DNA of 61,723 nucleotides, filler included, from Jimgerdemannia flammicorona (taxonomy: Eukaryota): the NCBI GenBank assembly GCA_003990765.1. It is 3 parts of 3 records of this genome, joined end to end, with 100 filler letters (N's around TTAATTAATTAA, not from the genome) between each part and the next. Parts side by side here need not be neighbours in the genome. Positions count along the whole stretch, not along the records: positions 20,613 to 41,118 come from RBNJ01001667.1; 2 more parts are not named here. One strand, written 5' to 3'. Positions within the stretch are counted from its first letter, which is position 1, and every line of letters starts with the position of its first letter. Position numbers and translations under genes: made by a program. The notes below the pieces were generated by a model, which was not told the origin of the DNA, ran no database searches, and saw only the letters and a program-made list of their open reading frames with translations. Of this stretch, positions 1 through 61,723 are shown one piece after another.

Positions 1-3000
1 AAAAAAAAGAAGAGAGAGGCTGGGCTGGCAGTTGCTGCTGGTGAGAGGACTGCTTTTTATTGGATGGAGCATTATGGGTTGCAGCTCTGGCAGAAGGCCT
101 GCCTAGAATATCATGAGAAATTTGAGGAGAAGGAGAATGGAGAGCTCTCTGAACTCCTGGTTGGACTGGAGGCTAAGAGGATTGAAGAGGAGGCAGAAGC
201 TGTAGAATATGATCTGGATCTAGCTCAGGAAGAGATGAATATAGAGTAGTAGAGGATATGCTTACTATTATACATTATTTCTTATAAACAATAAAACCAA
301 TATTCTCTCTTTAAATGTGAATAGGCTCTGGAGTTCATTTCATTAATAGAATATTTTTACTTGGCTGAAGGAATTGGAGGCTGATTTTTTTCTTTTGCAG
401 GATGTCAGGTGTGAGAATGATTTGGATAAACTGGAATGAACAAAGAAATGGAGAGGAGAGGCAGTTTGGAAGGGCCTGGTCAGGAAGAGCAGAGGGTAGA
501 TATAGGATATACAGAACTGAAGAGACAGGCTGGTCTGGGGTAAGTGGATTTGCACTGGTCAGGAACTGGTTACAGTTGGATCCTGCTACTGTTCTGTAGT
601 GAGGAGTAAGTATATAGAGTGAGTGAAGGGTCTCTAGGAGGAAGAGACTCTGGCAGAGGCTGGGGTGGACATGCTTGGCAGAGACTTTAATATAGTTAGA
701 GATACACTATTGGATAGAACTGATATAGAGTAGGGGGTAGAGGGAAGGAGTGAAGGTTTGGAGGTATAGAAGGAAGTAGAGAGGCTGAGTACTTTGGTGG
801 ATGCTGGCAGAGAGCTATTGAGTGACCAAAGGGTATATACACATTGAGTAAGTGGCCTGGGGATGAGGATTGACTGGATTTTGATAGCAGACTGCTGGGG
901 TTTGGATACTTGGGGGTCTTTGAAGGCAGAATAGTGTCTATGGTCTGATTATTGAGGACTACTGGAATAGGAACATTTTGGGGAGAGTGGGGATGGACCA
1001 GGACATTGGTGTCTCAACTCCTCTCTGGTAGACAACAAGGTACTATAAGATAAATAAGCTGAGGATATTCAGTAGAGGGTGGAGGGGTGGATAAGGGAAG
1101 GTGCCTCAGTTGACATTAGATAGGTAAGGCTGAAGGAGGAAGCTAGGGTCTATTAGAGGGAGGCAGGTGCAGCAGCTGGGAAACAGAGAAGGAAGAAGAG
1201 GCTATGGGCCTCTGCTAGATTGATAAGGCTATTGGAAGATTGGGCAGGTATAGTGGCCCTAGAGGGGGTAGAGGATTGGAGATTGCTATAGGTGAGAAAG
1301 GAAGTTGTGGAGTTGTAACAGGTATTGTGAGAGGAAGAGAAAGTACAAGTATAGAGTATGGCAGCATGTCTCTATTAGCAGGAGCTGGAGGAAGGAGAGA
1401 GGCCATCTAAGTTTCTCATGAGGGCTCTTTGAGCAAGGAGAGTTCAGCAGAGGTAGGAGGGGGTTCTCAATTCTGAGAGAATACTGGTGCATAGTATACA
1501 AGACATTCTCAGATCACTGAAGGAGCAGTGGAGTGGCTTATGGAGTGAGAAGGAGGGTGGGAAAGAAGATACCTCTATTGGTATTGCCTTGGAGGATTGG
1601 CACCCACTACAGGTAGAAGGGTTGGGCAATCTGGTGATATCAGTGTAGGAGGAGGAGATTTATTAGATTCTTGCTACAACTATGTTGGATATAGCACCAG
1701 GTGAGGATGGCCTGCTCTGGGCTTTCTGGAAGAAGGTGGTAGATGTCCCTAGTGTGCTGGGAGAGCTGAGGGTACTCTGTGACTTGGTACTACAGTCTGG
1801 GAGATAGGTAGGGGAGCAGGATCTAGAGCAGGTGACACTGCTGTATAAGAACAAGAGTAGGAGGGAGGACTGGAGGAACTGGAGGCCAATCATACTACTG
1901 GATATGGACAGGAAGTTGATTACTAAGGTGGTAGTAGCAAGGCTACAGAAAGTGGTCCAGCAGGTCTTGGGGGTAGAGCAGTGGGGATTTGTTGAAAGCT
2001 GACTCATTTGGGATAGCACAGCTTAGATACATGGTATTATTGAAGAGGCACAGGCCTGTGGATTGGATGGGCACCTGGTCTTCTTGGATCAGGAGAAGGT
2101 ATATGACTATGTTCAGAGGGTCTAGTTGGCAAAGATACTAGACAGGATTGGAGTCCCTCATCAGTTCAAAGTAGCAATGATCAGCCTACTGGAAGGGAGC
2201 AGGGCTGTACTCATATATAATGAGCATTGAGGAGTGACTTTCTTTCTGAGTAGGGGTGTTCCTCAGGGGGACCCACTGTCTCCAATTTTGTATGCACTCT
2301 CCTTGGAGCCCCTAATGGATAGAATTCAGCAGAAGATAGAAGAGCTCTCAGTTTATAGCATTGAGTGGAAAGTTGGTGCTTTTGCAGATGATATGATAGT
2401 TGGTCTGGGTTAAATTACCAATGTTAAGAAACTCAAGGAGACTGTAGAGTGGTATGAGATATACTTAGGGATAAACTCAATTAGTTTAAGTGTGAAACAA
2501 TGGTACTAGATAATAGCCTGGTAGGGGGGGAGGTCATTGGAACAATTGTCCCTGCTGGAGAGGCAGTAAGGTACTTGGGTATCTATCTGTCAGTATACAG
2601 GTCCATTCTTCCAAAACTCTGGTGGGAGCAGTGGGTAGTTATCTGGGGAGAGACCCTGCAAAGCTGGAGAGGCCACCACTTGTCTCTGGCAGGGTATGTT
2701 TCTATCTTAAATACTTACTGGCTGCCAAAGTTGTGATATCTGATATATCATCTAGACTTCTTGGTTTAGGTGGTAAAGAGACTACTAAAACTGACAAAGA
2801 GGTAGATCTGAGCAGAGAGGAGGAGTCAGATTAGCTGGGAAATTTTGTCCCTATCAGTAAATAGAGGGGGACTTGGGCTGGTTGACTTTCTGAAGAGGTT
2901 ATACTGCCTGAGAGTATGGTGGCTGAAGAGAGCTATTGAGCTGGGGGGAGGCAGCTGGATTCCTCTATTGAAGAAGGTCTGAGAGATGAGGTCCTATCTA

Positions 3001-3004
3001 CAGG
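1..3004 (+). mobile_element. L1/Tx1-like LINE copy A (end of ORF1 plus decayed ORF2), part before the hAT insertion
   Basis: ORF1 C-terminus matches copies B and C; ORF2 motifs WRPIILLDMDRKL, LDQEK, GVPQGDPLSP, AFADD, YLGIYL, GGLGL with many in-frame stops. Confidence 0.93.
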
Positions 3005-3443
3005 TAGTACTCTGAATGAGTCAATTCGAATCAAATCTGGATTCAATTTGTCACATGATGGTTTAATCCAAATCTCAAATCCAAAGCCATCTGAATCAAC
3101 TTGGATTAATCTGAATCACCTCATCTGAATTGTCCCATCTGAATCACCCATCCAAACCACCCCAATCTGAATCACTCAATCTGAATCCCTCAATCCAAAT
3201 CACTCAATCTGAATCACTCAATCTGAATCACTCAATCTGAATTCTCCAATTCAAATCCTCCAATTCAAATCCTCTAATTTGAATCCTCCAATCTGAATCT
3301 GAATCTGAATCCTTCAATCAAATCCTCTAATCCAAATTCTCCACATGACTCATATACCAGATGTGTCCACAATATAATATATACACATGCATATACAATA
3401 CATATATATGTACATACATGCACATGCAAACATACAAACACAC

Positions 3444-6002
3444 ATGTCAACAGATCAGTCTTCAACAGTTCACAGTATCAATGATGCTTCAAGTCAAACA
3501 TCCCTGATAGTTCCACACCTTCCATGCAATCCTCGCTCTGAAATCTGGCAATATTGTGCTAAGATAGGAGATGATGTTGTTTGTAATTATTGCAGGTAAA
3601 AAATTAAGATGCACCCATTGACTTGTTTGATACACACATGATATTGTTTCATCTACCCCCATAAACTGCACTAGCCAGAAGTTCAAAATGCTTGATGGTA
3701 TGACCTTGAACATGAATCAACACATAAAAGACAAGTACTCTGACAAAATCAAAAAGAATACAGAGACAAATAAAATTGACATCCAAGCTGTGGTGGGTAC
3801 ATTTATCCAGTTGTCTAACTATTTCTATACCAACAATGCTGTTTAATCAAAAATATTTAGCCATACTCTTTGGCAGAATTTTGAAATTAGCTCATTCGCT
3901 AGATTGTATGCACAGACCAGCCATTTACAACCATCAAGAGTGATCAATTGTATAGTATCTTTGGCCTCCTCAAGCATGATTTATATTTGCTAAGTGCCAA
4001 TACTATTCGCAAAGATGTCCTGGAGGCCTATAGGAAGGAGCATGATAATCTCCACCAGATACTTCAGATAAAATAAGAGCAGCACCATGACCTTTGCAAG
4101 CTGAATTATATAAAAGAGCTCACCAATTTAACCTCACATTCAATAAGCAGAATTCGGTAGGCAAAATTTCATTTATGATCAACACATGGACATCCCCCAA
4201 TGCAATTTCATTTCTGGGCATTACCAGTCATTGAATTGACCTCGATTGACAGCTTAAATCTCTCACCCTTGACTTTGTCAAACTTGCTGGCCCTTATTTT
4301 GGAGACAACATCATAGATACTTTTATTAGTTGTATCCAGGAGCTTGGGATCACAACTAAGATAAAAAAAGGGGGGCTTGCCATCAGGTCAGTGTTTTGAG
4401 GGAGGTCATTAAACAAAACAGATTTTATTGGTTATTTATTTTCACATAATTTGCCAACTGAATATTTCAAGTACAGATTTTGGCCATTATGATGGACAAT
4501 GCCACAAATAACTCAACATTTTTCCAAGTTTTAGCAGCTAGCCTCAAACAGGAAAATGTGGCCTTCGGTGCAGAAAGCTATCATGTATGATGCCAGGCCC
4601 ATGTACTGAACCTTGCTGTTCAGGACTATCTTATGCACATAGACAAAACATCTGAGAGAGGAGGAGCCCTGAGTATAATTTCCAAGCTGTGCAAACTGGT
4701 TGTATTGGTCTGGTCATCCCCACAATAATGAGACAAATTCACTATGCAGTATAGAGCAATCAGTTTAGCCCCAAAAGAGCTTATATTGGACGTCTGTATG
4801 TATTGGAACTCAACATTTGCAATGACCCAGCATGTGCTGGAGTTTGCTGTAGTATGCATCCTTTTTTTCTTTAGTTGGCTGAAGCAACTATTTCAGATGA
4901 TAGAAGATTTATTTTTAAAAAAAAAAAAAAAAAAAAGCCAATAGATTCAATGATGGCTATCAACAAGGAAATATGGGCTAAGACTCTAGGTAAAAGCAAG
5001 TGGAATATACTTAGGAATATTGTCAGAGTTTTGGAAGTAAGTGGTGGTTGCTCTGGCTCTACACTCATTTTGTCTGCCTCTGCACAATACAACACCTCAC
5101 CACATATAACTACCAGTGTTTTGACGATTGTATGAAGAATATAGTAAAACAAATGACCCTGACAATAAGCTCTGTAATATCAGTATACAATCTTCTGATT
5201 GACTGGCTAGAGGACAAGCTTGAGGACAGGCTGGAGGGTTGTGGTGATTTATAGTTAAGTCTGAATCAGAGAGACACTGTGGAGGTTGCTCTAAGCAAGC
5301 TCAGAAAATACTACTCCCAAACAGATACTGCCATATACTCAATCAGTACAGGTATGTCAATGTCAGCATGTGGCCATTGCCCCTTCCAAAACAGAGAAAA
5401 CTCTGCAAAAACTCACTCTCTTTTTCTTTGAACAGTGCTGGACCCATGCTTAAAGCTACAATACTATAAAGATCAGGGCTGAGAGCAGCACTTCATTGAG
5501 AGAACCAAGCAGGCCATAATCAAAGTATACTGGAAAAACTATGTACTGCTGCAAGGTTCTAGCCAAAGTTCGGATGAATATGCTAAGGAATCCCTCCTGT
5601 CCCACATTTACTTCAGCAGAAAGAGGAAGAGGGAGCCATCAGTGGAAGAGCTGTCATCAATAGATGAACTTACCATTTATCTCGCCAGCGACCATGTGGT
5701 CCTGCTGGAGGCATAGAGGTACTCAACTAGTGGAAGGTGGGTTGTCAGATGGGTGTTGGGCCAATTTAACCCACCAATCTAACCACTGCTCTATCCACCA
5801 GAGTGTGCAGCTGTATCAAACAGACTTCTCCAGCCTGTGTGGTATGGCTTGGGACTACCTGGTGATTCCTGCCTCCAGCACTCCTGTTGAGTAGGTGTTC
5901 TCAGATGGGGTGGACCTCATTGTCCCAAAGAGATATATGCTGAATGCTGAGACAATCCGGGTGTGTATGTGTCTGAAGTCTTGGTGGGGCTTGGGCTGCT
6001 AA
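3444..6002 (+). pseudogene. hAT transposase, intron-containing, inactivated
   Basis: BED-finger start (SEIWQY...CNYC), NTWTSPN..FLGIT, MDNATNN, CQAHVLNLAVQ, LILDV..YWNST, VLDP, dimerization domain MAWDYLVIPASSTPVE*VFS...CLKSW; stops present. Confidence 0.9.
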
Positions 6003-6129
6003 AATTCGGTAGGTCTATAGATAAGTTGATTGGCCTTGTGGAATATTTAATACCTTTCAAAATAATAAAAAAGGAAAAAAAAACCTGAGGACTCAGTCTG
6101 GAGTTTGCAGTCCAAGTGGGGTGGGGTTG

Positions 6130-6600
6130 GTGGTGGCGGCAGAGGGAGTGTGTAATATTTGTGGCCCTCAGCCAGCAGCAAGGGGCAGCCCCAAGCTGCC
6201 AGTGCCCAGGTCAGTGGGCAGGTCAGTGGGCAGGTTAGTGGGTCAGTGGAGGGAGCACACAAAATTTGTGGCCCTCCACCAGCAGCAAGAGGCAGCCCTA
6301 AGCCATAAGTGTTCAGGTCAAGGGGGTAGGCAGAGGGAGCATGCAAAATTTGCAGCCTTCTGCCAGCAGTGAGGGGCAGTCCCAAGCTGTCAGCATCTGG
6401 GTCAGTGGGCAGGATCAGTTGGTAGGTGCGGGGTCAGTGGAAGGAGCATGCAAAATTTGCGGCCCTCCACCAGCAGCAAGGGGCAGCCCCAAGCCACAAG
6501 TGTCTGGGACAGGTGGGGCAGATGGAGGGAGCATGCAAAATTTGTGGCCCTCTGCCAGTAGCATAGGGGCAGCCCCAAGCCACCAAGGAGTCCAGGGCAG
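6130..6600. repeat. GC-rich degenerate tandem repeat inside the hAT element
   Basis: Recurring GGGAGCATGCAAAATTTGYGGCCCTC...GCAGCAAGGGGCAGCCCCAAGC units, about 5 copies. Confidence 0.85.
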
Positions 6601-6907
6601 AGGGTGCTTCTGGTGGTCAGAGGGTGCTTCTGGTAGTCAGAGGGTGTTTCCAGCAGTTGAAGTCACCAGTTTGGATCCCATGGGCACCCTGGCCCTGTGC
6701 TACAGTACCACACTGGTAGCACTACAGAGCAGAGCCAAGGGGCCAGTAGGGCCCTGCATAACAGCTAAGCTAGTGCTACATAAGAGGTGCCCAGCCCAAC
6801 CCCCCTACATAAGACTGCCCAACTCCCACAAAATGGCTGCCTAACCCTCATAAAAGTTTGCCTAACCCTTGCAAAAGATTGTCTAACCCTCATAAAAACT
6901 ACTCCAC

Positions 6908-8990
6908 TCATTGGTCCCAGGCCTTGATGAGCCTATCATCTGTTATGAGTATGATGACTGTTGTGTTCAAGCTCTCCTTGAAGGCGACAGTACCATAGTA
7001 GTTATGTGGTTGGAATAGGACAGCTATGTTGGCCACAAACAGGACTCCAAAACCATAGGTAAGGTCATACCAGACTCCACTGCTATCCTCTCAGGTTGGG
7101 CCCTTTCTTTCTGGGATGTAAAACATTATCAGGGTGACATTGTTGTCTGTGTGTATAGGCAGAGAAAGATTGTACCCAATGTATCCTGATATGATGTGAA
7201 CATATGGTTGGGTGAACCCTTGGCTCAGGACCTCATATGTACTGCCAGGTTGTACTGGTGGATGCCTGCCCTTGGTCTAGCCCTAGGAGCCCTGGCTTGG
7301 AAACCTGCTGAAATGGATGGCAACCAGTCAGTTCTTTTTATATACAGGGGGGCAGAAACCCCCTGGGCTGTAGCACCCTGAAAAAGCAGAGCTCCTCACT
7401 TCATATGGTATGCTAAATTGTGCCAAGAATGTATGTACAGTCATGCTGAGATCACCACCAAGCTGACCTGCTGTATGCTCTACCAATCTGCTCAAAGAAC
7501 CCCAGATCATAGCCACTATTGCTGCACAGGCTGTGTTGTGCTCATATACAGTTTGCTCTTCAATGGTACTTCTAAAGTTCTGGTAGGGGTACAGAATCTT
7601 GTGCATTCCTGGAATTGTATCAAAAAGAGTATGTTGGCAAAGAGTGTGATTTATCTGGGGAGAGGTTAAAAAAAAAGAGAGATAAGTGTGGGGGATTTTG
7701 GAACTCTGGAACCCACCCTTCACCAGTGTTACAGTATACCCAATTCCTGTCCAAACCCCCCCTCCTTGCTTTTTTTGCCCCCTCTTTCCTGCCATCTGGT
7801 ATTTGATGCAATTCTTATAAATCTCATTGATGTGGTGGTGAAGCTCATTACCATAGAGATTCCTTACCACCATCACAACCACCTCTCCACATTCGTTAAT
7901 AAAGATATGGTTCTCTTCATCGTTGGTTACTCCTGCTGGCCAATGGACTCCTTGGTTGAGTACGATTGGCTCTGATTCGAATGTAGACCCCCAAGCCTTG
8001 ATGATGATGCTGGTACTGCTTATACTGAACATCTTGCCTTCAAATTTCTCTATTTGATCAGATGCTGGATGTGGTTGAACTTGGGTAACTTTGAACTCTC
8101 CTTTCCAATGGAACTGAGTCCTGATCTGAGGGACCAAGATAAGTATGTGGATGGGTTGCATGCAGATGGGTTGCATGCAGGCAGGTTGTATGTGGGCAGA
8201 TTGCATGTAGGCAGGTTGCGGGCAGGCAGGTTGCGTGTAGGTGGGTTGTATGCAGGCAGGTTGCATACAGGCAGGTTGCATGTAGGCGGATTGTGTGCAG
8301 ATGGGTTGCATGCGGGTGTGGGTGTTTTTTACGGGAAGACCATGTAAAAATGAAATTAAATAAAACATGGAGATAGGTATTTCAGAAAAAGAGCATGAGT
8401 AAGTGAGTGAGTAAGCTGTATACCGATGAGTTGCATGCCAATAAGTTGCACAAGTTGCACAAGATTGTTCATGAAGGCTTGCTTCTGTTCCTTTTGAGAC
8501 CTCCGCTATGCAATGTATTGACTCAACAGCTCAGCCACCAAAGGCATACCCCATAATGTCTGCCAGCCTTTCTTCATCTTGACCAGATGTTGCGAATAAA
8601 GTCGGCAGATCTTGCTATAGAGCTGTGGACCCTAAGAAAAGCATGAGATGAATTGAGTTGTGCTGGAGAAGTTTAAATAAACAAAAGTAAATAAGTGGCA
8701 GCCAAGTGAGCAATCTACATCTACTATTGGCTGCTCCAAAAAGGCTACCATGTACATAGCTATAAGGTCTGTGAATTCTGAGGTCTGAAGGGCTGCCATG
8801 AGTTGTTGCTGGAATTCTCCCTCATCCCTGTCATCACCATCACCATCACCACTGCCACCACCATCACCCCTTTGGCTCTTGATGAGCAGCTTGTGTGCTG
8901 TCTATATGAGAAAGAATCTAACATTGTCAGCAGAGAGTGCATTTCCACCTCGAATACTCCCTCTTTTGACAATCATTGCAGGGTGAAAAA
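6908..8990 (-). pseudogene. hAT cargo gene with TET/JBP-like 2OG-Fe(II) dioxygenase motifs (decayed, probably multi-exon)
   Basis: Reading through stops after ORF 7328-8368: GKRGQKKQGGGVWTGIGY ... GYNLSLPIHTDNNVT..FY ... DSSGVWYDLTYGFGVLF..NIAVLFQPHNYYGT (HxD at 7145-7153; distal H site reads Y, one C>T away); boundaries approximate. Confidence 0.55.
8145..8315 (-). repeat. 15-bp coding minisatellite (MQPAC-like pentapeptide) in the cargo ORF
   Basis: GCAGGCAGGTTGCAT-like units; translation MQPACMQPACIQPTYTQPACPQPAY. Confidence 0.85.
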
Positions 8991-9510
8991 TGAGTAGACT
9001 AGACCAATGTATGAATTAAGGGCTGCTGTTTTGTTTGCTTATGATGTGGCAGGAAAGAACAAAGAAAGAAAGAAAGAAAGAAAGAAAGAGAGGAGAGTTG
9101 GTATTGTGGGTGAGAAAGTGGTCTTTGTTTGTATGGATAGATAGAGTGGCACTCCTATGGGGATTGGGTAGTGGGGGGGTAAGGAAAGAACAAAGAAAAA
9201 AAACAAAGAAAAAGAATAAAGAAAAAGAACAAAAGAAGAGAGGGAGCAAAAGGAAAAGATGATGTCACCAAAGATTTCAATCTGGATGGATTAATTCAGA
9301 TGAACCAATCTAGATGGACCAATCTGGATGGATCAATTCAGATGGATCAATCTGGATCAATCCAGATAGATCAATCTGGATGGATCAATCTAGATCAATC
9401 TGGATCAATCTGGATCAGATCACAAGACCAATCCAAGTTGATTCGAATCCATCACATAATGAATCTGAATCTAATCTCATCCAGATCAACTCCATCTGTT
9501 CAGAGTACTA

Positions 9511-10505
9511 TCTACAGGAGATCTTTTGTCTTTAGTTGGGTTTCAGAACAATAAGTACATACAGTTTAAGGACTTCTGGTGGGGAGTTACTGATGGGGTA
9601 CACTGCATCAGTATTTGTTAACAGAGAGATGAGAGAGAAGGGCCTTGGGGTCTAGTGATGTGGAGATGGGACTGAGTATTGCTGGGGGATGTTCTTCTTG
9701 GTAACTTTGATATTAGTGATGGGATTGAATATCAGAGGGGGTTGGGGCAGGATCTATGGCCCAGCAGATGACAGTTGGTGGATATTGGTGAAGAGTGGGA
9801 CTGGAACAGGATTTGGGACTAGATCAGTAGTGACTGCTACTGAAGTATTGAGTGGTCTGGTAGTGTATATTGAGGAGGAATATTATGCTCAACTTTCACT
9901 CTGGCCACCTGGTGGAAGGGAGAACCTTTGACTATGAGAAGTGCTATAATGTTGGACAGGAAGAGGGTTTTGTACAGATACCTGAATATTGGCTAGAGGA
10001 GTGTGAGGTGCTTAGTAACTTCTGAATAGCAATTGGGAAGAGGTTGGATATTATGCAGTGGGGGGATGGTGTGAGGGGTCAGTGGGAGAATCTGTAGGAT
10101 AGACTGGTGGGAGAGGTTGGGAGGGAATGGCTTACTTTAGGGTGGATGCTGGCTGTATGGGTTGAGTTGGCAGGATATTAGCTGTATGTGTTTGAGGATA
10201 AGAGATGTCTGGGCTTAGAGATATGACTGTTGTAATGGGAAGGACTGATGGAGGATACTCTAATGGGTTGATGGCATAGGTGGAGACTGCAGAGTAGATG
10301 GCAGCATTATTTGATAGAGAAGATATGTGGACAGAGTAGGGGGAGGGTTGGGGTCTGGGAGACAGAGTGATTTTCAAGCATAAAGGAGTGGGGGGGGAGG
10401 AGGGTTCCCCTATAGAGATTGGGTAGTGGGAGGAGATAATGTAAATAATATAGACTAGCAATAAATGGCAAAGTCTAAGTGACTATAAAAAAAAAAAAAA
10501 AAAAA
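9511..10505 (+). mobile_element. LINE copy A 3' end with poly(A)
   Basis: Continues ORF2 C-terminal region (CYNVGQE..FVQIPEYWL.ECEVL); AATAAA, AGTC-TAAGT-GACT and poly(A) at 10486-10505. Confidence 0.92.
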
Positions 10506-10540
10506 GAGACTCTTTATCAAGATTCTCCTTACAGAGATTC

Positions 10541-13500
10541 TGTTGGAATGGCAACTCAATATGTCAGCATATAACCTTACATCATATTATTAGATTTTCA
10601 TCATTCATCAGTAAAGTATGAAATATGTGACCTATATAACTTCAATAAAATGCCAATCTCTTTAGAACAAAGGTTATGAGTCCTACTAGCACTAAGTAGC
10701 TATAGTAAATAAATATATCTCTTTAAAATATACTATACTAGAAATGTCTGATGATCAACCTAACAATGTGAGCATAAAAATAGATATACCAATCATAAGT
10801 ATTTCACTAACCACAAGTATAATCATCTCAATAGATATGGGAAATATAGTTCTAGTTATTAGTATAAATATAGCTAAGAAGTTCATCCTAATCTTTGATG
10901 GGAGAATTTGGGTATTTTATATGATGAATCTCTTTGAAAAATGTGGTTTGGCAAAGTATATAAAGCCACAAGTGCTAATTTAAGATTACAATATTGTAAA
11001 TAATCACTAAGTATTATGTTAGATTATATTTATATTGTTGAATTCTCAAATGAAGCTCATAATACATGCTATAATAGCTTACAAGGTATGTAAAGCCCTA
11101 TGCAATCATCATATATAAGTATCTATATCAAATTGATTCCACTTGAAATTTCAGCTATTCAATCTTTGAATGAAGTCTAAGAAGAGTATTTACAAATATA
11201 TCAGTCATGTCAATGATCTGGTGAATTAAGTGAATTCTCTCAGCATATCTGCAGATTATATTGAGAATGAAAACAAGGTTATAGCACTCACAAGAGGACT
11301 TCCATATGTATATAATATCATATTAGTAGTTATATATAAGAGTAGGAGACTCTCAGATTATACCCACATGATAATGAGCCTCATTAATGAGGAAATGCAC
11401 TAAGGAAATAGTGCTGATAATAACAAAAATGCCTTTTACAGGTTCTGTGGATGCAGTGCCAAATAAGGTCAAAAACATAGATAATAAGACCAAAGGGATA
11501 AATCTAAACCCAAGCTCAACAATGCAATAACTGGTCCAGCCAATTAACTAAGTATAATGGTTACTATGAGTACTGTGATAAGTATGGACACAAGAAGTGG
11601 CATAGCTATAGTTAGAAAAATAACAAAAAGAGTAGTGAAAATAAGTATAGAAAAAGCCAGTATTAACAATATAGAAATGGTGGAAAGAACTATTGAGAGA
11701 AGCATAGTAATAAAAATATCACTGAAACTGATGAAAGTGGTAATCTATTTTTTGTATAAGCTGCCAGTTCTACCACCAGTATCAGTTCTACTAGCACAAG
11801 ATCTACATCTATTAAATCTGGTCAGAAGGATGATGATTTTGGATCAAAAAGTCTCACCAAATCTACTGCCAATTCTGCTAGTACCAGTTCTGCTAGCATA
11901 AGATCTACCACCAAATCTACTAATCCATCATCTATGAATTCTGATTAATAGTAAAAGCAAAATACTTTTGAACTAAAGAAAAGTGATAATGACATAAGTA
12001 CTACAAACAATATGTCTAGTTATATATTCTATGAATGTGCTGCTAATATAGTCAATAATAATAATGTCTAGCTAATTGATTCTGGAGCCACTCAATATAT
12101 AATGCTATGTATATAGTCAATATTTTGTGATAATATCAAGAGGTATGATGAGTTTGAAGAGGAAAGAAAGAACTCTGAGAAAGATTTTTGATTCAAGAAA
12201 TATGTATTTAGGTAAAAGAAAAGAAATATATAGTAGAAAAACTGACCCTTTATATATATGTATAGAGAGGGAGGGTAGTAGAAAAAGTGAGTACAAATGT
12301 ACATAAAAGCAAATATACATTATGACACAAAGAGTAGTATATAGTATATGGAGTACTGAATTAGATAGCATTAAGCAAAGAAGACTAAAAAAAGGAAATA
12401 TACATCCACTATATAGCCTAAAATAGAAACAAGACATATGGAACCAAAGACCTAAGTACCTAAGATATTTCTGCATTTATTGATCTGTAGGCTTGAATAA
12501 GCCCTCTCATGCAATCTTTTATAATAATGTCAAGAGATACAACAAGTTTGAAGAGAGAAGAAAGAATCTCAGGAAAGATTTTTAATTCAAGAAATATATA
12601 TTTGGGTGAAAGAAAAGAAACATACAGTAGAAAAACTAACCCAAATAAGTATTGTATAACCTGATGTAGGTGAAGCATGAATGAGAAAAGAAGTATTATA
12701 TGATCTGATATAGGGGAAGTAAGAATAAGGAAGAACTGACACTTAAAGGAAAGTAGGGAAGTATAGGCAGAGAAGATAGGTTAGTGCTATGAGCAATATG
12801 ATATCAGAATGATATGGAGAGTGTGTGGCACTCTGTATTAATGGCTGGTGTCATGGGCCCATATGCAGTGAGATATACTTTACCAATTAACTAATAATAT
12901 AGATATATAGTTAGAAATGTTAGTGGCTGAGGGAAACAGCTGAGTGAGGGAGATCTGAAGATTACAGATATGAGATATGGACATGTGAATATACCCTTAG
13001 AATGGTATACTTGATCAGCATCCAAGTATTTGAATTTTGTAGTCCAATAGATCTGCTATAGTAGCATCTGACATAGCACTGATATGAAAACTATGGCTAG
13101 CATAGAGAGTTGGATTGAGTCCAATATATAGAAGTAGAGACCAGAGATGGTGAATGAGGTAGGAGTAGGAGAAGGGGTGGCTTGTAGAGTATATGAATAG
13201 AGGGGCACCTGCTGGGTTAGGGGCAGCAAGAAATAGAAGACAAAGTAGAGATATGATGTATAGTATGTTTAGTACTATTTTTACAATAAACAGAGTATAG
13301 CCCTATCAGAAGAAATTCATTTTCAAGGCAGGTAGAGTCAAAGTGATATGTGTAGAGTCTATGATATAAGGGTGGAAAGCTATATAGCCCCAAGAAACCT
13401 AGAAGAAGAAATCAAATGGACAATCTTATATAAACTCACCTGATCTCAGAAATCCAATATAGATCAGTGATATTACTACTACCAGATTGAGGTTGTCATA

Positions 13501-16500
13501 GTCTTATAGGTGCAAAAGGGCCAGGAGCTGTCATAAGATACTGATGGTAATTGGGAGCTAAGGATGGGCTGGCCATATGCCCAGCCATCATTTGATACTA
13601 TATATGACTCAGGGCAGCTGTTGAAGGCCTATAAAAGAGTTAATGAGACTGGAGTTGATGTGAAGAGACTGAATAGCTGAGAGATACTACTTGATAGTAG
13701 TGGGTTGTAGGTACCATAAGGTGAGATGATAGACCCAATACATCAGACCAGCTCAGATGTAAGTAGAGTACTACCAGAACTGTAGTTACTATAGAGGGTG
13801 CAGAATTGGAGAAAGCTGTGTTATTCTAAAGAATATAAGTAATATGTAGATTTTGCCAGTCTGAACTACAGAAAGAAGGCAATGATGGGTGGAAGTATGG
13901 CATATAGATAATACCAATCATTATCAGTTATATCTGTATATAGTGGGCAAGGTAGTGGAAGTGAGAGAGGTCAGAGTGAGACAAAACATCAGTGATGCTA
14001 TTATCAGAGGTAGAGACATATATAGCACAAAGTTGGAAGGTATGCAATACTATAAGGAAATAAAGTTGATGAAGAAGCTTGAGTAGAAGAGGGTTGTATG
14101 TAGTGCCTGAGTTGATAATAGTAATGACTACTTAGTTATTTGCATGAAGAAGGATCTGGTGGAAAGTTCACTGAGTACCCCAAGTAGCAGCAGCCACCAC
14201 AATAGTGTAGAGCTCTTTGAATTGAATATTCTGTAGCATTAGAGTGGGGGGCTATGAGGCTAAGAACTACAATCCTTCACAATATACCCCAAAGCCTAAG
14301 TTACTACTGGCATCAGTCTATAGATAGACATTAGGTGAACTAGACCACTTAATCAGATGAATGACTGAAATGCTATTTCAAAGTAGTAGGAAAGCAAGCT
14401 ATCACTAAATGTTGGTGTAAAATGTATCAGATAAAGATATGTAGAAGTTAGAGTTGTCAGAGAGCAGATCAATAAAATACTGGAGAAAGGGCTATCCTGA
14501 TAGGATGATTTTACTGATGAAGGCCAAGGAGCCAATGAGGAATTGAAGTTGGGGGTCTCATACAAGATATCTACATAGACTACTGATGAAGAAGTGTTAT
14601 AATAGAATTGAGTTTATCTATAGGGAGATGAGCTTCCATCATGACTGAATTGAGTTTAATGCCTAATAAAACTAGAGATATCAACAGCCTCTCAACCTTC
14701 TACTCTTGAATAGACCAGCTGAGATCTCAGCTAAGGGACAGGAATGATTGGAGGTTGGTAGTAGATGCTGTCCCAATGATCAGCCCAGAGATCAGTAGAA
14801 AGTCATCTATATAATATATGAGAGTCTGGAGATCATGCCAAAGTACTATCTATATAAGGAGCTCAGCAAAGAAGTTAAAGAGAAATGACAAGGAAGACAT
14901 ACTAAAGAGAATAAAGTGGTCAAAATAGAACAGACTTAATCATTCAAAACCAAGTAGCTCTCAATCAGTGAGATGGATAAGTATGTAGCAATAGGCATCA
15001 GTGAGATCAATCTTTGATAGCAGATAACTTTGGCCAAACTGGCAGATTAGGGTCAATGTATCATTGAAATGAATGTAGAATAGCATAAAGATGTTATGAT
15101 CAATGCCTATATTCACCAATCTACTACTGTGGGGTCAGAACAGGTCATGAATACATCACTAAGCAGTGGCAGAGTTTTTCTTAGCCACTGTACTAAGGAG
15201 AAATGAGCAGAAGTTGGTGAATAGAGGGACTGAAAATAGACTGCAGATCTGACCTACTGTGAGCTCCCATGTGATGTCTGAGGCAATGGCATCTGGATGG
15301 TCTAGAGTAGAATAGTGGTTGTGAGCTAAGAGGTGGTACTGAGGGCTATCAAAACTAAGAAACACATCTTGAGTGATAGTAGCAATAGCAGACTGAAAGA
15401 CAGACTGATCAAGATAATGTTGGAGTTTACATATCTATATAGCAGAGTGGAGAGTAGTAGATAATAGTAGAAATCTTCATAGAATAGTCTGAGTGGCATT
15501 GTTAGGCAGAAGTATAATTAGTCATTAGAGAAACATATTGGGAGTAGGTGGAGGATCACAGGTGGGCAAGATGGGTGGAGAAATATAAATGAGTGAGGCA
15601 GGTGGAGGAATATAGGCAAGTGAGATAGAGATGAATTCCTAGGGTCAAAAAAGTGGATTCTATAAACAGCAAGACTATGAATGGTCTTTGCTATATCATA
15701 TACAGATATGAGCATAGAAATAGTTCTACTGACAGCCCAGATCCTTTGTGGAAAATCTATCACTAGTAATACTATTATAGGCATAGTATGTGGGATGACT
15801 TACCATACTATCTCTCATATGGGAGGTTGAGTCTTTGGTGGAATGAGAGGGCCATAAAGAACCATGAAGCCTAGATGGCTTGAGAGCAGTGATCAGCATT
15901 CAGGAGTATTAGTATAAACTAAGCACCATGAATAAATCAGGATCACAGCAAGCTCATAAGTAATACTAAGTTGGAGAGATACTGTCATTCATAATCTCTA
16001 CTAAGTGCTTAGTATGAAAGAAGATGTGATAGTTAAGAAGTACTAACCAGAAGAATGATGTGAAGAGTAGAATAAAGTCAGTAGTATAGGTGAAGAATAG
16101 AGTAGATTCAGTGAGCCCAGAATAAGTATCCTGAAGGATGCTGAAATAACTAAGAAGTGTGGTGAGAAATGTCAAAATGTCTGGGAGATCCTTAATGATA
16201 GATAGAGGCCTCTGCAGAATGACTCTTATACTAGAGTTGTCAATTGTTTCAACAAATTGAGTCTCAGGAGAAGAGCTGGAAGATATGACATTATACTTCA
16301 GAAACTAGTTAAGAGAAGTAGTGGAGAAAGAGTTGTTGATGACTGCTACCAAGAGGCATTGGTTGACATAAGTATACTTGAGCAAGAGGTTGATGCTGCA
16401 AATGATAGTGTAAGAGGTGGCAGCAATAGGGACAGTAGGTAGAGGAAAGAACTTACTCTGTAGATTACCAAGTAGGCCATGTGAGCTGGGGGGGTGGGGT

Positions 16501-19135
16501 AGAGGTAGGAATTACTATTGACAGAGAAGACACAGAGGTGATAGCCACTGATAGAGATATGGTGGTATGATCTACAAATAATTGATTTATAATGGGAATA
16601 GCAGGATTACTAGAAGAGCAGATCTCGATTATTAGAGTTGAGGCTAGAGTATCAATAATAGTTATAGCTAGACATATATGGAGTAGGTAGAGCAGCTCAT
16701 CAATGTGGTAGTTCTGAGCAGAAGTGTGTTCTTACAGCACAATAATGCTGATCTTGATGGAGCTGACAGAAGAGAGCAGCAGAGCTGCTAATATAGACTG
16801 CTCTAGAGTGGGAGACTGTGCTTGAACAGAGGCCTTAGATATCACACAGGTGGAGAGCTGCAAAGAGTATTGGGGAGAAGCAGAAGTTACTTCTTCTAGC
16901 AGATTTTCGAGATATAAAATCAAAGTGCCAATATTGGGATTATTATCATCATTGGGATCATCTTGTAAAAAGTAAAGTACATATTCAATAAAAGAGATAT
17001 TATAGTAGAATGAGCAGGATGCAGAACTGAGATTATGTTGCTCTTTGGATATGTTAGAGGAATTGTGTCAGCATAGAGAGCAGGAGTTGATGACAAGTAC
17101 CATTGAGGTAGAGTGTGTAGTAAATATAATATATTTAGAAAAAGTGAGTATAAATATACATAAAAGTGAATATATATTATAGCTTAAAGAGTAGTGTATA
17201 GTATATAGAGTACTGAATTAGATAGCATTAAGTGAAGAAGACTAAAAAAGGAAATGTATGCCCACTATGCAGCCTAAAACAGAAATAAGGCATACAGTGC
17301 TAAAGATCTAAGTGCTCAAGACATTTCTGTATTCATTAACCTATAGGCTCAAACAAGCCCCCTCATGGAATAGTTCTCTATATATGAGCCTTTCAAACAC
17401 CTTATACCTATCAAACTAGGAGATAATAATATTATCTACACTTAAGGAAAGGTAAATGTAGAGATACATCTCTACAGAAATATCATCAAGCCTGTTACTA
17501 CTCTTGGAAACATGCTATATACTCCAGAGATAGAAAAAAACCTCTTCTCTATAGGTAAGATGATGGCTTATAGCAATAAGGAGATATATATATATCTGAA
17601 AGGTACTACCATATATGATCTGTATGGCAACAATCACAATAAGATACTAATGATAGTTTTGAAATATAGCAATCTTTATATAATCAATAGAATACCAAAT
17701 AGTATGAAAGTCTTCATATATATGACAACTATGTCTGATATATCCAATATATGGTATCAATACTTAGGATATATTAGTAAGATGAGCCTTGAATATATAA
17801 TAAGAAGTAGCTCAGTGAGTGAATTGCTGGTATATATATATCTGAAGGATAACTTTTATAAGATATATATGAAAAACAAAGCTTTCTGGTAACTATTCAA
17901 AGAATAATTGAAGTATATCTTAGGAATCCTTGATCTCATTTACACCAATATATATAGTCTAATACATACCTTACTATATTCTGATAAGAGATATTTTCTA
18001 ATATTTATTAATGATCATATAAGGTATATGTATATTTTCTATTAGTGAAGAGTGAAGTCTTAGAGAAATTTAAAGAATTCAAAGCAATCACTGAGAATAA
18101 AACAGAATGTAAAATATATACTATATACTCAGATAATAGATATAAATATATCAACAATATATTCAGACAATTCTTGACAAAATATGGTATAAGCCATCAA
18201 ATGATAGCTCCTTATATATCTCAGCAGAATATTATAGCTAAGTAATTTAACTATATAGTTGTAAAAATAGTATATATATATAATAATCAATATAGCTAAA
18301 CTAGAATATTCCTATTGAGCTGAAGCTATTAACATAATGATATATATCTATAATTGATGTATATCTCAATTGCTAAGTAAGAAGTCTAATAATAACAAAT
18401 ACTCTAGAGATACTAATTATATCTCTGAGAAATTGTAGAGTAGAATGAAGCCCAATATATCACATCTATATATATTTGGATATGACACATATGTCCTTAA
18501 CAAAAGTAATGTTAATTGGCATAAATTCAAGCCAAAGGTAGTTAAGTATATACTCCTAAGATATAGCAAAAAATTGTATAAACTCTGAGATCTGTATATG
18601 AGATATGTATATGGAAATACCTGTAGAGTCCTCTATATCTATATTCCAGCCAGTACAATAACTAGTACTGCCAATATCTTCAATAATTCTAGTAGTTAAT
18701 TAAAACTATTTTCAACTACTATTTATATCTAAGCCAGAGTTATCTGAGCCAAGGATCACCAAGATCAAAGATGAAGATAATGATAGTGAATCCTCCATGA
18801 TGAGAGATTCTCTATCAAGAGTAAGGGTAAGCAAAAGCTAAAGCATAAGTTCAGGAATATGATGTATTCAGAATTAGGAAGTTACTGAGATATACCAGTA
18901 AGCTCTAGATAGCAGTAACATCAAGACCACATGAGTTATGCTGAAGCATATGAATATATATATATTATATCATCTTTCAGTAAGCCAAGCATATATAACA
19001 AGACTATACAATGTCCTGACAAAAGGAAATGGCAATATGTGATAGATGAGGAATACAATTCACTTATCAAAAATAGTATATGAGATCTAGTACCTCTTCT
19101 ACCAAACTGTTAAGCAATTGGATCTAAGTGGATAT
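10541..19135 (+). mobile_element. Decayed Ty1/Copia LTR retrotransposon, interrupted by the Ngaro element and truncated by a Gypsy LTR
   Basis: TGTTGG...ACA LTR (about 10541-10668) followed by GGTTATGAG PBS; gag remnant; LIDSGATQ protease; integrase remnants (KSEVLEKFKEFKA, YSDN..Y, APYISQQN); RT start CKAIGSKWI. Confidence 0.88.
12120..17367 (-). mobile_element. Ngaro/PAT-type tyrosine-recombinase retrotransposon (decayed)
   Basis: Split direct repeats: A at 17136-17367 and 12279-12511, B at 12514-12652 and 12120-12248; YR motif LNPTLYASHSFHISA...IQILGC*SS..F*GYI near 13000-13120; RT/RNaseH-type LQFLIGSLAFISKII near 14500; inserted in the Copia protease region. Confidence 0.85.
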
Positions 19136-20259
19136 TGTAATAGTGACTCCAGAATGATGATATCTACACAGGAGACAGTCTTTCCTTGTAAGCCACCAGA
19201 TCAGAGCATAAGAAGATTATACAGCATATGAGATGAGCAATGATGACCAACTGTGAGTCATTGTGACCACAGTACAAGCATCTTGAGGAATATAAAAGAA
19301 GGATCAAGGAACCACAGTAGCAGCAACCAATAAGACCCACCAATCCCAAAATAGCCCAAAGACTTACCACAAATGAAATACCTGCTGCCCACCAAACCTC
19401 AAGATCAAGGAACTACCAAGACACCTCAGTTGAAGAAAGGATATTCCAAGACATCAGAAGAGCCATGGGGACTCACTCGAGAAGGACTCCTAGTATCAAC
19501 CTGGGTACAGCAGATCTCTATCACTTCATCCTCTACTACTGTGAAATGGAAACAAGGATCACCATTGCTACTGAATGCCTCCAAATGTAGCAGGAGTACG
19601 AAATAGGAAACCTCCTCTGCTGGGAGTTCCTACAGGCCAGCCCTCAAGAGCTACAAGATACCATTTCCATGGATATACATGAGGCAAGGATAGCTAAGAA
19701 GATCCATCAGATCTTCAAACATATACCATGGTCAATCCCCAACTTGGAGTATGTTAGAGTCTCAGATTTCAGAGACCTGTCATCCTGCTGCATCAATATA
19801 CTAGAAGCCAGGGTGGCTACAGAAGCCCAGTCCACTATCACTCTCAATAGTGATGAAGTAGAAGACTTCTGGCACCCCATCCTCCAAGACAACCCAGACC
19901 AATTCCTGCAAGGATTGATCTCAGTATTCCAAGGCCCAAGCATCCAGGTTAGATCTCTCCAAGACCCCACATTTGTCCCCTATTTTGTGGAAGAGAACCT
20001 CATAGACTGGAGAGCTCTAGATCTTGTTCTCAATTTCTCTGCTGCCAAATGTAATGACATCATCAGTGATAACATCATCCCATGCAACATCAAAGCATGT
20101 GAAATGCATAATATATGCGAGATGTGCTACCTGCAAAATGATGAATTCACAGATCTCATCTTCAGTGATGATGATGATGAAGCCCCCATAATCCTGAACT
20201 TTCTGCTCTAAGTTCTTTGTTATACTGAATAATGCCAGTACCAGTATTTTGACATAACC
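19136..20259 (+). mobile_element. Long (about 1.1 kb) Gypsy LTR, same family as 41236-51864
   Basis: Starts TGTAATAGTGACTCCAGAATG; reverse complement matches 41236-42321 and 50144-51864; contains ORF 19669-20211. Confidence 0.9.
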
Positions 20260-20265
20260 ATTTGC

Positions 20266-20512
20266 ACATCCCTCTTTCTAGTACCATTCAGGTTACACAA
20301 CCTTTGGAAGGCACTTTCGACATTGTTTTCAGCAAAAAGAGACTAACAACATAGCAACCGACAGGCAACCTGAGGTGCATACTGGGCAGGGCGGCCCAAG
20401 CACTTTCGACTGGCAGCAGGTGGGGAGGGGTCCAGGCCTGGGGGGAGGTATGAGGGGCCTGCTGGCGGGTGGACATGGAAGGGGTAGAGGAGGTGGTGGA
20501 GGATCAGGATCT
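20266..20512 (+). mobile_element. LINE 5' end and ORF1 start, cut by gap
   Basis: ACATCCC...CATTCAGGTTACACAACC start shared with the copies at 26332 and 53034. Confidence 0.85.
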
Positions 20513-20612
20513 NNNNNNNNNNNNNNNNNNNNNNNNNNNNNNNNNNNNNNNNNNNNTTAATTAATTAANNNNNNNNNNNNNNNNNNNNNNNNNNNNNNNN
20601 NNNNNNNNNNNN
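20513..20612. other. Assembly gap with artificial six-frame stop spacer
   Basis: 100 positions of N with TTAATTAATTAA at 20557-20568. Confidence 0.97.
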
Positions 20613-22811
20613 TACTCCTTCCCTATGAAAGACTACCTTGTCTAATACCATTTCCACCCTCCCTCCACTCTGCTCACAAATCCTTACCACCAAACTGCAA
20701 CAGCGTCCACCCTGAGGACCCCAGCCCACCCACCATCCAGTTAAAAGATCTCCCAACAGCTCCTCCCACCGTAATACCTTCTCCCAGCACCCCACCTACT
20801 GCCCCTCCTCAAATACAAAAAGCCAATGGCCCACCATCCCCACCCACATTGCCAACACCCACCCTACAGTAATCCAACTATTGCCCACCCCCCCCACAAG
20901 CCGAGATCTCAAGTCCTCCCAGCGGCCTCCCACACCCACCGGCCTCCACTCCACACCCAGTCTATCTCCTATTTCTACCCAAAAGTCCCCCAATACCTCA
21001 CACTCCCCCAGCCAATGTTCTGGCATCTGCACAAATCCCCCAGCTTGCCCTACATTGTAATACTCCTCACAATCAAAATGGCCACCATCCACCAGATGCC
21101 CAGTGTGAAAATTCAGCATGACATTCCTCCACAGCATTCGCCACCACACCACCCAGTACTTGGGAGGAAGCCATCTCTGCACCTCAGCACTCCAAGACCA
21201 GATACCCACCCAGTCCCACTCCTTGCTGATCCCTGCCCCCTGCCAGCCACTTGGCCTAAGATCCTGGCCAAGACCCTGCTGATACTCCACCCCATCTCCA
21301 AGATTAAATGTTTCAATTGGAGCACTCCCCAGCAGCAGTCCATCCCAATACCACATATCTGGCCCCCACACTCCCTCCCCCTCATTGCCTTGTCAGCGCA
21401 GACCAATCCGGTGGGCACCATCTACCACCCCCCACCAAAAGCCCTTAAACTGTAGCCTCCTACTCCCATTCAGCCCTACCAGAGCGAGCAGATCTCCGGA
21501 GGACCCTTGAGGGGAGGTCCTCATCTCCCACACCTTCTGCAGCAGTAGCACCCAACTCCCACTCTGCAGTTCAGCAGCTCTTTTCAACCACCAAGCACAC
21601 AAGCAGTGCAACCTCTTAGGGAAATCTATAAGGCCAAGACCCCCCCTGACCACCGGTGTTACAAGAGTATCCCAACCAATCTGGGACCTCCTCCCTGCCC
21701 AAATCCAATCTCTTGCCATCTTCGTCAGCCTCCTCACCACCCAAGCTGGGAAGTCCAGGTGATAGGTCACATACCACAGCTTGGGGAACCAGTACACATT
21801 CAGAATCGACACCCTCCCTGCCAGAGAGATATGGTGGCCTCCCCAGCCATGAAGGGCCTCCCCCCAAATGGTCACCCTGCTCTCCCACCACCCTCATGGC
21901 AAGACAGAACCATATACAGAAAGGAAGATGCCCAGGTATCTCACCACCTCACCTGTGGGAACAATTGTTCCAATGACATCCCCACCCACTAGCCCATTTC
22001 CAAGCACCATTGTCTCACACTTATACCAGTTGAGCTTCGCCCCTGAGTACACCTCATACCATTCCACTGTCTCCTTGAGAGCCTCGACATCCGCCACAGA
22101 CCCAAGTCCGACCACCATATCATCAGCAAAGGCCCCCACCTTCTACACTATACTATATATAGAGAGCCCTGCTATCTTCTGGTGAATCCTATCCATCAGT
22201 GGCTCTAACAAAAGGGCATAGAGAATAGGGGACAGAGGGTCCCCCTGAGGAACTCCTCTATCTAAGGGGAACACCAGACTTCGGTGACCATTACACATCA
22301 GCGCCGCTCGACTACTCTCCAGCAGACTCAACATAGAAGTCTGAAATCCTGGTGGAACACCAATTCGGTCCAACACCTTGCCCAGCCAAACCCATCATAC
22401 TCGGTCATAGGCCTTCTCCTGGTCCAAAAAGACCAACCTTCCATCCAGACCACAAGCTCAGGCCCCTTCAATGACACCATGCACCCATGCAGTCCCATCC
22501 CTTATAAGTCTGCCTCCAACAAAGCCTCGCTGCTCCTCCCCCAGCACCTATTGGGCAACTTTCTGCAGTCTTGCGATGATCACCTTAGTTACCATCTTCC
22601 TGTCCATATCCAGCAGTATGATTGGTCTCCAATTTTTCCAATCTTCCCTCCTCCTCTTGTCTTTGTACAATAAGGCCACCAGTCCGAGGTCCTGCTCTCC
22701 AACCTACTCACCACTCTGAAGGACATGGTCACAGAGAGCAGCCATCTCACCCAAAACGCCCGGGACCTTCACCATCTTCTTCCAGAAGTCCCATAGCAAC
22801 CCATCCTCCCC
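20613..22811 (-). mobile_element. LINE ORF2 3' half (RT and C-terminus), minus strand
   Basis: RGVPQGDPLSPILYAL, GAFADDMVV, SGAKLNW, SLAGRVSILN, GGLGL, FDCEE..PEHWLGEC. Confidence 0.93.
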
Positions 22812-23114
22812 TGTCTCAGTGGTTATGTTTGTGTATTTGGAAGTTGTGGTTGTTGTTTGTTTTGGTTCTCTGATTCAACACGTCTCGGTGCTCAGTATAT
22901 ATGCATTTGGTCCTGATTGGTAAGATTCTGTTTGTGTAAATCTTGTGTTCTGTGACTTCATATTGACTCAGCTTTGTGCGCTGTGACTTCAGTTTGACTC
23001 AGCTTTGTGATCAAGCAGGTGATTTCCAGATTTGTTCAGAGGTCGCATGTGATTTCAGTGGCTTGTTCAGAGGGTGACATATAATTTCAGTGGCTTGGAG
23101 GTTGTGTGCTTACA
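22812..23114 (-). mobile_element. About 300-bp LTR (second LTR family)
   Basis: TG...CA termini; reverse complement matches 40746-41055. Confidence 0.8.
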
Positions 23115-23439
23115 ATACTGCTCTCTAAATAGTTACTCTAAGGTCTGTATATATATTATTACTACTTGGTTAAAAATTCCCTTAACTGGTTTTCTAAGTT
23201 AGACTTTAAAGATGATAATTTTTCTCTGTTTAGAGAGATTCTTTAGAACTACTATTTCTTCAATCTTATTAAGAAATTCTCTTGGGTCTTCTTCTGGATA
23301 TTGTGCAAAAGTTAGTATTAGAGTGATTATTTTGTCATCAGTGTCTTCTAGTTCTAATTTTAGTTCTAATTTACTTTCAGAGTTATTACTGAAGCTTGAG
23401 ATACTTGGATATCCTGAAGTTGGAATTATTGGTCTTGAG

Positions 23440-23729
23440 TAGTACTCCTAAATGAATCAAATTCATTTGAATTGAATTGAATTAAGTGTCATTCAAATTA
23501 AATTGAGGATCTGATTCAAACTCTATTTTTAGAAATATAATAACTTGATAAAAATATATCTAAATTTAACCCTCTTTAGCTTTTTAAATTTGCTCTATAT
23601 AGGGAAATCTAATAAGCTAAAAATTATTAAATTTAGACATATATTTATTAAGTTATTTTATTTTGAAGTATTTAATTTAATTCAAATCAAATCAAATTAG
23701 ACCTTTAATTCAATTTATTGAAAGTACTA
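23440..23729. mobile_element. hAT-type MITE
   Basis: TAGTACT...AGTACTA ends; 8-bp TSD GTCTTGAG/GTCTAGAG; internal inverted repeat. Confidence 0.85.
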
Positions 23730-24489
23730 GTCTAGAGTGAGATATAGTATGAGTATTCTTAAAGAGGCTATCTCTGATCCTTCTGATACTGTAGTTGCTA
23801 GTTCTGGTAGTAGTTTAATAGAGAAGACTAGTGGAGCTTCTAAGGGAAACTGAGTTTATATAATGAGATTTTCTAATTCTTATACATATAAGCTTATTAA
23901 TGCTCCTTTCTCTACTATTATATCAGTTATAAGATTTTGGTAAGTAATCTTCTAAGTTCTTTTTTTTATAACTTATATACTCTCTATCTTAGGTTGGTTT
24001 ATTATATCTATTGCAGAGTAGTAGAAAAGAGACAATTGTAATAAGTTATATCTTTATTAGTATCAGATTAGTGTTTTCTCTACTTTTTTACTTTCTGATA
24101 CCTTCTACTATATCTGAGATATACTCATCTTAGTATATTATAAACTATATAGAGAGTTAGCTAATCTTGAATATCAAGTATTAGTATAGATTATCTGTAG
24201 GTCTCTATTATCTATAGTAGAGCTTTCTGAGCTTTGGCCAGTTTTTCAGCAAGTATAGTTCTATATAGATAACTATTTTTAGATAGAGTTGAGATAGGAG
24301 AGGAGATGATCATTATAGATAGAAGAAAGAGTAATTATAATAGACCAGTTGGGTATCAGACTGGTGATAGTTATTGGGACTAAGGCAGATACCATATCAG
24401 TGGGGGCCTTCTGATTGATATAAGATAGTTAGATAGTAGATATTACTCTTGACAGCTCTTGATAATATATAGTATTGGGCTCTAGTTAT

Positions 24490-25042
24490 TTGAAGGTTGT
24501 TAAGGAATCTGAGACTATCTAGATCAGATATCTTAGCTATACTTAACTGGAACTAAAAACTGATATAGTAATATAATTAAGATCTATAGGCTTAAGTAGT
24601 GGGATATTGGGAGTCTTTTCTTACCTTACATATAAGTCCTCTACTCATCTCATTAAAGAGAACTAAACTTTATCTATTATTCTATATTTTTTGAGAGATT
24701 CTTCTTTATCTGTTACTCTATTTGGAATAGTAGAGGCTATTTTATTTAGCTCAGATATAGTCTTATATATATATTGGAGTTTCAGATATATATCTTTGAT
24801 TATTAATATATAGTTGCTTTTCTCTTAATAATAGAGAGAGTATGATATATAGAATGAGATATAGGCTAACATAAGTTCTACTATATCTGATACATATAGT
24901 TAAGTTACTAGATAATAGCTAGTCGCGATTTAATAGAAGTATAGTATTCAATATAGAGATAAGAGAGGGGTTTGGTCTATATAGTCTAGGTTTTTTTTCT
25001 AATAAAAATCTACAGAACTTAAGTCTATTAAAAAAAAAAAAA
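24490..25042. repeat. Dispersed about 550-bp repeat, copy 1 (others at about 34320-34841 and 61190-61723)
   Basis: Shared GACTATCTAGATCAGATATC...ACTRGAAGCTGATATAGTAA...AATAAAAATCT block; two copies end in an A-run. Confidence 0.8.
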
Positions 25043-26331
25043 ACAAGCTTAATAAAGTTTTTGGTAGAGTTATTTGTATTATCTAATTGATTTGATTAAA
25101 TCAGATCTCCTAGTGATATATAAGTCTTTTAGTACTGATTGAGAATTCTATACTATACTAGCTTTTGATTAAGATTCTTCTAATACTAGATAATTGATAA
25201 GTATTAAGGTAATTACTTTTCTTTTTATTTAAATACTAGTAATAACTTTTCTTTTATAGTAGTAGAGATTAGTATTGTATTAAATATATTCAGTTTGGCT
25301 ATTAGATTCTTGTAAACTGAAAAGTTATATAGATTTAAAGAAAATCTTCCCAGTTGATCTCCCAAATATAATATACTAGCTCAATAGAGATAAATTACAA
25401 GATTGGAGATATTATATAGTTTGGTTTGAGCCCTTAGTTATTTTGTCAAAAAGCAACAAAATATTTAATAGTTTCTGATATCCTTATAGATATTTAGTAG
25501 TATAATAGACAAATCTAGATACTGCAGTTAATTTAGATAGAGAATGGTTCTTTGATATATAGATAATTTATATAGTATAGATAGTTCATATAAATAAATG
25601 AGTTTTCTTATATAATTTCTATATAATGATCTCTATAAGTAGATTTTTTTATATATGTGATTTCTGTATAATAATCTTAGAATTTGACAGAATTTCTTAA
25701 TAAGTAGCAAGTTGGCAAATTTGATAGAAAACTCAGATAATATAGATTACTTAAAAATAGTAGATAGTATAGATTCTTTCTAAATTAGTAAATTATTTAA
25801 AAATAATTTAAATAGTGTAGATTTTTCTTAAACCAGCAGACTTCTCAGGTAAGCTTCTCTTGAGTAAAGTTATATTAAAAACTAGCTTTATTTATATAAA
25901 TATAAGTTTACTATAAAGTTATATTAAAATAGACTAGCTTTATAGCAATATAGCAGACTTCTCTTTAAATAGTAGCTCTTTTTTAAGTGGTTAGTTTCTC
26001 AAATAGTGGTAAAGTTCTTCACTCAAACTTGGTAGCAAATCTCAAGCTTTGTATTAAAAAGTAAACTAGAGTAAAAATAGAGTAAAGTTTTATAACTTCT
26101 TAATAGTAGCTTATTGACAGATTTCTCCTTCTAAGTATATAAGACAATTGGCTTTTGCTTTTGATTTTCAGACTGAGGTTTATTCACTCTTATCTCTGGG
26201 ATATTTTATACAGTTATGGTTGCTATCTGATTACTACATAGCTAACTATAGATTGCTATTTCTAGCTATTCCTATTGGAGATATAAATCTCAAATTCTGG
26301 TATAATGTTTAGCTAGAAACACTAATCTCAA

Positions 26332-29300
26332 CATCCCTTTCACCAGTAACATTCAGGTGACACAAGACTCAGACAATACTTTTTACAATGTTTTTAGTAT
26401 CTGACGACTAACAACATGGACAGCAATGATTGAGCTGGTGAGTGTACTGGCCAGGGGGGTAATGGTGCCTTTGGCTGACAGCAGGTGGAGAGGAGGGGAG
26501 ATGGTTTGGAGATACCAGGGGCCTCAATGGCTAGCTGAGGCCCTGGTGGCAGAGGGAGGGGCAGTCTGAGGCAGAGAGGAGGGGAGAGGTCAACCTTTGC
26601 TGACAAGGTCAGAATGGAGAAGATGGCTTCTGGGCTAGATAGTTGGCTGGGCCTGGGGAAGGTATCGATGGCTATTGCTGGGAGTCTGGGAGGTGCACCC
26701 AGGGGTACTTCTGATGATAGGGAAGGGGCCGGGGTAGGGGCTGGAGATGTGACTGTTGATGGGGCTGTGACTGGGGATCTGGCAAAAAATCCAGATGTGA
26801 CGGCAGTTAGCAATTTGGGACTTGGAGTGGGCATGAGGCCCGGGGACCTGGCTGATGGGGTGACAGGCATGGTGTCAGCCCCATTACTCAAGAAGTCGAG
26901 GTCAGAATTCATGGTCATGATGTGCTTCTGGGGCTTGGCAGTAACGGTAAGGATGATTTTGGGGCTGGTGGCACAGGAGGCTAAGGGAGCAGCGTTGGTG
27001 AAGTTCTTGAGGGGAAAGAAAGGAGTTGAGGTGGGGTTTAAGGAGGAAGACACCTTGTTGGCAGCCATGGAGAAGGGGGTGATGGTTGGCAGAGTTGTGG
27101 TCCCTATGGCCCAGTGCATACACTGGGACCCCCGAGTGGTGCAGTTGACAGTGTTGGACCTCCCGACTGTGTCAAAGGAAAGGACCAGGGAGTTAGTTGT
27201 GGAGGCAGTCAAGGAGTATGGTGAGATTGTAGATATTGGGTTCAAAGTCTAGGAGGGTATGGAGCTTAGGACTAGAGATGTCAATGTCAGGGTGAGGTTG
27301 GCTGGGAAGGAGAATACAGGGAAGTCGAGGGACTGGCTGGCGGCACTGAGGTGGAGACCAGTGGAGTGTAAAGTCACCAGGGTAAAGGGGACTCCGGAGG
27401 AGGAGGAGGACCTGTTGGAGGCTCTGGAGGACCTGGAAGAGGCAGTGGCGAGGAGGAGATTGGCCTGGAAGGAGTTTGAAGCCAGGACGGTGGTGGGGGA
27501 GGTAGATGGGAAGAGGACCCAGATGGAGAAGGGGGCCTGGGAAAAGATGCAGGGGAGGAGGATCCAGAAAGAGCTGTTGGCGAAGTTGGGTGGGGGTGGG
27601 GCTGGTGGAAGCTCAGGGGAGGGAGTTGCAGGATCGCGGGAGAGTGCCTGGGCTGAGGGGGGAGAGATGGCCCAGGGCAGAGATCAGATGGGAGGTGGGG
27701 AGGAGAGGGAGGGCAATTTGGAGGTGGATGCCAAAATGGGTGAGGGTGTGCACCCTCAGTATAGTGTTCCAGATGGGGCAGAGGGAGAGGAGGAGCTGAT
27801 AGATATGCTGGATGAGGAGTGGGATGAGTCAGTGAGAAGGAGTGCGCTGGTGGACCCCGAGGTAGATAGAGGACAAATCGCTCAGGGGGTGGCAGAGGCA
27901 GTGGATGAGGAGAAGTGGATATGGAAGACCTTAGAAGGGGTAGCAGCTGAAGAGCTGGGGGGTGAGGACTTCAGGGTGTTGGAGGAGAAGCATTGGGAGG
28001 AGATCCTACAGGGGGAGGAGGTGCCAAGGAAGATGAGAAATGAGATCCTGGTGGTCCTCTTGGAGTTGGTTGAGTATCAGGTTGATGATCAGTGGGAGGA
28101 GGAACTTAGGAGGATTGTGAGTGACAGAGCGACTTTCTTATAGAATTCAAGGAAGGGACTGGAGAAGTGGTGTGCTGTCTGCTTGGACTATAGGGCTGAT
28201 ATGGAGGAAGTGGACAGAGTGGAATGTCAGGAAATCTTGGGAGCACTGGATGCTCAGGATAATGCAGAGGTTGAATTAGAAGCTGAGCGGTACTTGGATC
28301 TGGCAGAGGATGAGATGAGCATAGAACTATAGGTTGGGGCCTCTATTGCAACATTTCTTCAATATGAATAGTACAATTAGGATTTTCTCATTGAACATTA
28401 ATGGGCTATAGGAGTCGGCTAGGAGGAAGTATATATTTGGTTGGCTTAAGAGACTGGATGTGGACCTCTTCTTACTGCAGGATGTTTGTTATGAGGCAGA
28501 TGTGGACTTGCAGGATTGGACTAAGGAATGGGGGGGCGCAGCAGTTTGGAGGGGGAAAGTGTGTATTCTTGTTCGGAAAGGGATGGGGGACATTGGGAAC
28601 ATTGGACATTGGGGGTCTCAGGTAGTGTGAGGAGTGTGGAAGAGGCCTGGATGGGGCTTACTGATGGTCAGGTTCTGTTACTGTCCAGCTGAGAGAGGGG
28701 AGAGGGTGGAATAGATCTGCAGATTGAAAGAGGCTGATGTGTTGGGAGAAGTTGGGTTAGACTGCATGGGGGGTGACTTCAACATGGTACAGGATAAGGA
28801 GCTGGACAGAACTGATGGAGGGAGAGGTGTGCGGAGTGAAAGTGGTAGATTGGGTGACTGGTTAGAGATGGAGAGATTGTGTTCTCTAGTTGACTCAGGA
28901 AGGTATTTTTGGGCGGATCAGAGGATATACACCCACTGGGTGGTGGGACTGGGCTCCAGGATTGACTGGGTTCTAATGGCAGAGTGTTGGGGAACAGATG
29001 TCTGGTCAGCACTGGAAGTCGTATGATATCCATGGTCTGATCACTGGGGGCTGCTTAGAGGGGAGAGGTTTGGGGAAAATGAGAATGAGCCTGGATATTG
29101 GCGACTGAATTCTTCCCTGTTGGAGGATAGGGTGTTGTGGGAGGGATGGGAATCAGAGGTGGTTGGAAATATAGGCAGGTGGTGGAAACAAGGACTGGAG
29201 ATTGGGGACTGCTGGAGAAGGCTGAAGGCGAAGGCTCAGGAGTATTGGAGGGAAGTAGGGAAAGGGAAGTGTGCCCAGCAAAGGCGGTGGGTGCTGTGGG

Positions 29301-31917
29301 CCTCATGGCATCTGACAGCACTCATGGAGAGATGGGCAGGTGTGCTGGAGGATGGGGCCATGACTGATTGGCATATTGCGAGGATTCAGCAGAAGGTGGA
29401 GGAGCTCAAAGGGGTACTATGCAGGGAGGAGGAGGAGCAGTTGCAGGGAATGGTGGCCCACCTGCGGTGGCAGGGGCTTGAGGAGGGGGAGAGGCCTACC
29501 AGATTCTTGTCACAGTTGTTACAAGCACAATGAATGAGGCAGTGGTGGGAGGGAGTTTTGGATGAGAATGGCGAGCTGGTGGTAGAGACTCTGGTGATTC
29601 TGAACTTACTGCGAACCTGGTGGGAGAATCTTTGGAGTGAGGAGGATGGGGGATTGGATGCCCTGAACATTGAAAGACAGCTGGGGGATTGGCACCCAGA
29701 CCCTGTGATGGGACTTGGGACATTGGGGGACCCAGTGAGTCTCTTTGCTCTTTAAGGACAAGAGTAGGCGAGAGGACTGGAAGAACTGGTGGCCAATTAT
29801 GCTTCTCGACATGGACTGCAAATTGGTAATGAAAATCTTGGTGATGAGATTGCAAGGCATCACTCAGCAAGTTCTTAGTGTAGAGCAACGTGGGTTTGTC
29901 GGGGGTTGGTTGATTCGAGATGGGACAGCCTGGGTTCATAGAGTGATTGAAGGTGCCCGGATGACAGGGGTGGATGGCAGATTGGTGTTTCTGGACCAAG
30001 AGAAGGCTTATGATAGAGTGCAGAGAATATGGCTGGAGGGAGTGCTGAAGCAGATTGGCATCCCGCCAGAGGTCTGAAGATCATTAATCAGCCTCTTGGA
30101 GGATAGTCAGGCAGCATTGGTCATCAATGGTCACTGGGGGGTGACCTTTTCCCTGGGATGTGGGGTACCACAAGGGGACCCCTTGTCACCTATATTGTAT
30201 GCTCTTTCTCTGGAGCCACTACTGGACAGGATTTGGTATAAGATTGGAGGCTTGGACATTTTAGGGGTGAACTGGAAGGTGGGGGCCTTTGCTGATGATA
30301 TGGTGGTCGGGCTGGGCTCCTTGGGAGATGTGGGAGAGTTACCGAGGACTGTGGAATGGTATGAGCAGGGTTCTGGTGCTAAACTGAACTGGCACAAATG
30401 TGAGATGCTGGTGCTGGGTGCTGGAATTATTGGTGGTGATGTTATTGGGATGGTGGTGCTGGCAGGTGAACCAGTGTACTACTTGGAGATCTACTTCTTG
30501 GTGTTTAGATCTCTTCTTCCCTAGGCATGGTGGGACCATAAACTTCTAGAGTAGAGTAATGTCTTGCTGAGATGGGGAGGCCGGCATATGTCCCTTGCTG
30601 GAAGGGTGATGGTGTTGAATGTGTACTGGATGCCAAAGCTGTAGTATGTTGAATATCATTTGGATTTCCTGCCCTGGGTGGTTAAGGAGCTATTGAAGAT
30701 GGTGAGGTCATGGATCTGGAGAGGGCGGCGAAGCCAGGTTGGTTGGGAGGTGCTCACACTGCCCTTGGAAAGAGGTGGGCTGGGCCTGGTAGACTTTACT
30801 AAGTGGCTTCTATACATATCTGAGAGCCTGGTAGCTATGAAGGGTGAGCGAGCTCAGGAGGTGGGAGTGGGTACCACTCATGCAGAGATTGTGGGAGGTT
30901 CGGTACTCCCCATATGGTGGCTCCGGGGATCTGCTTGCGATGGTGGCCATGGAAGGGAGCAGGAAGATACAGTTTACAGGCTTTTGGTAGGGGGTGGTGG
31001 ATGGTGCTAAGAAGATTGGACTTCAGTGGCAAGGTGATGAAGCCAAGGAGGTTTGGGGACCATGGATGTGGCAGTGGGACAGGCTTCTATTGAGTGGGGT
31101 CCTGGTGGAGGACTTTCAGCTTGGCGAGGGCCTGGAGTGTCTGTGAGGCCTAGGGGGGGACCTGTGGCCAGAAGCCTGGCAGAGGGTTGGAATTGGGGAG
31201 GAGTAGGATTGAAATGGACTCTGGCTTTGGAGCAAATGGGTGCAGCAGTGGCTGCCCCCCAAGTTCTGGGTGGTGTGGTGGTGGGTCCTGCAGTGGAATG
31301 TGATATTGAACTATCAGTCTGAACACTTGGTGGATGGTGGGGTATTCAAGTGCAAGGATTGTTTCAATGTTGGCCAGGAGGGAGGAGTGATACAAATGCC
31401 TGAACATTGGCTTGGTGAATGCGAGGTTTTGGGGGAGTTTTGGAGAGGTATTATGGACAGGGTAGGGCTGAGTACCAGGGAGGGAGAAGAAGGGGAGAGA
31501 TGGGGAGAGCTCCGCCGGCGACTGGTGGGTGGAGTTGGAGACGAATGGCTGACCCTTAGTTGGGCTTTGGCTATGTGGGTTGGACTGGCTGGGCATTTGG
31601 TTTATGTATTTGAGGAAGGGCATTAGGTTGGGGTTAGTGACAAGATGGCCTGGTGGGAATGGTTGATGTTGGATATTTTGAATAGCTGGTGGCGGGGTTG
31701 GGGGATGGGTGGGGGGTACCGCAGGGATCTGGTGCAGTGTATTGCCCAGAAGAGTGGTGGGAGGGTTTGGGTAGTGGGTAATTGAGTGGTGCTCAGGCAG
31801 GGAGAGGATGAGGGGGGGGGTTTGGGCCCCCGGGGCATTGGTTGAGGATAGGGGTGACATTGTATTGTTTACATTATAGACTTTGGTAATAAAGGGCAGT
31901 CCAAGAGACTATAAAAG
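26332..31917 (+). mobile_element. Full-length decayed L1/Tx1-like LINE copy B
   Basis: 17-bp TSD AGAAACACTAATCTCAA at 26315-26331 and 31918-31934; ORF1 about 26416-28331; ORF2 from about 28363 with GGDFN, RIDWVL, SDH, DQEKAYDRV, PQGDPLSP, FADD; short A tail. Confidence 0.95.
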
Positions 31918-32187
31918 AGAAACACTAATCTCAAATTCTGGTATGACATATCAGCTAGGAACACTTTGTGCCCTTATTTGGCTATCTGGGTTATTTATAC
32001 AAGTTGACACAGTAGGGCAGTCTTGGTTGCCTAGTGTACTTGATATGGTATATGGCTAAATTATAGTGACTAATTTGGATGGTAACTTGGTACGTTTTTC
32101 TGCTGGCTTGTCACATACTCAAAGAGATTAAGGTTCTAGCCTGGTACATATGTGTATCTAGTCAACTTTTGGTGTTACAACAGATAA

Positions 32188-32490
32188 TAGGGAAACCCGA
32201 CCTGGAAAATGGCCGACCCGGCGCATACCCGACTTGACCCGACTTCGTATATAGTGCCGTCTTTGAACCTCGACGATTTCATTGGAGGCCCGATTCTATT
32301 TCGAAAATTTACTCGACGAAAACATGTCTAAATTTAATTATCCCCGTTGTATTCGTCTAATAAGGCGAACCCAACAAGTTAAAAAAGTACATCAAAATTA
32401 TCGATTTTCATCAAGTAAGAGAATTTCAAAGTTTGATTTAAATTTCAATCGACAGATTCGGGTTCAAGGTTTAAAGTGCTGCAGGATCGG
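32188..32490. mobile_element. Probable hAT-like MITE remnant
   Basis: TAGGG start, ACCCGAC subterminal repeats, internal imperfect palindrome resembling the other MITEs. Confidence 0.45.
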
Positions 32491-32630
32491 TTATTTTTGT
32501 TTGGTTGGCTCCATTGTGTCCAGTTATATGCTTGGGGACCGGCAGTCACAAAAACTTGGTCACGTAGTGCGGTTTATAGATTGGTCGCACTGTATTCAGG
32601 TGGAGCTCGAATTTGCTCTAGGTTGTGCCA

Positions 32631-32717
32631 ATCCCTCCTGCTATAATACACCAACGTGACGACGAGGTCCGACTCTTCAAACTTGGGCCACAGATTGAGT
32701 GAAAAGTGGAGCTCGGC
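32631..32717 (-). pseudogene. Inverted fragment of the cis-prenyltransferase 3' coding end
   Basis: Ungapped match to 38305-38391, 74/87 identical by manual count; AELHFSLNLWPKFEESDLVVTLVYYSRRD. Confidence 0.9.
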
Positions 32718-32797
32718 TTTTCTCTAGATTGTTGTCAATTTGCACCCAGATATATATATATTAGATCAGCCAGATGTCCCGTGCGATTTTTGTGATG

Positions 32798-32888
32798 CTA
32801 TTTGTCACTTCCCAAGTCGAATATCCCTTCTGCCAGTGCGGTGACGCGACACTTTAAACTCGGGCCCAGCTTCCATGAAATTTGGAGC
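32798..32888 (-). pseudogene. Second inverted fragment of the cis-prenyltransferase 3' end, including the stop codon
   Basis: Ends RDIRLGK*, followed by CAAATAG as in the gene; contains small deletions. Confidence 0.88.
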
Positions 32889-33266
32889 CCAGCTTTGCTC
32901 TAGACTGTGATTGTCAATTTGTATACAGATATTTAGGTCAGCCAGATATCCCGTGCGATTTTCGTGAGGGGATTTCAGCAGAACAATGGTTAGGTTGATT
33001 TTGGTAGTTCTAAGATAGTGGTTGGTGGTAGTTCTGAGATAATTGCTTGTAAAATTCTGGAGAGCGATCATCTCAGAACTATCATTATCTTAGAACTACT
33101 GATTGTCAATTTGTATCCACGGTAGGTCAGCCACACAGTAACACGATAGTTACAATAGGTATGATGGATGTATACACACTTCGCCATTGTGCCATTCAAT
33201 AAAAGTATCACGAAGTTGAACAGCTCAGCAACAGCAAAAAAAGCCGATCCGCTGCATCTTTGTCAT

Positions 33267-36020
33267 TGTTGAGATTTCTGTCATTCCAACTCGACATGTA
33301 TGTATATTATAACAGTATTAATATGTGAGAGATCCTTTGTAATCATCATATACAAGTATCTACATCATACTGATTTTATTTAAAATTGCAACTATTCAAT
33401 CTATAGATGAAACTCAAGAAAATTATCTTGACTATATTAATGATTTGATGAATTAGGTGAATTCTCTAAGTATATTGATAGATTATATTACAGATGAAGA
33501 TAAGGTCCTAGTACTTACAAGAGGCCTTCCCAAAGTATATAATATCATTATTATAGCTATATATAAGAGCAACAGGCTTATAGACTATATTTGTATAATA
33601 ATAAGCCTTATTAATAAAGAAATATACTAAGAAAATATATATATAATATTAAAGATGATGAGAAAGCCTTCTACAGCTCTTATAAGTATACATATATATA
33701 GTGCTCTCAAACAAATTGAATTGAGAGTTATTTGAATTGAATCAAATTGGGGATTTTTCAATTTTAATCAAGTTCAAATCAAATTGAATTCAAATTGAAT
33801 TGAGGGTCCAATTTAAATCCTATTTTTTGAAATATAATAACTTGACAAATATATATTCAAATTTAATGATCTTTAGCCTGTTAGATTCCCCTATATGTAT
33901 AAGAGGAATCAAACAAGCTAAAGATTATTAAATTTAGATATTTATTTACTAAGTTATTATATTTTGAAAAAATAGAGTTTGAATTGGACCTCTAATTGAA
34001 TCAAATTGAATTTGGGTCAAATTTAATTTAATTCAATTTATTGAAAGTACTACATATGTAGCAGTACTCAAAATAAATAATCAGAAGTAAATTTGTCAAT
34101 AGATTACTAATATATATATATATTCTGATAATAGTTTTTATAAAGATTATATAGTAAATTATATAAGCTTCCTAGTACTTATTTGAAGTATATATCTGAT
34201 ATTCTTAATTTAATCTACTCGGATATCTATAGATCTATATATATATCATTATACTCTAGGAAGAGATACTTTATTATATTTATTGATAACTATATATATA
34301 TATATTAGGTTATATTTTAGTTATTTAGAGTTATTGAGAGGCTTAAGACTATCTAGATTAGATATTGAAACTATACTCAACTGAAACTAAGAACTGATAT
34401 AGTAACACAATTAAGGTCTGTAGACTTGAGTAATAGAATATTAGAGGTCTTCTTCTACTCTATATATAAGTTCTTCACTCACTTTATCAGAGAGAACCAG
34501 ATCCTATCCACTGTACTATATCTTTTAGAAGAGTTTTTCTTTACCTATTGCTCTATTTAGAGTAGCAGAAGCTTTGTTATCTGGTTCTGATATAGTCTTA
34601 TATTATGTTGGAGTTTCAGATATATACTTTTAGTCATTAATATATAGTTATTTTTTCTCTAATACATATTAGAGAGAGTATGGTATACAGAATGAGATAT
34701 AGACTTTTTAGCCTTACTACATATATCTAGTATGATAGAGTTGTTGAATAATAATAAGTCTAATTAATAGAGATATAGTATTTGGGAGAGAGGTGAAAGA
34801 GGATTTTGACCTATATAGTCTAGGGTTTTATCTAATAAAAATATATATATACTATATATCTATTTCAATCAACTTATATTCAAGCTATCTTAGAGAGATT
34901 CAATATAAGTAAATATATATAAGCCCATTAGTACTTTAATAGATATATCTTTAAAATTAAAAAAAAAAAAAAAACCTAAAACTAATAATACTATATCTAT
35001 TAAAGATAATATTAATATTTTCTATTAATAAGTAGTCAGTTTGCTTATTTATCTTATACTTGAGATCTATCTAGACATCTTTTTATAATAATATAATAGT
35101 ATAATATTCCTCTTATTATAATAACTTATATTAGATTACTACATATTAAGAAAATTTTCAGATATTTAAAGAGATCAATATATATATATACTATACTCAT
35201 ATTAAGCAGAAACATCAGATTGAGTAAGAGCAATGATAATGATATATAATTGTCTAACATATATATATAATGTTAACTAAACTGGAGACTTGGATAACTG
35301 CTAATTTATAACTAAGTATTTCTTTTATATAGATAGTAAAAATAGAGCTATTTTATAGAAATATATATAAGTAGAGTTCTGTAGTAATATTATTAATATA
35401 ATCAGAGTACTAAGTATTGTTAACTATAGTAAAGAAAACCATCTGGCTATATCAACTATTAAAAGAGCTTAACTTTACTTAAGAATAATATTCTATACTT
35501 ATTTATTAAATAATTAGTCTATAATTACTATAGTAAAAAATTCAAATACTATAACAGAACTAGGTATATAGATGTATAGTACTATTTTATATAAGAATGT
35601 ATCAAAAACAGTACTATATAATTATATATCTATAATATATCTCTATAGAGTATATATAATTATAAATTTACTAACTAAGACTCTTTCAAAATTGAAGTTT
35701 AGATAATATATTCAAGAAATAGATATTATAATCTTATAACCTCTATGTTAGCATCTGATTAAGTTTAGTAGATATCACAGAACATTTACCATATCTTTTT
35801 TTGATTACACTTCTATATTATATATTTTTATTATATTTTTATTTTTATATTCTATATTTTTACTAAGTTTTCTATACTTTAAGAGTTTTTCTTTAGTTAG
35901 TATATAGTTATTATAGTTAATTAGTTAATTAATTAGTTCTAATGCATTTTGCAGTTCTTCTTTTTTTTTTTTTTAATGTACATATCTCGTTGAGCAGGAG
36001 TGTTGAGATTTCTGTCATTA
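33267..36020 (+). mobile_element. Second, internally deleted and decayed Copia element (3' LTR end uncertain, possibly to about 36150)
   Basis: Identical TGTTGAGATTTCTGTCATT at 33267 and 36001, the latter preceded by purine-rich GAGCAGGAG; gag homologous to about 11080-11440; integrase and RNaseH remnants. Confidence 0.75.
33699..34052. mobile_element. hAT-type MITE (same family as 23440-23729)
   Basis: TAGTGCT...AGTACTA ends; TSD CATATATA/CATATGTA. Confidence 0.85.
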
Positions 36021-36173
36021 TGTATGCACGTGACCTTAAGCCATATGTATACGTCATCAGAGAACGTCTTCAGGGATACGTCACCAATCAGTGCTATCGG
36101 TTCACACTTACACATTATCAATAAAATATAAAATGCGACCTCTTTCACCGAATTCGTATAAACTACTTGCTTA

Positions 36174-38409
36174 ATGGTCGCCAAACACTGTACAAGCCGC
36201 ACCCTCGAAGCGTCACTAACCATGGAGTTCAAGTTTCGTTGGTGGTTCGCCCGAATCTATCCTCACATTATTGCTCTCAGTCTCCTCCATGCTGCTGTCC
36301 CCCTGCTCTCCAATTCCATTCCTGCATGGATTGCTTACTTGCCTTCGAGGCTGGCCCTCTTCTCTTTGCTGCTGAGAGCCATTTCGTTTGGCTTCTACCT
36401 CCTCGACAACGACTCCACCGCTTCACATCACAGGAGAAACATTGGCATCGCCACCTTTTTTTCGACCTATATCGCATTGGTCCTTCAGCTCCGGCATCCC
36501 CTCGTGGCTGCCGGCGTCCGCCGCCATGGCCGAATATCTATGAGACGCTTACTCCGGACGATTCTCTTTCTCGATGTATACATATATGGGTCCCAAAAAG
36601 ACCAAGAAAAGGTGGTGGAATGGTTGCGCGGGGTTCACAGGCGCGTCGAAGGGACCGTTCTCCGATCCGAACTTGTCAAAGACGATCAAGACGCGGCCGC
36701 AAATGCGGGAGACCTCGACCTTATCGGCGCGAAATATGGCTTCACGGAGGACCTACAAATTTGGGTGTTGGCCACCACAGGTACGTGGACCGTGCTACAA
36801 TGATTTCTCCTTTCTCAAATGGCACCTAATCTTAATTCTTTCGCTCTTATAGCCTATAGCTATGTCTGGTACCACCAATACCTCGGTCGTCCGCTTTCCG
36901 AACACCGTCGAAACGAGTATTGCTCCATGCTTATGATGATCGCCCACCGTTTAGGGGTTCCCGCCGAACGCCTCCCGCTGTCTTACGAAGCCATGGAGGA
37001 ACTGATTCACCAAAATATCGCGCGATATCCTTGTACGGCTGGCTTATCTGAGATGCTTGCGGGTATCGAGGTCAATATACCCCCCCTAATTTCCATGGTC
37101 TTCAAACATAGTTTCCTGTTCAGCCAGATACATGACGTTACCGTCTCTCAGTCCTCTGGCTTTGTTGGGCGGGCGTGGTTCCATCTCCTTGTCGCAGCTT
37201 ACCAGTTTATTTACGACATTGCACCTATGATCAGCGTCTCCGGCATTATTCTCCTCATGACCTTCCTTGAGCCAAAACTACAAGCAACACTGGACCAAAC
37301 TTTCTGCGAGATTGGTGCGTCTCCTGATGACCCTCGCCCAATTGAGGCACTTACGAACGAAGCGGGGGATTACACGAAGGTTCTGCAATGGTTCCTCGCC
37401 CGGGGTCGCCTCAGCGACCTCGATTATTGGGTCCTTAAGCGCGTCAACCGTGTCGACCTCGAAGCGCCCTTAGCCATCACGATACAGTTCTGGGCTGCTA
37501 TTATCCGAGGCTATTACAGGGTAACCAGCGATGCAGTTTCGGGTGCATTTGCGGACGCCCGTCTGCGTCTCGCCGAGCGCCGCCTGGCGAATATCCCAGC
37601 AGATACCCTTCCCGTTCATATGGGTATCGTCATGGACGGAAATCGACGGTGGGCTCGCGTCCGCGGCATGGAAATAATTCACGGCCATGTAAAAGGTGCG
37701 TGGAAGTTATTGGAAGTCTTGGGATGGTGGATGGAACATCATCGAGGCAATTTAAAGTATATGACATTCTGGACATTTTCGACGGACAACTTTAACCGCC
37801 CCGAATCTGAGGTAAGGCCTGGATATTCTTGCTCGACTATGATTTGGAGACGTTGTGTCTGGCGTGAAATTAATCAATTTTTCCTTGTTTCTCACCCTTG
37901 TGCAGGTCAACGGGCTTATGAGACTGTTGGCGAGCGAGCTCGGAGGTCTCTTGTACAATTCGTATATACATTTTTTTAAGATACGCGTTGTGGTGATCGG
38001 GGACCGCTCGCGCCTGGCCCAATCTCTCGTTGACATCATAGAGGAGGTCGAATGTGCCACGGCCAAATACGACAGCTTTTTTTGGCAGATCGCTGTGGCC
38101 TACGGTGGCCAGGATGAGATTGTCACGTCGGTCAACGCTACCCTCAAAGCAAACCATTCCTCGGCCACTCTGGCGATGCTCAGCGCCAATGAAATCTCGC
38201 GGTATACGTACAACGGTCGATTGGGATACCCAAGAGTCAATATCATCCTGCGCACAGGTGGAGACCATCGCACATCGGGGTTTCTGCTCTGGGATTCGCA
38301 GTATGCCGAGCTCAAATTTTCAAGCAAGCTGTGGCCCGAGTTTGAAGAGTCGGACTTCGTCGCCGCGCTGGTGGATTATAGCAAAAGGGATATTCGGCTT
38401 GGGAAATGA
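36174..38409 (+). CDS. MpaB/Lcp-like (DUF2236) oxygenase domain fused to a cis-prenyltransferase; exons 36174-36780, 36853-37811, 37906-38409 (689 aa; alternative ATG at 36222)
   Basis: N-domain ALVLQLRHPLVAAGV..H..RRLLRT...VHRRVEG...LQIWVLATT...RLGVP..LP; C-domain HMGIVMDGNRRWAR, FSTDNFNRP, AYGGQDEI, ILRTGGDHRTSGFLLW, LWPEF, terminal RLGK; GT-AG introns 36781-36852 and 37812-37905 keep the frame; normal CpG content, no stops. Confidence 0.92.
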
Positions 38410-39551
38410 CAAATAGTAGTGAGAAATCTGATGATTGTAGGAAAAATCATGTCATAATTAATATAAAGACAATATAAATTATCTGGCATATCATAGATAT
38501 TTAAGAATCATAGAATTAGTATTCTCTTTGTTACCAGTCAAGTGTTCTAAGAGGAAAAATTCTGTGCGGTTTGGTCATTCGAAATCTGTTTCATAGAGAA
38601 AAATATATATATTAATTCATATTGTCGTTGCTCGATGAATTAGAACCGGTGGAAGTTCATTCGGACAGGTTCGATGAGAGGATTGCAGCAAGCCAAGGTT
38701 CGAAAGGACCACCCAACTGGTATATTATTTGTTCAATGATTTCGCTCGCAGTGTATGCCCAAGAGTAAAATTTCAGATGACAGGAGTAGCCATCATAGGA
38801 TGTATATTATTATGAGCTACGAAGCATGCAACTATATTTTACATCAATACATAGGATGGCAACTATAGTGAGCTGGTATCGGTTGGAACCCCATGAAATT
38901 GTCAAAGCGCAAAAAGATTCAAGATGATTGCGATTGTGAACAGAAGTGATCGGGTGTATAACCAGGTTCACCCAATAAACACGCGATGAACATTCATCTT
39001 GTTTTTGAGCCCTCAAAGCAGGGGGCTAGGTTCAAATTCAATTCGTGTGAGCGGAAATATACAATCGTGTTCCTGTTATTATTATTATAATATATTATTA
39101 TATATTATTATATTATTATTATTATTATTTCACAATGACAATCATTTCAATATTATAACGACACACGGCTCAAAGTGCATGTTATACAGATTGTTAGATG
39201 TTCTGGCGGTGTCGCTTCAAAGACAACTTGTTCTTGTTCTCGTCTGGTAGTTTGGCTGAATACGTCTTACAAGGTTGGCGGGTTCCCACGTACAATGTCT
39301 CTTCGAAGACAAGGGAGTTCCAGCGTACGACAGGCAGAAATCAGAATACACTTGCAATCCAATCCGGCGCAGTCTAGTGCTTTAACAAGTTACCAAGGTG
39401 GGCAGAGGCAGAGGCAAAAGCAGAGGAATTCGATATTGCACTTTTCAGGCTTTCGAGGGAAATACTTTATTCGAATTCAAACTACTGGAATATTTACACA
39501 AGCTATCCTATGCTAAGTGGCCAAAACTGAATGGCGTGGTAATGCGGTGGG

Positions 39552-39735
39552 TAGTACTCCTAACGAATAAATGTCATATGACTCATAACAGTTTGATCCA
39601 AATCATAACCCAGACCAATTCGAATTAATCTGAGTCCCTCAATCTGAGTCTCCTTTAATCGGAATCCCTCAATCTGAATATCTCAATCTAGATTCCTTCC
39701 TCAATCTGAATCTCTTAATCCAAATTCCTCAATCT
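39552..39735 (+). mobile_element. Left-end fragment of a hAT element related to 3005-9510
   Basis: TAGTACTCCTAACGAA terminus followed by AATCTGAATCCCTC-like repeats as in 3005-3340. Confidence 0.7.
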
Positions 39736-39819
39736 GGTGCGGTGAATTTCCTAGTAACTGGGGGGGGGGGGTGCGAAAATGTCGAAAATGTCAGTATTGA
39801 TGACATATGATCCACATGA

Positions 39820-40700
39820 CCATACCATGTAACCTTGCCAGTGAACACCTTGCCAGCAAACACTATACAGCAAACCCCATACTTACTATCACCTTGATGC
39901 TGCTCCTGGCATCAACAAACACTCTTATGCTTTTGATGAGGCAGCCACTACTACCTCTTATCAACCTCTAAACTTTCATGGACCAGATAGACTGAAATCT
40001 GTAGTCTGGTTCTGGAATATCCTTCTTTCTATATCTGATGCACAGTTTCATAAGTACATGAGGATCACTCATCCTACATTTGATCTTTTACTCTGCACAA
40101 TTATATCTCATCTTAAATATCCTGACCTCAGTTCTAGCAAGCTGTCTATTTCTCTACCAGTCTAGCTTGTAATTACTATTTGGATTTTAGTGACCAGTGA
40201 GATACAATAAGCCACAACACAGTGGTTTGGAGTCAGAAAAACCACTATAATATAAATCATATAAGATGTCTGTGAGTTGTTAGTTAATCTGTTTGGAAAT
40301 ATGATATTATACTTATAGTTAAAAGTAAATAGCAAATAGAGAGAGATCTTGAGTGAATTCTTTACTATCTCTGACTACTCAAATATTGTTGGAGCTGTAA
40401 ATGGGTCTTATATCATAGTTGCAAAACTACTATATACCAAATCTTTGAGAATAGTTTTGTAGAAAAGAGTTCTATACTCTCATTTTGTAAAGTATTGTAG
40501 ATTATACTTGACTTTATCAAGATATAATTATTAGATATCAGGATAGTACAAGTGATTAGAAAGTATGTGATGAATCTAATATTTGTTAGATAAATATAGA
40601 CTATTGTCACTTTATTCTAAAGAGTACTAACTTCATTAATGATAAAATCTATACTATTTTTCCTATAATAATACTACTGTATAAGAACTATAATAATGGT
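39820..40700 (+). pseudogene. PIF/Harbinger transposase remnant
   Basis: SDAQFHKYMRITHPTFDLL, LVITIWILVTSE...WFGV, NIVGAVNGSYI (decayed GAVDGSHI). Confidence 0.7.
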
Positions 40701-40745
40701 AATTATATATATATATAATACATATCACTATAATAAGTAGCATGC

Positions 40746-41055
40746 TGTAAGCATACAACCTCCAAGCCACTGAAATCACATGTCACCCTCTGAACAAGCT
40801 ACCAAAATCACACATAACTCTGAACAAATCTGGAAATCACCTGTAAGATTATGAAGCTAAGTCAAACTGAAGTCACAGCACACAAAGCTAAATCAATATG
40901 AAGTCATAGAATATAAGATTTACACAAACAGAATCTTATCAATCAGAACTAAATATATATATACTGAGTACTGAGATACATTGAAATAGAGAACTAAAGC
41001 AAACCAAACAAATAACCCCAACTCCTAAACATATACAAACATGACCACCAAGACC
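40746..41055 (+). mobile_element. LTR of the family at 22812-23114
   Basis: TGTAAGCATACAACCTCCAAGCCACTG...; matches the reverse complement of 22812-23114. Confidence 0.8.
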
Positions 41056-41087
41056 TACAACTACATCCACACTGACATTTGGAATAC

Positions 41088-41118
<31 letters not shown>

Positions 41119-41218
41119 NNNNNNNNNNNNNNNNNNNNNNNNNNNNNNNNNNNNNNNNNNNNTTAATTAATTAANNNNNNNNNNNNNNNNNNNNNNNNNN
41201 NNNNNNNNNNNNNNNNNN
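41119..41218. other. Assembly gap with artificial spacer
   Basis: N run with TTAATTAATTAA at 41163-41174. Confidence 0.97.
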
Positions 41219-44200
41219 AAAAAAAAAAAAAAAAAGAGAATACTGGTGCTGGCATTATCTAGTATAACAAAGAACTTAGAGCAGAAAGTTCAGGATTATG
41301 AGGGCTTCATCATCATCATCACTGAAGGAGATGAGATCTACGAATTCATCATTTTCGCATACTTCAATGTCATGTGGGATGATGTCATCGATGACATCAT
41401 CACATTCAGCTATGGCAGGGAAATCGAGGACAAGGTCTGGAGCTCTCCAGTCTATGAAGTTCTCTTCTACAAAATAAGGAACAAATGTGGGGTCTTGGGG
41501 AGATCTAATTTAGATGCTTGGGCCTTGGAATACTGAGATCAATCCTTGCAGGAATTGATCTGGGTTGTCCTAGAGGATAGGGTGCCAGAAGTCTTCTACT
41601 TCTTCGCTGTTGAGGGTGATAGTGGACTGGGCTTCTGTAGCTACCCTGGCTTCTAGTGTATTGATATGGCAGGATGATAGATCTCTGAAATCTGAGACTC
41701 TAACATACTCCAAGTTGGAGATCAACCATAGTGCATGCCTGAAGATCTGATGAATCTTCTTAGCTATCCTTGTTTCGCGTATATCCATAGGAGTGGTATC
41801 TTGTAGCTCTTGGGTACTGGCCTGTGGGAACTCCCAGTAGAGGAGGTTTCCTATTTTGTACTCCTGCCACATTTGGAGGCATTTGGTAGCAATGGTGATC
41901 CTTGTTTCTATTTCGCAGTAGTAGAGGATAAAGTAATAAGAGTCTGCAGTACCCAGGTTGACACTAAGAGTCCTTCTTGAGTGGGTCCTCATGGCTCTTC
42001 TGATGTCTTGGAACATCCTTTCCTTGACCGAGATACCTTGATGATTCCTTGACCTTGAGGTTTGGCAAGCAGCAGGCATTTTGTTTGTAGTAAGTCTTTG
42101 AGCTATTTTGGGATTGGTGGTTCTTATTGGTTGCTGCTACTGCGGTTCCTTGATCCTTCTTTTATATTCTTCAGGATGCTTATGCTGTAGTCATAATGAC
42201 TCACAGTTGGTCATCATTGCTCATCTCATATACTGTATGATCTTCTTGTGCTCCAATCTGGTGGCTTATAAGGAAAGGCTGTCTCCTGTGCTGATGTCTT
42301 CATTCTGGGGTCACTGCTATATCTTCCTCCTGAATAAGGATCTTCCTGAGCATCCTTATTCATTGGTCTAGTTCTGAAAAATTTGCTGATCCCATAACCT
42401 CTGGCAAGGGGTCAAAAACTGGTGTTTATGGGCTGGCGTCTTCCCTTTGTATTTTGGCATGATGGTGAAGGGTCACTCCCTTCATATAGAGCAAGGGCCT
42501 GATTCTGATCTTGACCAATCAGTTGACAGTTTGAACTCCTCTGACTGCGAAAGTCTCACGGATGAGTAGTTGCCAGTGCCATATCCCTTAGAGAATGGTC
42601 CAAACAGATAGCCTGCTGGTCATGAGACATACTGTTATGATTCATGGACTAGAATCTCACAGGCAGTCATCACATTTTGCTTCTCTTATATAGGTTCATG
42701 ATACTTCTTGAGTCTGTTCCTATATACCGTGGTAGGTAGTATGGTCCCTGAGATTTTTCTAAGCCAGAAGATAGTTCCCTTAATATCTTGTATATAGAAG
42801 GGTCCTTCCCATTTGGGCTCCAGTTTTCATGACCATGAGGCTTCTACTATATTTTGATACAGTAGAATCTTTTCTCCAATTCGGATGGGTTCTAGGGCCT
42901 TGTGATTCTTTTCTGCATTCTTTCTTATCAGTGCTTGTAACTTGGTGATGTAATCTCCAGCCTTCTTCCTGATTTGGTGTAGTCTCCGGATTTCTGCATC
43001 AATCTATCTCCAAGTTAGGTCTAGATTTGTAGCTGAGGTTCCATTAGAATCTTCTTCTCCAAAGAGCAGCTCTCTTAGGGTAAAATGTGTACTTTGTGAC
43101 CATATGTCTTGTAGAACAGAGAGGGCAGTTGGGAGATAGTTATCCCAATTCTTGTATATCTCTGAGATCTTTGCTAGGATGTTCTTGAGGGTCTTATTGG
43201 TTCTCTCTATCTGTCCATTTCCTTGAGGGTGGTATGCAGTAGTCTTGATGTGCTGGATCTTGTATTTCTGGTACATTATCTTGTAGAATTCATTGATAAA
43301 TTCTGTACTGTGGTCTATTGTAATTTGCTTTGGTATCTTGTAGTGGCAGATGATTTCTCGGTGTAGGAAATCAGCTATAGAGAGGACATTGGCTTCTTGT
43401 AATGTTCCTGCCTCTATCCATTTGGTAAAGAGGTCTATAATAACTATAATATAGTGGTTTTCTGATAGTGTTACTGGTAGTGATCCAATGATATCCATTG
43501 TAATGTGGTGGAAGGGGATAGGCTCAATTCTTGATGATCCGGGTGCCTGGTCTTGCTGATCTTGTTTCTGTTTTTGGCACTTATCACACTCTTTGACAAA
43601 TTGGCGCAGGTCTTCTTCCATCTTGGGCCACCACATGGTTCTTCTTGCCTTGTTGTATATGTTGATTCCTCCTAAGTGTCCTTGCTCATATACTTCCTTC
43701 ATTACTTGATACTTCTTGTGTTCAGATATTACTAGCTTTCCTCCTTTTCTGAGTGTAGTGTTGTCTAATTCAAACTATTTCCAAGTCCGGTTGATGATAG
43801 TGATTGTCCAGGGTTCAAGGTAGTTGGGCATCTTCTGCTGTCCAAGATAGCTGATTAATCCATAGTATAGCTCCTTATTCATATTGAATAGTCTTGATGG
43901 GGATGTTTTGGGGTGTCCTTGAGAGTGCATTGACATTGATGTTGGTCTTTCCTGGGTGGTGCTTGACAGTACAGTCATACTCTTGCAGCCTGTAGATCCA
44001 TCTGGCATATATTCCTTTGGGGTTTAGAGTGTAGAATAGCCAGACAAAAGTGAAATGGTCTGTTTGAATGGTGAAGTGTTTTCTGGCTAGGTAGTAGTGG
44101 AACTTGTCTACTGCCCAAACTACTGCTAAGTATTTAAGCTTGCATGACTTGTAGTTCTGTTCCACTCCATAGATATCTCGGCTTGTATAGGAGATGACAT

Positions 44201-45394
44201 ATTCATGTCCATCTTTCTTCTGAGCTAGAACTGCTCCAAGTCCTATAATACTCGCGTCTGTCTACAGGATGAATTCTAGGTTCCAGTCTGGTCTTCTGAG
44301 GATGGGTGCTTGGGTCAACCTGGTCTTGAGTTCATTGAAGGTTTCTTAGCACTCCTTGATTCATTCAAATTTGGTCTCCTTCTTCAGTAGCTCATAGATA
44401 GGTGCTGCAATGTTGGAGTATCCTTTGATAAATCTTCTGTAGTAGCTGGCCAGTCCAAGGAAGGCATGGACTTCTGTGGTTGTTCTGGATCTTAGGTAGG
44501 CTGCAACAGCCTTGATCTTCATAGGGTCTGTGTGGATTCCAGTCTGATTGATGAGGTGTCCTAGGTAGATGATTTCTTGAGCTGCAAACTTACATTTCTT
44601 GGGCTTAATATAGAGGCTATGCTCCTTGAGCCTCTTGAGAGCTAGCTGTATGTGATTGATATGTTTCCATATAGTGTTGCTGAAGATGATCACATTATCA
44701 ACATAGACAAAGAGCTATTTTTCAATCTCATTGCTGAAGACTCTGTTCATCATTCACTGGAAACTTGCTGGGGCATTGCACATTCCAAATGGCATTCACA
44801 GATAGATATAGGTGGTATCAGGTGTGATGAAGGCTGATTTCTCACTGGCATCTCGAGTGAGACTGATCTGATAGAAGCCTGAGAACAGATCCAAGGTGGT
44901 GTAGTATTTGGCTTCACTTCCAAGAGTGGTAAGGATTTCTTGAATATTCAGCAAGGGCTGCCTATCCTTCTTGGTGATGGCATTGAGTTTCCTATAGTCA
45001 ATGCAGAGTCTTGGTGCAAACTCTCCAGGCTTGCTTCCTTTCTTTGAGGCAAGGACAATGGGTGAGGCCCAGGGGCTGATAGCTTGCTTGATGATTCCAG
45101 CTTCTTCCATTTTCTTGAGTTCGGCTCACAGCCACTCTCTATAGGCAGGTGGTATGGGTCTGGCTTTCTGGTAGATAGGCTTGGTATCACCAGTGTCAAC
45201 TTCATGGTGGTACTTGGGTTCTTGATTGTGGATATCTCTAAAGTCTGTAGCAAGTACTCCTTCATTCTGGTACAGAATCTTGAGAAGTTGTTCCTCCAGA
45301 GGAAAGTTTTCTTCAATGGTATATATGTGCTTGTTCTGGTCCTTGTCTTTCTTGTGCTCAAGTTCAGTAATCTTGGTGGCAGCATAGACTCCTC

Positions 45395-45810
45395 TTCCAG
45401 TAGATCCAAAGTCTTGTTCTCCTCTCTTGGTCTTGATAAGTTCAGTGGTCTCTATGATCTTGGGCTTCTTGATTTCGTGGATCAGCATCTGGCCAATCCT
45501 GTCATGCTTCTTGGCTTCGAAGGGAGTGGTGTGGTTGTGATTTCTGACTATGAGAAAAATCTCACCAGTGTAATCAGGGTCAATTACTCCTCCTTTAACT
45601 GAGATTTCACTTTTGGCCAGACTGCTCCTGGTCTTGATAATTCTGGCATGGTTTTCTGGCAACTTGACTCCAATTCCAGTGCCAAGTAGGGTAGTGGTCT
45701 GTGGTTCAAGGGTAGCATCTTGGATGCTGGCAAGGTCTATTCCTATGGCTCCTTCAGTCTTGTATTCTGGGATCTTGGCTTCAGGGTGAAACTTCTTGAC
45801 CTTGAGGGTG
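45395..45810 (-). pseudogene. dUTPase domain within Gypsy pol
   Basis: GAIGIDL, RSSLA, GGVIDPDYTGE, DRIGQM, RGEQDFGSTG motifs in ORF 45126-45986. Confidence 0.93.
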
Positions 45811-46055
45811 ATGTCTGATTCTTGTTCCTCCTCATCGTCACTGTCAGCTTGAAGCTCTGGGGGCTGGTCATCTTCTTCAGCTTTCCTTTTTGCTTTGGCA
45901 GCTTCTTGCTCATGTTTCTGTTGGTGGATTTTCCTGACTTCACTGATACAGGACCAGCAGTCATTCAGGTGTTCAGAGCAGTACATTCTAGTACCATGGG
46001 GGCATCTTCCTTGAGGGGCATACCCATCGATGATTTTGTTATACCACTGCTCATC

Positions 46056-47827
46056 ACTATCTTGCCCATCTTGCTCATCTTGCCCATGTTGCCCGTGTTG
46101 CCCATCTTGCCCATCTTGCCTGTTTTGCCTGTTTTGCCCATCTTGCCCATGTCGCCCGTCTTGCTGTCTTGCCTGTCTTGCCTGTCTTGCCTGTGTTACC
46201 TATCTTGCCCATCTTGCCCATCTTGCTTGTCTTGCATTTTGCCCGTTTTGCCCGTTTTGCCCGTCTTGCCCGTGTTACCCATCTTGCCTGTCTTGTCTGT
46301 TTTGCCTGTTTTGCCCATTTTGCCCGTCTTGCCCATGTCGCCCGTCTTGCCTGTTTTGCTTGTTTTGCCCATCTTGCCCATGTCACCCGTCTTGCCATCC
46401 GTCTTGCCTGTCTTGCCCATATTACCCATCTTGCCCATCTGCCTGTCTTGCCCATGTCGTTTTGCTCATTTTGCCCATTTTGCCCGTCTTGCCCATGTCG
46501 CCCGTCTTGCCTGTTTTGCCTGTTTTGCCCGTCTTGCCCATGTCGCCCATCTTACCCGTTTTGCCCATTTTGCTCATCTTGCCCATGTTACCCGTCTTGC
46601 CATCCGTCTTGCCCGTCTTGCCCATATTACCCGTCTTGCCCATCTGCCCATCTTGCCTGTGTTGTTTTGCCCATTTTGCCCATTTTGCCCATCTTGCCCA
46701 TGTTGCCCGTCTTGCCTGTTTTGCCTGTTTTGCCCGTCTTGCCTATGTCACCCGTCTTGCTGCCCGTCTTGCCCGTCTTGCCCGTGTTACCGTCTTGCCT
46801 ATGTCGTTTTGCCCATTTTGCTCGTCTTGCCCGTCTTGCCCATCTTGCCCGTCTTGCCTGTATCGTTTTGCCCGTTTTGCCCGTCTTGCCCATCTTGCCC
46901 ATCTTGCCCATGTCATTTTGCCTGTTTTGCCCATCTTGCCCATCTTGCCCGTATCATTTTGCCCGTTTTGCCCGTTTTGCCCATCTTGCCCATCTTGCCC
47001 GTCTTGCCCATCTTGCCCATCTTGTCTGTATCATTTTGCCCGTTTTTCCCATCTTGCCCATGTCGCCCGTCTTGCCATCTTGCTGTCTTGCCGTCTTGCC
47101 CATCTTGCCCGTCTTGCCATCTTGCCTGTCTTGCCTGTCTTGCCCATCTTGCCCATCTTGCCCATGTCGTTTTACCCGTTTTGCCCGTTTTGCCCATCTT
47201 GCCCATGTTACCTGTCTTGCCCGTTTTGCCCATTTTGCCCGTCTTGCCCACATCGCCCGTCTTGCCACCCGTCTTGCCCGTCTTGCCCATGTTGTTTTGC
47301 CCATTTTGCCCATCTTGCCCGTCTTGCCCGTCTTGCCCGTCTCGCCCGTCTTACCCGTCTCGCCCGTCTTACCCGTCTTGCCCATCTTGCCTACGTCATT
47401 TTGCCCATTTTGCCCATTTTGCCCGTCTTGCCCATCTTGCCTGTCTAGCCCATCTTGCCCGTCTTGCCCATCTTGCCCATATCATTTTGCCCATTTTTCC
47501 CGTCTTGCCCATGTCACATGTCTTGCCATCTTGCTGTCTTGCCGTCTTGCCCATCTTGCCCGTCTTGCCCATCTTGCCCACCCGTGTTGCCCGTGTTGCC
47601 TGTCTTGCCCTTCTTGCCCCGAAATTCTTGAAATCCTTGTAACTTGCTGAAACTAGAAGCTATGGCTATGCCGAAAAGACCAGGTGGGACTCCTATACCT
47701 AAGGGATGAGGTACACCTGTCAGCACTCCTTGGAGCCTATGCTTGTGGCCTCCAAAACTTGAGATGCTCACCCTCCTAGTGGCTTAGACGGAGCCAACTG
47801 TTTGGTCCGAGTGAAAGGAGCCGGTCA
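46056..47827. mobile_element. Insertion into Gypsy pol: about 200-bp unique head plus about 1.55-kb 9-mer array, 16-bp TSD
   Basis: TATACCACTGCTCATC (46040-46055) and TATATCACTGCTCATC (47828-47843) flank it; removal restores the pol frame KLTDEQWYNKIIDGYAPQ. Confidence 0.85.
46060..47620. repeat. 9-bp minisatellite TTGCCCGTC / TTGCCCATC / TTGCCTGTC / TTGCCCGTT
   Basis: Directly visible tandem array with occasional indels. Confidence 0.97.
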
Positions 47828-50800
47828 TATATCACTGCTCATCTGTGAGCTTGGGTGTCTTGTTCTTGTTCTTGTTCTTATTCACCGAGTGTATGAAGAC
47901 CTCTGTGTCTTCTTCATCTCCTTCCTCCATGTCTAGCAGGACTCCTTTGTGGACATTGATAGAAACTCATACCTTTCTTCCTCTGTAGTTGATCTGCATC
48001 TTCTGGGCATTGAGGTCAATGATGGCCTTGGCCTTGTGAAGCCATTGGTTGCTAATGAGAATGTCATAGTTGGTGGTACTTGTAACAATCACGTCTACTG
48101 GGATGATAGCTCCTCCTATCTTGATGGGGACTTCTCGGATTTTGCCAAGGGGGGTAGCTCATATACTGTCTGCTGTGACATAGACTATCTTGGTGGACTC
48201 TTCAATGTCCCAACCTAGGTGGTCAATTACCTTCTTGCTCATGAGGCATCCTCTGGAACCAGTATCAATGATGGCATCAAAGATACAGTCTTCGATCTGG
48301 CAGGAGATATAGGCTGATGTCTTATACTGGTCTTTGGATTCTTCACCTGAGTTCTCAGATTCTTCTTGTGCATTGTGAGCTTCTACAATCTTGTACTCTT
48401 AATTCTTGACAGTAGTTGCAAGTCCTACTCTCAACTGCTGTCTGAAGGCAGGGACTTCAGCTAGCTGCCCAAAAGTGGCATTGACCTTCAGTTCCTTGAG
48501 GTCCTTATAGATGTCATACTGGTGGATCTTGGTCTTGTGCAGCTTCTGTTCCTTCTTGCTCTCGCTTTCTCCTGAGACTGGAGTAGTGCCTTCGATAATT
48601 TGGCAAGTAGCTTTGTCTAACTCCATGTCTTGATCAATCTCCTTATGTTGGGTCTTACTTTGAATAGTGATAGCTGGAGTCTTTTTTGGTCTTCCAACTG
48701 GCTTGCTGTTACTCTTCTTGCCATAGGGCTTGGACCAGGTTCTAGTACCTTCAGTAGTAGAGTAGAATTCGAGCTCCTCATAGTATTCTTCATCATCAGT
48801 GTCACCAATCTCCTCGATGACTACTGCATTAGTTTGTTCTCTGGTTCTGCTAGCATTGCTTGGTTGGGCTTTGCATCTTGTTTCAGTCATACAGCTCTTT
48901 ACATAGTGGCCTTCTTCTCTACATCTAAAGCATATGATATTGCATTCTTTTGTAGTAGCTGCAAATCTCTGCACTGGTTTCCTGTTGGCACTTCGGACTT
49001 CTCTAACAACATCACCAAGATGTGCAGTCATCTCAGCGAACTACTTGGCAAGTTCTTCCACTGGGTCAGCTTTGGCTGTCTTGGGGGTAGGTGGGGTTGG
49101 TTGTCTGTTTACAACTGTGGCAGGTAAGATACTAGTTAGCTTTGATGGCTCTATCTTGATACCAGTTATTTTCTCCATTGAGTGTTCGGCAGAGTGTCTG
49201 GCAGTCTAATATCTCTGTACAAAGACCACTTTCTGATCAAGGGTCAGTACAGCTGGGGTAGACCAGATTGCTAGGGCAATTTCAGAGTGAACTCCTTTGA
49301 GGAAGGTTGAGTCTGCTATTTGTTCCTTGAGGGCATCATCATAGCTAGCCAAGACAATCTGGTAGCAGATTCAGGTATAGAATGAGTTGAGATCTTCACT
49401 AAGTCCCTGGCAGATAGTATTGAGTTGATCCTTGAGAGCTTGCTTGATCTCTTCAGTATAATATGTTGTTCTGAGGAAGGTCTTCATGTTGGCAAGTTTG
49501 ACTACATCTATACCAGCAATGGTGGCTGCATTAAACTTGTTTCTGGCAGGTCCTCTGAGGCTGACTGGTAGAAGGGCCAATTGAGCATTCATACCAAGAA
49601 CTTGTATGACAGCGAATTGTTCAAAGTCTTCAATGAAGGTCAGGATTGACTCTTCAGTAGTATATCCATAGAATGTGGGGGGACATATTTCCATCTTGTC
49701 TTGAATTCTTGCAGGGGTAACTCTTGTAGTCAGGGTAGTTATTGTGGGAGTTGTTCATTTTTCAGCTTGAAAGTGAGGGATTCATCTTGAATCATCAGCC
49801 AATGGGTACCAAGTTGTCACATAGTGGTCACTGAGTCCTTCAAATATACCAGATTCTCTTCAAGGTATATTTCTTAGACTAACTCAAGTTTGTTATAAGC
49901 AAGTTCTTATTGGAGTACCTTCCCAAGGTCTTATAGTCCTCAAACTTCTTATCTTTAACTATCTTGTTATCTCTTAGATTGCTTGCAAGAAAGTGTATAT
50001 ATTGTACTAAATTGACTGACTTTATTTCATAGGAAATAAGAGGGATATTTATACAAAATATAATTCAATGGTTGCTAAGATATAAAGCTAAATATAAATT
50101 CCAATAACTAAAACTACTGAGTTCCAGGGCTGGTATTATTTAGTGTCACATCAAAATACTAGTGCTGGAACAATTTCGTGTCACCTCAGAATGCCAGTGC
50201 TGGCATTATCCAGTATTACATAAGAATACCAGTGCTAGCATTATCTAGTGTAACAAAGAACTTAGAGCAGAAAGTTCAGGATTATGAGGGCTTCATCATC
50301 ATCATCACTGAAGGAGATGAGATCCGTGAATTCGTCATTTTTGCATACTTCGATATCACACAGAATGATGTCATTGATGACATCATCACATTCAGCTGTG
50401 GCAGAGAAATCGGGGACAAGGTCTGGAGCTGAGGTTCTCTTCCACAAAATAAGGAACAAATGTAGGATCTTGGGGAGATCTAACCTGAATACTTGGGCCT
50501 TGGAATACTGAGATCAATTCTTGTAGGAATTGATCTGAGTTGTCCTGGAGGATAGGGTGCTAGAAGTCTTCTACTTCTTCGCTGTTGAGGGTGATAGTGG
50601 ACTGGGCTTCTGTAGCCACTCTGGCTTCTAGTGCATTGATATGGCGGGATGATAGATCTCTGAAATCTGAGACTCTAACATACTCCAAGTTGGAGATCGA
50701 CCATGGTGCATGCCTGAAGATCTGATGAATCTTCTTAGCTGTTCTTGTTTTGTATATATCCATGGGAGTGGCATCTTGTAGCTCTTGGGTGCTGGCCTGT

Positions 50801-50915
50801 GGGAACTCCTGGCAGAGGAGGTTTCCTATTTCATACTCCTGCCACATTTGGAGGCATTCAGTAGCAATGGTAATCCTTGTTTCCATTTTGTGGCAGTAGA
50901 GGATAAAGTAATAAG

Positions 50916-51476
50916 TAGTGCTCCTAACGAGTCAATTTAATCTGGATTAGATTCGGATTGATTCGGATTGAATCCCATCCGGATGGATTTGAATCGGATT
51001 CGAATCAACCATTGTTTTGATTTCCAAATTAGACAATTAAATGTTTACATCAATAATTTGATGAATAATCATCCACATTTGATGATCTTGGTGTCATTTG
51101 AAAGCCCTTAATAAAGCCTATCTAATGATACCAAGAACATTGAAATCGGATCATGCGTTGCTGAGTTATGAAGGAAAACGTCTGAATTGCCGATTTTGGA
51201 AATTCTTTGATTTGCCGATTTTGGAAATTTCGTCAAATGGAACGTTTTCCTTAATATCTCGGCAACACGTAATCCAATTTTAATTTTCTTGGTATCATTA
51301 GAAAGGCCTTATTAAGGGCTTTCAAATGACACCAAGATCATCAAATTTGGATGATTATTCATCAAGTTATTGATGTAAACATTTAATTGTCTAATTTGGA
51401 AATCAAAACAATGGTTGATTCGAATCCGATTCGAATCCATCCGAATCCCATCCGGATTGACTCGTTTGGAGCACTA
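50916..51476. mobile_element. Young foldback hAT-type MITE inserted in the Gypsy 5' LTR
   Basis: TAGTGCTCCTAACGAGTCAAT / ATTGACTCGTTTGGAGCACTA ends; arms of about 250 bp inverted; TSD GTAATAAG/GTATAAG; absent from the other LTR copies; CpGs retained. Confidence 0.93.
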
Positions 51477-52255
51477 GTATAAGAGTCTGCAGTACTCAGG
51501 TTGATACTAGGAGTCCTTCTTGAGCAGGTCCTCATGGCTCTTCTGATGTCTTGGAATATCCTTTCCTCAACTAAGATACCTTGGTGATTCCTTGACCTTG
51601 AGGTTTGGTGGGCAGCAGACATTTTGTTTGTAGTAAGTCTTTGAGCTATTTTGGGATTGGTGGTTCTTGTTGGTTGCTGCTACTGTGGTTCCTTGATCCT
51701 TCTTTTATATTTTTCAGGATACTTGTACTGTGGTCATAATGACTCACAGTTGGTCATCATTGTTCATCTTGTATGCCATATGATCTTCTTGTGCTCCAAT
51801 CTGGTGGCTTGTAAGGAAAGGCTGTCTCCTGTGCTGATGTCATCATTCTGGGGTCATCGCTACATTATATAGAGATTTGGTTTATCCACTCTTATAGGAC
51901 TTTTTGATCTGATCTCCAGGAATCAAGTAATTCCAAGTCATACAGCACTATAATCTCATCAGGTAGAACAGTCTTCAGAAGAATTAATCTCTATAGACTC
52001 TACCAACAGTCAACATAATAGTAAATATCAATATTGTAGCTCTGATTACCCAGTTAGCTATATTAGTAGAGATAGTAAAAAAAATTACTGAACAAAATAA
52101 ACCCACTAAGATCTTGAGGATTCTTACTTTTAGTAGAAAAATAGTAATATTGAAACCTTCATCAATATAGTAGATATAAGATACCAAGTAAATTAATAGA
52201 ATAATAACTATATACCTATAGAGATACTTACTAATAATAGAAACAATACTCTTTA

Positions 52256-52335
52256 ATTTTTTTTTTTTTTTTTTTTTATAGTTACTTAGACTCCTTTATT
52301 CCACTAGCCTATAGAATTACACTATTCATATATCT
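52256..52335 (-). mobile_element. Short 5'-truncated LINE 3' UTR with poly(A)
   Basis: Reverse complement reads AATAAAGGAGTCTAAGTAACTATA(A)n, like the other LINE tails. Confidence 0.7.
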
Positions 52336-53033
52336 CGTTGATTAACCTAGAACAACAATGGACCCAACCCTCCACTATTTAATAATAATACAAGGAAGAG
52401 ACCTTCAGTCTATATCTTCTTTCTACCTCACCCCCTTCTCATCAAGTACAAGGTACTTCTGACTCCTCTGGACAATGTCTAATACCTTCCTCATAGCCCC
52501 CAACTGGTGCCTCTTCCCCTGTACTCTTTAATAGTTATTTATCATATCAGCAGTATAAGTAGAAATATGTAGTAGTAACATTCTTTATTAGAATAATAAT
52601 TAAGTTCTAGTACATCCTAGAAGAATACTCAGTAATCTGGAAAGACTGCCCTCAAGTTACTGAACAGATATCTGATTATGTCAGACCAGATTGAGATAAC
52701 TATGTAGCAGGTCCAGAACTCAAGAACCTACTACTAACCAAATTTCAAAATATGACTTATATATAAGAAACTTAGAACAAACTAGTATAGATAAAGTTCT
52801 ATAAAAATAGTGAAGAGGACCTAGAAACCATTATCACTAAAATGGATATCTATCTCAAAACCATAAGACTTATCTATCAAAAAAATAATTTGGCTATCAA
52901 TGGTACTAGGGTCAACCATCTTTTCATTACCTTATCAGACTGACTTACCCAGAAGATCAAGAAACAAGATCTCTCCCAAGGATATTCCCACTACTTATAG
53001 TACTTTACCTAGATATAAAGATGAGCCTGTGAT

Positions 53034-56000
53034 ACATCTTTCTCCGGTAACATTCAGGTTACACAACCCTTTGGCAACACTTTCGATACAGTTTCTGGAG
53101 AAAAGCTACTAGTATCATGGTGACCAACGAGCATCCGGAGGTGCGTACTGGGCAGGGTGGCCCTGGAGCGTTTGACTGGCAGCAAGTGAGGAGAGGCCCC
53201 AGCTTGGGGGGAAGTATGAGGGGCCTGCTGGCCAGGGGCCGCGGTGGAAGAGGGGGTGGAGCTGGAGGTCAAGGGTCCGGCAGGGTGAGCTTTGCGGAGA
53301 AGGTGAAGGGGAGTCGACAGGGAGCTGGACTGGAGAGTTGGCTGAGAGGGGGGAAGGTACTGGTGGCAGCTTCCAGGCAGCAACCACTTGGAGGTGCCTC
53401 TCTGGAGGGCCATAGGAGTAGAGCTGGGGGGGTAGTGGCTGGGGCGGGGACTGCTGATGGGGGTGTGACAGGTGATCTGGAAAAAAATCTAGATGGGACT
53501 GCTGATGGTGAGCCGAGCAGTGGGAAGGGCACGAGGCCCGGGGACCTGGTGGATGGTGTAACGGGACTGGTGGTGGCTCCATTACTCAAGAAGTCGATCT
53601 CGGCATTCGTAGTCATGCTGTGCTTCAGGGGCTTAGCAGTAACGGCAAAAATAGTGTTGGGGCTTATCGCTAAGCAGGTGGCAGGAGCAGCTTCGGTGAA
53701 GTTTCTGAAGGGACTGGAGGGGGTGGAGGTGGGATTTGAGAAGGTGGAACTACTGGAGGAGGTGCTGAAGGTTGGGTTAGTGGTTGGGGAGGTGTATGTT
53801 CCGATGGCGAGGTGTTTGAAATGGGATCTGAGAGTGGTCCAACTGCTGGTGAAAGGAGTACCCACGGTGACGGCGATGGAGACAAGGAAGAGAGTGGAGG
53901 ATGTCATGGCGGAGTATGGCAAGGTGGTGGATATCGGATTCAGGGTCTGGGAAGGGACTGTGCTCAGGACTGGGGATATGGATGTGAGGATTTGGCTAGC
54001 TGGGAAAGAGGCTACCAGGAAGATGAGGGACTGGCCTTCAGTGTTGGTCTGGGGGGCTTTTCTATGCAAGGTGACGCAGGTGAAAGGGAGTGACGAAGAG
54101 GAGGAAGATTTATTGGAAGCGCTGAAGGAGCTGGATGGGGCTGTGGAATGGCGAGCTAAGGCCTGGAAGACTTTTGAGGAGTCGATGCTCCTGGAGGTGG
54201 TGGATGGAAAGAGGATTCAAGTGGACAAGGTGCAGTGGGAAAGGGCTCAAGGGCGGAAGAGGTAGAAAGATTTGCTGGCCAAGCTGGGAGGTGGTCATCA
54301 GAAGGATGTGAGCATGAAGACAGGTACAGAAGGGGCCGGAGCGAGTGTCTGGGCTGGTGAGAGGAGTGGGAACGAAGGGGCAGGGTCTGGAAAGGCTAAG
54401 GAAGTGGAGATTCGAGACCTATATGCTGACAGCACCTTGGAGATTTGGGACACCAGCTGGGAGAACTCCCCCACCCCTTCCCCTCTAATCAGGCATGGCC
54501 CAGCTTCCAGGAACAAGCCTGGGGAGGACGTGACAATGCTGGGAACCCAGCAGGTAAAATTCAGCGTTCCGGAGGCGTTGGATGGGGACCAAGTGGGGGC
54601 AGCAGGGGAGGAGGAACTGGTAGATGTCCCAGAGGTATGGGATGAGGACGCGAGTGCGGAAGTGGACACCATGATGCTGGATGGAGGGAGGCCGGCGACC
54701 CCGGGTAGTAAGGAGGTGGGGAACCTACTTTGGATGTGCCGAATGATGAATAATCTGGCGGCAGATGAGTTGGGGGAGGTGGACTTGCGTGGGATGGGTG
54801 ATGAGCACTGGATGAGAATTTTGCAGGGAGAAGAAGTGGCGATGGCACTGAAGGTGAAAATTCTCGTGGTGTATCTGGCGGAGGAAGGGTATGAGGTGGA
54901 TAAGGAGAGGGAGGCAGAATTGGCAGTGGTCGTGGGGGAGAAGGCTGAATACTGTTGGAACAGACGTCATGGGTTACAACTTTGGCAGGAGGCTTGCATC
55001 AAGTACCGTGAGGAGTTTGAGGAGAAGGCTGATGAGGAGATGAATGAGCTGTTGGCTGGACTGGAGGCTCAGAGGACCGAAGAGGAGGAGGTGATGGCTG
55101 AACATAATCTGGACACGGCACGGGAGGAGAGGGGCATGGAGCAGTAGGGATTGATCGAGAACAAACTGTATTTCATTATGAACAGTACAACCAACATTTT
55201 TTCTTTGAATGTGAATGGGCTTAGGGGCGCAGCTAGACGCAGGAACATTTTTCTTTGGTTGAAGGGATTGGAGGCCGATCTCTTCCTCTTGCAGGATGTC
55301 AGGTACGAGGATGATGCTGATAGGATGGAATGGACTAAAGAATGAGGTGGCATGGCGATTTGGAACAGCAAGGTTGGGATTCTGGTCTGGAAAGGCAGAG
55401 GGGAGATAAAGAATGTAAGAAGCTGGGGGGAGAGACTGGTCTGGGGTGAGTGGATTCGAGCAGGTTGGGAGCTGGTTACAGTTGGCTCCTGTTACTGCCC
55501 GGCGGTGCGGGGGGAGCATGTGGAATGGGTGAAAGGGTTACTGGAGAGTGGGATCCTTGCTGAAGCTGGGTTGGATATGCTTGGAGGAGATTTCAATATG
55601 GTTCGGGATGTATGACTGGATAGAACTGATGGAGGACAGGGTGCGGAGAGCAGGAGTGGGGGGTTAGCAACATGGGAGGAGGTTGAAAGGCTAGGAGCAC
55701 TGGTGGATGCTGGTAGGGAGCACTGGGGGGACAGGAGAGTATATATGCATTGGGTTGGAGGTCTGGGGACAAGGATTGACTAGATTCTGATGGCCGACTG
55801 TTGGGGCCACAATGTCTGGAAGGTGTTAGAGGTTGAATGGTGCCCGTGGTCGGATCACTGGGGTCTCTTGGGACAGGGGTTTTTTGGGAGAAGTAGAGAT
55901 GGGCCTGGACATTGATGCCTGAATTCCTCCTTGTTGGATGATGAGGTCCGGTGGGAGGAGTGGGTGAAAGACATTCAGCTGAAGGTGGCGAATTGGTGGC

Positions 56001-58892
56001 AGGAAGGGGTAGTGATTGGGGTTTGGTAGATGAGGATGAAAGAAATGGCCAGGATGTATTAGAGCGAGGTTGGCAGAGTGGCTGGGAAGTAGCGAAGACA
56101 GAAAGTACACTGAGCTTCTACTAAGTTGGCTAGGCTCCTGGAGGAATGGGCGAGACTGGCTGCAGTGGAGAGAGAAGAGGATTGGAGAATTACAAGGGTA
56201 AGGATGGAGGTTGGGGAACTGCAACAGGTGCTGTGGGAAGAGGAAGAGTCAAGGGTGCGAGGCCTGGTGGCTCAGCTTCATTGGCAGGGGGTGGAGGAAG
56301 GAGAGAGGCCTTCTAAGTTTCTCACAAGGACACTTCGGGTGAGAAGGGTACAGTAGCGGTGGGAAGGGGTACTTGACTCAGATGATGTACTAGTGCATAG
56401 TGTACAGGACATCCTTGGAACGCTGAAGGTGTGATGGAGTGGATTGTGGAGTGAGGAGGAGGGTGGGGCAGATGCTACAGCCATTGACCAAACATTAGAA
56501 GATTGGCACCCACTGCAGGCTGAGGGACTAGGTGATCTGGTGATGCCAGTAAAGGAGGACGAGATCCACCAGGTTTTTGCCACGACAGCCTCGGGTACAG
56601 CGTCTGGGGAGGATGGCCTCCCCTGGGATTTCTGGAAGCGAATAGTTGGAGTCCTGGGTATATTGGGGGAGTTGACAGCACTGTGTGACTCTATATTGCA
56701 GTCAGGGAGATGGGTGGGGGAGCAAGACCTTGGGCTGGTGATGCTGCTCTATAAGAACAAGGGAAGGCGAGAGGATTGGAGGAACTGGTGGCTGATAATG
56801 CTGTTAGATATGGATAGGAAGTTGGTGACTAAGGTGGTGGTGGCAAGACTACAGAAGGTGGCCCAGCAGATTGTGGGTGTTGAACAGAGGGGCTTCATCG
56901 GGGGTCGGCTCATTAGAGATAGCATGGCCTAGGTGCATGGAGTTATTGAAGGTGCTCGAGCCTGTGGACTAGATGGGTGTCTTGTCTTCTTGGATCAGGA
57001 GAAGGCTTATGACCAGGTATGGCAGGTCTGGCTGGCGAAAGTATTGGATAGAATGGAGTTCTGGCCTCATTTCGGTCGGTGATGGTCAGCCTACTGGAAA
57101 GGAGTAGGACTGCACTGGTGTGCAATGGACATCGAGGGGTGGCTTTTCCTCTGGGCAGGGGAGTGCTCCAGGGGGACCCACTGTCCTCCATTTTGTATGC
57201 TCTTTCTTTGGAACCCCTCATGGACAGGATTCAGCGGAGGATCATGGAGCTATCTATCTATGGAATTGGCTGGAAGGTTGGAGCCTTTGCAGATGACATG
57301 GTGGTTGGTTTGGGGGTGACTGCGGATATCGAGGAGCTCTAGAAGACAGTGGAGTAGTATGAGGTGAACTCTGGGGCAAAGCTGAATTGGCACAAGTGTG
57401 AGACAATGGTGCTGGACAATGGCTTGGTGGGTGGGGAAGTTATTGGAACAATTGTCCCCACCGGAGAGGCAGTGCGGTACTTGGGCATCTATCTGTCAGT
57501 CTATGGATCTGTTTTGCCCAGGCTGTGGTGGGAGCAGAGGATTGGAATTTGGGAGGAAGACCTGCGGGGTTGGGGAGGTAGACACTTCTCTCTGGCAGGA
57601 AGGATCTCGATTTTGAATGTTTACTGGCTGCCGAAGCTGTGGTATTTGGCCTATCATCTGGACTTCTCAGTCTGGGTGGTGAAGAGATTGGTGAAGGTGG
57701 CCAAGGGATGGATTTGGGCTGGCAGACGGAGTCAGATTAGTTGGGAGACTCTGTCCCTACCGGTGACAAGAGGTGGTCTTGGGCTGGTGGACTTCCCCAA
57801 AAGACTACACTGCTTGCGGGCGTGGTGGCTGAGGAGGGCGGTGGAGTTGCGTGGAGGGGGCTAGGTCCCCTTGCTGCAGAAGATATGGGAGGGGAGGACA
57901 TCACCTAGAGGCTTGACTGGCGATCTTCTTTCATTGGTTGGGCTTCAGAACACTGCACAACTGAGATATAAAGGCTTCTGGTGGGGTATAGCTAAGGGGG
58001 CACACTGCATTGGTATTCGCTGGTGAGGGGATGAGAGGGAGAGAGCTTGGGGCCCGGCAATGTGGAGGTGGGATTGTATTCTTCTGGGGGGTGTGCCTTT
58101 ACTGGAGTTCAACATTAGTGATGGCATCGAATACCAACGGGGACCAGGCCAGGATCTGTGGCCTAGTGGTTGGCAAGGAGTTGGAATTGGTAAGGAGTGG
58201 GACTGGCATGGGGTTTGGACCTAGAGTGCCGCAGTGAAAAATTGGATGCCGCCAAAGTACTGGATAGTCTGGTGGCGTGTGCTGAGGAGGAATGTGATGC
58301 TTAACTTCCACTCAGGACACCTTGTGGTCAGAGGCTGCTTTGACTGCGAGGAATGCCATAATGTAGGGCAGGAAGGGGGAATGGTACAGATGCCAGAACA
58401 TTGGCTAGGGGAGTGTGAGGTGTTGGGAGACTTTTGGCAGGCCATTGGGGACCACTTGGAGGTGAGGTGTAGGGGTGATGATGTTCGGGGGAGGTGGGAG
58501 GACCTGAGGGATCAATTGATAGGAGGGGTAGGGGAAGAGTGGATTACGTTAGGCTGGGTATTAGCTATTTGGGTTGGGCTGGCCAGACACTGGCTATTTG
58601 TATTTGAGGAGGAGAAGCGACCGAGCTTGGGGAGCAGGTTAGCAAGGTGGCAGTTCCTTATGGAGGATACCTTGATGGGATGGTGGCTTGGCTGGGGGCT
58701 GCAGGGGGGTCGGAGGCGCCGCTTAGTGGTGAAAATCTGTGGTCAGAGTGGTGGGAGAGTTGGAGTTGTTGGTGAGAGGGTGGTCTTTATACATGAGGAG
58801 GAAGGGTGGGGCCCCCCGATGGGGATTGGTTAGTGGGTGGTTATATTGTATACTTATTCATAGACTGGTAATAAAGACGGAGTCCAAGAGAC

Positions 58893-58954
<62 letters not shown>
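53034..58954 (+). mobile_element. Full-length L1/Tx1-like LINE copy C (least decayed)
   Basis: ORF1 53117-55147 (one internal TAG); ORF2 55178-58833 with APE (NVNGL, GGDFN, SDH), RT (DQEKAYD, QGDPLS, FADD) and C-terminal C/H region; long poly(A) 58896-58954. Confidence 0.96.
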
Positions 58955-58956
<2 letters not shown>

Positions 58957-58985
58957 GAGAAAATTTAATTATCTATCTATTTATT

Positions 58986-60530
58986 ATGAATAGTTTATAA
59001 ATCTTATTACTTATATAATATCAATAATCTATAAGATAGAGTGAAGCAGAGAAGATTATTTCAGTAACTAAAAATTAAAAAGTATAATGTAATATTTATT
59101 TAGAATATTTGAGCTTATAGTGAATAGAATTATAAGAAGTAGAGTAAGAAATGATTTAGAAGTATTAGTTAGATAAACAGATTGGTATCTTGATTAGTAT
59201 TAGCAAGAGTAAGCTGGTGGAGATTAGTATGTATTTATAATAGATATCTGGTCTAGAAGAGATTGAAAGAGAGCACTAGTGATGAACTAGTAATAGACTC
59301 TATATATCTTCTAGTAGTAGACAGAGAGTAAAAGTAGTAGATGAAGAAATAGATATAGAATGGTCAGGAGGAAGTGAGATTGGATATTTTAGAGAGTGAT
59401 TTTAATATAATAAAGAATAGAATATTAAACTGTTCTGATAATAGAGCTGGAGTAGCCATCTTTCCAGGACTATTGAAATGGCTTCAGATAGAAAAGGATA
59501 TAGATTTGATTAATAGTATCTAGTAGTAAAGATGAGATAAGTCAGAGTCCTTCACTAGGTGATATACTATCAGTAATAAGTTGATAGAGATGAGGATTAA
59601 TTGAGTATTGGTAGCTGAGTATTAGAATAATATACTAGATACCATAGAGATAAGATGGTGCCCCTGGTCTGACCATTGAGTTATAGAGATGTGAGATAGA
59701 TTCCAGATAGTCAGTAGTAATAGAGAGCACTAATATCTAAATATGGTATTGCTCAGAAGATAGGTGGAGAGAAGTTAGTTTATTGATATAGCCTGATAGG
59801 AGATAGCAAGATGGAAGGAGAATGGGTAGTTTATAGTAGATTGGTGGAGTAGATTTAAATATTTGACAAAAGCCTACTAAAGAGATATTGGAGAGATTGT
59901 AGGAAGAGAGCAATAGAACAGAGAGAGAAGGACTGAGAGGAGATTGTAGTAGAGATTGAAGTTGATAAAAGAGACAGAGTTATCAAGAGAGGTATATCAA
60001 AAGCTGGCTGAGGAAGTGGTTGAGTTATAGTCTGATCTGAGAGCTATTGAGAACAGAGTGATAGATGGACTACTGGTCCAACTGAGGACCAGATAGCTGG
60101 AGAAAGGAGAGAGGCCAACCAAGTTTCTGTCTAATGTTCTGAAGATCAGGAAGATGAGATACTGTTAGATTTCAGTACTATGAGATAATGAGGTAGATAT
60201 CTCAGAGATAGCTGACATACTTAAAGAGTTTCTAGATAGTAGTAGGCTCTCTAATAGAATGAAAATAGACCTGAGAAAGATGAGAGGATAGTAGATATAG
60301 ATGATGATCTAGTGAGAGAATAGTTAGTAATAGTATTGTCAAAGATAGGTACTATAGTGATAAGTATAATATTTCTAGAGAAGATACTTGAAGTATTGGA
60401 GAAGGTGCAGATTGATTCATTATTTAGAGAAGATAAACTATTATAAAAGTTTTAAAAAGAATTTAGATAAAATTTAGAGAATAGCTAATTGAGATAGCAA
60501 ACTATATATTAGAAGAAGAGAGCTAGATTG
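58986..60530 (+). mobile_element. Older, heavily decayed LINE ORF2 (different subfamily)
   Basis: Remnant motifs SDFNI, WCPWSDH, EKGERPTKF. Confidence 0.7.
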
Positions 60531-61189
60531 ATAATAGATCCTTGACAGCCCCTTTCTCTACTATCTTACTGGTCATAATGATTTGGTAGGCAACCTTTCA
60601 AGTCCACTTTCCACAATTATTACCCCCTCTACCTCGGATTGGTTTGCTGTACTTATTGCAGGGTAGTGGGAGGGAGACAATAGTGATGAGTTGTCCCTTT
60701 ATTAGTATTGGATTGGTGTCTTCTCTACTTTTTCATGATTTCTGGTACCTTCGGCTGTATCTGGAGTGTATCTGTTTTAGTGCAGTGCCTTCTTCCTTTT
60801 GCTATTGCTAACAAGGTATTGTCTCAGTGTATCTTGGGCTACATAGAAAGTCAGTCAACCTTGGGTGTCAAGTGCTCAGTATAGGTTACCTGCAGGTTCT
60901 CGATATCTGTGGTGGGGCCCTCTGGCTTTAGTGAGCTTCCCGGCAAGTGTGGTTCTGGTATAGGTGACTGCTTTTCAGGTATTGTTAGGATGGGAGAGGA
61001 GATGGCCATCACAGATAGGAGGAAGGGTGATAATGGTAAACCAGTAGAGTGCCAAGCTGGGGGCAGTTGTCAGAGCTAGGGTGGGTACTGCTTCGGTGGA
61101 GCCTTTTGATTGGTGCAGCATGGTTAGGTGATAGGTATCACTCTCAGCTTCTTTTGGTAGGTTGGCAGATTAGGTCTTAGTCGTCAGGA

Positions 61190-61723
61190 GGGTCAGGGGG
61201 CTCAAGGCTATCTATTTCAGACATCTTGACTATACTCAACTGAAACTAGAAGCTGATATAGTAATGTGATCAAGACCTGCAGGCTTGAGTAGTGGGGTAT
61301 TGGGAGTCTCCTCCTGTCTCATGTATAAGTCCTTTACTTATCTCGACTGAGAGAACCAGGCCCTACCCACCATGTTGTGCTTTGATGAGAGTTTTTCTTT
61401 ACCTGTCATTCTCTTTGGGGTAGCAGAGGCTATTCTATTCAACTTGAGTGTGGCCTTATATATATATTGAGTTCTCAGACATACATTTTCGGTCATTGGC
61501 ATATGGTTGAATTTTCCCTGGTAGTAGAGAGAGTATAGTGTGCAGAATGAGGTACAGACCAATATTGGCCCTACTGCATCTGGTATGATCGAGCTGCTGG
61601 ACAATAGCTAGTCTAGGTTAATGAGGGAGTAGTGCTTGGTGGGTGGTGGGGGAGAGTTTTGGTCTATATATACTAGGTTCCCTTTCAATAAAAATCTGTA
61701 GGATATTGAGTCCATTAAAAAAA
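61190..61723. repeat. Dispersed repeat copy 3 (least decayed)
   Basis: Homologous to 24490-25042 and 34320-34841. Confidence 0.8.

Follow-up and report, generated by a model that had tools for sequence, protein, structure and literature searches.

A conserved eukaryotic gene fusion of an MpaB/Lcp-type oxygenase domain with a cis-prenyltransferase in the fungus Jimgerdemannia flammicorona

In the stretch of Jimgerdemannia flammicorona DNA analysed here (61,723 nucleotides, hereafter the window), a single gene encodes an MpaB/Lcp-type oxygenase domain followed by a cis-prenyltransferase. The fusion is confirmed as an observation. The gene is genuine, it is expressed as one mRNA, and its architecture is not unique, being that of a small, conserved, monophyletic eukaryotic family. 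For its function, the domain families suggest a chemically coherent reading, to which we assign a probability of about 0.4: the enzyme would build a cis-polyprenyl chain and then cleave it. Both activities are what we infer from these families, as is, above all, the identity of the oxygenase substrate with the prenyltransferase product.

The gene lies on the plus strand, as do all features given below, at positions 36174-38409. Its three exons form a spliced coding sequence of 2070 nt for 689 amino acids, and the translation was identical to a public NCBI J. flammicorona protein (P0001), named as a prenyltransferase only ('putative undecaprenyl diphosphate synthase-domain-containing protein'). 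Exon 1 (36174..36780) opens with the start codon and encodes the hydrophobic helices at the N-terminus as well as the first half of the MpaB/Lcp domain. Intron 1 (36781..36852; 72 nt, GT..AG) contains an in-frame TGA at 36801-36803. Exon 2 (36853..37811) runs from the last part of the oxygenase domain through the linker into the cis-prenyltransferase. Intron 2 (37812..37905; 94 nt, GT..AG) is followed by exon 3 (37906..38409), with the remaining cis-prenyltransferase and the stop codon TGA (38407-38409).

RNA evidence was taken from contigs of four studies (X1, X2, X4 and X8), leaving out X3, X5, X6 and X7, which had small shares. The X1 contig (2183 nt) matched 36142-36778, 36851-37809 and 37904-38488 with zero differences from the window, giving a minimum spliced mRNA extent of 36142..38488. 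The X2 contig (2264 nt) covered 36166-38543. Both contigs span the whole reading frame, and both leave out precisely the 72 and 94 nt of the GT..AG introns. The splice joints were repeated, at 95-99% likeness, in contigs from declared root metatranscriptomes, X4 for intron 1 and X8 for intron 2. A preliminary description of the locus had proposed one spliced open reading frame, and the public protein and the intron-free contigs bear this out. The spliced contigs do not stop between the domains but cross both of them, so the transcript test favours the fusion.

The ATG at 36174 is the first ATG of the X1 contig. The start of an orthologous fragment (P0006) matches the start of the fusion protein, and its end coincides with the end of exon 1. 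Compared with the window, X2 had five non-synonymous and three synonymous variants, and all five non-synonymous ones were in the N-terminal domain or the linker. These few variants do not clearly show purifying selection. The fusion gene is transcribed in root metatranscriptomes (X4, X8).

Pfam searches with the whole protein placed PF09995 at aa 97-279 (E 4.2e-27) and PF01255 after it at aa 462-688 (E 4e-57). PF09995 scored 96.1 bits against a cut-off of 23, with positions 13-179 of the 231-position profile matched (167 positions), and PF01255 scored 193.7 bits against a cut-off of 27 over its complete profile (1-219 of 219). Exon 1 alone matched PF09995 profile positions 13-100 (E 1.2e-14). 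Exon 2 alone matched PF09995 positions 104-179 (E 6.2e-06) as well as PF01255 positions 1-58 (E 2e-14), and exon 3 alone matched PF01255 positions 59-219 (E 1.9e-35). Because these ranges adjoin, each of the two families continues unbroken across the introns. The earlier account of a DUF2236-like domain followed by a complete cis-prenyltransferase thus holds, with both profiles above cut-off. So does its point that the domains share exon 2 and that the fusion is independent of the splice model, since the open frame of exon 2 matches both families.

The oxygenase domain was assigned to aa 83-358 (36420..37319, split by intron 1) from PF09995, VIA-align and Atlas structural matches. It contains a LQLRHPLVAAGV motif at aa 104-115, an R-x3-T motif whose Thr directly follows a basic residue (R125-L-L-R128-T129, codons 36546..36560), and a candidate proximal haem ligand, H155 (codon 36636..36638), in WLRGVHRRV. 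In the predicted model, R125-x3-T129 and H155 are on consecutive helices (123-138 and 141-156), with the His at the end of the second. The preliminary description had listed all these motifs. It had correctly put the His downstream in RGVHRRV, and its distance of about 30 residues is corrected to 26 residues past T129. In an alignment of the fused family (A1), the Arg was conserved in 9/10 covering rows, the Thr in 10/10 and the His in 11/12, and the WL..H motif was invariant or nearly so.

Fold comparison with VIA-align (48,161 chains) used the model of the whole protein (pLDDT 71). The best match of the domain was t-anethole oxygenase (8s1j_B, Z 15.6, rmsd 4.2, 253 residues aligned). Lcp (5o1l_A) had a Z of 14.1 with an rmsd of 3.7 over 240 aligned residues (model 83..358), and the next unrelated helical or globin rows had Z values of 7-8. 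Over aa 80-383/446, the Atlas model of the protein resembled MpaB clusters in structure. Lcp-family chains were reached by fold search only: the PDB sequence searches, run with P0001 at E up to 0.01 and with an A2 profile at E up to 10, returned no chain of that family. The DUF2236 assignment has both a profile match (PF09995, 96.1 bits) and a structure match (Lcp, Z 14.1).

In Lcp, R164 and T168 are on helix E and the proximal His198 is on helix F, and mutants lose activity (PMC5522427). Motif, spacing (26 vs 30 residues) and helix order make R125, T129 and H155 the predicted counterparts of these three residues. As modelled, the N-terminal domain groups with Lcp, MpaB and t-anethole oxygenase among the globin-like, alkene-cleaving oxygenases that use haem b, and would be expected to bind haem.

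The cis-prenyltransferase domain covers aa 447-689 (37584..38406, split by intron 2), as indicated by PF01255, TIGR00055, PDB sequence search and Foldseek. The uppS model TIGR00055 gave 192.8 bits against a cut-off of 109.55, and all 15 species-level NCBIfam models listed scored below their own cut-offs. Identity to solved UPPS enzymes was 30-35%, and a PDB sequence search matched 2d2r (E 1.3e-37). Foldseek matched 6szg_A (E 4.5e-15, TMt 0.90), and with the whole model only cis-prenyltransferases were among the matches listed. VIA-align gave Z values of 24.6-28.7 for seven cis-prenyltransferase entries.

The catalytic DGNRR motif (D464-G-N-R-R468, codons 37635..37649) is conserved in A1, with D, G and both R in 13/13 rows and N in 12/13. 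The C-terminal RXG motif (R686-L-G688, codons 38395..38403) was kept in all 11 A1 rows that reach the C-terminus. Ten family-conserved residues (D464, R468, H481, S512, N515, R518, R638, R644, S646 and E657) align with their counterparts in solved UPPS enzymes; we take their equivalents in E. coli UPPS to be D26, R30, H43, S71, N74, R77, R194, R200, S202 and E213. Ile477, four residues before the conserved His, aligns with Arg in H. pylori UPPS and Lys in A. baumannii UPPS, and presumably corresponds to E. coli R39. As Ile replaces Arg/Lys here and the position varies within the fused family, a non-canonical allylic-primer site is possible. The tunnel position F580 aligns with E. coli L137, which we assume to be the floor of the product tunnel. 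T510 presumably corresponds to E. coli A69, by counting from alignments with other UPPS enzymes and E. coli numbering. A short-chain specificity like that of Z-FPP synthases was considered and dropped, as just two tunnel positions were read, too few to decide.

A C-terminal RXG is the motif of homomeric cis-prenyltransferases (PMC12998183), and its presence in the same chain places the domain in the homomeric class. PDB sequence search gave 133.3 bits against bacterial enzymes and 103.5 bits against human DHDDS. A heteromeric subunit of the DHDDS/Rer2 type was rejected on both grounds. By its sequence features, the C-terminal domain is a predicted homomeric, bacterial-type, UPPS-like cis-prenyltransferase, which would presumably form a homodimer.

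Two hydrophobic helices at aa 21-77 (36234..36404) are a likely membrane anchor, as suggested by a Kyte-Doolittle peak and by model helices at 2-45 and 51-77 with low pLDDT. Kyte-Doolittle peaks of at least 1.6 were centred on aa 68-69 and on aa 329-334. The second lies inside the stretch superposed on Lcp (model 83..358) and so probably belongs to the oxygenase fold. Of the hydrophobic segments described earlier, the N-terminal ones stand, and the one placed in the linker is better counted with the oxygenase. The linker itself (aa 359-446, 37320..37583) is a low-confidence region that ends in a long helix (408-448). In the predicted model, confidence was low in the N-terminus and in the linker, where pLDDT fell below 50 at aa 359-377, 389-393 and 395-429. 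The helices would tether the fusion protein to a membrane.

Both domains were present in 8 of the 24 long or top-ranked matches scanned, and at least eight other 50%-identity clusters share the architecture. In an Atlas cluster of 65 members, PF01255 was found in 100% and PF09995 in 98%. Its members were 97% Eukaryota, most commonly Streptophyta (phylum known for 63/65), which may reflect either plant genes or fungal transcripts in root samples labelled as plant. In a cis-prenyltransferase tree, 11/11 fused rows fell into one clade of 21 rows (SH-aLRT 98). In word-indexed homologue searches, the only matches were the fusion protein or, depending on the search, a pair of stand-alone DUF2236 proteins plus a short prenyltransferase. 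Metagenome scans with P0001 and with an alignment of P0001 and P0006 found no relative. Among prokaryotes, at least 596 of at least 600 pattern matches were confirmed, and the fusion was absent from the best 80 loci, none of which aligned N-terminal to query residue 387. The 2265 ORFs in these 80 loci, a limited sample, had no match at E up to 1 to an N-terminal-domain HMM that does detect the stand-alone DUF2236 proteins P0152 and P0153.

A full-text literature search found no description of a PF09995-PF01255 fusion, no characterised enzyme with this architecture, and no biochemical data on any family member. Papers on Marchantia were discarded as MpaB literature, since they matched via 'MpAB...' gene names only. 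The novelty claimed for the architecture therefore survives in part: the literature search found no characterised enzyme, but the protein was already in NCBI and is not a one-off.

In the reading we prefer, the N-terminal helices would anchor the two-domain enzyme in a membrane. The C-terminal domain would condense isopentenyl diphosphate onto an allylic diphosphate, giving a Z-polyprenyl diphosphate. The N-terminal domain would then split a C=C bond of that chain with O2, either on the enzyme or within one membrane patch, and release a methyl ketone and/or an aldehyde, an apo-polyprenoid. The chemical fit comes from the natural Lcp substrate, poly(cis-1,4-isoprene) (PMC5522427), which is the polymer type made by cis-prenyltransferases, from PgMpaB, whose cleavage site is a farnesyl C=C and which is tolerant of varied farnesylated substrates (PMC6900556), and from the ER location of MpaB' (bioRxiv 10.1101/524025). 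Weighing against the reading are the partial PF09995 match, Ile477, the family member P0016 described below, a neighbourhood of retroelement relics only, the low model confidence in the N-terminus and linker, and variants that do not clearly show purifying selection. A bolder version, which we hold to be doubtful, makes the family a dedicated eukaryotic machine. Short or medium Z-polyprenyl chains would be made and cut at once at a defined cis double bond, and the diffusible apo-polyprenoids, ketones or aldehydes resembling farnesylacetone or oxo-polyprenyls, would be possible signals or protectants in a root-symbiotic fungus. If true, this would be the first route at the level of an enzyme to the cleavage or turnover of polyisoprenoids in eukaryotes. 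A 2026 review describes the enzymatic routes by which polyisoprenoids are degraded as poorly understood (PMC13586052).

An unlikely alternative, though the best placed, is that both domains are active and uncoupled. The oxygenase would cut another prenylated or isoprenoid substrate, such as a carotenoid, a quinone side chain, or a polyprenylated acceptor supplied by an additional enzyme in the way that MpaA acts before MpaB, and the fusion would only co-locate two pathway steps or a membrane site. The closest solved fold (8s1j, Z 15.6) is an aryl-alkene oxygenase, and the roughly 90-residue linker has such low model confidence that no fixed channel is evident. The substrate of PgMpaB is a farnesylated aromatic, and the enzyme also takes several O- and C-farnesyl analogues (PMC6900556). 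Against this, the window holds no prenyl-acceptor transferase or other pathway gene beside the fusion gene; the neighbours there are retroelement relics only and thus provide no pathway context. The fusion has moreover been kept across the whole clade, for which shared substrate flow is the simplest explanation.

Another possibility, which we judge quite unlikely, is that the haem domain is a sensor rather than a catalyst, and that O2, NO or a redox change tunes polyprenyl diphosphate synthesis. In globin-coupled sensors the globin lies N-terminal to the output domain, the same domain order as in the fusion. Three sensor globins were among the fold matches (4uiq, 4zva and 1or4; Z 7.3-7.7), at values common for helical folds and far below those of Lcp and anethole oxygenase. 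The alkene-cleaving enzymes matched about twice as strongly (Z 14-15.6 vs about 7.5), the catalytic Arg and Thr of Lcp are kept, and we know of no sensor member of PF09995. The Lcp globin core is itself of the 3/3 type and has similarities to globin-coupled sensors (PMC5522427), a point in the sensor's favour.

That the N-terminal domain serves chiefly to anchor or scaffold the enzyme at a membrane, replacing targeting of the Nus1/NgBR type, with the oxygenase chemistry lost or irrelevant, is improbable. The hydrophobic helices and the match to only 167 of 231 PF09995 profile positions would agree with such a role. So would one family member, P0016, in which the Arg and the His are both gone and H481Y is present, so that the oxygenase-type domain can evidently persist without those residues. 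The family rows speak against it, with His in 11/12, Thr in 10/10, Arg in 9/10 and WL..H invariant or nearly so, and a conserved globin-like fold of roughly 280 residues is unneeded for a simple anchor. Hardly credible is an artefact (chimeric gene model, assembly join or bacterial contamination). In its favour, the cis-prenyltransferase scores better against bacterial enzymes than against human DHDDS (133 vs 103.5 bits), and the gene stands out from its flanks as an isolated island of high GC (0.529 in the CDS, 0.233 and 0.377 in the flanks). Against it, exon 2 on its own reaches into both domains, retroelements of fungal type flank the gene, and there are orthologous fragments with 57-64% identity. 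Two spliceosomal-type introns removed in RNA contigs from four studies led us to drop contamination.

The two enzyme groups are well studied, but separately. cis-Prenyltransferases build dolichol, undecaprenol and rubber, and the Lcp/MpaB oxygenases have been described in bacteria that degrade rubber and in a single fungal drug pathway. Their fusion in a conserved and expressed gene points to both activities on one substrate stream. If this is right, it would imply a new class of isoprenoid-derived carbonyl metabolites and open a first way into the study of polyprenol cleavage in eukaryotes. The protein could then also serve as a self-contained biocatalyst that turns FPP and IPP into oligo-isoprenoid ketones or aldehydes. 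As one cDNA encodes everything, the case is directly testable. The presence of a probable homomeric, bacterial-type cis-prenyltransferase in a root-associated fungus is of interest in its own right.

Among known systems, Lcp from Streptomyces sp. K30 (PDB 5O1L) shares with the fusion PF09995, a globin-like fold with extra helices, the Arg-x3-Thr motif and a His on the next helix. It also has a basic residue before the Thr, K167, which directly precedes T168 (PMC5522427), where the fusion has R128. Lcp is secreted, soluble and bacterial and acts on external rubber, whereas the fusion domain is intracellular, probably membrane-bound, and joined to a synthase. Identity between the two is ~11% over the structural alignment, and no counterpart of the Lcp base Glu148 was identified in the fusion. 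t-Anethole oxygenase of Stenotrophomonas maltophilia (8S1J), an aryl-alkene-cleaving enzyme going by its entry title, is the best structural match, but it is bacterial, unfused and ~10% identical.

MpaB of the mycophenolic acid pathway, compared here by description and Pfam family, is like the fusion fungal and a member of PF09995, with a farnesyl C=C as its cleavage site. R125, R152 and H157 of PgMpaB are essential (PMC6900556; bioRxiv 10.1101/524025), and MpaB' is ER-bound (bioRxiv 10.1101/524025). MpaB stands alone in a biosynthetic gene cluster, where its prenyl chain comes from the separate UbiA-type transferase MpaA. The fusion gene has no such cluster, and its partner is a cis-prenyltransferase on the same polypeptide.

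Bacterial UPPS enzymes (2D2R, 6SZG, 1JP3; TIGR00055) share the full-length domain, the catalytic residues and the C-terminal RXG. The fusion differs in being eukaryotic and intron-bearing, in its N-terminal extension of 446 residues, and in having Ile477 for Arg/Lys and Phe580 at the position of E. coli Leu137. Heteromeric cis-prenyltransferases are, as far as is known, the rule in fungi, and DHDDS/Rer2 with NgBR/Nus1, the usual fungal source of cis-polyprenyl chains (dolichol), has the same fold (6z1n_A, Z 27.0). Heteromeric catalytic subunits are described as having no RXG and needing a partner (PMC12998183), whereas the fusion protein carries an RXG of its own.

The fusion gene was read in the window on the plus strand as three exons (36174-36780, 36853-37811 and 37906-38409), with introns of 72 and 94 nt that both have GT..AG ends. 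Joined by script, the exons gave a 2070-nt CDS. Its 689-aa product was identical to the public protein P0001, the sole match in two database searches, which NCBI names [quoted passage not shown]. Because P0001 is in NCBI, the fusion gene model is already public, with an annotation that covers the C-terminal half only. The CDS (GC 0.529, GC3 0.606) forms a GC-rich island between 2-kb flanks with a GC of 0.233 and 0.377.

Among the remaining long frames of the window, Pfam recognised only retroelement debris and one low-complexity frame. An LTR retrotransposon lies on the minus strand at 41237-51778, between LTRs (~41237-42235 and 50223-51778) that are 90-93% identical. A Pfam frame scan placed in it, all on the minus strand, an integrase (43004-43774), RNase H (43875-44261), reverse transcriptase (44361-44714), a dUTPase domain (45126-46199) and a weak zinc-knuckle frame (48399-49040). 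Inside it, a 1.56-kb array (46060-47619) repeats the 9-nt unit TCTTGCCCG in ~171 copies with 73% matches; several plus-strand frames are open there, and a strong AT skew coincides. A purine-rich element occurs in three diverged copies (1-2800, 26700-30400 and 53000-57700; 62-74% identity) with a very strong G-over-C skew on the plus strand (GC skew +0.4 to +0.5), and one copy retains a reverse-transcriptase fragment (30078-30524). A 400-aa open frame on the minus strand (7328-8530) has Cys-rich, keratin-B2-like low-complexity matches just under Pfam cut-offs; it is probably of low complexity rather than related to keratin.

Contigs from four RNA sequencing runs (X1, X2, X4 and X8), out of eight matching part of the stretch, were aligned to the gene. 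The runs come from four separate studies, and X1 may share its source with the genome. The X1 contig (2183 nt) covers 36142-38488, and the X2 contig (2264 nt) covers 36166-38543 with 12 differences. Each omits exactly 72 nt and 94 nt at GT..AG; the 72-nt gap is placed at 36779-36850, or at 36781-36852 if the cut is shifted by two. Identical junctions are seen in two declared root metatranscriptomes, 95-99% alike to the gene: that of intron 1 in X4 and that of intron 2 in X8. Within the limits of assembled contigs, the fusion gene is transcribed as one RNA. The single spliced ORF over both domains proposed in the preliminary description was borne out, as the X1 and X2 contigs run through both with the introns removed. 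Transcript starts are invisible in contigs, so a further internal start may exist; in the X1 contig no ATG precedes that at 36174, and the start of the ortholog fragment P0006 coincides with it. Eleven of the 12 X2 differences were itemised over 36465-38508, three in the 3' UTR and eight in the CDS (three synonymous, five non-synonymous). The non-synonymous codons (98, 166, 289, 362 and 374) all fall within the N-terminal domain or linker. The X2 sequence represents either an allele or another isolate.

In the whole protein, Pfam detected PF09995 (MPAB_Lcp_cat) at aa 97-279 (96.1 bits, E 4.2e-27) and PF01255 (Prenyltransf) at aa 462-688 (193.7 bits, E 4e-57, profile 1-219 of 219). NCBIfam TIGR00055 (uppS) scored 192.8 bits (cut-off 109.55). 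By the criteria tested, the fusion protein belongs to both parent families. Exon 1 matches PF09995 profile positions 13-100, exon 2 matches PF09995 at 104-179 and PF01255 at 1-58, and exon 3 matches PF01255 at 59-219; both profiles are thus continuous over the introns, which independently supports the splice sites. The joining of the domains does not depend on the splice model, as had been argued, since the exon 2 open frame alone matches both families.

HMMER, run in full over 1.84 billion representatives, gave 14,687 matches at E up to 0.001, and most of the best 150 were single-domain prenyltransferases. Pfam was run on 24 of the 150 (long ones and top ranks). The fusion is not the unique object first supposed: eight of these 24 carry PF09995 and PF01255 together (P0002, P0004, P0005, P0007, P0009, P0012, P0017 and P0035), and so does a cluster of 65 in the protein Atlas. 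This cluster (632-aa representative, score 0.93) has PF01255 in 100% and PF09995 in 98% of members. Its taxonomy is given as 'Eukaryota 97%, commonest Streptophyta', and these labels could denote either real plant genes or fungi living in plant samples. Only 14 of the best 150 have >200 residues ahead of the prenyltransferase domain. The oxygenase part was matched weakly in P0016 (phmmer E 2.4e-4) and by alignment only in P0036 and P0027; P0128 carries no N-terminal domain that could be recognised. Another of the 14, P0037, is a LytB (IspH)-prenyltransferase fusion, and acylphosphatase-prenyltransferase and prenyltransferase-UPF0047 fusions are also in the representative library (among P0048, P0096 and P0074). 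P0006 (203 aa, corresponding to exon 1, 57% identical) and P0003 (247 aa, 64% identical) appear to be fragments of an ortholog from a related species.

A quick maximum-likelihood tree was built from 149 prenyltransferase domains (truncated P0035 omitted), and in it a single 21-row clade (SH-aLRT 98) held all 11 fused rows and P0003. The other nine clade rows have 219-344 aa; several start right at the domain start and look like fragments. The tree is consistent with a fusion that arose once. Prokaryotic matches in the best 80 of 596 confirmed loci were confined to query residues 387-689, and in this sample none of the 2265 ORFs within 3 kb of those 80 was MpaB-like; positive controls were found.

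Full-text searches of literature outside subscription journals and supplements gave no relevant description of an oxygenase combined with a cis-prenyltransferase. A 2026 review on how polyisoprenoids are made uses none of the terms fused, fusion, bifunctional and oxygenase, and notes that little is understood of the enzymes and pathways that degrade polyisoprenoids (PMC13586052). The fusion is real and interesting, with predicted chemistry; both parent kinds are known.

Because of the chemical fit and the logic of conserved fusions, we favour, at a probability of about 0.4, an enzyme that builds a Z-polyprenyl chain and then cleaves the same chain. N-terminal helices would hold the protein in the ER membrane, and a dimer would form through the prenyltransferase, as in homomeric enzymes of the class. 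The prenyltransferase would make a Z-polyprenyl diphosphate, and the haem domain with O2 would then cut a double bond of that chain. Latex clearing protein (Lcp) acts on poly(cis-1,4-isoprene) and leaves -CH2-CO-CH3 and OHC-CH2- ends (PMC5522427). If the cut fell on the first cis bond after an E,E-farnesyl primer, simple chemistry predicts a farnesylacetone-type ketone.

An AlphaFold2 model from an 11-sequence alignment (mean pLDDT 71.1, pTM 0.69) had good confidence at aa 90-270 and 440-689 and poor confidence at aa 1-20, 74-88 and 359-429. In a structural search against representatives, cis-prenyltransferases ranked first, followed by the t-anethole oxygenase 8s1j_B (Z 15.6, 253 residues aligned) and Lcp 5o1l_A (Z 14.1, 240 aligned; model 83..358 against Lcp 118..400). 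Ordinary globins appeared only at Z 7-8, and Atlas's own model agreed with MpaB-family clusters over aa 80-383/446. Of the rivals to the favoured reading, an unrelated oxygenase substrate ranks first but is unlikely, and a haem domain serving as a sensor that regulates synthesis is somewhat less probable still. That the N-terminal domain is an anchor or scaffold is improbable. In the model, helix 123-138 carries R125-L-L-R128-T129, and H155 ends the next helix (141-156). Rows of the fused family retain Arg125 (9 of 10), Thr129 (10 of 10) and His155 (11 of 12), and the prenyltransferase residues are nearly invariant. P0016 is an exception in both domains (oxygenase Arg and His to Pro and Glu, prenyltransferase His481 to Tyr) and may be a doubly degenerate paralogue. 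The data show a single mRNA encoding a single polypeptide, in which both catalytic domains look intact, and a family that is conserved. An artefactual fusion is highly improbable.

The proposed build-then-cleave enzyme can be compared with known systems. Lcp loses activity on mutation of R164, T168 or the proximal haem ligand H198, all of them conserved DUF2236 residues, and K167 is its distal ligand (PMC5522427); the fusion protein shares the order R-x3-T then His, with nearly equal spacing. PgMpaB cleaves a farnesyl C=C and requires R125, R152 and H157 (PMC6900556). Of the two hydrophobic stretches in the preliminary description, the N-terminal one stood (aa 21-77, two hydrophobic helices), whereas the 'linker' one (aa ~320-343) lies within the Lcp-superposed part; the modelled true linker is aa 359-446. 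The aa 21-77 helices, a probable membrane anchor, are in keeping with the ER-bound, monotopic state reported for MpaB' (bioRxiv 10.1101/524025). In the prenyltransferase, the DGNRR, GH histidine, FSxxNxxRP, RTGGxxRxSxFLLW, YAE and C-terminal R-L-G motifs were aligned. RXG marks homomeric enzymes, and those without it need an NgBR/Nus1-type partner (PMC12998183); the fusion protein does not fall under this criterion of the heteromeric DHDDS type. Among solved structures, the best-scoring relatives are undecaprenyl diphosphate synthases (UPPS) of bacteria, 2d2r (E 1.3e-37, 133.3 bits, against 103.5 bits for human DHDDS) and 6szg (E 8.4e-37; Foldseek E 4.5e-15, TMt 0.90). Where UPPS has Arg (H. 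pylori) or Lys (A. baumannii), the fusion protein has Ile477, at a position that in E. coli presumably binds the allylic diphosphate. Its Phe580 is aligned with E. coli UPPS Leu137, which we take to be the floor of the product tunnel.
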